Shown: positions 1-33,093 of the stretch, in pieces | Position numbering within the stretch: position 1 is the first letter of the stretch | Layout of the letters: each line of letters begins with the position of its first letter | Assembly: GCA_035571855.1 (NCBI GenBank) | Contig: DATNBT010000093.1 | Span: 1-33,093 of the forward strand | Direction: 5' to 3' | DNA from: Vicinamibacterales bacterium | GTDB lineage: Bacteria > Acidobacteriota > Vicinamibacteria > Vicinamibacterales > CAVVIG01 | Length of the DNA stretch: 33,093 nucleotides | Made by a program: the position numbers and the translations under genes | The notes under the pieces: generated by a model | What the model was told of the DNA's origin: nothing | Seen by the model: only the letters and a program-made list of their open reading frames with translations | Databases searched by the model: none

Positions 1-2574
1 GGCATGCTCGTGTTCGGCGGCGCGGGCGGCCGCGTCAACGAAGCGCGCATCCAGGTCGACGGCCTCAACACCGGCGCGGCGTTCAACGGCGCCGGCGTCT
101 CCAGCTACGTCGTCGACATCGGCAACGCGCAGGAAATCTCCATGACGACCTCCGGCGGCCTCGGCGAAGCCGAAGTCGGCGGGCCGTCGTTCTCGATCGT
201 GCCCAAGACCGGCGGCAACGCGATCAAGGGCAGCGTGTACCAGTCGAACGTCACGAAGGGCATGGTGGGCGACAACTACACCGACGCGCTCAAGGCGGCG
301 GGCCTGTCGACGCCTGGCAAGCTCTACAAGCTGTGGGACACGAACATCGGCGTGGGCGGCCCGATCAAGAAGGACACGGTGTGGTTCTTCGCGCAGTTCC
401 GCGACGAAGGCAGCCACCGCACGATTCCGGGCATGTTCGCCAACGTCAACATGGGCGACCCGACGAAGTGGACCTACGTCGCCGATCCGAGCCGTCCGGC
501 GGTGGCCGCCGGCAGCTGGCGCAACGGCGCGCTGCGTCTGACGTTCCAGCCGACGACGCGCAACAAGTTCAACGTGTTCTGGGATCAGCAGATCCCCTGC
601 CAGGGCGCGGGCGTCCTCGGCAGCAACGCGGGCTGCCGCCAGAGCGGCGACGGCGAAATCATCTGCGGCGCGCCCGGCGCGAGCAACCCGGCGTGCACGT
701 CGAACACGGCGCCTGAAATCGGCACCTACCTCGCCGGCTTCGGCCAGCGCGTCCAGCAGGCGACGTGGAGCTCGCCGTGGACGAACAAGCTGCTCCTCGA
801 AGCGGGCTTCGGCACCTACTGGAGCCAGTGGGGCGGCATTCAGCATCCCGGCAGCAACTTCTACGATCTGATCGGCGTCACCGAACAGTGCGCGCCGAGC
901 TGCGCGGCCAACGGCAACATCGCCAACCTGCAGTACCGCTCCGGCACATATCGCTGGAACCTGCAGGGCACGGTGTCCTGGCGCGCGTCGGCGTCGTATG
1001 TCACGGGCGCCCAGAGCATGAAGTTCGGCTATCAGGGCGGCTACCTCTACGACCATCAGTACACCTACACGAACAGCCAGTACCTCGCGTTCCGCGTCAA
1101 CAACGGCGTGCCGAACCAGCTGACGGAACAGCTCAACGCGTTCCCGGCGGATCAGCGCGTGCGCTACGACGCGTTCTACGCGCAGGATCAGAAGACGATC
1201 GGCAAGTACACGATCCAGGGCGCCCTCCGGTACGATCGCGCGTGGAGCTACTTCCCGGCGGTCACGGTGGGTCCGGAGCGCTTCCTGCCGAACGCGATCA
1301 GCTTCCCCGAGACGAAGGGCGTGAATTCGTACAACGACATCACACCGCGTGTCGGCCTCGCGATGGACGTGTTCGGCAACGGCAAGACGTCGATCAAGGT
1401 CAACGCCGGCAAGTACCTCCAGGCCGCCCAGAACGGCCTCGCATACGCGACGCTGCGTCCCAGCGGCCGCCTGCAGGGCACTTCGGCTCGGACCTGGACC
1501 GACACGAACCGCGACTTCGTTCCCAATTGCGACCTGCTGAACCAGGCCGCCAACGGCGAATGCGGTCAGGGCAACACGGGATTCGGCACGAGCGCGTTCA
1601 CGAGCGACCTCGATCCGAAGCTCGTGGGCGGCTGGGGCGTGCGGCCGGGCGACTGGGGCTTCGGCGCCAGCGTCCAGCAGCAGATCCTCCCGCGCATGTC
1701 GGTCGAAGTCGGCTACAACCGCCGCTGGCTGACCAACTTCACGTGGGATGACAACGTCCTGCAGCCGGTCGGCCAGTTCGGCCAGTACACGATCGTCGCC
1801 CCGAGCGATCCCCGCCTCCCGGCCGCGGCACAGGGCCGCACGAGCGGCATCCTCTACAACGCCAACCCGGCGGTCGCGGCGTCGACGAACAACGTCACGA
1901 AGCTCGCGACGGATCTCCCGGGCGGCACCTACTCGCAGGTGTACAACGGCGTCCTGCTGAACGTGTCGGCGCGTCCGCGGACGGGCCTCGTGTTCCAGGG
2001 CGGCGTCAGCGGCGGTCCGACGAGGACCGACTACTGCGGCGCCCGCGCGGCGTCACCGGCGTTTACGGCGCTCGGCGCACAGGGCGTGGCGAATCCGTGG
2101 TGCAACACGGTCACGGGCTTCCTCGCGCGCTACACGGGTCTCGGCAGCTACACGCTGCCGAAGATCGACGTGCTCGTCTCGGGCACGTTCCGCAGCGACG
2201 CCGGCGCGCCGCTCGCGGCCAACTGGACGATCACGCAGGCGGCTTCGCCGTCGAACTGGGCCGCGATTCAGTCGCAGCTCGGCCGTCCGCTCAGCCTCGC
2301 GGCGACGAGCGTCACGGTCAACCTCGTCGAGCCGGGCACGCTGTATGGCGACCGGGTCAACGAGTTCGACGCGCGCCTCGCGAAGATCATCCGCATCGGC
2401 CGGACCCGCACGAACATCGGGTTCGACCTCTACAACCTGCTCAACTCGTCGGCGGTTCTCAGCTACAACCAGGCGTTCAGCACCACGGCTCTGACCGGTG
2501 CGGCGGCCTGGCTGTCGCCGTCGAGCGTGCTGCAGCCGCGGTTCTGGAAGTTCTCGGTCCAGGTGGACTTCTAG
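1..2574 (+). CDS. TonB-dependent receptor-like outer-membrane beta-barrel protein, 5'-truncated by the window edge
   Basis: The frame is open from base 1 (ORF track 4..2574). It is a clear paralog of the 5039..8056 product across the barrel: WSSPWTNKLLLEAGFG vs WSSPVSSKLLLEAGGT, DITPRVGLAMDVFGNGKTSIKVNAGKY vs DFDPRIGAAYDLFGNGKTAIKGSIGRY, and GGWGVRPGDWGFGASVQQQILPRMSVEVGYNRRW vs TGWGVRPYNWESQLSIQQQVAPRVSVYLGYSRRW. The C-terminus ...FSVQVDF ends in an aromatic residue, as is typical of OM barrels. Confidence 0.85.
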   Translation, partial: GMLVFGGAGGRVNEARIQVDGLNTGAAFNGAGVSSYVVDIGNAQEISMTTSGGLGEAEVGGPSFSIVPKTGGNAIKGSVYQSNVTKGMVGDNYTDALKAAGLSTPGKLYKLWDTNIGVGGPIKKDTVWFFAQFRDEGSHRTIPGMFANVNMGDPTKWTYVADPSRPAVAAGSWRNGALRLTFQPTTRNKFNVFWDQQIPCQGAGVLGSNAGCRQSGDGEIICGAPGASNPACTSNTAPEIGTYLAGFGQRVQQATWSSPWTNKLLLEAGFGTYWSQWGGIQHPGSNFYDLIGVTEQCAPSCAANGNIANLQYRSGTYRWNLQGTVSWRASASYVTGAQSMKFGYQGGYLYDHQYTYTNSQYLAFRVNNGVPNQLTEQLNAFPADQRVRYDAFYAQDQKTIGKYTIQGALRYDRAWSYFPAVTVGPERFLPNAISFPETKGVNSYNDITPRVGLAMDVFGNGKTSIKVNAGKYLQAAQNGLAYATLRPSGRLQGTSARTWTDTNRDFVPNCDLLNQAANGECGQGNTGFGTSAFTSDLDPKLVGGWGVRPGDWGFGASVQQQILPRMSVEVGYNRRWLTNFTWDDNVLQPVGQFGQYTIVAPSDPRLPAAAQGRTSGILYNANPAVAASTNNVTKLATDLPGGTYSQVYNGVLLNVSARPRTGLVFQGGVSGGPTRTDYCGARAASPAFTALGAQGVANPWCNTVTGFLARYTGLGSYTLPKIDVLVSGTFRSDAGAPLAANWTITQAASPSNWAAIQSQLGRPLSLAATSVTVNLVEPGTLYGDRVNEFDARLAKIIRIGRTRTNIGFDLYNLLNSSAVLSYNQAFSTTALTGAAAWLSPSSVLQPRFWKFSVQVDF

Positions 2575-2580
2575 AATTTG

Positions 2581-2612
2581 GTAATCGGGTAATCCTGTAA
2601 TCGGATAATTTA
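2581..2612. repeat. Four tandem 8-nt units: GTAATCGG GTAATCCT GTAATCGG ATAATTTA
   Basis: Read directly from an AT-rich island between the receptor stop codon (2572..2574) and the terminator hairpin. Function unknown. Confidence 0.5.
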
Positions 2613-2646
2613 AGGCTCGGGGCTGAAAAGCCCCGGGCCTTTTTTT
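2613..2646 (+). terminator. Rho-independent terminator
   Basis: An 11-bp stem pairs AGGCTCGGGGC (2613..2623) with GCCCCGGGCCT (2630..2640), including one G.U pair. The loop is the 6-nt TGAAAA, followed by a T-run through 2646. It lies 39 nt after the receptor stop. Confidence 0.8.
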
Positions 2647-3072
2647 ATGGACGATCGCACCACTGCATACGTGCTCGCAGCGCAGCCCGTCTTCGAGGAT
2701 CTCAGGCAGGTCGCCGCGCAGCTCGCCGGGCTGCTCGTACTCGTGGCGACAGAATCAAAAGAAGCGACGCCGGATCACCCGATGCTGCTGACGTCGCGGC
2801 AGGTCTTCGCCGCGGCTGAAGACGGGATGAAAGACGTCCGCGCCACCGAACACGCGCGCGCGCATCACCGCAGCCTGGTAGCAGCGAGCGTCTCGTTGAA
2901 TGAAGCGCTGACACGCGCGACCGCGTGGCCGATCGATATCGATGCCGTGCTTGGTCCCCTGCAACACGCGTACGCATGTCTGCAGCAGGCATCGCACGCG
3001 TTACCCGGATTTCCCGTCGTCGAAATGTCTCAGGGATGCTGTGCTCTGAGCAAGTCCCCCAACGTCTTCTGA
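2647..3072 (+). CDS. Hypothetical protein, 141 aa, predicted helical
   Basis: ATG ORF with mostly G/C third positions, though noticeably less biased than its neighbours. No motif recognised. The ATG directly abuts the terminator T-tract, leaving no room for an SD or promoter. The 3' end overlaps the convergent 3030..4970 gene by 43 nt. Confidence 0.4.
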   Translation: MDDRTTAYVLAAQPVFEDLRQVAAQLAGLLVLVATESKEATPDHPMLLTSRQVFAAAEDGMKDVRATEHARAHHRSLVAASVSLNEALTRATAWPIDIDAVLGPLQHAYACLQQASHALPGFPVVEMSQGCCALSKSPNVF

Positions 3073-4970
3073 GCCGCCGGCGACTGCGGCTGAAGCCGCA
3101 GCGCTTCCTTCGCCTCCCTGATTCCCTCGTCCAGCTTCCCCGTCATCGCCAGCGCGAGACCGAGATTTCTGTGCGCGTCGGCGTTACGCGGATCGAGCTC
3201 CGCGGCGCGGCGCAGATGCGTGACGGCATCGGCGATCTGATTCCGCGCGCCCAGCAGGACGCCGAGGTTGAAGTGCGCGTCCCCGTTGTCGGGGTTCAGC
3301 GTGACCGCGCGCGCGAACTCGTCGATGGCTTCCGTCGTCGCGCCGCCGGCTTCGAGCGCGCTCGCGAGGTTGAAATGCACGCGGTCGTCTTTCGGCGCGA
3401 GCGACACCGCCAGCCGGCCTTCGCGCACCGAATCGGCGACGCGGCCCTGCGCCTGGTACGCCGTCGCGAGGTTGCTGTGCGCCTCGGCGTCGCGCGGGTT
3501 CAGGCGCACCGCCTCGTTCAGCTCTTTCACCGCGTCGGCGACGCGTCCGGCCTGCAGGTATTTCGTCGCCAGGTAGTTGTGCGCGAGCGGATCGTCCGGG
3601 CTCACCCGCACCTGCGTTTCGCCGCCGGCGATGTCCGCTTTCAGCGCGCGCACGTTGTAGTCGCGCATCAGGACGGCGAGATCCTCGGCGCGGTGCGGCT
3701 GCACCTCGAGCCACATCGCCCCCATTTCGTCGGCCGACTTCGGCCCCCATTTGATGCGCGAGGCGCCCTTCGAGTTGTCGTACGTGATGCGCATCGACAG
3801 CGTCGTGCCCGCCGGCAGCGCCACCGGCGACGCGTACCTGTACTGATCCTGCCAGCGGAAATCCCACTGCTTGATCCACAGCAGCCATTTCGTGCTGCCG
3901 TCCGGCAGCGTCGCCTTTGCCTGCATGTCCTTCGCGTGGTAGTGCGCGTGCGGGTAGATGCTCGTCGCGTCGACGTCGGCCGGCAGCACGTAGCTGTCTT
4001 CGACGACGTACGCCTTCTCGCCGGCGGGGATGTCGATCGACTTCGACTCGAGCCGGACGAGAAACGGCTCGCGCGCCGGCGCCTGGTCCGTCACGAAGAG
4101 GCCGAGCACCGGCCGCACCGGCTCCGGCTTCCCCGTCGGCAGCAGATGCATCTGGACGACGAGGTCGCTGCCTTTCTCGAGCGTCCAGGCGCGATCCGCG
4201 GGCTCCATGTACGGCGCCTTTCCGGGCGACCAGCCGTAGACGTTCTGCACCTGATCGTCGGGCATCGCCGCGAATCCCGGCTGTCCGTCGCGGCCGTCCA
4301 GCTTGCGCGACACCCGGAACCGATCGACGCCGACGCTCGCGTGGTGGAACATCCGCGGGTTGTCGGCGCGCAGCTCGATCGCGCGCACGTACATCGCCTG
4401 ACGCGTGGCTTGCCCTGAGCGTGAGTCGAAGGGGACGGGGATGACGAAGTTCCTGAACAGATCGCCGCCGGAGGCGGGCACGGTGAACGCCTTCGGCGCC
4501 TCCACCACGAGGTCCGGTTGCCCGAGCTGCCAGCCGTTCGGGAGATCGGGCAGCGGCGGCTTCGCGGCCGGGTCGCCTTCGGGCGCGCCCTGCTCCGCCC
4601 ACGTCCGCAGCAGCGCGATCTGCGCGTCGCTCAGCGTCCGCGCGCCCGCGAAGTCTCCGTAGCCGGCGGCCGGCAGCCACGGCGGCATCGTCTTTCGCTC
4701 GACGGCCGACGCGATCTGCTTCGCGTGCGCCGCGACGTCTTTGTATTCGAGCACGCTGAAGGGAGCGCCGGCGAAACAAATCGGATCGCCCGAGGCCGTC
4801 GTCCGCGAGCCGTCAATCGGCCGGTGACACGTCGCGCAGTTGGAGTAGACGATCGGCGCGATGTCTTTGTTGAAGGTAACGACGTGTAGCGGCTGGGCCT
4901 GCGGCCTCTGCGAACACGCGGCCGCAAGAAAGAGGCAGGAGAGGCAGGAAAGGCGGGACGGGAAAGACAT
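3030..4970 (-). CDS. Lipoprotein fusing a c-type cytochrome domain, a PHM/DBH-like copper type II monooxygenase core and C-terminal TPR repeats
   Basis: Signal peptide with lipobox LFLAAAC (Cys19). Haem motif CATCH at residues 45-49, with KTMPPW downstream. Copper-ligand-like residues are FHH (209-210), QMH (275), HAH (341-343) and SADEM (Met416). Their spacing matches the PHM CuH/CuM ligands. About 5 TPR repeats occupy residues ~460-640 (e.g. AEAHSNLATAYQAQGR, GDAHFNLGVLLGARN, ADAHRNLGLALAMTGK). Confidence 0.85.
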   Translation of the reverse strand: MSFPSRLSCLSCLFLAAACSQRPQAQPLHVVTFNKDIAPIVYSNCATCHRPIDGSRTTASGDPICFAGAPFSVLEYKDVAAHAKQIASAVERKTMPPWLPAAGYGDFAGARTLSDAQIALLRTWAEQGAPEGDPAAKPPLPDLPNGWQLGQPDLVVEAPKAFTVPASGGDLFRNFVIPVPFDSRSGQATRQAMYVRAIELRADNPRMFHHASVGVDRFRVSRKLDGRDGQPGFAAMPDDQVQNVYGWSPGKAPYMEPADRAWTLEKGSDLVVQMHLLPTGKPEPVRPVLGLFVTDQAPAREPFLVRLESKSIDIPAGEKAYVVEDSYVLPADVDATSIYPHAHYHAKDMQAKATLPDGSTKWLLWIKQWDFRWQDQYRYASPVALPAGTTLSMRITYDNSKGASRIKWGPKSADEMGAMWLEVQPHRAEDLAVLMRDYNVRALKADIAGGETQVRVSPDDPLAHNYLATKYLQAGRVADAVKELNEAVRLNPRDAEAHSNLATAYQAQGRVADSVREGRLAVSLAPKDDRVHFNLASALEAGGATTEAIDEFARAVTLNPDNGDAHFNLGVLLGARNQIADAVTHLRRAAELDPRNADAHRNLGLALAMTGKLDEGIREAKEALRLQPQSPAAQKTLGDLLRAQHP

Positions 4971-5026
4971 CCTTCTTATTCTGTCTTACCGTCCTGCCTG
5001 TCCCGCCCTTCCCGCCCCTCCTGCCT
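4933..5026 (-). promoter_or_regulatory. Long imperfect inverted repeat (RNA hairpin) bracketing the start codon of the 3030..4970 gene
   Basis: The outer block 4933..4959 pairs with 5000..5026: 24 Watson-Crick pairs plus 3 A.C mismatches that become G.U on the minus-strand RNA. The inner block 4961..4968 pairs with 4983..4990 at 7 of 8 positions. The loop 4969..4982 reads AGAAUAAGAAGGAU on the minus strand, which is a purine-rich SD-like sequence plus the AU of the AUG. Confidence 0.5.
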
Positions 5027-5038
5027 ACGTAGACTGCG

Positions 5039-8000
5039 CTAGAACTGGACCTGCACTCCGAAGTCGACGAACCGCGGCGTCATGATGACCGTCGGCGCGA
5101 GCCACGAGGTGCCGTAGGTCTGCTGATACGCGTTGTTCGTGTTGGTCGGATTCGCGTTGAACAGGTTGTAGACCGACACCGTCGGACGGATCGTCGTCGC
5201 CCGGAACTTGATGCTCTTCGTGAACCGGATGTCCGTCTGGTAGATGCGATCGAGATACAGCAGACCAGGCTGCACGAGGCTCACCGACGGCGCCACGCTC
5301 GAGAACGTGCGGCCGAGCGTGAGACCCGGGGTGGTGTTCGTCAGCGGGTAGTTCGCGTTGATCTGCGCGCCCGGCAGGCTCTGGAAGCTGATCGAGCCGC
5401 CGATGCCCCACGGGAACGGATAGGTCAGCTGTCCCTTGACGTTCGGCTGGAACGGCGGATGCACGTCGCAGTACGCCGTCGTGTGCGGCGTGTTCGTGCT
5501 GAGCGTGCCGACGCCCACCGACGTGATCTGGAGGTTGTCCTCGAAGTCGCAGATGTTGAAGCGCTCGCGGCCCCAGCTCACGCCGCCGTTGACGAGGATG
5601 CCCTTCGCCAGGCGCGCGTTCGCGTCGAAGTCGATGCCGTCGTACACGTCCTGCACCTTGCCGAAGTTGTCAGCCTTCTGAATCAGGCTGATCGCCGTCG
5701 TCGGCCGGACGAGGTCGAAGTATCCGCACTGCTGGCCGCCGGCGCCCGGCAGAGACACGCCGGTCACGGACGGAGCCGTCGGAACGCCGATGCAGTACGG
5801 GGTGTAGCTGGCATTGGTCACCGCGGTGTTCTGCGTGGCGAAGAAGTTGCCGAACCAGCGGCGCGAGTACCCGAGGTACACCGAGACGCGCGGGGCGACC
5901 TGCTGCTGGATGCTCAGCTGCGATTCCCAGTTGTACGGACGCACGCCCCAGCCCGTGACGATGGCCGGATCGTAGGTCGTCGTCGGCGCCACCTGCGTGC
6001 CGAACGTCGGCGCCGCGAGCGGACCGCACGTGCCGTTGGCGAGCGGGTTCGACAGGTTGCAGTCGAGACGCGGATCGAGCTGGCCGGCCGGATCGGCGCT
6101 CCACGTGCGCGTCGTCGAGTTGATCGTCGACGTCACGGGATTGACCGCGCGCGCGATCGTGTAGCCGTCGGCGACGACGTAGCGGCCGATGCTGCCCTTG
6201 ATGGCCGTCTTGCCGTTGCCGAACAGATCGTAGGCCGCGCCGATACGCGGATCGAAGTCCTTCCAGTTCGGGACGTTGTCGAGGCCGGCAAACGAACGCG
6301 CCGGCGTGAACGGACCCGCGTTGAGGCTCTGCGGATCGACCGAGGCCTTCAGGAAGTCGATGCGCGCGCCGTAGTTGAGCGTCAGGCGCTTGATGGTCCA
6401 CTGATCCTGCGCGTAGAGGCCCATGTTGTAGTTGACGGTCTCGTGGAACGAGATCGGCGTCGCGAACTCGGTGATCGAGAACGGCGCGCCGTTGTTCAGC
6501 GTCAGCGACAGCGAGTTGTTCGGCTCCTGCGTGACGTAGCGCCACTGGTGCATCAGGTTGAAGCCGACCTTCGTGCTGTGCGAACCGGTGACGTACGACA
6601 CCGAGGCGCGGTAGTTGATCTGGTTGCTGCGGTTGGCGCCGTACTGGGTGCCCGCCGATCCCCAGGTCGACGGCATGCCGGGCTGCGGCAGGCGCTCGGT
6701 GATCTGGAACTGCGTCTCAGGCACACCGGGCTGACGGAAACCGTGGAAGTCCTGCGCCGTCAGCGTGCCGCCGGCTTCGAGCAGCAGCTTGCTGCTGACC
6801 GGCGAGCTCCAGCTGGCCTGGATGATGTACTGCGGGATGTTCTTGAACTCGGGGCACGCGCTGATGGCGGTCAGGAAGCTCGGCACGAAGCAGTTGCCGA
6901 AGTCCGTGTACTGCCAGTCGTAGTACGCGTTCACCTTGTTCTTCGGGCTCACCTGCGTCGTCAGACGGGCCGCGGCGCTCTGGTGCCACACCGGGAACAG
7001 GTTCTGCGCCGTGGTGCAGTTGCCGGCCGCGTCCTTGTTACAGCTGTAGATCTTCTCGGTGAAGTCCGCGTCCTTGAACGATCCGGCGACGTTGTTGTAC
7101 GTGCCCCAGTGGCGGAAGCCGCCGTAGATCCACATGCGGTCCTTGATGATCGGGCCGCCGGCGTCCGGGTTGATGTCCCAGATCTTGTTGACGAGGTTCG
7201 CGCTCTTGAGGCCCTGCGAGATCTGCGTCGCGTCGAGGTTGTTGCTCTCGAGCGACTGATTCGTGAAGCGGCCGTCGAACGTTCCGCGGAAGACGTTGCT
7301 GCCTTCCTTCGGGATGAAGTTCGACATGACCGACGCGCGCTCGAACTCGGCGCCGTTGCCGCCGGTCTGGAACGTGATTTCCTGCGCGAGGGCGTTGTTC
7401 AGGTAGTTGCCGTACTGGAGGCCGCCCTGGCCCGAACCGTTGATGATCGGCATGCCGTCGACCATGACGAGGCTGTCCGCCGCGCGGCTGCCGTGGACGA
7501 CGAGGTTCATGCCCGTCTCGGGGATCGACCCGCCGACGTTCTGCGAGACGCCGGTGACGAACACGCCGGGCGTCATCGCCGCGAAGCTGACGAAGTTGCG
7601 GTCGGTCGGCAGCGCGTCCATGACTTCGCGCGACGACGTCTGCTTCTGCACGACGTTCTGCGTGTCGACGATGGGGCTTTCGCCGGTGACCGTGATCGTC
7701 TCGGAGACCTGGCCGACTTTCATGTCGGCGTTGACGTTCGCCGTGAACGCGGACGTCAGCTCGATGCCTTCGCGCTTCACCGTCGCGAAGCCCGTCAGCG
7801 TGAACGTCACGGAATAGGTGCCCGGACGGAGATCGATGATCTTGTAGGCGCCCTGGCCGTCGGTGACGGCCGTGCGGACTTTCTCAATCAGCGCGGGGCT
7901 GGCGACTTCGACGGTCACGCCCGGCAGAACGGCGCCGCTCGTATCCTTCACGACGCCCGCGATTGAGCCCGACTGACCCTGCGCCAGCGCGAACGCGGGC

Positions 8001-8056
8001 ACGAGAGCCAGAAGCAGCATCGCGATGCTGATTCGTACAGCTCGAACAACTCCCAT
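5039..8056 (-). CDS. TonB-dependent receptor with an N-terminal carboxypeptidase-regulatory-like domain
   Basis: Signal peptide MGVVRAVRISIAMLLLALVPAFALAQ. CarboxypepD_reg-like segment GSIAGVVKDTSGAVLPGVTVEVASPALIEKVRTAVTDGQGAYKIIDLRPGTYSVTFTLTGF. Plug-like region (VVHGSRAADSLVMVDGMPI), a long barrel, and a C-terminal ...FGVQVQF. A strong SD, GAGGAGGAA, lies 4 nt upstream of the ATG. Confidence 0.92.
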   Translation of the reverse strand: MGVVRAVRISIAMLLLALVPAFALAQGQSGSIAGVVKDTSGAVLPGVTVEVASPALIEKVRTAVTDGQGAYKIIDLRPGTYSVTFTLTGFATVKREGIELTSAFTANVNADMKVGQVSETITVTGESPIVDTQNVVQKQTSSREVMDALPTDRNFVSFAAMTPGVFVTGVSQNVGGSIPETGMNLVVHGSRAADSLVMVDGMPIINGSGQGGLQYGNYLNNALAQEITFQTGGNGAEFERASVMSNFIPKEGSNVFRGTFDGRFTNQSLESNNLDATQISQGLKSANLVNKIWDINPDAGGPIIKDRMWIYGGFRHWGTYNNVAGSFKDADFTEKIYSCNKDAAGNCTTAQNLFPVWHQSAAARLTTQVSPKNKVNAYYDWQYTDFGNCFVPSFLTAISACPEFKNIPQYIIQASWSSPVSSKLLLEAGGTLTAQDFHGFRQPGVPETQFQITERLPQPGMPSTWGSAGTQYGANRSNQINYRASVSYVTGSHSTKVGFNLMHQWRYVTQEPNNSLSLTLNNGAPFSITEFATPISFHETVNYNMGLYAQDQWTIKRLTLNYGARIDFLKASVDPQSLNAGPFTPARSFAGLDNVPNWKDFDPRIGAAYDLFGNGKTAIKGSIGRYVVADGYTIARAVNPVTSTINSTTRTWSADPAGQLDPRLDCNLSNPLANGTCGPLAAPTFGTQVAPTTTYDPAIVTGWGVRPYNWESQLSIQQQVAPRVSVYLGYSRRWFGNFFATQNTAVTNASYTPYCIGVPTAPSVTGVSLPGAGGQQCGYFDLVRPTTAISLIQKADNFGKVQDVYDGIDFDANARLAKGILVNGGVSWGRERFNICDFEDNLQITSVGVGTLSTNTPHTTAYCDVHPPFQPNVKGQLTYPFPWGIGGSISFQSLPGAQINANYPLTNTTPGLTLGRTFSSVAPSVSLVQPGLLYLDRIYQTDIRFTKSIKFRATTIRPTVSVYNLFNANPTNTNNAYQQTYGTSWLAPTVIMTPRFVDFGVQVQF

Positions 8057-8070
8057 TACTTTCCTCCTCG

Positions 8071-8106
8071 AAAAAAGAAAAAGGACAGGCCATCATATCG
8101 CCAGTC
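8071..8106 (-). terminator. Weak intrinsic-terminator-like hairpin plus U-tract between the cytochrome gene and the TonB receptor gene
   Basis: On the minus strand the sequence is GACUGGC-(9 nt loop)-GCCUGUC, giving 6 of 7 pairs with one U.U mismatch. It is followed by C and then UUUUUCUUUUUU (plus-strand A-run 8071..8082). Such a T/A run is striking in this GC-rich DNA. It ends 1 nt before the SD of the receptor gene. Confidence 0.35.
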
Positions 8107-8123
8107 AGAATGAAGATAGCGGC

Positions 8124-8152
8124 TTTATCGATACTAATCGCGCATCGTTCAA
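8124..8152 (-). promoter_or_regulatory. Candidate sigma70-like promoter, TTGAAC-N17-GATAAA
   Basis: Read on the minus strand in the AT-rich 8057..8162 spacer. The call rests on hexamer resemblance only, and the host's promoter rules are unknown. Confidence 0.2.
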
Positions 8153-8162
8153 CGGATTGGAT

Positions 8163-9146
8163 CTACCGCGACCCTGAAAGGGTCGCTTTCCGCAAACGGT
8201 CAAGTTCGCGCTTGGCCTCGCTGCTCCCGGGATCGAAGCTCAGCGCTTTCGTGAGGTCGGCGACGGCCGACTCGCGGTCACGTTTCGCGAGGTGCGCCCT
8301 GGACAACTCGAGATAGGTCGTGACGGACTTCGGGTAGAACTCGGCGTTCAGCTGCAGCCAGGCGAGCGCGTCGTCCGGCTTTATGGTCGAGAGCGACTCG
8401 CGCGCGAGATCGACCAGCGTCGACTCACGGAAATCGTAGGCGCCGGAGTCGAGATACTGCTGGCGCAGCTCGCGGTACTGCACCACCGCCGCGCCCTCCC
8501 CCTTCCCCAGCATCGTCTGCCGCAGGACGTCGGAGAGCTGCGCCGGCACCGGCACGCCGCGGTGGCACGTCGCGCACTCCACGCGCGTGATGTCCGCGGC
8601 CGGCTTCTTCAGTGCGCTCGCGAGCGTCGCGTTGATGTCCCGGGTCATCGCGAGCATGACGCGCGCGGTGAGCTTCGTGCGCTTGTCGTCGGCGGCGTAG
8701 TCCATCTGCGGCCCGCCGCGTCCACGTCCGCGGCCCCGGCCGGCCTGCGCGGCGGCCCCCTGTCCCTGCTGCCCGCCCCGTGCGCGCTGCTGTTGCGCCT
8801 GCTGAGCCGCCGCCGCAGCCGCAGCAGCCGCCGCGGCCTGCTGCGCCTCCAGTTCTTCGACGGTGAGGAGCGGCGCCGCCTGTTCGATGTGGCAGTAGGT
8901 GCACTGGACGCCGAGCGCGCGCGTGAACTGCTGCATCTGCGCGACGACCTGCGCCGGCGGCGTGTCTTTCGGGAGGACCTGGAGATTCTTCGGCGCCGGC
9001 GGTCCGGCGGGAGCCGCGCCCTGGCCCTGCTGGGCCGTGACAATCGCGGTCGCACAGAGCAGCGTGGCTGTCAGGCAGATGTAGAGCAGACCTTCAGGTC
9101 TGCGGATGCGCCGGCAGGCCTGAAGGCCTGCACTCCGAGTGTTCAT
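8163..9146 (-). CDS. Exported dihaem c-type cytochrome (photosynthetic-reaction-centre cytochrome c-like fold family) with a TPR-like C-terminal domain
   Basis: KNLQVLPKD...FTRALGVQCTYCH (CxxCH at 8889..8903) and VECATCHRGVPVP (8562..8576) match the pattern I associate with PF02276-like acidobacterial cytochromes. A hydrophobic signal segment LLYICLTATLLCATAIVTAQQ is present. The C-terminal part is helical and TPR-like. The ATG at 9146 overlaps the ankyrin stop as ATGA, but the start is uncertain because REP-like hairpins lie within codons 6-21. Confidence 0.8.
   Translation of the reverse strand: MNTRSAGLQACRRIRRPEGLLYICLTATLLCATAIVTAQQGQGAAPAGPPAPKNLQVLPKDTPPAQVVAQMQQFTRALGVQCTYCHIEQAAPLLTVEELEAQQAAAAAAAAAAAQQAQQQRARGGQQGQGAAAQAGRGRGRGRGGPQMDYAADDKRTKLTARVMLAMTRDINATLASALKKPAADITRVECATCHRGVPVPAQLSDVLRQTMLGKGEGAAVVQYRELRQQYLDSGAYDFRESTLVDLARESLSTIKPDDALAWLQLNAEFYPKSVTTYLELSRAHLAKRDRESAVADLTKALSFDPGSSEAKRELDRLRKATLSGSR
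9086..9131. repeat. Inverted pair of REP-like GC hairpins, each a 7-bp stem with a 4-nt loop
   Basis: GCAGACC-TTCA-GGTCTGC lies at 9086..9103 and GCAGGCC-TGAA-GGCCTGC at 9114..9131, separated by 10 nt. The 19-mer GGCAGGCCTGAAGGCCTGC recurs exactly at 24800..24818. Confidence 0.6.
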
Positions 9147-10624
9147 TTCGCGTCCCGCTGCGCGATCAGCTCGCGCAGGAGCGCCGCCGTCTGCTGGCGC
9201 ACGGGCGGCGGACCGCCGGCGCGTCCGCGCGCGCCGATGCCGAGCGCGAGATCGACCGGCGTGTGGCCCTGCCTGTCCTTCACGTCGAGCATCGCGCCGT
9301 GCGCGGCGAGGTACTTCACGATGTCGTCGGACACCTGCGCGGCGAAGTGCATCGCCGTCTGGCCCGCGTCGTTGACCGCATTGACGTCGACGCCGTGCTC
9401 GACGAGCACCTGGACGCCGTTGAACATGTCGCGTTCGGTGCCGATGTCTTTCTGGAAGACGCCGGTCCCGCGGCCGTTGCCGGCGGCGAACATCAGCGCC
9501 GTCGTGTGATTGTTCGTCGTCATCGCCGCGTCGGCGCCGTGCGCGAGCAGGATGCGCATCGCGGCGGCGTCGCCCGTCCTCGCGGCGCGCATCAGCGGCG
9601 TCGCGCCGGCGCCGAGCAGGCCGTCGCCGGGCGTGTGCGCGCGCTGGACGGTCGCGGACCGCAGCTGCGCGTTCACGTTGGCGCCGTGCGCGAGGACCAC
9701 TTTCATGAGATCGAGCGCGGAGATCGTGCTCGTCGACTTGCGGTTGGGCCGCCCGTAGATCTCGGCCGGCATGTCCATGTCGACCGCCGCGTACAGGACC
9801 GCCATGCCGGACGTGTCCGCGAGATTCGGATCCGCGCCGCGCTCGACGAGCATGGCGGCGACGTCGTAGTGCTCGTTGATGGTCGCGAGGATCGCCGGAG
9901 TCGACAGATCGGGATCGCGCGCGTTCTTGTCCGCACCGGCGTCGACGAGCACCTTCGCGGCGTCGAGCGATCCCTGGCGCGCCGCGTACATCAGCGGCGT
10001 CCAATGCCCGTGCGGCAGGATCGTCAGCACGCCTTCGAGGCCGAACCGGTCTTTCGTGTATTTCAGATCGCTCGTCAGCGCGTTGACGTCGGCGCCGTGC
10101 GCGATCAGCTCCTTCGCCGCCTCAGGATGATTTTCGGCGGCGGCCCACATCAGCGCGGTCTCGCCGAGGCGGTCTTCGCGCGCGTTGACGGCCGCGCCGT
10201 GTTCGATGAGCAGCCGCACGGCTTTCGGATTGCCCGTGCGCGCCGCCGCCATCAGGACGGTCTCCCCTTCCTTGATTACTGCCTTCGCGTCGGCGCCGGC
10301 GTTCAGGAGGAGCTCGGTCATGTCGCCGTTCGCGTTGGCCGCGGCGAGCGACAGCGGCGACACGCCGTAGCGGTTCACCGCGTTGACGTTCGCGCCGGCG
10401 GCGATCAGTTCTTTGGCGGTCTCGAGATCTTCGCCGCGAACGGCCCAGTCGAGCGGGGTCGTGCCGTCCGGCTCCGCCGTGTTGACGGCGGCCTTTCCCG
10501 CAGGCGAGGCGAGGATCGAGTGGACGGCGCTGCGATCGCCGGCTTTGACGGCGTCAGCCAGCGTCGGCCCCGCGGCGGAGATCGAGGTGAGCGCGAAGAG
10601 AACCGCGACCGCTGCGTATTTCAC
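9143..10624 (-). CDS. Exported ankyrin-repeat protein, about 10 repeats
   Basis: GTG start at 10624 gives VKYAAVAVLFALTSISAAG, a signal peptide. Repeated ankyrin consensus is present: G.TPL..A...G......LL..GA..N (e.g. DGTTPLDWAVRGEDLETAKELIAAGANVN, GWTPLMYAARQGSLDAAKVLVDAGADKN, GATPLMRAARTGDAAAMRILLAHGAD). The long upstream extension in the ORF track (to 11080) overlaps the DUF1552 gene and is rejected. Confidence 0.9.
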   Translation of the reverse strand: MKYAAVAVLFALTSISAAGPTLADAVKAGDRSAVHSILASPAGKAAVNTAEPDGTTPLDWAVRGEDLETAKELIAAGANVNAVNRYGVSPLSLAAANANGDMTELLLNAGADAKAVIKEGETVLMAAARTGNPKAVRLLIEHGAAVNAREDRLGETALMWAAAENHPEAAKELIAHGADVNALTSDLKYTKDRFGLEGVLTILPHGHWTPLMYAARQGSLDAAKVLVDAGADKNARDPDLSTPAILATINEHYDVAAMLVERGADPNLADTSGMAVLYAAVDMDMPAEIYGRPNRKSTSTISALDLMKVVLAHGANVNAQLRSATVQRAHTPGDGLLGAGATPLMRAARTGDAAAMRILLAHGADAAMTTNNHTTALMFAAGNGRGTGVFQKDIGTERDMFNGVQVLVEHGVDVNAVNDAGQTAMHFAAQVSDDIVKYLAAHGAMLDVKDRQGHTPVDLALGIGARGRAGGPPPVRQQTAALLRELIAQRDAK

Positions 10625-11949
10625 GCGAACAATCCGGAAATGGGCGACTCGCCGTCGCCGAACTGCTTCAGGTTGTCGCCGAACTTGTGCGCCACCGCGA
10701 GCCACAGGTCGCCGACCGGCGTCCGCACCGGCAGCTCGACGTGGCGATAGCCTTTGCCGAGGGCGCCGCCCATGCAGACGACCGGCAGCGGATCGGTGAG
10801 ATGGCCGTTCGGATTGCCCATGCCGCCGCCGCTGATGACCATCGAGTGATCCAGCAGCGTGCCGTCGCCGTCCTCGATCGACTTCAGTCTGGCGATGAAC
10901 TTCGCGAACAGCTGCATGTGATACGTGTTGATCTTCACGTTCTCCGCGATCTTGTAGGGATCGTTGCCGTGGTGCGACACCGTGTGGTGCTGCTCGGTGA
11001 CGCCGATGTTGTTGTACGTCCGCTGGCTCAGCTCGCGCGACAGCATGAACGTGAACACGCGCGTGACGTCCGCCTGCCACGCCGCGGCGACGAGGTCGTA
11101 CATCAGGCCGACGTGATCTTCGAACGAATCCGGCACGCCGACCGGCGCGCCCACGGTGACGGTCGACGAGCCGTGCGCCTCGGCCTGCTGGATGCGGCGC
11201 TCGATTTCACGCAGGTTGTCGAGATACTCGTTGACGCGCGTGCGGTCGCGGCTGCCGAGCGTCCTGCGCAGGTCGCTCGCTTCGGCGGTGATCGAATCGA
11301 GGATGCTCTTCTCCGTGCGCGCGCGCGTCGCGCGGCTCTCGATCGTCCCCGCCTGTCCGAACAGCCGCTCGAACACCAGCCGCGGGTTGATCTCCATCGG
11401 CAGCGGGGTCGTCGGCGAGCTCCACGAGATCGTGTTGAGGTAGGCGCAGCTGAATCCCGGCGAGCACGCGCCGACGTAGCCCGTGAAGTCCTCTGTCGCG
11501 ACTTCGAGCGAGGGGAGCGGGGTGTCCTGGCCGATCTGCTTCGCGATGACCTGATCGATCGTCGTGTTGGCGTAGACGTCTTCGGCTTCAGTCCGCTTCG
11601 GCCACACGCCGGTGAGATAGCCGCCGACGCTGACCGCGTGGTCGCCGACCTGGCTGCCCGGATGCGACCGCGTCAGGTTCTTCACCACGACGAGATGGTC
11701 CTTGAACGGCTCGAGCGGCTGGAGGATCGGCGTGAACTCCCAGCCGGTGCCGAACGACTTCGGGAAGAGCTCGTCGACGATCGCGCCGTTAGGAATGTAG
11801 ATCGCGCCGAACCGCGTCTTCGGCGCGGCCGCGGCCTTCACGAGCGGCGTGAACGCCGGCACCATCGCGTCGAGCAGCGGGAGCGCGATCGCCGCGCCGG
11901 CGCCTCGAAGGAACGTTCGTCGTGAGAGCGAGAGTTTCGTAATGAACAT
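10621..11949 (-). CDS. DUF1552 domain protein with a twin-arginine signal
   Basis: The N-terminus MFITKLSLSRRTFLRGAGAAIALPLLDAM is the characteristic Tat/DUF1552 opening. Its position immediately downstream of a DUF1592-type gene is the canonical pairing. Its stop overlaps the ankyrin GTG start as GTGA. Confidence 0.9.
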   Translation of the reverse strand: MFITKLSLSRRTFLRGAGAAIALPLLDAMVPAFTPLVKAAAAPKTRFGAIYIPNGAIVDELFPKSFGTGWEFTPILQPLEPFKDHLVVVKNLTRSHPGSQVGDHAVSVGGYLTGVWPKRTEAEDVYANTTIDQVIAKQIGQDTPLPSLEVATEDFTGYVGACSPGFSCAYLNTISWSSPTTPLPMEINPRLVFERLFGQAGTIESRATRARTEKSILDSITAEASDLRRTLGSRDRTRVNEYLDNLREIERRIQQAEAHGSSTVTVGAPVGVPDSFEDHVGLMYDLVAAAWQADVTRVFTFMLSRELSQRTYNNIGVTEQHHTVSHHGNDPYKIAENVKINTYHMQLFAKFIARLKSIEDGDGTLLDHSMVISGGGMGNPNGHLTDPLPVVCMGGALGKGYRHVELPVRTPVGDLWLAVAHKFGDNLKQFGDGESPISGLFA

Positions 11950-11950
11950 C

Positions 11951-14299
11951 TCAATTCACCTTCGCGATTTGCTGCGGTTGCGCCATCCGCATCGTGAACG
12001 GGACGCTGTTTACGACCCCGAGGACGATCGTCTGAAACCGGTAATCCTTCGCCGCCGCTTCGCGCATGATCGCACGAACGGCCGGCATGTCGTGCGCGTC
12101 GAGCCCTCGTCCGAGCGCGTAAATCAGCATTTTTTCCGTCATCGTGCGCACGAACACGTCGGGATGCGCCATGAGCGCCTTCCGGAGCGTCACCACCCCG
12201 TCGACCTTGCTGCCGTCGACCAGCTCGCCCGTCGCGTCGATCGGCTTGCCGTTCTCGTCCGTCGACCGCCACGAGCCGGTGACGTCGAAGTTGTCGAGCG
12301 ACAGGCCGATCGGGTCCATCACCTTGTGGCACGTCGCGCACACCGGGTTCCTGCGGTGCTCCGCCATCTGCTCGCGCATCGACTTCGGCGCGTCGTTCGG
12401 ATTCTGATCCGCGAACACGCCGGCGCCGGGAATCGGCGGAGGCGGCGGCACCGGCAGGCCCAGGATGTTTTCGAGAATCCACTTGCCGCGCTCGACCGGC
12501 GACGTGCGTTCGGCGTGCGACGTCACCGCGAGGACGCTGCCCTTGCCGAGCAGGCCGAAGCGGCGCTCGTCGGTGAGCGTCACGCGGCGGAACCGGCTGC
12601 CGTAGATGCCGGGAATGCCGTAGTGTTTCGCCAGCCGCTCGTTCACGAACGTGTAGTTGCCCGTCATCAGGTCGAGGACGGACCGGTCTTCCCGCATGAT
12701 GCTCTCGAAGAAGAGCTCCGTCTCGCGCTTGAAGGCCGAGCGCAGGTTGTCGTCGAAGTCCGGGAAGAGATCCGAGTTCGGCTGGACGTTGCGGACGTTG
12801 CGCAGCTGCAGCCACTGTCCCGCGAAGTTGTCGATGATCGCCTTCGACTTCGGATCGGCGAGCATGCGGTGGACCTGCGCGTCGAGGACGGCCGGATCCT
12901 TCAGCTTGCCCTGCTCCGCCACCGCCAGCAGCTCATCGTCGGGAATGCTGCTCCAGAGAAAAAACGACAGGCGCGACGCGAGCTCGATGTCCGGCAGCCT
13001 GTACGGCGTGCCCGGCTTGACGTTGACCGGATCCTTCTCGACGCGGAAGACGAACCGCGGCGCCGCGAGGATGCGCATCAGCGCCGCTTCGACGCCGGCC
13101 TCGAAGGTCGAGTTCTTCGACGCCTCGCGGTAGATCTGCATGATGCGCTGCATATCCACAGCGCCGACCGGTCCTCGATACGCACGATGCGCGATCCTCG
13201 ACAGGATTCGCTCCGCGCATGTCCCGGTCCCCCTGCACGTGAAGATCGAGCGCCGGCTCGGCGTGTCGCCGGGGCCGCTGGAGTTGAACGGGCCCGTGAT
13301 CGTGAACGTCTGCATGTGCGGACGCCCGGCCCAGTCGAAGTTGTCGATCGAGCTGCGCACGAACGGCTGCAGGCGGTTCGGCTCCTGCACCGGCGCATCC
13401 TCGACGAAGGCGACCGAGACGATGTGCGGACCGGCTTTCACCGGCACGCGCACGCGCAGCCGCGCGTCCACCGCGTCGCTCGTGTCGGTCGGCTTGTCGA
13501 ACAGATCCGCGAGATCTTCCTTCCCGCCGATCGTCGCCAGATACACGCGCCTGCCGTCGATCGCGAACTCGACGTCATGCGGATACTCGAGGCCGCGCAT
13601 GATGTTCAGGTTCGTCCGGTAGAGCTTCACCTGCAGCACGTAGTCGCCGTCCAGCGGGAACGTGTAGCGCACCGACGTGCCGCCGATCGTGCCGAGCGGG
13701 AGGCCTTCGATGTGCTGGTCCTGCGAGAGATCCTGGCGGATGCGGAACGTGTCGCTGCCGGCGGTGATGTCGGGATCGCCGACGGCCACGGCGGCAATCT
13801 TCGCCGCGGCCGACAGGTACTTCTCCTGCAGCGACGGCGACACGCCGAGCACGTCGGAAATGTTGTCGAATCCGTACGCCGCATCGTCGGGCGGCAGGAG
13901 CGAGGTCACGTCGACGTCGAGCGCGAGCAGATCGTGAATCGCGTTGGCGTACTCGCTGCGGTTGAGACGATGCAGGATCGGCGCGCCGGGATTGGGATGC
14001 GCGAGCGCGTCGGCGTCGAGCTCGCGTTCGATCGCGGTCTGCACCGATCGATAGGTCGCCTCATCAGGGCGCCGGGCGCCCTGCGGCGGCATCGCGCGCG
14101 CCTGCAGCTTGCGCACGACTTTCTCCCACATCTCGGGATCGAGCGCGGGATGCGCGGCGTCCGCTTTCTCGAGCGACAGCCCCGAGGTCTTCAGCCGATC
14201 GTTGTGGCACGTGACGCAGTACTGCTTGATCGCGTCCTGCTGCGCGCTGACGACAGCCACCGACAGCACAACAGCAACGGCCCAGACCCCGCGTTTCAT
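11951..14299 (-). CDS. DUF1592/DUF1588/DUF1585-family (planctomycete-type PSCyt/PSD) protein with c-type haem motifs
   Basis: Signal peptide MKRGVWAVAVVLSVAVVSAQQ. Haem motifs CVTCHN...AMPP and NPVCATCHKVMDPIG. Family hallmarks are SRLSFFLWSSIPDDELL, FAGQWLQLRN, NERLAKHYGIPGIYG, TSPVERGKWILENILG and DPIGLSLDNFD. The track start at 14320 is a TTG, so I prefer the ATG at 14299. Confidence 0.9.
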   Translation of the reverse strand: MKRGVWAVAVVLSVAVVSAQQDAIKQYCVTCHNDRLKTSGLSLEKADAAHPALDPEMWEKVVRKLQARAMPPQGARRPDEATYRSVQTAIERELDADALAHPNPGAPILHRLNRSEYANAIHDLLALDVDVTSLLPPDDAAYGFDNISDVLGVSPSLQEKYLSAAAKIAAVAVGDPDITAGSDTFRIRQDLSQDQHIEGLPLGTIGGTSVRYTFPLDGDYVLQVKLYRTNLNIMRGLEYPHDVEFAIDGRRVYLATIGGKEDLADLFDKPTDTSDAVDARLRVRVPVKAGPHIVSVAFVEDAPVQEPNRLQPFVRSSIDNFDWAGRPHMQTFTITGPFNSSGPGDTPSRRSIFTCRGTGTCAERILSRIAHRAYRGPVGAVDMQRIMQIYREASKNSTFEAGVEAALMRILAAPRFVFRVEKDPVNVKPGTPYRLPDIELASRLSFFLWSSIPDDELLAVAEQGKLKDPAVLDAQVHRMLADPKSKAIIDNFAGQWLQLRNVRNVQPNSDLFPDFDDNLRSAFKRETELFFESIMREDRSVLDLMTGNYTFVNERLAKHYGIPGIYGSRFRRVTLTDERRFGLLGKGSVLAVTSHAERTSPVERGKWILENILGLPVPPPPPIPGAGVFADQNPNDAPKSMREQMAEHRRNPVCATCHKVMDPIGLSLDNFDVTGSWRSTDENGKPIDATGELVDGSKVDGVVTLRKALMAHPDVFVRTMTEKMLIYALGRGLDAHDMPAVRAIMREAAAKDYRFQTIVLGVVNSVPFTMRMAQPQQIAKVN

Positions 14300-14391
14300 T
14301 TGTTGAATTCTATCGAACAAATGTCATTTTACTCAAGCGGCCAATGTTAAGCTTCCGCCTTCGCTGCCTGGCGGCGTCGGCGGACAAACCT

Positions 14392-15270
14392 ATGAATCGC
14401 TATTCGTTGTGGGTGATGGAATACGCGCACGTGATGCAGCAGCCGACGAGCCTGTTCATCTACGGTGCGCACAACCAGGGCCATCGCAAGATGCCCTACG
14501 GCTACATCGTCATCAAAGGCGCCGGGATCACGGCGATGATCGACGTCGGCTACAACCACGTCGCATACGGCAAGGAGATGGCGGAGATGTGGGGCGTCGC
14601 CGGCTACCAGCCGCCCCAGACCGTGCTCGCCGAGGTCGGCGTCACGCCCGGCGAGGTGTCGCGCATCTTCATCACGCACGCCCACTTCGACCACATGGGC
14701 AGCCTCGATCAGTATCCGAACGCGACGTTCTACATCCAGGAGCGCGAGCTCTCGAAGTGGGTGTGGTCGATGTCGCTCGAGCGGCGCTTCCGCTGGCTGA
14801 TGCTCGGCATCGACCCGGCGGACATCATGAAGACCGTCGATCTCGCGCGGCAGGGACGGCTCGTGTGCGTCGACGGCGACCGCGAGGACGTCCTGCCGGG
14901 GATCGACCTGCACGCGGCGCACGATACGCACACGTGGGGATCGCAGTACGTCACCGTCCGCAACGACGGCGCGAGTAATTCGCAGAACTCGTGGGTGTTC
15001 GCCGGCGACCTCGTCTACGCGCACGAGAATCTGCGCGGCACCGATCCGAACGACCCGCAGTACGTGCCCGTCGGTCTCGCGACCGGCAGCCAGTTCTCGC
15101 TGATCATGACGGCCGAGGAGATGATCGCGCGCGCCGGCGGCGACTACACGCACGTCATCCCCGTCCACGAAGAGCGGCTGAAGGACGTCTTCCCGTCGCG
15201 CATCACGAAGACAGGTCTCCGCATTACCGAGCTCGCGCTCGCCGACGGCGAGAAGAGCCGCGTCAAGTGA
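14392..15270 (+). CDS. MBL-fold metallo-hydrolase, N-acyl-homoserine-lactonase-like family
   Basis: HxHxDH motif ITHAHFDHMG, with downstream metal-ligand-like H/D motifs (AAHDTHTWG, FAGDLVY, IPVHEE). The start is taken at the MNRYSLWVMEYAHV ATG (14392), which leaves 92 nt of divergent promoter space. The ATG at 14344 is an alternative. Confidence 0.85.
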   Translation: MNRYSLWVMEYAHVMQQPTSLFIYGAHNQGHRKMPYGYIVIKGAGITAMIDVGYNHVAYGKEMAEMWGVAGYQPPQTVLAEVGVTPGEVSRIFITHAHFDHMGSLDQYPNATFYIQERELSKWVWSMSLERRFRWLMLGIDPADIMKTVDLARQGRLVCVDGDREDVLPGIDLHAAHDTHTWGSQYVTVRNDGASNSQNSWVFAGDLVYAHENLRGTDPNDPQYVPVGLATGSQFSLIMTAEEMIARAGGDYTHVIPVHEERLKDVFPSRITKTGLRITELALADGEKSRVK

Positions 15271-15935
15271 GTTCGCTGTCCGGCAAGATCGCGCTCATCA
15301 CAGGATCGACACAAGGCCTCGGTCAGGCCATCGCGCGGAAGTTCTCCGAAGCCGGCTGCATCATCATCAACAACGGCATCGTCGACGGCCGCGTCGTCGG
15401 CGCCGACCTGCGCAAGCCGGCGGACATCGAGAAGATGATCCGCGATGCCGGACCGATCGACATCCTCGTCAACAACGCCGTCGTCAGGCATCAATCCCCG
15501 ATTGAGAGCTTCCCGTCCGACAAGTGGGACGAAGCGCTCGCGGTGAATCTGTCGTCGGCGTTCCACACGATTCGTCTTACGCTCCCGGGAATGAAAGCGC
15601 GCGGATGGGGACGCATCATCAATATGTCGTCGATCTACGGCCAGCGAGGCGCGGCGAACCGGGTCGGCTACGTGACGACGAAGACGGCGCTGATTGGATT
15701 GACGCGCGCGATCGCGCTCGAAGTCGTGAATACCGGCGTGACGTGCAACGCCGTCTGCCCCGGCACCGTCGACGTGCCGATGCACCAGGGCACGGACCTG
15801 AAAGGCAAGCAGCCGACCGGCCGGCTGATTCCCCTCGACGACGTGTCGGCGCTGGTGCTGTTCCTGTGCGGACCGAACAGCAACGACATCAACGGATCGA
15901 TCCTGCCGATCGACGCGGCATGGTCGTCCGGCTAA
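15267..15935 (+). CDS. Short-chain dehydrogenase/reductase (SDR), unusually short at 222 aa
   Basis: Motifs TGSTQGLG (TGxxxGxG), NNAV, MSS and YVTTK (YxxxK). The GTG start overlaps the MBL stop as GTGA at 15267..15270. The stop TAA lies in the loop of a REP-like hairpin. Confidence 0.85.
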   Translation: MSSLSGKIALITGSTQGLGQAIARKFSEAGCIIINNGIVDGRVVGADLRKPADIEKMIRDAGPIDILVNNAVVRHQSPIESFPSDKWDEALAVNLSSAFHTIRLTLPGMKARGWGRIINMSSIYGQRGAANRVGYVTTKTALIGLTRAIALEVVNTGVTCNAVCPGTVDVPMHQGTDLKGKQPTGRLIPLDDVSALVLFLCGPNSNDINGSILPIDAAWSSG

Positions 15936-15943
15936 AGCCGGAC
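15926..15943. repeat. REP-like hairpin GTCCGGC-TAAA-GCCGGAC
   Basis: A perfect 7-bp stem with a 4-nt loop, the same architecture as the hairpins at 9086..9131 and 24801..24818. The loop contains the SDR stop codon (15933..15935). Confidence 0.55.
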
Positions 15944-15954
15944 CCTACCAACCG

Positions 15955-16230
15955 TTACCGAACGATCAATCGCTGGAGCGGGCTGTGGAACACGAACGCC
16001 GCGCTGACCGCCCCGGCGAAAATGCAGGCGCCGATGAAGGCGACCATCGCCGCGCCGAGTTCTACCGTCGGCGCCGCGACCTGTCGAACCGTCCGCGGCG
16101 CGCGGACAGGTCCGCCGTCCGTACAAAGCATCTCCGCAAGCCTGTCTCTCTGCTCGACGCAGCCCGGCGGTGGCGCGAGTCCCTCGTCGAGCGCGTCGAT
16201 CGCTGCCCAGAACGCGGTGTCGTCAACCAT
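15955..16230 (-). CDS. Hypothetical small tail-anchored membrane protein, 91 aa
   Basis: ATG ORF with strongly G/C-biased third positions. A C-terminal hydrophobic segment LGAAMVAFIGACIFAGAVSAAFVF is present. No family recognised. It is the only plausible ORF in the 440-nt gap between the SDR and GlcG genes. Confidence 0.4.
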   Translation of the reverse strand: MVDDTAFWAAIDALDEGLAPPPGCVEQRDRLAEMLCTDGGPVRAPRTVRQVAAPTVELGAAMVAFIGACIFAGAVSAAFVFHSPLQRLIVR

Positions 16231-16376
16231 GCCGGCTGATTCCGCAAGCCGTGTTCCGGCGCTCTATGTGATCGTTTGGACGTCTATGCCCGCGACGTCA
16301 GGGGGTGCGTGTCCTGTTGCAAATCACGGGATCACGCCATCGTCTTACAGATCTCGCTGCACTAGATTGCACGCGC

Positions 16377-17513
16377 CTATTTCGGATACACCGGCAGCGT
16401 GACGTGATCGCCGAACGTGGCCTTCAGTCCTTCGATGGCGCACGCCTCGTCGCCGCCGCCGCCCGCGCCGCCGCCGACGCCGATCGCGCCGATCATCTGG
16501 CCGTCCACGACGATCGGCAGCCCGCCGGCATTCGTGAAGAAGCCGAACTGCTCGATGTTCCGCGCCAGGCCGGCCGGGTTGTTGCGCGCCTGCGCGTTGT
16601 ACACCGACGTCGGCACGCGCGTCTTGAGCGACGTCTGCGCCTTCAGCAGCGCCGTGCGGATGTTGTTGAACACCTGTCCGTCCATGCGCTCCGCATGAAC
16701 CATCTCTCCGGCCGTGTCGAGGACGAAGAGCGACATGCCGCCGCCCTTCGCGGCCGAGAAGTCGCGGCACACGTTCGCGACCTTCTTCGCCGCGGCGAGC
16801 GAAATCTGATTGCCGTCGTACACGGTCGTTCCCGCTTTCGAGCTGACCACCCACTCCGGATTCGAGATGCTCGATTTCGGCGCCGTCGTGCTGGCGAACC
16901 GTGGCACCGGCGCCGGAGTGGCGGGAGGCGCGGGCTGCGGGTTCGGTAGATCCTCGACAAGCGGAGCGACGTTCGCGGCGCCGAGCACTTCCTGCATCGC
17001 CTTGTGCCCGCAGATTTCGTCGCTCCACACCGGCACGCGCGGCGCCGAGCCGCCGATGCCGATGACGCCGATCATCTGTTTGTTGATCACGACGGGCAGA
17101 CCGCCGGAATTCGGAAACATGCCGAGCTGGATTCGCTGGAGCTCCGCGTTCGGATCGCGGCGCACCTGGTTCATGACCAGCTTGCTCGAGCCGCGCTGCA
17201 TGAGCGCGGTGCGCGCCTTCATTTCCGCCGTGATGATGTTCAGGTAGCCCTGTCCGTCCATGCGGTCCATGTAGACGAAGTTGCCGTCGTCATCCAGCAC
17301 CGCGATGCTGATGCCGACGTTCTCCGCCGCGGCGAGCCGCTCGCACGCTTCCGAAATCCGCTGCGCCGTGTCCAGATTGATCGTGTTGAAATCCTGGATC
17401 TGCTCGGCCAGCTTGCCGCTGACGACGAACTGCGACGGGACGTTCTGCGCTGCGACGCCGGCGCCGAGCGCGAGGACGACCGCAGCAACCGCTCCCGTGA
17501 ACCGCGTACTCAT
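16377..17513 (-). CDS. Secreted protein with two tandem GlcG/HbpS-like (DUF336) domains
   Basis: Signal peptide MSTRFTGAVAAVVLALGAGVAAQ. Two copies of the DUF336 signature are present: NSGGLPVVINKQMIGVIGIGGS and NAGGLPIVVDGQMIGAIGVGGG. An AAGGAG SD lies 7 nt upstream of the ATG at 17513. The track start at 17531 contains that SD and is rejected. Confidence 0.85.
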   Translation of the reverse strand: MSTRFTGAVAAVVLALGAGVAAQNVPSQFVVSGKLAEQIQDFNTINLDTAQRISEACERLAAAENVGISIAVLDDDGNFVYMDRMDGQGYLNIITAEMKARTALMQRGSSKLVMNQVRRDPNAELQRIQLGMFPNSGGLPVVINKQMIGVIGIGGSAPRVPVWSDEICGHKAMQEVLGAANVAPLVEDLPNPQPAPPATPAPVPRFASTTAPKSSISNPEWVVSSKAGTTVYDGNQISLAAAKKVANVCRDFSAAKGGGMSLFVLDTAGEMVHAERMDGQVFNNIRTALLKAQTSLKTRVPTSVYNAQARNNPAGLARNIEQFGFFTNAGGLPIVVDGQMIGAIGVGGGAGGGGDEACAIEGLKATFGDHVTLPVYPK

Positions 17514-17532
17514 GTCTCTCTCCTTACACAAG

Positions 17533-17865
17533 TCAGCCGCCAGACCGTCTCGACATCAGCGCGGCAAGGTTTTCGGCGATCAGCTGAATGTCTCCGCGGA
17601 GCGATTCTCCGATGACGTCCATGTGCCGGCGAGATCGGACTTCTGCGTCTCGAATCTCGCCACGCAGCGTCGCACCCATCTGCTCGAGGTCCTCTTTGGT
17701 CGCGAAGGCCTTCAGGTCCTCCTTCGTCGCGAAGGCTTTCAGGTCCTCCTTCGTCGCGAAGGCCTTCAAGTCCTCCTTCGTCGCGAGGGTTGGCAGAATC
17801 TGCTCAACGCTCGACAGCCGGCGATCGAGATTATTGAAACGTTCCGAAATCACCTGGTCTTTCAT
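17533..17865 (-). CDS. Small coiled-coil protein with LATKEDL-type nonapeptide repeats (DUF1640-like)
   Basis: MKDQVISERFNNLDRRLSSVEQILPTLATKEDLKAFATKEDLKAFATKEDLKAFATKEDLEQM... A GGAG lies 8-11 nt upstream of the ATG at 17865. The gene ends 19 nt before the GlcG start. Confidence 0.7.
   Translation of the reverse strand: MKDQVISERFNNLDRRLSSVEQILPTLATKEDLKAFATKEDLKAFATKEDLKAFATKEDLEQMGATLRGEIRDAEVRSRRHMDVIGESLRGDIQLIAENLAALMSRRSGG
17689..17796 (-). repeat. Four tandem 27-nt in-frame repeats encoding ATKEDLKAF
   Basis: The units are 17689..17715, 17716..17742, 17743..17769 and 17770..17796. The first three differ by only a few substitutions, and the last diverges at its 3' end. Confidence 0.9.
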
Positions 17866-17960
17866 GCGCGTTTCTCCGAACGAATCGAGCGCGGCGTGCG
17901 GACCGCAATCGTAGCATCGTCGGACGAGCAACGCGCGTGCCGCAGCGTCGGCGGCGCAAT

Positions 17961-18764
17961 TTATTTGGGCGCGACGTCGAGGCGCACCACCATTTTCTCC
18001 AGCCCCGGCGCGGCGGCCGGATACTTCTCGACCACCGCCGGATCGTGGCCGGGGACGATGTGATCGAGCGAGTCGGCGAGCCGTTTAATGGTCGCGTAGC
18101 CTTCGACGACGTCGCCGACGCAGAACGTGACCGGAAACACGCGGCCTTCGTAGATGTGGCTGTAGAGATGCGTCGCGTCCGACGCGAGGACGACGTGACC
18201 GCGCTTCGTCTTCACGCGCACGCACTGCAGGCCCTTCGAATGACCGCCGATCTTGTGCAGCGTCACGCCTGGCACGAGCTGTTCGCTGCCGTCGTGGAAC
18301 TGCACGCGTCCCGCGAACACTTTTCCCAGCATCGCGGTCACGTCTTCCAGCTCGAACGGAATGCGCATCGTCGCGTGCGACATGTACCGCCCGGTCGCGT
18401 ACGCCATCTCGCCGTCCTGCAGGTGATACGTCGCCTTCGGAAACACGTCGTGGTTGCCGCAGTGGTCGTAGTGCAGGTGCGTGACGATGACGTCCTTCAC
18501 CTCGTCGGGCGTCACGCCGATCGACGCGAGGCCGTCGGCGATCGGTTTCACGATCGTGCGTCCGCGCTTCTTCGCCATCGCCGCGTCGAACCCGGTGTCC
18601 ACGACGAACGTGCCGTGCGGGCCGCGGATCACCCACACGAAGTACGCGAGCGGCTGCAGGATGTTGTGCGGGTCGCCGAAGAGAAAGTTTTCGGGAGAGT
18701 GCCGATCGTGGTGCGCGTAGCGGACGGCGAATACTTCGTGGACGTCGTTCATGGGATCAGACAT
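17961..18764 (-). CDS. MBL-fold metallo-hydrolase, N-acyl-homoserine-lactonase-like family
   Basis: Motifs VTHLHYDHCGN (HxHxDH), GGHSKG, LASDATH and VPGHDP. The track start at 18776 is a TTG. The ATG at 18764 overlaps the MaoC stop by 8 nt, and the ATG at 18752 (MNDVHEVFAVRYAHH) is an equally plausible alternative. Confidence 0.88.
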   Translation of the reverse strand: MSDPMNDVHEVFAVRYAHHDRHSPENFLFGDPHNILQPLAYFVWVIRGPHGTFVVDTGFDAAMAKKRGRTIVKPIADGLASIGVTPDEVKDVIVTHLHYDHCGNHDVFPKATYHLQDGEMAYATGRYMSHATMRIPFELEDVTAMLGKVFAGRVQFHDGSEQLVPGVTLHKIGGHSKGLQCVRVKTKRGHVVLASDATHLYSHIYEGRVFPVTFCVGDVVEGYATIKRLADSLDHIVPGHDPAVVEKYPAAAPGLEKMVVRLDVAPK

Positions 18765-19251
18765 TGGGCGTCGCAATCTTCGGCACGTGGCCGCGTTTGT
18801 AGATCATCACGGTCCGCTTGTATTCGATCACGACCGTGCCGTTCTGGTTGAAGCCGATCGTCTTGAACGTCACGATGCCGACGTTCGGCCGGGATTTGCT
18901 CTCGCGCTTCTCGAGGACTTCGCTGCGCGAGTAGATGGTGTCGCCTTCGAAGACGGGATTCGGCAGCCGGACGTCGTCCCAGCCGAGGTTCGCCATCGCG
19001 TTCTGCGAGATGTCGGTGACCGACTGCCCCGTCACGAGGGCCAGGGTGAACGTCGAGTCGACGAGCGGTTTGCCGAACTCCGTCTGCGACGCATAGTGCG
19101 CGTCGAAGTGCACCGGGTTGGTGTTCTGCGTGAGCAGCGTGAACCAGATGTTGTCGGCCGCGAGCACCGTCCGCCCGAGCGGATGCGGATAGACGTCGCC
19201 GACCTCGAAGTCTTCGTAACAGCGTCCGGTCCAGCCTTCTTTGACAGCCAT
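18757..19251 (-). CDS. MaoC-like (hot-dog fold) enoyl-CoA hydratase/dehydratase
   Basis: The 164-aa size is typical of single hot-dog hydratases. The hydratase-2-like motif is LLTQNTNPVHFDAHYA. Its ATG shares one base with the upstream MFS stop (TAATG). Confidence 0.88.
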   Translation of the reverse strand: MAVKEGWTGRCYEDFEVGDVYPHPLGRTVLAADNIWFTLLTQNTNPVHFDAHYASQTEFGKPLVDSTFTLALVTGQSVTDISQNAMANLGWDDVRLPNPVFEGDTIYSRSEVLEKRESKSRPNVGIVTFKTIGFNQNGTVVIEYKRTVMIYKRGHVPKIATPNV

Positions 19252-20498
19252 TAAGTGAGCGCCTGCCCTTTCGTCTCCGGGATGAAGAACCAGGTCGCCG
19301 CGCCGAGCACGAGCGCCGCGGCGGCCGTGCCGAACGCGACGCCGAAGCCGCGCGTCTGCGCGAGCGACCCGATCAGCAGCGGCGCGGCGGCGCTGGCGAC
19401 GCGACCAATATTAAAGGTGAAGCCGGTGGCCGCGGCACGGACCGACGTCGGATAGAGCTCGGCGATGGTCGCCCCGAAGCCGCTCATGTAGCCCGTGCCG
19501 AAGAACCCCACGAACGGGCCGAGCGCGAGCAGCAGGATCTTCGACTGCGTCGCGCCGTAGAGCAGCACGAGCGCGGCCGCCGACAGCAGATACGTCACGA
19601 AGCTCGGGCGCCGGCCGAATCGATCGGCCACGTAGCCGTACGTGACGTACCCGAGCCAGCCGCCGACGTTCATGACGATGAGGAGCGTGGCGACGGTGTT
19701 CGCGCTGAACCCGGCGCCGTGCTGAGCGCCGGGCAGCAGGAGATACGACGGGACCCAGAAATTGAACGCCCAGTACGCATACAACGTGCAGAGACTGAGG
19801 ACGACGATGGATGTGGTGATTCGGCGATAGGGGGCTCTGAAGATGAAGCCCAACCCCGAACCACGCGGACCTCTCGAACCTCGCGCTTTCCAGATGTCCG
19901 GCTCCTCGACGAACCGCTGAATCCACAACGTCGTCACCGCGGGAATGCCGCCGATCAGAAACATCGCGCGCCAGCCGTAGCGCGGCAGCACGACCGCGGC
20001 GAGCAGCGCCGCGCCGCCGTAGCCGAGCGCCCACGCGCTCTGCATCAGGCCGATCGCCTTGCCCCGGTGCGCGTCCGGCCAGCTCTCCGACACGAGCGCC
20101 GCGCCGCACGTCCACGCGCCGCCCATCCCGAGTCCGAGCAGGAATCTGAAGATCGCAAGCTGCCACACGGCGGTCGCCAGACCGCACGCCGCGGTGAAGA
20201 CCGAATACATGAGCACGCTGGCGATGATGCCCGTGCGCCGCCCGCGCCGATCCGCGATCGTGCCGAACAGCACGCCGCCGATCGCCGACGCCGCGAGGGT
20301 GAGCGATCCGAGCGCGCCGCCGATCGTTTTCGAGATGCCGAAGTCGGCGATCACCGCCGTCAGCACCATCGAATAGACCATGATGTCGAAGCCGTCGAAC
20401 ATCCAGCCCAGCGCGGCGGCCGCAAGTGCCCTCTTGCTCGATGCAGGCGCCGAGCGAAGCCATCCCAAACGGACCGGCGCTTGTCGTTCGACGTTCAT
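19251..20498 (-). CDS. MFS transporter
   Basis: About 12 hydrophobic segments. MFS signature GTIADRRGRR between TM2 and TM3. It is a paralog of the adjacent 20515..21765 product (GWMFDGFDIMVYS vs GWILDAFDYNILA; RFLLGLGMGGAW vs RALFGIGMGGMW). Confidence 0.9.
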   Translation of the reverse strand: MNVERQAPVRLGWLRSAPASSKRALAAAALGWMFDGFDIMVYSMVLTAVIADFGISKTIGGALGSLTLAASAIGGVLFGTIADRRGRRTGIIASVLMYSVFTAACGLATAVWQLAIFRFLLGLGMGGAWTCGAALVSESWPDAHRGKAIGLMQSAWALGYGGAALLAAVVLPRYGWRAMFLIGGIPAVTTLWIQRFVEEPDIWKARGSRGPRGSGLGFIFRAPYRRITTSIVVLSLCTLYAYWAFNFWVPSYLLLPGAQHGAGFSANTVATLLIVMNVGGWLGYVTYGYVADRFGRRPSFVTYLLSAAALVLLYGATQSKILLLALGPFVGFFGTGYMSGFGATIAELYPTSVRAAATGFTFNIGRVASAAAPLLIGSLAQTRGFGVAFGTAAAALVLGAATWFFIPETKGQALT

Positions 20499-20514
20499 CG
20501 TTCAGCGTTCAGTG

Positions 20515-21765
20515 TTACTGCGTGAGTTGCCTGCCGCGGGTTTCGGGACCGAGCCAGATGAACGCCGCCGAACAGGACAGCGCGACGGCGATCGGGATCG
20601 ACATCGCGTTGGCGAGGTTCATGCCGTTGTCGCGCATCGTGCCGATGAGGATCGGCATCAGCGATCCGATCGCCGCCGCGGCGTGATAGCAGAAACCGGG
20701 CCCCACGCCGCGCGCTTCGGTCGGATAGCGCTCGGTGACGTACGCCGGCGCCATGCCCCAGATGCCGCAGCCGAACGCGCCCATCATGAACGCGCCCAGG
20801 CCGAGCAGGGCCGGGTTCGCCGTGTGGAGATACAGCGGAATCGACGCGATGCCGAGGAGCGCCGTGATCGTCGTCGCGCCCCGTCGCCCGAGCCAGCCTT
20901 CGGAAATGCGCCCGAACGCCGCCACGCCGCCGATGGCGCCGAGGTTGAACGCGACGAGGTACGGCAGCGTCGGCCGTCCTTCGAGCCGCAGCAGCGTCGC
21001 GTACCACGTGCCGATCGAATAGAACGAACACATGAACGCGCCAATCACCGCCGTCGTCTGCACCGTCGTCCAGATCAGATCGCGCTGGAAGATCCGCAGG
21101 AACGAAAACTTCGGCTCGTTCGCGAACGCGCCCGGGTTCGCCTTGAGCTGGCGCTGACGCTCGAGCCAGACGGGACTCTCCTTCACCTTCGACGTCAGCC
21201 ACAGCGTGAGCAGGCCGGGCAGGATCGCGATCCAGAACATCGCGCGCCACGCGCGGTCGGGCGCGGTGTTGAAGATCGGATAGATGAACTGGAACGCGGC
21301 GGCCGCGAGGAGATATCCCCAGTACCAGCCGCCGAGCAGCAGGCCGGAGACCATCCCGCGCTTGTTCGTCGGCGTGTGCTCGATGACGAGCGGCATGCCG
21401 GCGGCCCACATCCCGCCCATGCCGATGCCGAACAGCGCGCGCAGCGCGAACAGCATCGTGTACGACTTCGAGAACCCGCTGAGGAACGCGAACAGCGAGA
21501 ACCACAGGATCGACAGCATCAGCGGCGTCTTGCGGCCGTACCGGTCGGCTGACGCGCCGGCGGCGACGCCGCCGATGAGGCGCATCACGAGCGTCACCGT
21601 CGCGAGCGCGCCGGCGAGCGCGCTGTCGACCGTGAAGCTTTTCTGGATGTCGAGCAGGATGATCGCGAGGATGTTGTAGTCGAACGCATCCAGGATCCAT
21701 CCGCTCATCGTGGCCCAGAAGGCCAGCCACTGATCGCGCCTGGACTGTGTTACTGCGACATCCAT
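20515..21765 (-). CDS. MFS transporter, tandem paralog
   Basis: The start is taken at MDVAVTQSRRDQWLAFWATMSGWILDAFDY (ATG 21765), which overlaps the hydrolase 3' end by 16 nt. MFS motif GASADRYGRK. The track extension to 22086 runs through the hydrolase gene and is rejected. Confidence 0.88.
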   Translation of the reverse strand: MDVAVTQSRRDQWLAFWATMSGWILDAFDYNILAIILLDIQKSFTVDSALAGALATVTLVMRLIGGVAAGASADRYGRKTPLMLSILWFSLFAFLSGFSKSYTMLFALRALFGIGMGGMWAAGMPLVIEHTPTNKRGMVSGLLLGGWYWGYLLAAAAFQFIYPIFNTAPDRAWRAMFWIAILPGLLTLWLTSKVKESPVWLERQRQLKANPGAFANEPKFSFLRIFQRDLIWTTVQTTAVIGAFMCSFYSIGTWYATLLRLEGRPTLPYLVAFNLGAIGGVAAFGRISEGWLGRRGATTITALLGIASIPLYLHTANPALLGLGAFMMGAFGCGIWGMAPAYVTERYPTEARGVGPGFCYHAAAAIGSLMPILIGTMRDNGMNLANAMSIPIAVALSCSAAFIWLGPETRGRQLTQ

Positions 21766-22589
21766 TCGAGCTCCGGGAGAAGGAAGTTCCGGAAGACCGG
21801 ATAGTTCTCGATCATCGGAAAGTGACCCATGCCCTCCATGATGACGAGCCGCGATCCGGGAATGGCTTTCGCGGCCGCGCGCGTCATGTCGGGCGTGCAG
21901 GAATAATCGAATTCGCCGGTGAGCAGCGACACCTTGCAGACCGTCGTGTCGATCTTCTTCAGATCGTCGCGGCCGTCCCAGTCGATGCTGTAGAAGTGGA
22001 CGTCGCCGGCATAGACGCCCGGCCCGGACTGACTGTAGTACCACCAGTTCTCGCGCGCGCTCTGCTCGGGACTCGACGGCGCGCACAGGCCGTAGGTGTA
22101 GCTCGCGACGAGCTCGCCGCCGTGAATCGCCGGGTGATGCAGGAACTGATTGAACCGTCCCGGCGCATACGCCGACGATTCAAGGCCGACGATGCCGCGG
22201 AGCTCGCGCTGAAAGTCGGCCGCGAGCTTGAGGACGATGGCGCCGCCCATCGAACAGCCCAGGACCACCGGCTTCTCCAGCTCGAGCGTCTTCCACACGG
22301 CGCGGATCTGCGCGACGTACTCCTTCGTCGTCAGCGAGTATTTCCGCAGCCACCACTGATCGGGCGGATTCGATCGCCCGTGATACGGCATGTCGAACGC
22401 GATGACGCGGTACTTCGACGTCACGGCCGCGTCGTTCAGCAGATGCCGGTACTGGCGGCTGTCCGCGCCGGCGGTGTGCAGGCACAGCAGCGGGATGCCC
22501 TGTCCGGCTTCTTCGACGAAGATGCGATAAGGATCGCCGTCCACGTCGATCTCGAAATACCTGCCGACAATCGGCTCGAATGTGGTCAC
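21750..22589 (-). CDS. Alpha/beta-fold hydrolase
   Basis: Nucleophile elbow VVLGCSMGGAIV (GxSxG). C-terminal GMGHFPMIE carries the probable catalytic His. The GTG start overlaps the upstream stop as GTGA (22586..22589). Confidence 0.88.
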   Translation of the reverse strand: MTTFEPIVGRYFEIDVDGDPYRIFVEEAGQGIPLLCLHTAGADSRQYRHLLNDAAVTSKYRVIAFDMPYHGRSNPPDQWWLRKYSLTTKEYVAQIRAVWKTLELEKPVVLGCSMGGAIVLKLAADFQRELRGIVGLESSAYAPGRFNQFLHHPAIHGGELVASYTYGLCAPSSPEQSARENWWYYSQSGPGVYAGDVHFYSIDWDGRDDLKKIDTTVCKVSLLTGEFDYSCTPDMTRAAAKAIPGSRLVIMEGMGHFPMIENYPVFRNFLLPELEWMSQ

Positions 22590-22972
22590 TGTCCCAGCGT
22601 CCGCATGACGTTCATGGCTCGATGCAGGGCCCGCGCGTTCTGCATGGCCGCGAGCGTGTCGCCTTCGAGCACGAATCCCGGCACGCGCATCAGCATCGCG
22701 AAGAAGTCGTGATACAGCGGCTCGGGCGACGGGCTGAAGAACTTCGACCAGATCTCCTCGCTCGCGCGGAAGCCGAACGCGCAGCGCACGTCGATCTTCG
22801 GCGACGTCATCGTTTCGACGAGCCTGCCTCTGTCGAAGCGGACGATGCAGCGGCGGTCGCCGCAGGTGAGGGAGAACGCCGTGGTGAACCAGTCGCCGAT
22901 GACCGACATCTCCGGGTCCGCGTTCACGCGGTCGCGGAATTGCGTGAGCCAGCTCTCGGTGAAGGCTTTCAT
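22586..22972 (-). CDS. SCP2 sterol-carrier-like small protein
   Basis: 128 aa. The C-terminal pattern RASEEIWSKFFS...FFAMLMRVPGFVLEGDTLAAMQNARAL resembles the SCP2 signature (sd.df..l..G.l....af..gklkieGd...a.kl). This is the first gene of the minus-strand operon. Confidence 0.65.
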   Translation of the reverse strand: MKAFTESWLTQFRDRVNADPEMSVIGDWFTTAFSLTCGDRRCIVRFDRGRLVETMTSPKIDVRCAFGFRASEEIWSKFFSPSPEPLYHDFFAMLMRVPGFVLEGDTLAAMQNARALHRAMNVMRTLGQ

Positions 22973-22997
22973 AAACTAAGTTGCCAATACTACTCGA

Positions 22998-23107
22998 TCA
23001 CGTACGAGCAGGACGTACGAGCCACTGAGCCACCGAGGACGCGAATGCCTTTGCATTTGTCTCTGTGCCTCCGTGGCTCGTACGTGGCGACGGTGACTCG
23101 TACGTGA
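22998..23107. promoter_or_regulatory. 110-nt nested palindrome with four CGTACGAG motifs in a divergent intergenic region
   Basis: The outer arms TCACGTACGAG (22998..23008) and CTCGTACGTGA (23097..23107) form a perfect 11 bp. The inner arms ACGTACGAGCCAC (23013..23025) and GTGGCTCGTACGT (23073..23085) form a perfect 13 bp. A central mini-palindrome AATGC-CTTT-GCATT lies at 23044..23057. The element sits between the starts at 22972 (-) and 23112 (+). Confidence 0.55.
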
Positions 23108-23111
23108 CACA

Positions 23112-24800
23112 ATGCGGCGCATGAAGCGCTTCATCGCGATCGCCACGCTCCTCGTCTCCGCCACGATCACGGCCCAGCCGAAGGTCGACACCGCCGCGGC
23201 GCTGAAGAGCGTCGCTCCAGATCTGGATCAACGCCTCGCGAAATTCAAGGTCGTGCGGATGCCGTACAACGCGGCCGCGCTCAGCCAGCGCGAACGCGAC
23301 ATGGTCGATCAGCTCGTCGTCGCGCTGCGCGCCCTCGAGAGCATGTACTGGCGGCAGAGCGATCCCGACGGCCTCGCGCTCTACAAAGCGCTCGAAGGCG
23401 ACAGCTCGCCGCTCGCGCAGAAAGTGCGCCGGTACCTCGTCATCAACGGCAGCCGGTGGGATCTCGTCGACAGCAACAAGCCGTTCGTGGGGACGCTGCC
23501 GATGCCGCCGGGACATGCGCTCTACCCGCCGGACGTGACGCGGGCGGACATCGAGGCGTACGTCGCCAGGAATCCCGCGCGAAAGCCGGCGATCTACAGC
23601 CCGTACAGCATCGTCACCCGCACCGGCGCGGACAGAAAGGACCTGTCGGGCGAGTTCTACCACAGCAAGTTCGTCGAGTTCACACGGCCGGCGGCGGCCG
23701 CGCTGCGGAAGGCGGCCGACTTTTCGGACGATCCCGCGTTCGCGAACTTCCTCCGCCTCCGCGCGACAGCGATTCTCAATGACGACTACTACAACAGCGA
23801 CATCGCGTGGCTGGATCTCAAGAACCCGAAGTTCGACATCATCTACGCGCCGTACGAGACGTATCTCGACGATTTGCTCGGCGTGAAGACGTCGTACGGC
23901 GCCTCGATCCTGATCCGCAACGAAGCGGAGAGCCAGAAGCTCGACGTCTACGAGCGCTACGTCGCCGACATCCAGGACTCGCTGCCGCTCGCGGCCGAAG
24001 ATCGGCCGTCGGTCCGCGGACACGCGACGCCGATGGAGGTGATGGACGCGCCGTTCCGCGCCGGCGATCTGCGCCATGGCTACCAGGCGGTCGCCGACAA
24101 CCTGCCGAACGATCCGCGCATCCACCAGCAGAAAGGCACCAAGAAGATTTTCTTCAAGAACTTCATGGACGCGCGCGTCACCGAAGTCATCCTGCCGCTC
24201 GCGGCCAGGGTGATGGACCCCGGCCAGGCGAAGCAGGCCTCCGCCGATGGCTACATGGGGTCGACGCTGATGCATGAGATCTGTCATGGCCTCGGCCCCG
24301 CCTTCTCGCGGGTGAACGGGCAACAAATGGACATCCGCGAGGCGATCGGCGGCATCTTCGGCGGCCTCGAAGAAGCGAAAGCCGACGTCGTCGGCATGCT
24401 GTCGCTGAAGTGGCTCGTCGACAAGGGCGCGCTGCCGAAAGAGCGCCTGCCGGAGTACTACGCGTCCTATGTCGCCGGAATTTTCCGGACCGTGCGGTTC
24501 GGCACCGGCGAGGCGCACGGCCGCGCCGAGATGATGGAGTTCAACTACCTCGCCGAGCAGGGCGCGATCGTCGGCGGCGGCGGACGGTTCATCATCAACT
24601 ACGAGAGGATGCCGGCGGCCATCGCGTCGCTCGCGAAGGAGCTGCTCGAGCAGGAAGCGACCGGCAACCGCGCGCGCGCCGAAGCGTGGTTCGCGAAGTA
24701 CGACAGGATGCCGCCGGCGCTGACGAACGTGCTTGCGGCGGCGAAGGACGTGCCGGTCGACGTCGATCCGGTCTTCTCCTTCCCGGATAACATCCGCTAG
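23112..24800 (+). CDS. Secreted zinc metallopeptidase, DPP III (M49)-like
   Basis: Signal peptide MRRMKRFIAIATLLVSATITAQP. Zinc motif LMHEICHGLG (HExxH), followed about 30 residues later by LEEAKADVVG (EExxAD). This resembles the two-motif arrangement of M49-family enzymes. The family assignment is from memory and not a search. Confidence 0.8.
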   Translation: MRRMKRFIAIATLLVSATITAQPKVDTAAALKSVAPDLDQRLAKFKVVRMPYNAAALSQRERDMVDQLVVALRALESMYWRQSDPDGLALYKALEGDSSPLAQKVRRYLVINGSRWDLVDSNKPFVGTLPMPPGHALYPPDVTRADIEAYVARNPARKPAIYSPYSIVTRTGADRKDLSGEFYHSKFVEFTRPAAAALRKAADFSDDPAFANFLRLRATAILNDDYYNSDIAWLDLKNPKFDIIYAPYETYLDDLLGVKTSYGASILIRNEAESQKLDVYERYVADIQDSLPLAAEDRPSVRGHATPMEVMDAPFRAGDLRHGYQAVADNLPNDPRIHQQKGTKKIFFKNFMDARVTEVILPLAARVMDPGQAKQASADGYMGSTLMHEICHGLGPAFSRVNGQQMDIREAIGGIFGGLEEAKADVVGMLSLKWLVDKGALPKERLPEYYASYVAGIFRTVRFGTGEAHGRAEMMEFNYLAEQGAIVGGGGRFIINYERMPAAIASLAKELLEQEATGNRARAEAWFAKYDRMPPALTNVLAAAKDVPVDVDPVFSFPDNIR

Positions 24801-24818
24801 GCAGGCCTGAAGGCCTGC
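24801..24818. repeat. REP-like hairpin GCAGGCC-TGAA-GGCCTGC
   Basis: Identical to 9114..9131. It starts immediately after the peptidase stop (TAG 24798..24800) and ends 5 nt before the ATG of the next gene, so it fills most of the 23-nt spacer. Confidence 0.55.
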
Positions 24819-24823
24819 GCTGC

Positions 24824-25741
24824 ATGCTCAACGTCCCGCTCGTCGGCTCGATCTTCGCGTCGGACATCCTGCCGATCTTCATCCTCGCCGCGGTGGGCTT
24901 CGTCCTCGCCCGCCGCTTCCGCGCCGAAGTGCGGACGCTGTCGACCGTCGCCTTCAACGCGCTGTCGCCGTGTCTTGTCTTTTATCAGCTCGTCACGACG
25001 GAAATCAGCGGATCGCAGTCGCTGCGCGTCGCCGCGTTCTGCGTCCTGCTGACGATCGCCGTCGGGATCGTCGCGAGGCTGGTGTCGCTGCCGCTGCGCC
25101 TGGACCGGATGACGCTCAGCAGCTTCCTGCTGGTGGCGATGTTCTCCAACAGCGGCAACTACGCGCTGCCGGTCGTGCTGTTCGCCTTCGGGAAAGAGGC
25201 GCTCGCGTTCGCCAGCGTCTACTTCGTCACGAGCGCCATCCTTATATATACGGCTGGCATTCTGGTCGCCGCGAGCGGCCACGGCAGCATGAGGCTCGCG
25301 CTCACGCGGCTGCTGAAGGTGCCCGCGATCTACGCGGTCACCGCCGCCGTCATCGTCCTCGGCACGCACACGACGGTCCCGCCCGTCGTCCTGCGCCCGG
25401 TTGGACTGCTGAGCGATGCCGCGATTCCTGTCATGCTGCTCGTCCTGGGCATGCAGCTCGAGCGCGCGGTCATGCCGAAGCGCCCGGCCGCCGTGGCCGC
25501 GGCAGTGGTGCTGTCGCTGGCCGTCGCGCCGGTCATCGCGTTCGGGTTGACGACGATGCTGGGAATTGCCGGCGCCGCGCGTCAGGCCGCGATCATCGAG
25601 GCGTCGATGCCGGCCGCCGTGGTGACCACGGTGCTCGCGCTCGAATTCGATCTCGATGCGGCGTTCTCGACGAGCGTCGTCTTCTTCACGACGATCCTCA
25701 GCCCGCTCACGCTCGTGTGGCTGATCGCGTACCTCAAATGA
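24824..25741 (+). CDS. AEC (auxin efflux carrier) family membrane transporter
   Basis: A 305-aa polytopic membrane protein. The N-terminus MLNVPLVGSIFASDILPIFILAAVGFVLARRF and the overall layout are typical of PF03547-type transporters. Confidence 0.85.
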   Translation: MLNVPLVGSIFASDILPIFILAAVGFVLARRFRAEVRTLSTVAFNALSPCLVFYQLVTTEISGSQSLRVAAFCVLLTIAVGIVARLVSLPLRLDRMTLSSFLLVAMFSNSGNYALPVVLFAFGKEALAFASVYFVTSAILIYTAGILVAASGHGSMRLALTRLLKVPAIYAVTAAVIVLGTHTTVPPVVLRPVGLLSDAAIPVMLLVLGMQLERAVMPKRPAAVAAAVVLSLAVAPVIAFGLTTMLGIAGAARQAAIIEASMPAAVVTTVLALEFDLDAAFSTSVVFFTTILSPLTLVWLIAYLK

Positions 25742-26912
25742 CGCCGTTGCTCCGCCATTCGTCGACGGTCGCCGACGGATAACCCAGTTCCGCGAGAATC
25801 GCGCTCGTATGCTCGCCGAGCGCCGGAATCGCGCCCATGACGGGCTCGACCCCTTCCATGCGCACCGGCGGCACGAGCGCGGGAATCGTGCCCGCGCTCG
25901 ACGGCACGTCCCGCCACGCGCCGCGCGCTTTCAGCTGCGGATGGTCGATGAACTGCAGCAGCGTGTTCATGCTCGCGTTGGCGATGTGCGCGCGATCGAG
26001 GCGGCGAATCACCTCCACGGTGGAGAGCGGCGCAAGTGCTCTGTTGATCTCGGCTTCCATGGCCGCGCGATTCGCGACGCGCTGGTGGTTGCCGAGAAAG
26101 CGCGCGTCGCCGGCGAGCTCGGGACGATCGATCACGTCGCGCGCGAACGTGGCCCATTCGCGATCGTTGTGGAGGCCGAAGATCACTTCGCCGTCGCTCG
26201 TCTTGAACGGGCCGTACGGCGCGATCGTCGCGTGGCTCGCGCCCGTCCGCTTCGGCGGTGCGCCGCCCATGCTGTAGTACATCGCGTAGCCCATCCACTC
26301 GCCGAGCGCCTCGAACAGCGACACCTCGAACGTTGTCCCCTCACCCGTCCGCGCGCGCTGGAGCAGCGCGGTGAGCACGCCCGAGTAGACGTACATGCCG
26401 CCGGCGATGTCGGCGATCGACAGACCCACCTTGGACGGCGTCTCCTCCGTCCCGGTGATCGACACGAGGCCGACTTCGCTCTGCGCCAGCAGGTCGTACG
26501 CTTTCTTGTCCGCGTAGGGGCCGGTGCTGCCGTATCCGCTCAGGCCGCCGGCGATCAGCTTCGGAAACCGGCGGCGCAATTCCGCCGGCGCGAGGCCGAG
26601 GCGGTCCGCGGCGCCCGGCGCGAGGTTCTGCACGAACACGTCGGCGCGGCTGAGCAGGCGCGCCAGGACGTCGCGGCCTTCCTCCCGCTTGACGTCGAGC
26701 GTCAGCGACTCTTTCGACCGGTTGAGCCAGACGAAATGACTCGCGAGGCCTTTGACGGTCGTGTCGTACGCGCGCGCGAAATCGCCGGCGCCCGGGCGCT
26801 CGATCTTGATGACGCGCGCGCCGAGATCGGCGAGCTGGCGCGTCGCAAACGGCACAGCCACCGCTTGTTCGAGCGCGACGACGGTGATGCCGCTCAGGGG
26901 ATGTTCTGTCAT
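25734..26912 (-). CDS. CaiB/BaiF family (class III) CoA-transferase
   Basis: The N-terminal PLSGITVVALEQAVAVPFATRQLADLGARVIKIERPGAGDFARAYD is the family hallmark, and the 392-aa size fits. The 3' end overlaps the convergent AEC gene by 8 nt. Confidence 0.92.
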   Translation of the reverse strand: MTEHPLSGITVVALEQAVAVPFATRQLADLGARVIKIERPGAGDFARAYDTTVKGLASHFVWLNRSKESLTLDVKREEGRDVLARLLSRADVFVQNLAPGAADRLGLAPAELRRRFPKLIAGGLSGYGSTGPYADKKAYDLLAQSEVGLVSITGTEETPSKVGLSIADIAGGMYVYSGVLTALLQRARTGEGTTFEVSLFEALGEWMGYAMYYSMGGAPPKRTGASHATIAPYGPFKTSDGEVIFGLHNDREWATFARDVIDRPELAGDARFLGNHQRVANRAAMEAEINRALAPLSTVEVIRRLDRAHIANASMNTLLQFIDHPQLKARGAWRDVPSSAGTIPALVPPVRMEGVEPVMGAIPALGEHTSAILAELGYPSATVDEWRSNGVI

Positions 26913-26916
26913 CGCG

Positions 26917-26928
26917 ATTGACTATAAT
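26917..26928. promoter_or_regulatory. Candidate divergent -10 elements
   Basis: A perfect TATAAT lies at 26923..26928 on the plus strand, 55 nt before the ABC gene ATG. On the minus strand, TATAGT (26926..26921) lies 8 nt upstream of the CoA-transferase ATG, which would give a leaderless or near-leaderless mRNA. Hexamer resemblance only. Confidence 0.25.
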
Positions 26929-26983
26929 CCGCGAACTCCGACCGAGCGTCAGCGTTAGAATCTTCCCACTCCTTTTAGAACCA

Positions 26984-28756
26984 ATGCCGGACACTGCCGC
27001 GGAAAAAAAGCCGCCCGTACGACCAGCGCGGCCGAAGGGTCCGAACCTGCTCGCGCTGCTGCGGCCGTACCGGCCGCTCGTGGCGCTGCTCGCGGTGCTG
27101 ACGATTGTCGGCAACGCGCTCAACCTCGCGGTCCCCAAGATCGTCGCGCGCGCGATCGACGCCTACACGCAGGGACAGCTCGTGCTGCGTCCGGTGGTGA
27201 TCGAGCTGTCGGCCGTGGCGTTCGGCATCTTCCTGTTCCTGTACCTGCAGAACCTGGCCCAGACGCTGGCGTCCGAGCGCGTCGCGAGGGATCTGCGCAC
27301 GAAGCTCGTCGACAAGATCTCGCGGCAGGACCACGCGTTCATCCAGCAGGTCACGCCCGCGACGCTGCTCACGAACCTCACGTCGGACGTCGACGCCGTG
27401 AAGATGTTCATCTCGCAGGCGGTGGCGTCGCTCATCGCGTCCGTGTTCCTGATCATCGGCGCGAGCGTCCTGCTGCTGTCGATCAACTGGAAGCTCGGCC
27501 TCTCGGTGCTGACGGTCCTCCCGGTCATCGGGATCACGTTCAACGTCGTCCTCAGGCGCGTCCGGAAGCTCTTCATGCAGGCGCAGCAGGCGATCGACCG
27601 GCTGAACAAGGTCATCAACGAGAGCATCCTCGGCGCGGCGCTGATCCGGCTGATGCACTCGGAGCAGGTCGAGTACGTGAAGTTCGTCGGCGCCAGCGGC
27701 GCGGCGCGGGACATCAGCCTCAACATCCTGCGGCTGTTCGCCGCGCTGATTCCCGTCATCACGTTCTCGGTCAACCTCGCGACGCTGATGATTCTGACGA
27801 TGGGCGGCCGCTTCGTCATCAACGGCTCGATGACGCTCGGCGACTTCTCGGCCTTCAACGGCTATCTCTCGATCCTGATCTTCCCGGTCATCATGATCGG
27901 CTTCATGAGCAACGTCATGGCGCAGGCCGGCGCCTCGTACATGCGCCTGTCGATGGTGCTCAACGCGCCGGAGAAGCCGCCGACGGGGACGGCGACCGAC
28001 ACCTTGCGGGGCGACTTCGCCGTGCGGAACGTGAACCTGACGCTCGGCGGCAGGAACGTCCTCCGCGACGTGTCGATCGAAGCCGGGGCCGGCACGCGGA
28101 CCGCCGTGATCGGGCCCACGGCCGCCGGCAAGACGCAGCTGCTCTACCTGATGACGGGGCTGCTCAAGCCGACCTCGGGCACGGTCGAATACGACGGCCG
28201 GAACATCGAGGAGTACCAGAAGGAACGCCTGCACGCGCAGATCGGGTTCGTGTTCCAGGACACGATCGTCTTCAACCTGACGCTGCGCGAGAACATCGCG
28301 TTCAGCAAGACCGTCACGGACGCCGACCTCGAGAAAGCGATCGCGACCGCTGAACTGAAGGACTTCATCGAGTCGCTGCCGGACCGGCTCGACACCGTCG
28401 TGTCCGAGCGCGGCACGAGCCTCTCCGGCGGCCAGAAGCAGCGCGTGATGCTGGCGCGCGCGCTCGCGCTCAATCCGCGCGTGCTGCTGCTCGACGACTT
28501 CACGGCGCGCGTGGACTCGGCCACCGAGCGCCAGATTCTCGAGAACGTCCACCGGAACTACCCCGGCATCACCATCCTCTCGGTGACGCAGAAGATCGAC
28601 GCCGTGAAAGACTTCGACCAGATCGTCGTGCTGATGGAAGGCGAAGTCCTCGCCTCCGGCACTCACACGCGCCTCATGGAGACGTCTCCGGAATACGTGC
28701 AGATTCATGACTCCCAGCGAAGCACCAGCCACTACGAACTACTACGCGCTCAGTAG
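26984..28756 (+). CDS. ABC exporter half-transporter (TMD-NBD), subunit with a degenerate ATPase site
   Basis: Six TM segments followed by an NBD. Walker A is GPTAAGKT and the signature LSGGQKQRV is canonical. Walker B is LLLDDF (Asp in place of the catalytic Glu), and the H-loop position is SVTQKI (Gln in place of His). The start is taken at the MPDTAAEKK ATG (26984), because the ATG at 26918 would leave only 5 nt to the divergent gene. Confidence 0.9.
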   Translation: MPDTAAEKKPPVRPARPKGPNLLALLRPYRPLVALLAVLTIVGNALNLAVPKIVARAIDAYTQGQLVLRPVVIELSAVAFGIFLFLYLQNLAQTLASERVARDLRTKLVDKISRQDHAFIQQVTPATLLTNLTSDVDAVKMFISQAVASLIASVFLIIGASVLLLSINWKLGLSVLTVLPVIGITFNVVLRRVRKLFMQAQQAIDRLNKVINESILGAALIRLMHSEQVEYVKFVGASGAARDISLNILRLFAALIPVITFSVNLATLMILTMGGRFVINGSMTLGDFSAFNGYLSILIFPVIMIGFMSNVMAQAGASYMRLSMVLNAPEKPPTGTATDTLRGDFAVRNVNLTLGGRNVLRDVSIEAGAGTRTAVIGPTAAGKTQLLYLMTGLLKPTSGTVEYDGRNIEEYQKERLHAQIGFVFQDTIVFNLTLRENIAFSKTVTDADLEKAIATAELKDFIESLPDRLDTVVSERGTSLSGGQKQRVMLARALALNPRVLLLDDFTARVDSATERQILENVHRNYPGITILSVTQKIDAVKDFDQIVVLMEGEVLASGTHTRLMETSPEYVQIHDSQRSTSHYELLRAQ

Positions 28757-30503
28757 CCCGGCGGGCCAGCAGGCCGCCCACAAGGCGACGCTCGGCGCGG
28801 CGCTGAAGCGGATCGCGCCGCTCATGGCCGACGAGAAGCGCACCGTGGCGCTCGCCGCCCTCGCCATGCTGACGAGCTCGGTCTGCGGCCTGCTCGGCCC
28901 CGTCATCATCGCGCGCGTCGTGGACGACAACGTCCGCCGCGGCGACTTCGCCGGCGTCCTTCGATGGGCGGCGATTCTGCTCGGGATCTACCTCGTCGGC
29001 CTCGTCGCGACCTACGCGCAGACGCTGGAGATGGGACGCGTCGGCCGGCAGATGCTCTACAAGCTCCGCAACGCGATCTTCACGAAGCTGCAGGAGCTGC
29101 CGGTGGACTTCTTCAACCAGAACAAGGCCGGCGATCTCATCTCGCGCATCAACAACGACACCGACAAGCTGAACGTATTCTTCGCGCAGTCGCTCATGCA
29201 GTTCGCCAGCAACCTGTTCTTCATGACCGGCGCGGCCATCTTCATCCTCACGCTCAACACGAAGCTGGGCCTGGTCGCGCTCGCGCCGGCGCTCGGCGTG
29301 ATCATCGTCACGCGGCTGCTCTCCGCGTGGGTGAAGCACAAGAACCTCGAGAGCCTGCAGTCGCTCGGCGGCATGAGCGCGGAAATCACCGAGAGCCTGA
29401 GCAACTTCAGGGTGATCGTCGCGTTCAACCGCCTCGATTACTTCCGCAGAAAATTCGACGCCGCCAACAGCCAGACGTACACGGCGTCGGTCGACGCGGG
29501 CCTGGCGAACAACCTGTTCCAGCCGATCTACGGCCTCGCGTACAACCTCGCGCAGGTCGCGGTGCTCGCGTACGGCGTGATCCTCATCGGGGAAGGACAG
29601 TTCACCATCGGCCTGCTGATCGGCTTCTTCCTCTACGTGAACAACTTCTACATCCCGCTCCGCCAGCTCGCCGTGGTGTGGACCGCGTATCAGCAGGCGC
29701 TCGCCGCGCTCGATCGCATCTCCGCCGTGCTCCGGCTCGAATCGAATCTCCTCGTCGTGCCGTCGACGGAGGCGCCCCGCCCCGGGGCGGTGCTCGAATT
29801 CGACGGAGTCACGTTCGCGTACCCCGGCGGGCGGGACGTGCTCCGGGACGCGACGTTCAAGCTGGAAGCCGGCAAGACGTACGCGTTCGTCGGGCCGACC
29901 GGCGGCGGCAAGACGACGACGGCATCGCTCATGGCGCGGCTCTACGATCCGACCGCCGGGCGCGTCCTGCTCGACGGCCGGGACATCCGCTCGTGCACGC
30001 CCCAGGAACGGAGCCGCAAGATCGGTTTCATCCTCCAGGATCCGCTGCTCTTCACCGGAACGATTCGCGACAACATCCTGTACGGCAACGAGCGCTACGC
30101 GTCCTGCACCGATGAACAGCTGCTCGCGCTGTTCGCCGAGAGGAATCTGGATCGGCTGCTCACACGCTTCGAGCAGGGACTCCAGACTCCGGTGGCGGCG
30201 AGCGCGACGACGATCAGCCTGGGGCAGAAACAGATCATCGCGTTCATGCGCACGGTGCTGCGGGATCCGGAACTGCTCATCCTGGACGAAGCGACGGCCA
30301 ACATCGACACCGTCACAGAACAGCTGCTGCAGCAGATCATCGACAGGCTGCCGGCGTCGACGACGAAGGTCATCATCGCGCACCGCCTCAACACGATCGC
30401 GGGCGCCGACGAGATCTTCTTCGTCAACGCCGGCGACATCGTCCCCGCCGGATCGATGGAGCAGGCGCTCGACATGCTGCTCCACGGAAAGCGGGCCAGT
30501 TAG
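28707..30503 (+). CDS. ABC exporter half-transporter (TMD-NBD), subunit with the consensus ATPase site
   Basis: Walker A GPTGGGKT, Walker B LLILDEAT and H-loop IIAHRL are all canonical. The signature is degenerate (ISLGQKQ). It overlaps the upstream ABC gene by 50 nt. Confidence 0.9.
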   Translation: MTPSEAPATTNYYALSSPAGQQAAHKATLGAALKRIAPLMADEKRTVALAALAMLTSSVCGLLGPVIIARVVDDNVRRGDFAGVLRWAAILLGIYLVGLVATYAQTLEMGRVGRQMLYKLRNAIFTKLQELPVDFFNQNKAGDLISRINNDTDKLNVFFAQSLMQFASNLFFMTGAAIFILTLNTKLGLVALAPALGVIIVTRLLSAWVKHKNLESLQSLGGMSAEITESLSNFRVIVAFNRLDYFRRKFDAANSQTYTASVDAGLANNLFQPIYGLAYNLAQVAVLAYGVILIGEGQFTIGLLIGFFLYVNNFYIPLRQLAVVWTAYQQALAALDRISAVLRLESNLLVVPSTEAPRPGAVLEFDGVTFAYPGGRDVLRDATFKLEAGKTYAFVGPTGGGKTTTASLMARLYDPTAGRVLLDGRDIRSCTPQERSRKIGFILQDPLLFTGTIRDNILYGNERYASCTDEQLLALFAERNLDRLLTRFEQGLQTPVAASATTISLGQKQIIAFMRTVLRDPELLILDEATANIDTVTEQLLQQIIDRLPASTTKVIIAHRLNTIAGADEIFFVNAGDIVPAGSMEQALDMLLHGKRAS

Positions 30504-30542
30504 GCTCGACACGGCATATGATGTGCCCCGAAGGAGAGACCT

Positions 30543-31805
30543 ATGGCTTCCACACCACGCGGGCGGCGGAGGTTCCTCAAGAAAGGCGCGGCCCTCGCCG
30601 GTCTCGCGCTCGGCGCCGCGAAAACCGCTAGCGCCCAGACTCCCGAACAACACGACCACGGCGGCGCGCCGCAGGATCCGAAGGAGCTCGCCAAGGAGCT
30701 CATCGCCTACGGCGAGCGGTCACATTACGTGAAGTCGGTCCGGGTGCCCGTCGCCGAGCGCATGTCGCCGGACATGTTCGGCCTCACCTTCCACGTGCTG
30801 ACGCCGCTGCAGGACTCGGTCGGCATCATCACGCCGTCCTCGCTCCACTACGTCGCGACGCACCGCGGGTCGTTCGTGCCCGACATCAACCCCGCCGAGC
30901 ACAAGCTGATGATCCACGGCATGGTCGATCGCCCGCTCGTCTTCACCGTGGACGAACTGAAGCGGCTGCCGTCGGTGTCGCGCATTCACTTCATCGAGTG
31001 CCTCGGCAACCGCGCGCAGGCGCGGCACAAGACGGTGCAGGAGACGCACGGGCTCACCAGTTGCGCCGAGTGGACGGGCGTGTCGCTGCCGCTGCTGCTG
31101 AAGGAAGCCGGCGTGCAGAAAGACGCGTCGTGGATCGTCGCGGAAGGCGCCGAGGAAGTGAAAGGCGCGTCCAGTCTTCCGCTCGGGAAAGCGATGGACG
31201 ACTGCTTCGTCGCGTACGCGATGAACGGCGAGGCGATTCGTCCGCAACAGGGTTTTCCGCTGCGGCTGATCGTGCCCGGCTTCGAAGGGATCCACCAGAT
31301 CAAGTATCTGCGCCGGATCAAAGTCGTCGATCGCTACTACATGACGTACGACGACTACGGCCACATCCAGCCGGATGCGCGCGCCGCGTCGCTGACGAAC
31401 ATGATCGGACCGAAGTCCGTCATCACGTTCCCGTCCGGGGGACAGCAGCTGATGGGTCCGGGGTTCTATCAGATCAGCGGCCTCGCGTGGTCCGGCGGCG
31501 GTGCGGTGAAGAGGGTCGACATCTCCACCGACGGCGGCCAGACGTGGCGCGCCGCCGAACTGCAGTCGCCGCTCTACAAGATGGCGCACGCGCGGTTCGG
31601 CCTGAACTGGAAGTGGGACGGCAGGGAATGCGTGCTGATGTCGCGGTGCACCGACGAACTCGGCACGGTGCAGCCGACGCGCGCTGAAGCGGCGAAATAC
31701 TGGAACAAGCCGCTCGACGCCGGCTTCCGCGTCCCGGGCAACGACAACACCGTCCAGCCGTGGCGGATTGCGAGCGATGGGAGCGTGCACAATGGCCTGG
31801 CGTAA
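30543..31805 (+). CDS. soxC: Sulfite-oxidase-family molybdopterin oxidoreductase, SoxC/SorA-like sulfite dehydrogenase catalytic subunit
   Basis: Tat signal RGRRRFLKKGAALAGLALGAAKTASAQ. LTPLQDSVGIITPSSLHYV...HKLMIHGMVDRPLVFTVDELKRLPSVSRIHFIECLGN contains the Mo-ligand Cys motif (EC.GN). A C-terminal dimerisation-domain-like region is present. A strong SD, AAGGAG, lies upstream. No other sox genes are in the window, so the symbol is tentative. Confidence 0.85.
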   Translation: MASTPRGRRRFLKKGAALAGLALGAAKTASAQTPEQHDHGGAPQDPKELAKELIAYGERSHYVKSVRVPVAERMSPDMFGLTFHVLTPLQDSVGIITPSSLHYVATHRGSFVPDINPAEHKLMIHGMVDRPLVFTVDELKRLPSVSRIHFIECLGNRAQARHKTVQETHGLTSCAEWTGVSLPLLLKEAGVQKDASWIVAEGAEEVKGASSLPLGKAMDDCFVAYAMNGEAIRPQQGFPLRLIVPGFEGIHQIKYLRRIKVVDRYYMTYDDYGHIQPDARAASLTNMIGPKSVITFPSGGQQLMGPGFYQISGLAWSGGGAVKRVDISTDGGQTWRAAELQSPLYKMAHARFGLNWKWDGRECVLMSRCTDELGTVQPTRAEAAKYWNKPLDAGFRVPGNDNTVQPWRIASDGSVHNGLA

Positions 31806-32391
31806 CGTCCTGCGCGTCACGTTGCTCTTCGGCGCCGTCGCCGCGGTGAGCGCTGCTCTCTCGGCGCAGTCGCCGACGTTCGGCGTCGGCCGCGCACCCA
31901 CCGCTGAAGAAATCCGCGCGTGGGACATCGCGATCCGTCCTGACGGCGCGGAACTGCCGCAGGGCCACGGCACCTCGAAGGAAGGCGCGGCGCTCTATAC
32001 GCAAAAAGGCTGCGCGGGCTGTCACGGGCGAACCGGCTCGGGATCGATGGCGCCGACGCTGATCAAGAGCGACGGCACGAACAAGAACGCGCCGCCCTGC
32101 CTCGCACCGTGCGTGAACGACAACAACGTCATGGCGCTGCACTCGCCGTACTCGACGGTGCTGTGGGACTACATCAACCGCGCGATGCCCATCGGCAAGG
32201 AAGGCACGCTCGCGCCGAACGAAGTCTATTCGCTGGCGGCGTACGTGCTGTTCAAGAACGGCGTCATCAAGGAAGACGACGTGATGGATCAGCAGAGCCT
32301 GCCGAAAGTCGTGATGCCGAACCTGAAGGGCTACGCGCTCCCGGCACAGCCGTGGAAGCACGGCGCGCCGCGGCTGCTGAACTATCCATAG
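31792..32391 (+). CDS. soxD: Monohaem cytochrome c subunit, SoxD/SorB-like
   Basis: Signal peptide MAWRNVLRVTLLFGAVAAVSAALSAQ. EEIRAWDIAIRPDGAELPQGHGTSKEGAALYTQKGCAGCHG and later DYINRAMP...EVYSLAAYVL match my recollection of SoxD-type sequences. It overlaps soxC by 14 nt. The track start at 31768 is rejected in favour of the signal-peptide ATG. Confidence 0.78.
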   Translation: MAWRNVLRVTLLFGAVAAVSAALSAQSPTFGVGRAPTAEEIRAWDIAIRPDGAELPQGHGTSKEGAALYTQKGCAGCHGRTGSGSMAPTLIKSDGTNKNAPPCLAPCVNDNNVMALHSPYSTVLWDYINRAMPIGKEGTLAPNEVYSLAAYVLFKNGVIKEDDVMDQQSLPKVVMPNLKGYALPAQPWKHGAPRLLNYP

Positions 32392-32405
32392 ATTGACGTG
32401 TTCCA

Positions 32406-33093
32406 ATGAAACGACTGCTCACGCTCGCCGTCATCGTCTCGATCGGCCTCATCACCGTCGTCGCGCAGTCGCGCAGGCCGGCCGGCACGGAACACACAGG
32501 GAAGGCGTTCCGCTTCAACAAAGTCCGCGAGGGCGTGTATCACGCCGTCGGCACCGGCAACCTCGCTGTCGTCGGCAACTCGTCGTTCATCGTCAACGAC
32601 AACGACGTCATCGTCGTCGACGACCACGTGTCGCCGGCCGCGGCGACGGTGCTGCTCGACGAGATCAGGGAAGTCACGAACAAGCCCGTGACGACGGTGA
32701 TCAACACGCACTTCCATTTCGATCACGCGCACGGGAACCAGATCTTCGACCAGAGCCGCGTCGACATCATCGGCCACGAGTACACGCGGCAGATGCTGCT
32801 GAGCAACTCGATCGGCATGCCGCTCTATAAGAACTACCTGACCGGACTGCCTGGACAGATCGACGATCTGAAGAAGCGGCTGGCCACGGAATCGGATGCG
32901 ACGACGCAGGCGATGCTGGAGCGGCAGATCAAGGTCGCCGAGAACAACCTCGCGTCGCAGCGCGAGCTGAAACCGACGCCGCCGAACATCACCCTCAAAG
33001 ATCGCATGACGCTCTACCGCGGCTCGCGTGAGATTCAGATCCGCTATCTCGGCCGCGGCCACACCGCCGGCGACGTCGTCGTGTTCCTGCCGA
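32406..33093 (+). CDS. Exported MBL-fold metallo-hydrolase, 3'-truncated by the window edge
   Basis: This gene is not in the ORF track because it has no stop before the window end. I translated it by hand: MKRLLTLAVIVSIGLITVVAQS... (signal peptide), NTHFHFDHAHGN (HxHxDH), GRGHTAGDVVVFLP. The frame stays open to base 33093. It starts 14 nt after the soxD stop. Confidence 0.85.
   Translation, partial: MKRLLTLAVIVSIGLITVVAQSRRPAGTEHTGKAFRFNKVREGVYHAVGTGNLAVVGNSSFIVNDNDVIVVDDHVSPAAATVLLDEIREVTNKPVTTVINTHFHFDHAHGNQIFDQSRVDIIGHEYTRQMLLSNSIGMPLYKNYLTGLPGQIDDLKKRLATESDATTQAMLERQIKVAENNLASQRELKPTPPNITLKDRMTLYRGSREIQIRYLGRGHTAGDVVVFLP

Follow-up and report, generated by a model that had tools for sequence, protein, structure and literature searches.

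The gene at positions 3030-4970 on the minus strand, from a soil bacterium, encodes what is probably an exported, lipid-anchored redox enzyme of three modules: a haem domain, a copper core and a TPR tail. The core resembles that of peptidylglycine alpha-hydroxylating monooxygenase (PHM) and of dopamine beta-hydroxylase (DBH). On its sequence the product is a PHM-like enzyme and is not a predicted peptidylglycine hydroxylase, and its family is an uncharacterised bacterial variant of the known PHM/DBH-type kind of enzyme. The explanation is regarded as probable as a whole, including the electron flow, the hydroxylation chemistry and the partnership with an outer-membrane receptor, which we infer.

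Gene and protein features

The window, i.e., the whole stretch of DNA that was analysed, comprises 33,093 nucleotides. The open reading frame at 3030-4970 (minus strand) starts with ATG, has a GC3 of 0.89 and encodes 646 amino acids; every residue cited in the original prediction was found at the position given for it. No paralogue of the gene occurs within the window. The features of the gene and of its upstream neighbours are listed below, with their basis in brackets.

3030..4970 (-), whole gene, 646-aa predicted lipoprotein with cytochrome c domain, PHM-like two-copper core and TPR tail (ORF list, translation)
4914..4970 (-), signal peptide with lipobox, residues 1-19, predicted lipidated Cys19, Ser at +2 (sequence reading)
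4569..4889 (-), mono-haem c-type cytochrome domain, residues ~28-134 (alignment A3, Cytochrome_CBB3 matches, PDB profile matches)
4824..4838 (-), CATCH haem-attachment motif, C45/C48/H49 (invariant in alignments A1 and A3)
4680..4688 (-), M95-P96-P97, likely distal Met ligand of the haem (invariant in alignments A1 and A3)
4083..4523 (-), N-terminal beta-sandwich of the core, CuH domain, residues ~150-296 (model strands, PHM alignment, Foldseek)
4341..4346 (-), H209-H210, equivalent to PHM CuH ligands H107/H108 (family vvhHa aligned to PHM TVHHM)
4146..4148 (-), H275, equivalent to PHM CuH ligand H172 (family lvlQlHl aligned to FVLQVHY)
3687..4073 (-), C-terminal beta-sandwich of the core, CuM domain, residues ~300-428 (model strands, PF03712 matches)
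3942..3950 (-), H341-A-H343, equivalent to PHM CuM ligands H242/H244 (family ypHaHylak aligned to RVHTHHLGK)
3723..3725 (-), M416, equivalent to PHM CuM ligand M314, in a D-E-M motif (family ssdEMgdlwlq aligned to SSDEMCNLYIM)
3033..3683 (-), TPR solenoid tail, residues ~430-646, with one long helix and then ~11 shorter ones (Pfam TPR, model helices)
5039..8056 (-), upstream gene for a TonB-dependent-type outer-membrane receptor, CarboxypepD_reg, Plug and beta-barrel (Pfam)
8163..9146 (-), gene for a CytoC_RC-like cytochrome with two CxxCH motifs, upstream of the receptor gene (Pfam PF02276, E 3e-14; both motifs in the translation)

Copper core

A family core profile was built from 31 divergent cores and searched against the PDB using HMMER. 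Rat PHM was the sole significant relative (E 2.2e-5), the next, unrelated match having an E-value of 0.65. The match covers both domains over ~260 profile positions with all six ligands in register, and the CuH domain was aligned to PHM chain positions 30-128 and beyond. By this register the predicted CuH site consists of H209, H210 and H275 and the predicted CuM site of H341, H343 and M416, in agreement with the ligands originally proposed; both assignments are supported. The PHM contexts VHTHHLGK and SDEMCNLYIMY cited in the original prediction are indeed present in the HMMER alignment to PHM chains, aligned to the family motifs; the corresponding contexts in the 3030-4970 product are YPHAHYHAKD (H341/H343) and SADEMGAMWLEV (M416). 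The ligand spacings are, as had been stated, 65 (210 to 275), 66 (275 to 341) and 73 (343 to 416) residues, nearly identical to those of PHM (~64, 70 and 70). Further PHM equivalents in the alignment are Y79 (F here), Q170 (Q273), Q272 (Q374) and the D-E-M motif. Q273, which lies two residues before H275, is Q in 106 and E in 21 of 150 family representatives.

Lack of ligand conservation had been named beforehand as a possible refutation. All six ligands are invariant in 48 homologues of 55-83% identity, and each is kept in 145-150 of the 150 representatives of 38-79% identity (H209 in 147, H210 in 148, H275 in 149, H341 in 150, H343 in 149 and M416 in 145).

With respect to the curated Pfam models PF01082 and PF03712, the family is an outlier; the match of its profile to the PDB is nevertheless significant. 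In the Pfam search that had been suggested, PF03712 matched residues 335-421 of the 3030-4970 protein at 19.5-21.1 bits, below the cut-off of 23, and matched 19 of the 31 family cores at E <0.01 (best E 3.8e-7), whereas PF01082, the model of the N domain, matched neither this protein nor any of the 31 cores. A single-sequence phmmer search of the PDB with residues 1-450 gave no match even at E 10. The NCBIfam search returned TPR-type models only, with no curated family over the core.

The AlphaFold2 model of the product (pLDDT 83.3, pTM 0.79) contains two beta-domains, with strands at residues 154-294 (CuH domain) and 303-425 (CuM domain). Foldseek matched it to PHM structures with E-values from 3e-11 to 2.5e-9 and target-normalised TM scores of 0.57-0.65 over 280-311 columns, the best match being 3mll (E 3e-11, TM 0.65 over 280 columns), and to human DBH (4zel) with an E-value of 1.5e-9. 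All other entries among the top 50 were TPR proteins matched to the tail, and TPR structures head the ranking. This structure prediction, proposed at the outset as a check of the PHM fold, supports a two-domain beta-sandwich core of PHM/DBH type in the model. Together with the profile match, the conclusion that the copper core is a true homologue of the PHM/DBH catalytic core is supported at the level of sequence.

Signal peptide and haem domain

The lipobox L15-A-A-A-C19 is preceded by six positions without a charged residue, with R6 upstream. C19 is conserved at 90% or more in the close clade, and a lipobox-like motif was found in 39 of 46 close homologues as compared to 50 of 124 divergent representatives of the wider family. 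Signal peptide and lipobox Cys thus support the proposed assignment as a bacterial lipoprotein, lipidation being predicted.

The N-terminal module is supported as a mono-haem class-I-type cytochrome c, in which the haem would be bound at C45 and C48 with H49 as an axial ligand; M95 is probably the second axial ligand. C45, C48 and H49 and the residues M95-P97, on which the claim of a c-type cytochrome had been based, are invariant across the 48 homologues of 55-83% identity. CxxCH occurs in 123 of 126 intact N-termini of family representatives, and M95 is kept in 132 of 150 (38-79% identity), the remainder being mostly gaps. The invariant positions of the haem-domain alignment (A3) are C, C, H, PF, MPP, L, W and G. 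A clade-specific insertion of 14 amino acids in the domain holds a lone Cys65.

The best PDB profile matches of the haem domain are haem-c domains, namely the haem-c region of hydrazine synthase alpha (5c2v, E 0.0034) and PccH (4rlr, E 0.011). Weak matches to Cytochrome_CBB3 were obtained in 22 of 27 members (best E 1e-5), all Pfam matches lying below the gathering score; the 3030-4970 protein scored 13.6-17 bits against a cut-off of 27. In the AlphaFold model the haem-site region (residues 46-74) has a pLDDT below 50. The pattern (V/I)xFxxD(I/V)xPIxxxxCxxCH ... MPP ... LTxxE...W...GA is shared with the hydrazine synthase alpha haem-c, PccH and PSCyt-type domains, but the domain described here is joined to a predicted copper enzyme. 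Among the products of the window, Pfam also identified a PSCyt1-containing protein. Membership of the N-terminal domain in PSCyt1 was rejected, as its hhalign comparison to the PSCyt1-type cytochrome of the window was weak (probability 11%). One family representative (P0127) carries two complete cytochrome and core modules in tandem, so the pair appears to be inherited as a unit.

TPR tail

The claimed TPR tail was recovered by Pfam (TPR_11, E 1.5e-34 over residues ~450-646, plus other TPR families) and corresponds to model helices at residues 430-644 with a pLDDT above 90. Of 131 representatives whose tail is 100 amino acids or longer, 125 have TPRs there. The PDB matches of the protein include PEX5 and Hop-type TPRs. 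TPR domains often bind peptide C-termini, and the tail would be a solenoid of the type to which a partner protein or peptide docks.

Genomic context

The gap between the receptor gene (5039-8056) and the 3030-4970 gene is 68 bp long and holds no terminator-like site; the two are probably co-transcribed. Gene neighbourhoods were compared in 80 loci, a set that was drawn from the alignment of close relatives (A1) and is biased towards these and towards Acidobacteriota. The receptor is the only recurrent neighbour among the 80 loci, a homologue lying directly upstream on the same strand in 23 of them, mainly in close relatives. The full operon, receptor included, is syntenic in one locus (L081), in which the position of the 8163-9146 cytochrome gene is also conserved; its product may serve as an electron donor in the periplasm. 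Neither a gene for a PAL-type lyase nor one for a precursor peptide recurred near the 80 family loci. The ankyrin protein, the DUF1552 protein, the PSCyt protein and the MBL protein encoded in the window were rejected as general partners, each being present in only 4-6 of the 80 loci; these genes are syntenic only in the closest orthologues.

The arrangement resembles SusC/SusD-type pairs, in which a CarboxypepD_reg-Plug-barrel receptor gene is followed by that of a lipoprotein with a TPR-type helical domain. The likeness is one of analogy: the present lipoprotein is unrelated to SusD in sequence and carries predicted redox cofactors, and the pairing, known here from gene order, is seen in only ~30% of the family loci.

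Family distribution and annotation

The family comprises more than 6,000 homologues, with 6,729 representatives at 50% identity. Genome matches, i.e., the loci found with the closer alignment A1, are mostly from Acidobacteriota. Paralogues are numerous per genome and lie in varied, unrelated gene contexts. The source labels encountered are all generic TPR, pilus-assembly or cytochrome c names, and cluster members of 10 divergent representatives are labelled only "TPR repeat protein" or "mono/diheme cytochrome c family protein". No prokaryotic or haem-fused PHM-type enzyme was found described in open-access papers and bioRxiv preprints, an absence that is not proof, and this agrees with the original statement that bacterial members are essentially uncharacterised.

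Comparison with PHM and DBH

PHM, the catalytic core of PAM (1PHM, 1OPM, 3MLL; PF01082 and PF03712), shares with the 3030-4970 protein the fold of two beta-sandwiches, with the His3 site of CuH and the His2Met site of CuM in register. In PHM the two copper sites are ~11 Å apart. Unlike PHM, the protein described here is bacterial and exported as a predicted lipoprotein, with a c-type cytochrome fused N-terminally and a TPR solenoid C-terminally, and is presumably not ascorbate-dependent. The core is devoid of cysteines, so that the PHM disulfides are absent, and the identity to PHM is ~16%, with the peptidylglycine anchors replaced by Y, A and W.

DBH, tyramine beta-monooxygenase and MOXD (4ZEL) have the same catalytic core and are likewise multidomain proteins with an extra N-terminal domain. 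That domain differs from the N-terminal module described here, which is a predicted covalent haem-c cytochrome unrelated to DOMON; DOMON domains in other proteins bind haem b. DBH itself carries a DOMON domain (PMC12164859). The C-terminal module is a TPR and not the DBH dimerisation domain, and the phenylethylamine substrates of DBH and tyramine beta-monooxygenase cannot be assumed for the 3030-4970 enzyme.

Proposed mechanism and substrate

The fused cytochrome c suggests a reductant other than ascorbate, and the fused haem is proposed as the electron source because most bacteria do not make ascorbate. The haem would take up single electrons from a periplasmic donor and pass them to CuH. CuM would bind O2 and abstract hydrogen from a substrate C-H bond, and the second electron would cross the inter-domain cleft from CuH to CuM, as in PHM. 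A built-in electron donor to CuH and a tail that recruits a partner are thus candidate roles of the haem and the TPR module, respectively. The enzyme probably works with the TonB-dependent-type receptor at the outer membrane, where it would process a compound that the receptor handles.

In PHM, R240, N316 and Y318 hold the glycine carboxylate and amide of peptidylglycine. In the PHM alignment these anchors are replaced by Y339, A418 and W420, respectively; at position 339, Y is found in 99 and R in only 6 of the 150 representatives. Because the carboxylate-anchoring residues are replaced, the substrate is probably other than peptidyl-glycine, and the chemistry of PHM cannot be transferred with confidence.

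An unlikely alternative is a role of the copper core as oxidase or electron sink: O2 or another oxidant would be reduced at copper by haem-derived electrons, in detoxification or in a process linked to respiration, without hydroxylation of an organic compound. Modules passing electrons from haem c to copper are a common design in periplasmic oxidoreductases, no substrate can be named, and the paralogues are numerous and their contexts varied, all of which would fit such a role. However, Q170 and Q272 in PHM serve the coupled oxidation of the substrate, and the equivalents of both are conserved family-wide along with the His2-Met site of CuM; the docking tail and the receptor partner likewise suggest a specific substrate.

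It is distinctly improbable that the protein is a genuine bacterial peptidylglycine alpha-hydroxylase, with the TPR tail capturing peptide C-termini and the core hydroxylating a C-terminal glycine to yield amidated peptides. The homology to PHM, which extends over both domains and includes all ligands, the peptide binding common among TPR domains and the PEX5/Hop-type matches agree with this, but the three residues that hold the glycine in PHM are not kept, nor does a PAL-type lyase or precursor-peptide gene recur nearby.

Still less probable is a lipoprotein that binds or delivers copper with the TonB-dependent receptor in copper acquisition, its sites holding metal without catalysis. The adjoining, probably co-transcribed receptor gene and the two conserved predicted copper sites would accord with it, but nearly all intact members have a covalently fused redox haem, the catalytic second-sphere residues known from PHM are retained, ~70% of the family loci are without a directly adjacent receptor gene, and the large number of paralogues per genome fits substrate diversification better than metal trafficking.

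A likeness to PHM in the shared beta-sandwich fold only (PHM/PNGase F superfamily), with chance His and Met residues on a TPR scaffold with a cytochrome, would match the public annotation as TPR protein only and the sub-threshold single-sequence Pfam matches, but is disfavoured and has almost no probability left in view of the significant profile homology to PHM specifically, in which all six ligands and further motifs align, the PF03712 matches of the cores and the near-invariance of the ligands over the 150 divergent representatives.

Significance

Cores of the PHM/DBH type make the amidated peptide hormones and the noradrenaline of animals. To our knowledge and in the papers searched, a widely separated copper pair of this kind has been studied only in PHM, DBH and tyramine beta-monooxygenase, all of them eukaryotic and fed by ascorbate. 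Debate continues on the crossing of electrons from CuH to CuM and on the coupling of O2 activation to the substrate (PMC12164859, PMC9064607). A bacterial counterpart with a covalent haem donor would be free of disulfides and spectroscopically addressable, and the injection of electrons could be triggered and followed optically.

As a large family in abundant soil Acidobacteriota that carries generic labels, these proteins may represent a substantial oxidative capacity that goes unseen in metagenome annotation, and the link to a TonB-dependent receptor suggests a possible new coupling of oxidative chemistry to uptake. The preferred reading, a lipid-anchored copper enzyme fed by its own haem, can be extended to a speculative and rather doubtful one: the family may be an unrecognised class of outer-membrane-associated, cytochrome-c-powered copper monooxygenases, lipoprotein partners of TonB-dependent receptors and thus a redox-active counterpart of SusD, which, before uptake or in the course of it, would oxidise recalcitrant compounds of the soil at the envelope, be they peptides, amines or aromatic material. 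If this were true, the many paralogues per Acidobacteriota genome would reflect substrate diversification, and the PHM/DBH chemistry of animal neuroendocrine cells would have a haem-fed prokaryotic counterpart.

Gene product and motifs

The target gene (3030-4970, minus strand) encodes a 646-aa product from an ATG start; a GC content of 0.89 at its third codon positions is usual among genes of the window, which has 66% GC. The open reading frame and every motif named in the original prediction were found in the translation at the positions claimed, with ligand spacings of 65, 66 and 73 residues as stated.

Motifs in the translated product (residue numbers)
L15-A-A-A-C19: lipobox at the end of the signal peptide; R6 in the n-region, six uncharged positions before the lipobox
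45-49: haem-attachment motif CATCH
95-97: M95-P96-P97
H209-H210, H275, H341-x-H343, M416: proposed copper ligands

The TPR tail is unambiguous, with TPR repeats forming the C-terminal 200 residues (Pfam TPR_11, E 1.5e-34).

Evidence for a PHM-type core

Taken as a single sequence, the protein gave marginal support for a resemblance to peptidylglycine alpha-hydroxylating monooxygenase (PHM). The expected Pfam domain Cu2_monoox_C was matched at residues 335-421, but at 19.5 bits against a cut-off of 23. The Cytochrome_CBB3 match was faint, TPR models were the sole NCBIfam matches, and phmmer with residues 1-450 found no match in the PDB.

Homologues of the protein number more than 6,000 in a 90%-clustered collection. 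At E ≤ 1e-3 the core alone (residues 135-450) retrieved 6,729 representatives at 50% identity; 903 of these passed E ≤ 1e-30. A profile of 31 cores divergent from one another, sharing 37-49% identity with the query, had rat PHM as its sole significant solved relative (E 2.2e-5; next unrelated chain 0.65). The alignment spans both domains (profile 28-287, PHM chain 30-276), the chain numbering offset of 44 being checked at Y79, H107, H172, Q272 and M314. Because the motifs align as listed, the local PHM contexts given in the original prediction proved correct. At the family level, the sequence evidence for a relationship with PHM beyond chance is judged decisive.

Motifs in the profile alignment (family; PHM; equivalent residues, PHM = target)
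vvhHa; TVHHM; H107/H108 = H209/H210
lvlQlHl; FVLQVHY; Q170 = Q273, H172 = H275
ypHaHylak; RVHTHHLGK; H242/H244 = H341/H343
wQdeY; PQAFY; Q272 = Q374
ssdEMgdlwlq; SSDEMCNLYIM; M314 = M416

In an AlphaFold2 model built with 48 homologues (mean pLDDT 83.3, pTM 0.79), helices make up the N-terminal domain, and strands at 154-294 and at 303-425 form two beta-rich domains; residues 430-644 contain twelve helices, of which a long first helix precedes a TPR solenoid. In a Foldseek search of the PDB, TPR proteins matched the tail, and PHM and dopamine beta-hydroxylase (DBH) were the only other matches in the top 50. PHM was matched by 3mll (E 3e-11) and 1phm (E 2.3e-10), with a target-normalised TM of 0.65 over 280 columns, the entire PHM core, and human DBH by 4zel (E 1.5e-9). 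Since both enzymes were returned, the model bears out the proposed PHM fold. The assignment of the six ligands to two predicted copper sites is indirect and follows their PHM register in the sequence and fold alignments.

Conservation and domain architecture

Across 48 homologues with identities of 55-83%, none of the six copper ligands varies, and neither does C45/C48/H49 or M95-P97. Conservation of the ligands also extends to a wider set of 150 representatives (38-79% identity to the query), in which H209 is kept in 147, H210 in 148, H275 in 149, H341 in all 150, H343 in 149 and M416 in 145.

CxxCH occurs in 123 of the 126 representatives with an intact N-terminus, a TPR match in 125 of the 131 tails that are 100 aa or longer, and the extension N-terminal to the core has a median of about 128 aa; by these counts, the design of cytochrome, copper core and TPR tail is the family norm. 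The metagenomic representative P0127 (1,064 aa) carries two complete cytochrome-core modules in tandem, almost without a TPR tail (CxxCH at 40 and 593, HH at 181 and 735, DEM at 405 and 960), which shows at the sequence level that cytochrome and copper core are inherited together as a unit.

When 27 divergent N-terminal domains are aligned, the positions C, C, H, P-F, M-P-P, L, W and G do not vary. Pfam matches for these domains were all weak (Cytochrome_CBB3 in 22 of 27, Haem_bd in 9, PccH in 2). The best solved match of their profile was the haem-c region of hydrazine synthase alpha (5c2v, E 0.0034), followed by Geobacter PccH (4rlr, E 0.011) and cytochromes c6. The domain is classed as a divergent mono-haem, class-I-type cytochrome c, with a haem that is probably His/Met ligated. 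The model is poor at the haem site (pLDDT <50, residues 46-74), as expected for a model without the cofactor.

A 14-residue insertion, IDGSRTTASGDPIC (window 4776-4817, residues 52-65), directly follows CATCHRP in the query's clade and carries a lone cysteine, Cys65; the mature protein otherwise has only the lipobox cysteine, Cys19, and the pair that binds haem. Insertion and cysteine are invariant in the 48 close homologues and missing from 147 of the 150 representatives. Possible roles of Cys65 are those of an extra ligand or an intermolecular disulfide.

The lipoprotein assignment is supported for the query's clade but not as a general trait of the wider family: a lipobox-like motif is present in 39 of 46 close homologues, several of the others being apparent near-misses, and in only 50 of 124 divergent representatives, where those listed without it have mostly ordinary signal peptides. 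From these counts and signal peptides, the family is predicted to be exported and the query's clade to be lipid-anchored. The residue at +2 after the lipobox cysteine is Ser.

Genomic context

Features in the window (coordinates, strand, description)
4-2574, plus: outer-membrane barrel gene, CarboxypepD_reg-type, cut by the window edge, no Pfam match
2647-3072, plus: conserved 141-aa ORF, no Pfam match; convergent with the target gene, 43-bp overlap at its 3' end
5039-8056, minus: receptor, 1,005 aa, CarboxypepD_reg, Plug and beta-barrel; 68 bp upstream of the target gene on the same strand
8163-9146, minus: CytoC_RC-like cytochrome, two CxxCH motifs, TPR-like end
9143-11080 as listed, minus: ankyrin-repeat protein, 5' part overlapping the DUF1552 gene
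10621-11949, minus: DUF1552 HXXSHH protein, TAT signal
11951-14320, minus: PSCyt1/PSD (DUF1585/1587/1588/1592/1595) cytochrome protein
16377-17531, minus: GAF and HbpS-like haem-degrading/haem-binding protein (PF03928, E 8e-44)
30543-32391, plus: molybdopterin oxidoreductase (Oxidored_molyb, Mo-co_dimer), then a small c-type cytochrome, 38-bp overlap

No terminator-like site was found in the 68 bp between receptor and target gene. Across GTDB species representatives, 23 of 80 loci have a receptor homologue as the immediate upstream neighbour on the same strand (19 of the 63 whose upstream sequence is long enough). When flanking genes were clustered without bias, the receptor family was the only recurrent neighbour, within three genes in 30 of the 80 loci; in 6 more, a member of a second receptor-type cluster is the next gene downstream, and no other neighbour family was found in more than 6. 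This arrangement is retained in full by L081, the closest orthologue on a long contig (73% identity): DUF1552, ankyrin, CytoC_RC-like cytochrome, receptor, target, then a 142-aa convergent ORF and another receptor. More distant paralogues have unrelated surroundings, following either a DUF4159 gene or a metallo-beta-lactamase-fold (MBL-fold) gene.

The target gene is flanked by the two large barrel genes, the left of which shares 79% identity with receptor-type genes that are full-length in loci L002 and L003. Homologues of the 141-aa ORF (45-51% identity) lie downstream of target homologues in L001, L002, L003, L006 and L007, and its counterpart in L081 is a called gene; a strong terminator-like hairpin (2612-2641) immediately precedes its start. 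Upstream, 8163-14320 (minus) carries consecutive genes for exported redox proteins and exported proteins of unknown function, a block syntenic in L081. The ankyrin ORF shares a 4-bp overlap with the CytoC_RC-like cytochrome gene, and its true start is probably further downstream than listed, given the overlap with the DUF1552 gene. The gene order at 17961-25741 (MBL-fold, MaoC dehydratase, MFS, MFS, 128-aa ORF, 562-aa ORF without Pfam match, Mem_trans) is that around P0071, a 62%-identical paralogue in a different genome, where the MBL-fold gene immediately precedes the PHM-like one; in the window about 13 kb separates the two. The arrangement at 30543-32391 is that of SorAB-type sulfite dehydrogenase genes.

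Distribution and copy number

The best 80 loci are almost all from Acidobacteriota MAGs (Vicinamibacterales, Marinacidobacterales, Terriglobia, Aminicenantes, Solibacteraceae), with one labelled Gemmatimonadales and two MAGs with doubtful labels; the set over-represents the query's lineage because the search patterns were derived from close relatives. Several of these genomes carry multiple copies, some in tandem, and in 4 loci another family member is found no more than three genes from the target. One contig of a Marinacidobacterales MAG holds two copies about 18 kb apart in abutting locus ranges (L057 and L063; CBDFHB010000002.1, 3865354-3883144 and 3883196-3900995). Three loci (L043, L050, L051) share one 8.1-Mb chromosome (OZ250169.1), and identical match statistics for two of them suggest recent duplication.

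Proposed mechanism and novelty

PHM R240, N316 and Y318, the peptidyl-glycine anchors established from the 1OPM substrate complex, align with Y339 (Y in 99 and R in 6 of the 150 representatives), A418 and W420. As all three are replaced, the protein is filed, from its sequence, as PHM-like in mechanism and not as a peptidylglycine hydroxylase. The disulfides of PHM are also absent, since the core, unlike PHM, has no cysteines.

Alongside the demonstrated domain identities, metal- and haem-ligand conservation, module co-inheritance and receptor adjacency, the following route can be proposed. Sec export, lipidation and Ccm-dependent haem attachment would come first. The haem would take electrons from a periplasmic donor, for which the two-CxxCH cytochrome at 8163-9146 is a candidate, and reduce the copper site CuH. 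The second site, CuM, would bind O2 and oxidise a substrate C-H bond, with the second electron crossing the cleft from CuH as in PHM. The fused cytochrome would stand in for ascorbate, which most bacteria are not known to make. The TPR tail is probably a docking site, with the receptor or a peptide substrate as possible partners.

Searches of open-access literature yielded no account of PHM-type members that are prokaryotic or haem-fused, and a 2025 review of PHM/DBM (PMC12164859) mentions none, in line with the view that bacterial members are uncharacterised. That the family is this large seems to have escaped notice. Source names seen for its members were all "tetratricopeptide repeat protein", "Flp pilus assembly protein TadD", "Tfp pilus assembly protein PilF" or "mono/diheme cytochrome c family protein", and among the matches listed only 2 of 120 homologues had a precomputed PF03712. 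The catalytic core belongs to a known enzyme type. Novelty lies in the predicted combination, in which an exported bacterial protein joins a covalent haem-c donor and a TPR tail with receptor linkage and altered substrate residues. The protein should genuinely interest both copper enzymologists and soil microbiologists.

Follow-up and report, generated by a model that had tools for sequence, protein, structure and literature searches.

A gene cluster for exported haem, DUF1552, ankyrin and cytochrome proteins in a Vicinamibacterales bacterium, a variant of the uncharacterised DUF1592/DUF1552 module

The window (the whole stretch of DNA analysed, 33,093 nt of a Vicinamibacterales contig) contains four minus-strand genes, which are packed head to tail in the order DUF1592, DUF1552, ankyrin and dihaem cytochrome-TPR (Table 1). 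The TGA stop of the DUF1592 gene (11953-11951) is followed by a 1-nt gap (11950) and the DUF1552 ATG (11949). GTGA (10624-10621) contains both the GTG at which the ankyrin gene starts and the stop codon of DUF1552; ATGA (9146-9143) likewise contains the cytochrome ATG and the stop codon of the ankyrin gene. The sequence-only reading had described these three junctions and proposed a coupled unit of four exported proteins; the junctions and the N-terminal export signals agree with it. A sequence scan of the intergenic junctions found no terminators between the genes better than chance. The promoter candidate is the sole sigma-70-like site within 4800-14600, and it is weak evidence for an operon promoter, since about 0.8 such sites are expected there by chance. 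The four genes are genuine, because the ENA contig L010 has identical gene calls (products 99-100% identical) and each protein has many homologues. The region is best read as a single operon encoding an exported (periplasmic) protein module. The HMM search that had been proposed matched all four expected identities (DUF1592, DUF1552, ankyrin, and reaction-centre-type cytochrome), and the four CxxCH motifs were located, two in the DUF1592 protein (CVTCH, 14218-14204; CATCH, 12340-12326) and two in the cytochrome (CTYCH, 8903-8889; CATCH, 8576-8562).

Table 1. Genes and other features of the DUF1592/DUF1552 locus.
Feature	Position	Strand	Basis or remark
Gene 1, DUF1592-family multidomain protein, 782 aa, Sec-exported (predicted)	11951..14299	-	Pfam and sequence
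Gene 2, DUF1552/HXXSHH protein, 442 aa, Tat-exported (predicted)	10621..11949	-	PF07586 8e-94
Gene 3, ankyrin-repeat protein, 493 aa, Sec-exported (predicted), GTG start	9143..10624	-	Ank_2 6e-63
Gene 4, dihaem cytochrome c with TPR tail, 327 aa, exported (predicted)	8163..9146	-	CytoC_RC 3e-14
Sigma-70-like promoter candidate (TTGAGT, 18-nt spacer, TAGAAT)	14307..14336	-	just 5' of gene 1
Two REP-like 18-nt palindromes in the first 60 nt of the cytochrome gene	9086..9131	-	pair into a long hairpin
TonB-dependent-receptor-like outer-membrane protein (CarboxypepD_reg, Plug, barrel domains)	5039..8056	-	possible downstream extension
Lipoprotein-like protein, 646 aa	3030..4970	-	possible downstream extension

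The DUF1592 protein consists of an N-terminal class-I cytochrome c domain followed by PSD3, PSD5, PSD4, PSCyt3 and PSD2 (Pfam matches: PSD4/DUF1592 1e-50, PSCyt3 3e-32, Cytochrome_CBB3 8.5e-8, and PSD2, PSD3 and PSD5). Its export signal, as read from the sequence, is MKRGVWAVAVVLSVAVVSAQ. There is an alternative TTG start at 14320; the counterpart on L010 is likewise called as 782 aa. Of 74 full-length relatives, 72 retain both CxxCH motifs, and the C-terminal one is invariant as far as Planctomyces, Chondrinema, and Sphingobium. PSCyt/PSD-type domains of this module were first described in Rhodopirellula baltica. The genes encoding PSCyt3 usually adjoin a family of uncharacterised genes (He et al. 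2017, PMC5615132). In keeping with a redox role, a DUF1587 domain also occurs in Cellvibrio Cbp2D, a c-type-cytochrome-domain protein whose possible role as electron donor to lytic polysaccharide monooxygenases has been studied (PMC8981238). The module had been called widespread and uncharacterised, which is borne out: the DUF1552 family comprises 16,083 clusters at 50% identity, and literature searches found no functional study of DUF1592 or DUF1552 family members.

The DUF1552 protein contains a twin-arginine motif (SRRTFLRG; RR codons 11922-11917) and an HTVSHH motif (10986-10969). With 20.1 bits, the Pfam TAT_signal match falls slightly below the 22.7 cut-off; in the family alignment (34-55% identity), each of the two arginines shows at least 90% conservation. 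Sequence searches did not connect the protein to any solved structure. An AlphaFold2 model of medium quality was obtained (pLDDT 74.9, pTM 0.76). In the Foldseek comparison of this model with the PDB, all 50 of the 50 matches listed are sulfatases, LtaS, YejM, alkaline phosphatase or phosphopentomutase, and the best have E values of 1.7e-5 to 5e-3, probability 1.00 nearly throughout, and TM of about 0.4. An alkaline-phosphatase-superfamily fold is thus predicted. The core α/β fold of the model resembles those of the S1 sulfatases, LtaS and alkaline phosphatase. However, DUF1552 lacks sequence similarity to these enzymes, and it has an additional helical insert (about residues 189-292) and an obligate haem-protein partner. 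At the expected position of the Cys/Ser/Thr nucleophile, Asp103-His104 appears to be present, according to our own motif reading rather than a superposition. The invariant residues of the family alignment include a conserved His-rich site, which is probably metal-binding, judging from its conservation. The protein had been proposed to be Tat-exported and possibly cofactor-bearing. The Tat part holds, as the arginines are conserved; in place of an open-ended cofactor, the model points most likely to a metal-site protein of a fold that usually serves hydrolysis. To our knowledge, the characterised enzymes of the superfamily are hydrolases, transferases or mutases, with no oxidoreductases among them. 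A similar pairing of a planctomycete-type cytochrome c protein with a Tat-exported alkaline-phosphatase-clan protein is seen for PSCyt1/PSCyt2/PSD1 (DUF1549/DUF1553) and DUF1501, which we take to be a member of the Pfam alkaline-phosphatase clan. These families differ from DUF1592/DUF1552, with no detectable sequence similarity; the pair is likewise uncharacterised, and no ankyrin partner is known for it.

Since the fold is usually hydrolytic, a non-redox reading has to be weighed. DUF1552 might be a metal-dependent esterase for phospho-, sulfo- or similar esters in nutrient acquisition, with the substrate imported by the adjacent TonB-dependent-type outer-membrane protein. The DUF1592 protein would then bind or present the substrate, its haems would be structural or sensory, and the cytochrome gene would be an unrelated passenger. 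Besides the fold matches listed, the receptor-like gene bears on this reading. It starts 106 nt past the cytochrome gene, and its orthologue lies 3' of the module in several Vicinamibacterales genomes (L001, L002, L012, L096, L175 and L178), and directly after the ankyrin gene in L037. The 646-aa lipoprotein-like protein, which contains a PSCyt1-like haem motif (CATCH, residue 45), TPR repeats, and a weak match to a copper-monooxygenase-like domain, is encoded together with the receptor in L001, L010, L017, L175 and L178; in L084, a domain similar to its N-terminal one lies directly 5' of DUF1592. In Verrucomicrobia, PSCyt genes also occur in the vicinity of sulfatase and carbohydrate-active genes (He et al. 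2017, PMC5615132), and hydrolases are found among the fourth genes of other modules (M19 dipeptidase, amidohydrolase, metallo-beta-lactamase). However, the receptor-like gene is outside the module core, because L009, L177 and most other loci lack it. TonB-dependent-type receptors are also very numerous in Acidobacteria. Asp-His appears to stand where such a hydrolase would have its Cys, Ser or Thr nucleophile, and conservation of the haem motifs is nearly complete, also across phyla. Moreover, dedicated electron carriers were independently recruited beside the pair in sphingomonads: cytochrome c' and cytochrome b561 in Sphingobium herbicidovorans, and a VOC protein, HiPIP and cytochrome b561 in Novosphingobium sp. 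RL4. This supports a redox role, and we regard the hydrolytic reading as rather unlikely.

The ankyrin protein has an export signal read from the sequence as VKYAAVAVLFALTSISAAG. About ten repeats had been claimed, which is approximate: a regular expression finds six canonical repeats, and the remainder, flanking them, are more degenerate. The gene had been taken as an extension of the pair at this locus. It is not peculiar to this locus: an orthologous ankyrin gene lies directly 3' of DUF1552 in 80 of 86 copies (93%; Acidobacteriota-centred and plasmid loci). These orthologues are full-length (47-78% identity), and 71 of the 80 have a signal-peptide-like N-terminus. They span Vicinamibacterales, Bryobacterales and Terriglobia, and the DUF1592-DUF1552-ankyrin trio is also present in the alphaproteobacterial isolate Novosphingobium sp. 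KACC 22771. The ankyrin gene is therefore a conserved third member of the module across soil Acidobacteriota. The two-gene module of Planctomycetota and Verrucomicrobiota shares the domain architecture, the DUF1592-DUF1552 order, the Tat motif, HxxSHH, and the C-terminal CxxCH; unlike it, the Acidobacteriota operon has the exported ankyrin as a fixed third gene. No conserved gene 3' of the pair was found in the sampled PVC clade, and only one of 69 scorable Planctomycetota/Verrucomicrobiota loci has any ankyrin match, whose adjacency to DUF1552 is not established. The neighbourhood survey thus upheld the ankyrin in Acidobacteriota, but neither the ankyrin in Planctomycetota/Verrucomicrobiota nor the cytochrome outside one sub-lineage.

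A precedent for such a protein is katB-ankB of Pseudomonas aeruginosa and Myxococcus, where a haem catalase reaches full activity only in the presence of a periplasmic ankyrin (Howell et al. 2000, cited in PMC12754779). There, a signal-peptide ankyrin gene lies directly 3' of the gene for an exported haem enzyme and is co-expressed with it (PMC12754779); the operon here has a like arrangement of genes. Unlike katB-ankB, the operon includes no catalase; its ankyrin goes with a c-type haem protein and a protein of the alkaline-phosphatase fold. AnkB, which shares the generic repeats, is much smaller than the ankyrin protein of about 490 aa here. On this precedent, the module might serve periplasmic detoxification or stress defence. 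The DUF1592 protein would be peroxidase-like or electrophile-reducing and supported by the ankyrin, and VOC (glyoxalase-fold) and metallo-beta-lactamase (glyoxalase-II-fold) neighbours would handle reactive by-products. Most ankyrin-containing modules have no cytochrome, and the gene in fourth place differs among them (a VOC protein at 10-11 of 66 loci, a 260-aa uncharacterised protein at 7). Exported VOC proteins are encoded after the module in Bryobacterales, Terriglobia, and two sphingomonads. A metallo-beta-lactamase gene is divergent from the operon in the window, L013 and L175, and downstream in L074, L079 and L087; an exported HbpS-like protein is encoded nearby (16377-17531). These neighbours suit a detoxification role, but their VOC and metallo-beta-lactamase folds span many unrelated chemistries. 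Pfam and NCBIfam detected no catalase or known peroxidase domain, an oxidative-stress-type regulator was not among the window features identified (no dedicated search), and DUF1552 would be left without a role. This reading is improbable.

The cytochrome has an export signal with a long n-region followed by LLYICLTATLLCATAIVTAQ. It contains two reaction-centre-type haem units, separated by a low-complexity Ala/Gln/Gly-Arg insert and followed by the TPR tail. Both CxxCH motifs, Met71, and Met164 are invariant among 18 homologues. As in PufC (PF02276) and its non-photosynthetic relatives (NF033196), a Met-ligand helix precedes CxxCH, twice in this protein. It differs from PufC in the number of haems (two instead of four), the TPR tail and the insert. 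It scores 57.9 against the PufC equivalog, far under the cut-off of 150, and 90.3 bits against the NCBIfam model c_type_nonphoto, over the cut-off of 70; the organism has no photosynthesis context. The gene had been presented as a partner of DUF1552, but its association is lineage-restricted: the complete operon was found at 5 of the best 80 species-representative loci of the cytochrome family, and about 70 of the 80 have no DUF1552 module nearby. The cytochrome is a later add-on to the conserved trio, restricted to one Vicinamibacterales sub-lineage, which further sets this operon apart from the Planctomycetota/Verrucomicrobiota module. Other family members adjoin periplasmic PQQ dehydrogenases, a Tat-exported TPP enzyme, or a molybdenum hydroxylase; in L147, an orphan DUF1552 gene, the cytochrome-TPR gene, and a quinohaemoprotein gene lie directly in series. 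Since most members are away from modules and some are beside periplasmic dehydrogenases, the family might be a general electron carrier.

These distributions might also suggest that the neighbours share no function, with the cytochrome serving another periplasmic enzyme or the receptor/lipoprotein pair, and the overlaps reflecting compact packing. Acidobacteriota genomes carry several module copies, so some cytochrome adjacency could be due to chance. In L105, L109 and L110, where the module is also nearby, the cytochrome gene lies directly 3' of the gene for a Tat-exported TPP enzyme, which is the more likely partner; the downstream lipoprotein also has a haem motif. However, all six sampled cytochrome homologues (52-100% identity) are directly 3' of a gene of about 500 aa, which is ankyrin by Pfam in five, with a 4-nt overlap in the same five. 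This overlap, which recurs in L009, L175, L177 and L178, is kept at 54-57% cytochrome identity, with a 7-nt gap at 52%. The four genes also stand in this order in L009 and L177, both without the receptor and lipoprotein genes, and the ankyrin-DUF1552 linkage cannot be due to chance. A lack of any shared function is therefore quite improbable.

The best explanation, in which our confidence is middling, is a periplasmic haem-metalloenzyme module wired to soluble electron carriers. Its conserved core consists of the two-haem c-type DUF1592 protein, the Tat-exported DUF1552 protein, and the dedicated signal-peptide ankyrin. DUF1552 may be the catalytic or substrate-binding metallo-subunit, and the DUF1592 haems would pass electrons to or from it. 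By analogy to AnkB for KatB, the ankyrin protein might be a periplasmic assembly or bridging subunit. The cytochrome-TPR would be a soluble carrier between the module and the respiratory chain. The operon structure suggests that the four proteins might associate physically. The redox role claimed in the sequence-only reading is plausible, given the carriers beside the pair in sphingomonads and the cytochrome-TPR relatives beside exported dehydrogenases, a pattern expected of an electron carrier for such enzymes. For a very large uncharacterised protein family, the operon and its conserved trio offer a first set of usable clues.

The REP-like palindromes of the cytochrome gene form a hairpin of -38 kcal/mol (z = -2.9), and a third copy lies at 24801-24818 (0.02 expected by chance). 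They encode the N-terminal extension of the cytochrome (SAGLQAC..RPEGL), which is shared with the homologue P0004.

Four open reading frames follow one another on the minus strand between positions 8163 and 14299. They encode a DUF1592-family haem protein, a DUF1552/HXXSHH protein, an ankyrin protein, and a cytochrome-TPR protein. The 1-nt gap and the GTGA and ATGA overlaps claimed in the sequence-only reading were all found at the gene junctions, and its count of four CxxCH motifs, two in the DUF1592 protein and two in the cytochrome, was exact. Pfam and NCBIfam also confirmed the domain identities that it had assigned to the four products, all of which have N-termini resembling export signals. 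The sole sigma-70-like site lies just 5' of the first gene, and no terminators above chance were found between the operon genes. An ENA metagenome contig (L010; L numbers denote the compared loci) has identical gene calls, with products 99-100% identical; the public call of the cytochrome product is 326 aa, versus 327 aa in the window.

Features of the operon and of the flanking DNA, in window positions
Feature	Position	Strand	Junction or location
DUF1592 gene	11951-14299	-	stop TGA 11953-11951, one base, then ATG of DUF1552 gene at 11949
DUF1552 gene	10621-11949	-	terminal GTGA; its GTG is the ankyrin gene start
Ankyrin gene	9143-10624	-	terminal ATGA; its ATG is the cytochrome gene start
Cytochrome-TPR gene	8163-9146	-	start overlaps ankyrin gene end
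Low-complexity insert	8700-8880		cytochrome residues ~90-148
Two palindrome copies	9086-9131		first 60 nt of cytochrome gene
Third palindrome copy	24801-24818		right behind the stop of an ORF at 23112-24800 (+)
856-aa ORF	4-2574	+	
646-aa lipoprotein-like gene	3030-4970	-	
TonB-dependent-receptor-like gene	5039-8056		
Metallo-beta-lactamase-fold and SDR genes	14344-15935	+	divergent from operon
HbpS-like gene	16377-17531	-	

The DUF1592 protein contains the Pfam domains PSD3, PSD5, PSD4 (DUF1592, 1e-50), PSCyt3, and PSD2 in the canonical order, preceded by a class-I cytochrome c domain. These five PSD/PSCyt3 domains scored 171.8, 111.5, 81.6, 80.6, and 57.7 bits against Pfam cut-offs of 23-34; the family was taken as PF07631 with PF07627, PF07624, PF07626, and PF07637. 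The CATCH motif of the PSCyt3 domain occupies residues 654-658, and 21 sequences, including those of Planctomyces, Chondrinema, and Sphingobium, all have C654, C657, and H658. Both CxxCH motifs are kept in 72 of 74 full-length DUF1592 copies. This sample was centred on set A, which comprised 80 species-representative loci of Vicinamibacterales, Bryobacterales, and Terriglobia with the closest DUF1552 relatives (63-81% identity). The N-terminal cytochrome domain is a separate gene in Planctomyces and absent in sphingomonads. Single-sequence and profile searches against the PDB identified no solved relative of DUF1592.

The second product was identified as DUF1552/HXXSHH (PF07586) at 8e-94, scoring 315.1 bits (cut-off of 30). 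With every defining Pfam feature present, the locus belongs to the DUF1592/DUF1552 module, the adjacent pair of these genes, which runs parallel to the PSCyt1/2 and DUF1501 pairs. The description of this pair as widespread and without an assigned function was borne out: DUF1552 alone comprises ~16,000 clusters at 50% identity, and literature searches found no functional study of either family. The two genes are among the most expanded pairs of unknown function in Planctomycetota, Verrucomicrobiota, and Acidobacteriota, phyla which are abundant in soils and waters. The PSCyt3 genes were reported to adjoin an unknown family (He et al. 2017, PMC5615132). Neither the module with an ankyrin gene, nor its cytochrome-TPR extension, nor the DUF1552 fold described below was found in the searchable literature.

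The sequence HTVSHH occupies residues 322-327 of the DUF1552 protein, and H322 and H326 are invariant among 86 diverse DUF1552 sequences. Together with H104, D132, Q133, D294, R297, H383, and the Tat arginines, they are the invariant or near-invariant residues of the family; C162, C168, H279, H327, D367, and H403 are further invariant inside the acidobacterial clades. The N-terminus carries SRRTFLRG, a candidate twin-arginine motif of the S/T-R-R-x-F-L-K type, whose R10 and R11 are conserved at 90% or more (Pfam TAT_signal, 20.1 bits vs a cut-off of 22.7). A Tat signal would suit a protein exported in the folded state, perhaps with a cofactor already bound. No PDB sequence relatives of DUF1552 were found with a single sequence or with an 86-sequence profile (34-55% identity), and relaxed Pfam searches (E up to 10) did not link it to the sulfatase or DUF1501 models. 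A first AlphaFold2 model, built from 30 close homologues, was discarded (pLDDT 56.8, meaningless Foldseek matches). The model rebuilt from 150 sequences, including a paralogous clade, had a pLDDT of 74.9 and a pTM of 0.76. Foldseek against the PDB listed 50 matches, all from the alkaline-phosphatase superfamily, including S1 sulfatases, LtaS, YejM, alkaline phosphatase, phosphopentomutase, and phosphonoacetate hydrolase. The best matches have a probability of 1.00 in nearly all cases, E-values of 1.7e-5 to 5e-3, and a TM of ~0.4; a helical insert (~189-292) and a low-confidence loop (158-183) plausibly account for this moderate TM. The core α/β fold of DUF1552, in this model of medium confidence, is predicted to be that of the alkaline-phosphatase superfamily. 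The sulfatase signature is CxPxRxxxxTG. As a lead from motif comparison, D103-H104 of DUF1552 presumably stands at the position of the formylglycine nucleophile, with T113-G114 in register (D103-H104-AVSVGGYL-T113-G114). DUF1552 probably has an alkaline-phosphatase fold with a remodelled, His-rich, metal-binding site.

Such a fold would also suit a hydrolytic nutrient-acquisition system, as would the receptor-like gene downstream of the operon, which accompanies the module in several Vicinamibacterales genomes. However, the receptor-like gene is missing from two loci (L009 and L177), and we consider a hydrolytic role rather unlikely.

The ankyrin protein matched the Pfam models Ank_2 (6e-63, 209.9 bits, 5 stretches) and Ank (178.1 bits, 6 stretches). 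Its linkage to the module was counted in set A, extended by loci of the first cytochrome search, two metagenome contigs, four plasmid records, and second copies per locus; of the DUF1552 copies so collected, 86 had at least 1.2 kb of sequence on their downstream side. A full-length ankyrin orthologue lies directly next, on the same strand, in 80 of the 86 copies (93%), although this and the other set counts are not numbers of independent events, because the loci are best query matches rather than random samples and close relatives share ancestry. The DUF1592 gene is located 5' of DUF1552 throughout this count. The ankyrin orthologues of acidobacterial copies share 47-78% identity with that of the window, and a crude test detected a signal-peptide-like N-terminus in 71 of the 80. 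An ankyrin gene also accompanies paralogous modules, with DUF1552 of 43-52% identity, in L038, L052, L062, and L076. The cultured alphaproteobacterium Novosphingobium sp. KACC 22771 has the same trio on a plasmid (identities of 38% for DUF1592, 42% for DUF1552, and 32% for the ankyrin protein).

Set B comprised 80 loci of the Planctomycetota/Verrucomicrobiota DUF1552 clade, searched with a single Planctomyces protein; a mixed-phylum DUF1552 alignment was rejected as the query, being too divergent. Among the 69 loci with room downstream, any ankyrin match was found in one and a cytochrome-TPR match in none. No conserved gene follows the set B pair, and 29 of 66 downstream genes lie on the same strand. 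The bare pair also occurs on annotated plasmids of Planctomyces sp. SH-PL62 and Chondrinema litorale. Thus, in contrast to the bare pair of Planctomycetota/Verrucomicrobiota, the window carries the DUF1592, DUF1552, and ankyrin trio, which is the conserved core characteristic of an Acidobacteriota-centred clade.

The loci are mostly from metagenome-assembled genomes, some with wrong taxonomic labels, and ORF calling was crude in the high-GC DNA. The DUF1552 of one otherwise intact four-gene operon (L009:7116-8446) was called as pieces of 226 and 217 aa, which points to a frameshift or an assembly error. The label 'uncultured Bifidobacteriaceae bacterium' looks wrong for the metagenome-assembled CAZOIK01 contigs (L001/L095, L013, L115): their operons are of the Vicinamibacterales type and share 64-84% identity with that of the window.

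Exported AnkB with the catalase KatB was proposed in the sequence-only reading as a precedent. In such a system the ankyrin gene adjoins that of a catalase, whose activity depends on the ankyrin protein. Pfam detected no catalase domain in the operon or its flanks, so the likeness to katB-ankB is by analogy alone: the precedent stands in that sense, but the locus is not a member of that system. A detoxification system of the KatB/AnkB type is improbable.

The cytochrome-TPR protein matched the reaction-centre cytochrome family of Pfam (3e-14) and contains TPR repeats. It scored 90.3 with the non-photosynthetic reaction-centre-type c cytochrome model NF033196 (curated cut-off of 70) but 57.9 bits with the PufC equivalog NF040706 (cut-off of 150), and it has two CxxCH only, whereas PufC is a tetrahaem protein of photosynthetic organisms; it is of the reaction-centre type, but is not PufC. 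Both CxxCH motifs are invariant in 18 homologues, as are M71 and M164, the methionines in the helix preceding each CxxCH, as in reaction-centre haem units. The Ala/Gln/Gly-Arg insert between the haem units is lineage-specific. This low-complexity stretch (poly-Ala/Gln, then GRGRGRGRG) was seen in all close homologues and is missing from the more distant cytochromes of L003 and L006.

The cytochrome-TPR family extends over Acidobacteriota, Gemmatimonadota, Ignavibacteria, Rhodothermales, and Zixibacteria. Among the best 80 of 501 relatives (set C), the window-type operon occurs in five species only, whose cytochromes are the most similar to that of the window (at least 51% identity). In the protein database, 120 homologues among the matches listed are all at least 52% identical. 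All six sampled homologues lie directly 3' of a ~500-aa gene, which is an ankyrin gene by Pfam in five, with a 4-nt overlap in those five. For twelve cytochrome/DUF1552 homologue pairs, the longest contigs of both partners are equal in length, which suggests shared contigs. The distributions in sets A, B, and C indicate that the core is the trio, and that the cytochrome gene joined it later, in one Vicinamibacterales sub-lineage, where its coupling to the ankyrin gene is stable. As to the co-occurrence raised in the sequence-only reading, the ankyrin association therefore holds in the Acidobacteriota-centred clade but not in Planctomycetota/Verrucomicrobiota, and the cytochrome association holds in this sub-lineage rather than for the module in general. 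That the four genes are mere neighbours is very improbable, being contradicted by the ankyrin linkage and by the persistent overlap of the ankyrin and cytochrome genes.

An 18-nt REP-like palindrome, GCAGGCCTTCAGGCCTGC, and its variant were found in three occurrences, against 0.02 expected by chance. The two copies inside the cytochrome gene form a strong hairpin (-38 kcal/mol, z = -2.9); the N-terminal extension that they encode, SAGLQAC..RPEGL, is also present in the homologous protein P0004. These copies may modulate expression of the cytochrome gene.

Three independent hints of redox chemistry come from the sphingomonad carriers, the neighbours of the cytochrome-TPR family, and the Cellvibrio protein Cbp2D. 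On Sphingobium herbicidovorans pMSHV, the pair is followed by a cytochrome c' (PF01322) and a cytochrome b561 (PF01292); in Novosphingobium sp. RL4, the genes behind the pair encode an exported VOC protein, a Tat-signal HiPIP (PF01355, 25 bits vs a cut-off of 22), and a cytochrome b561. The cytochrome-TPR family adjoins PQQ dehydrogenases in five Bryobacterales/Terriglobia loci; this association alone was retained from a crude clustering of cytochrome neighbours, in which spurious ORFs of the high-GC DNA caused noise. The family also adjoins a Tat-exported TPP enzyme in L105, L109, and L110, and lies near a molybdenum hydroxylase in L003. The divergent layout of L105, L109, and L110 was rejected as an independent link between module and cytochrome, since the cytochrome gene is directly 3' of the TPP enzyme gene. 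In L147:6455-10431 (Terriglobia), an orphan DUF1552 with no adjacent DUF1592 is followed 17 nt on by a cytochrome-TPR gene, and then by a PQQ dehydrogenase with an N-terminal cytochrome c domain (quinohaemoprotein). Here DUF1552 and the cytochrome-TPR family are linked in another manner. These neighbours hint at a general role of the wider family as electron carriers of exported dehydrogenases. Cbp2D, which combines DUF1587 with a c-type cytochrome domain, has been investigated as a candidate donor of electrons to lytic polysaccharide monooxygenases (PMC8981238).

Other genes also take the fourth position. In 10-11 of 66 acidobacterial loci, the gene 3' of the ankyrin gene encodes an exported VOC protein (glyoxalase/dioxygenase-fold), often after a gap of 6-40 nt, and a VOC protein is encoded 3' of the pair in two sphingomonads. 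The second recurrent fourth gene, directly 3' of the ankyrin gene in 7 of the 66 loci (e.g. L032:10828-11619), encodes a ~260-aa exported protein with the motif RTFDGHPDLSGIWQT and no Pfam match. M19 dipeptidase, amidohydrolase, and metallo-beta-lactamase genes were also found.

There is about an even chance that the products form a periplasmic haem-metalloprotein complex; the complex, its metal, and the direction of electron flow are predicted. DUF1552 would be the catalytic metal subunit, and the DUF1592 haems would relay electrons. The ankyrin protein would serve as a dedicated assembly or bridging subunit, and the cytochrome-TPR protein as the soluble link of this lineage to the respiratory chain. 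More tentatively, DUF1592/DUF1552 might represent an unrecognised class of periplasmic oxidoreductase, in which an alkaline-phosphatase fold has been turned into a His-ligated redox metal centre. Its c-haems would connect this centre with soluble carriers (dihaem cytochrome-TPR, cytochrome c', or HiPIP), and these in turn with a membrane cytochrome b561 and the quinone pool, with the ankyrin protein of Acidobacteriota as an obligatory structural or assembly subunit. If a redox role is true, it would mean new chemistry for the alkaline-phosphatase superfamily and a rare case of a periplasmic ankyrin protein as an enzyme subunit. This very large unknown family has become experimentally approachable through the fold assignment for its putatively Tat-exported subunit, the fixed ankyrin partner within one large clade, and the electron carriers and VOC proteins recruited repeatedly and independently. 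Cultured sphingomonads, namely Novosphingobium sp. KACC 22771 and RL4 and Sphingobium herbicidovorans MH, also carry module variants and are candidates for genetics.

Several flanking genes were also noted. Pfam, at E up to 0.001, gave no match for the 856-aa ORF. The 646-aa lipoprotein-like product has a PSCyt1-like haem motif, FNKDIAPIVYSNCATCH, C-terminal TPR repeats, and a His-rich central domain with a below-cut-off match to PF03712 (copper type II monooxygenase C-terminal, E 7.5e-4); its N-terminal part has no PDB sequence match. The lipoprotein and receptor-like genes recur as a pair near trio modules in L001, L017, L175, and L178, and a lipoprotein-like N-terminal domain is directly 5' of DUF1592 in L084. 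The divergent layout of the metallo-beta-lactamase-fold and SDR genes recurs in L175, and that of the metallo-beta-lactamase alone in L013; in L074 and L087, orthologues of the metallo-beta-lactamase gene are located ~1.8 kb 3' of the ankyrin gene. The HbpS-like gene, near the haem-rich operon, encodes an exported protein with two DUF336 domains of the haem-degrading or haem-sensing type.
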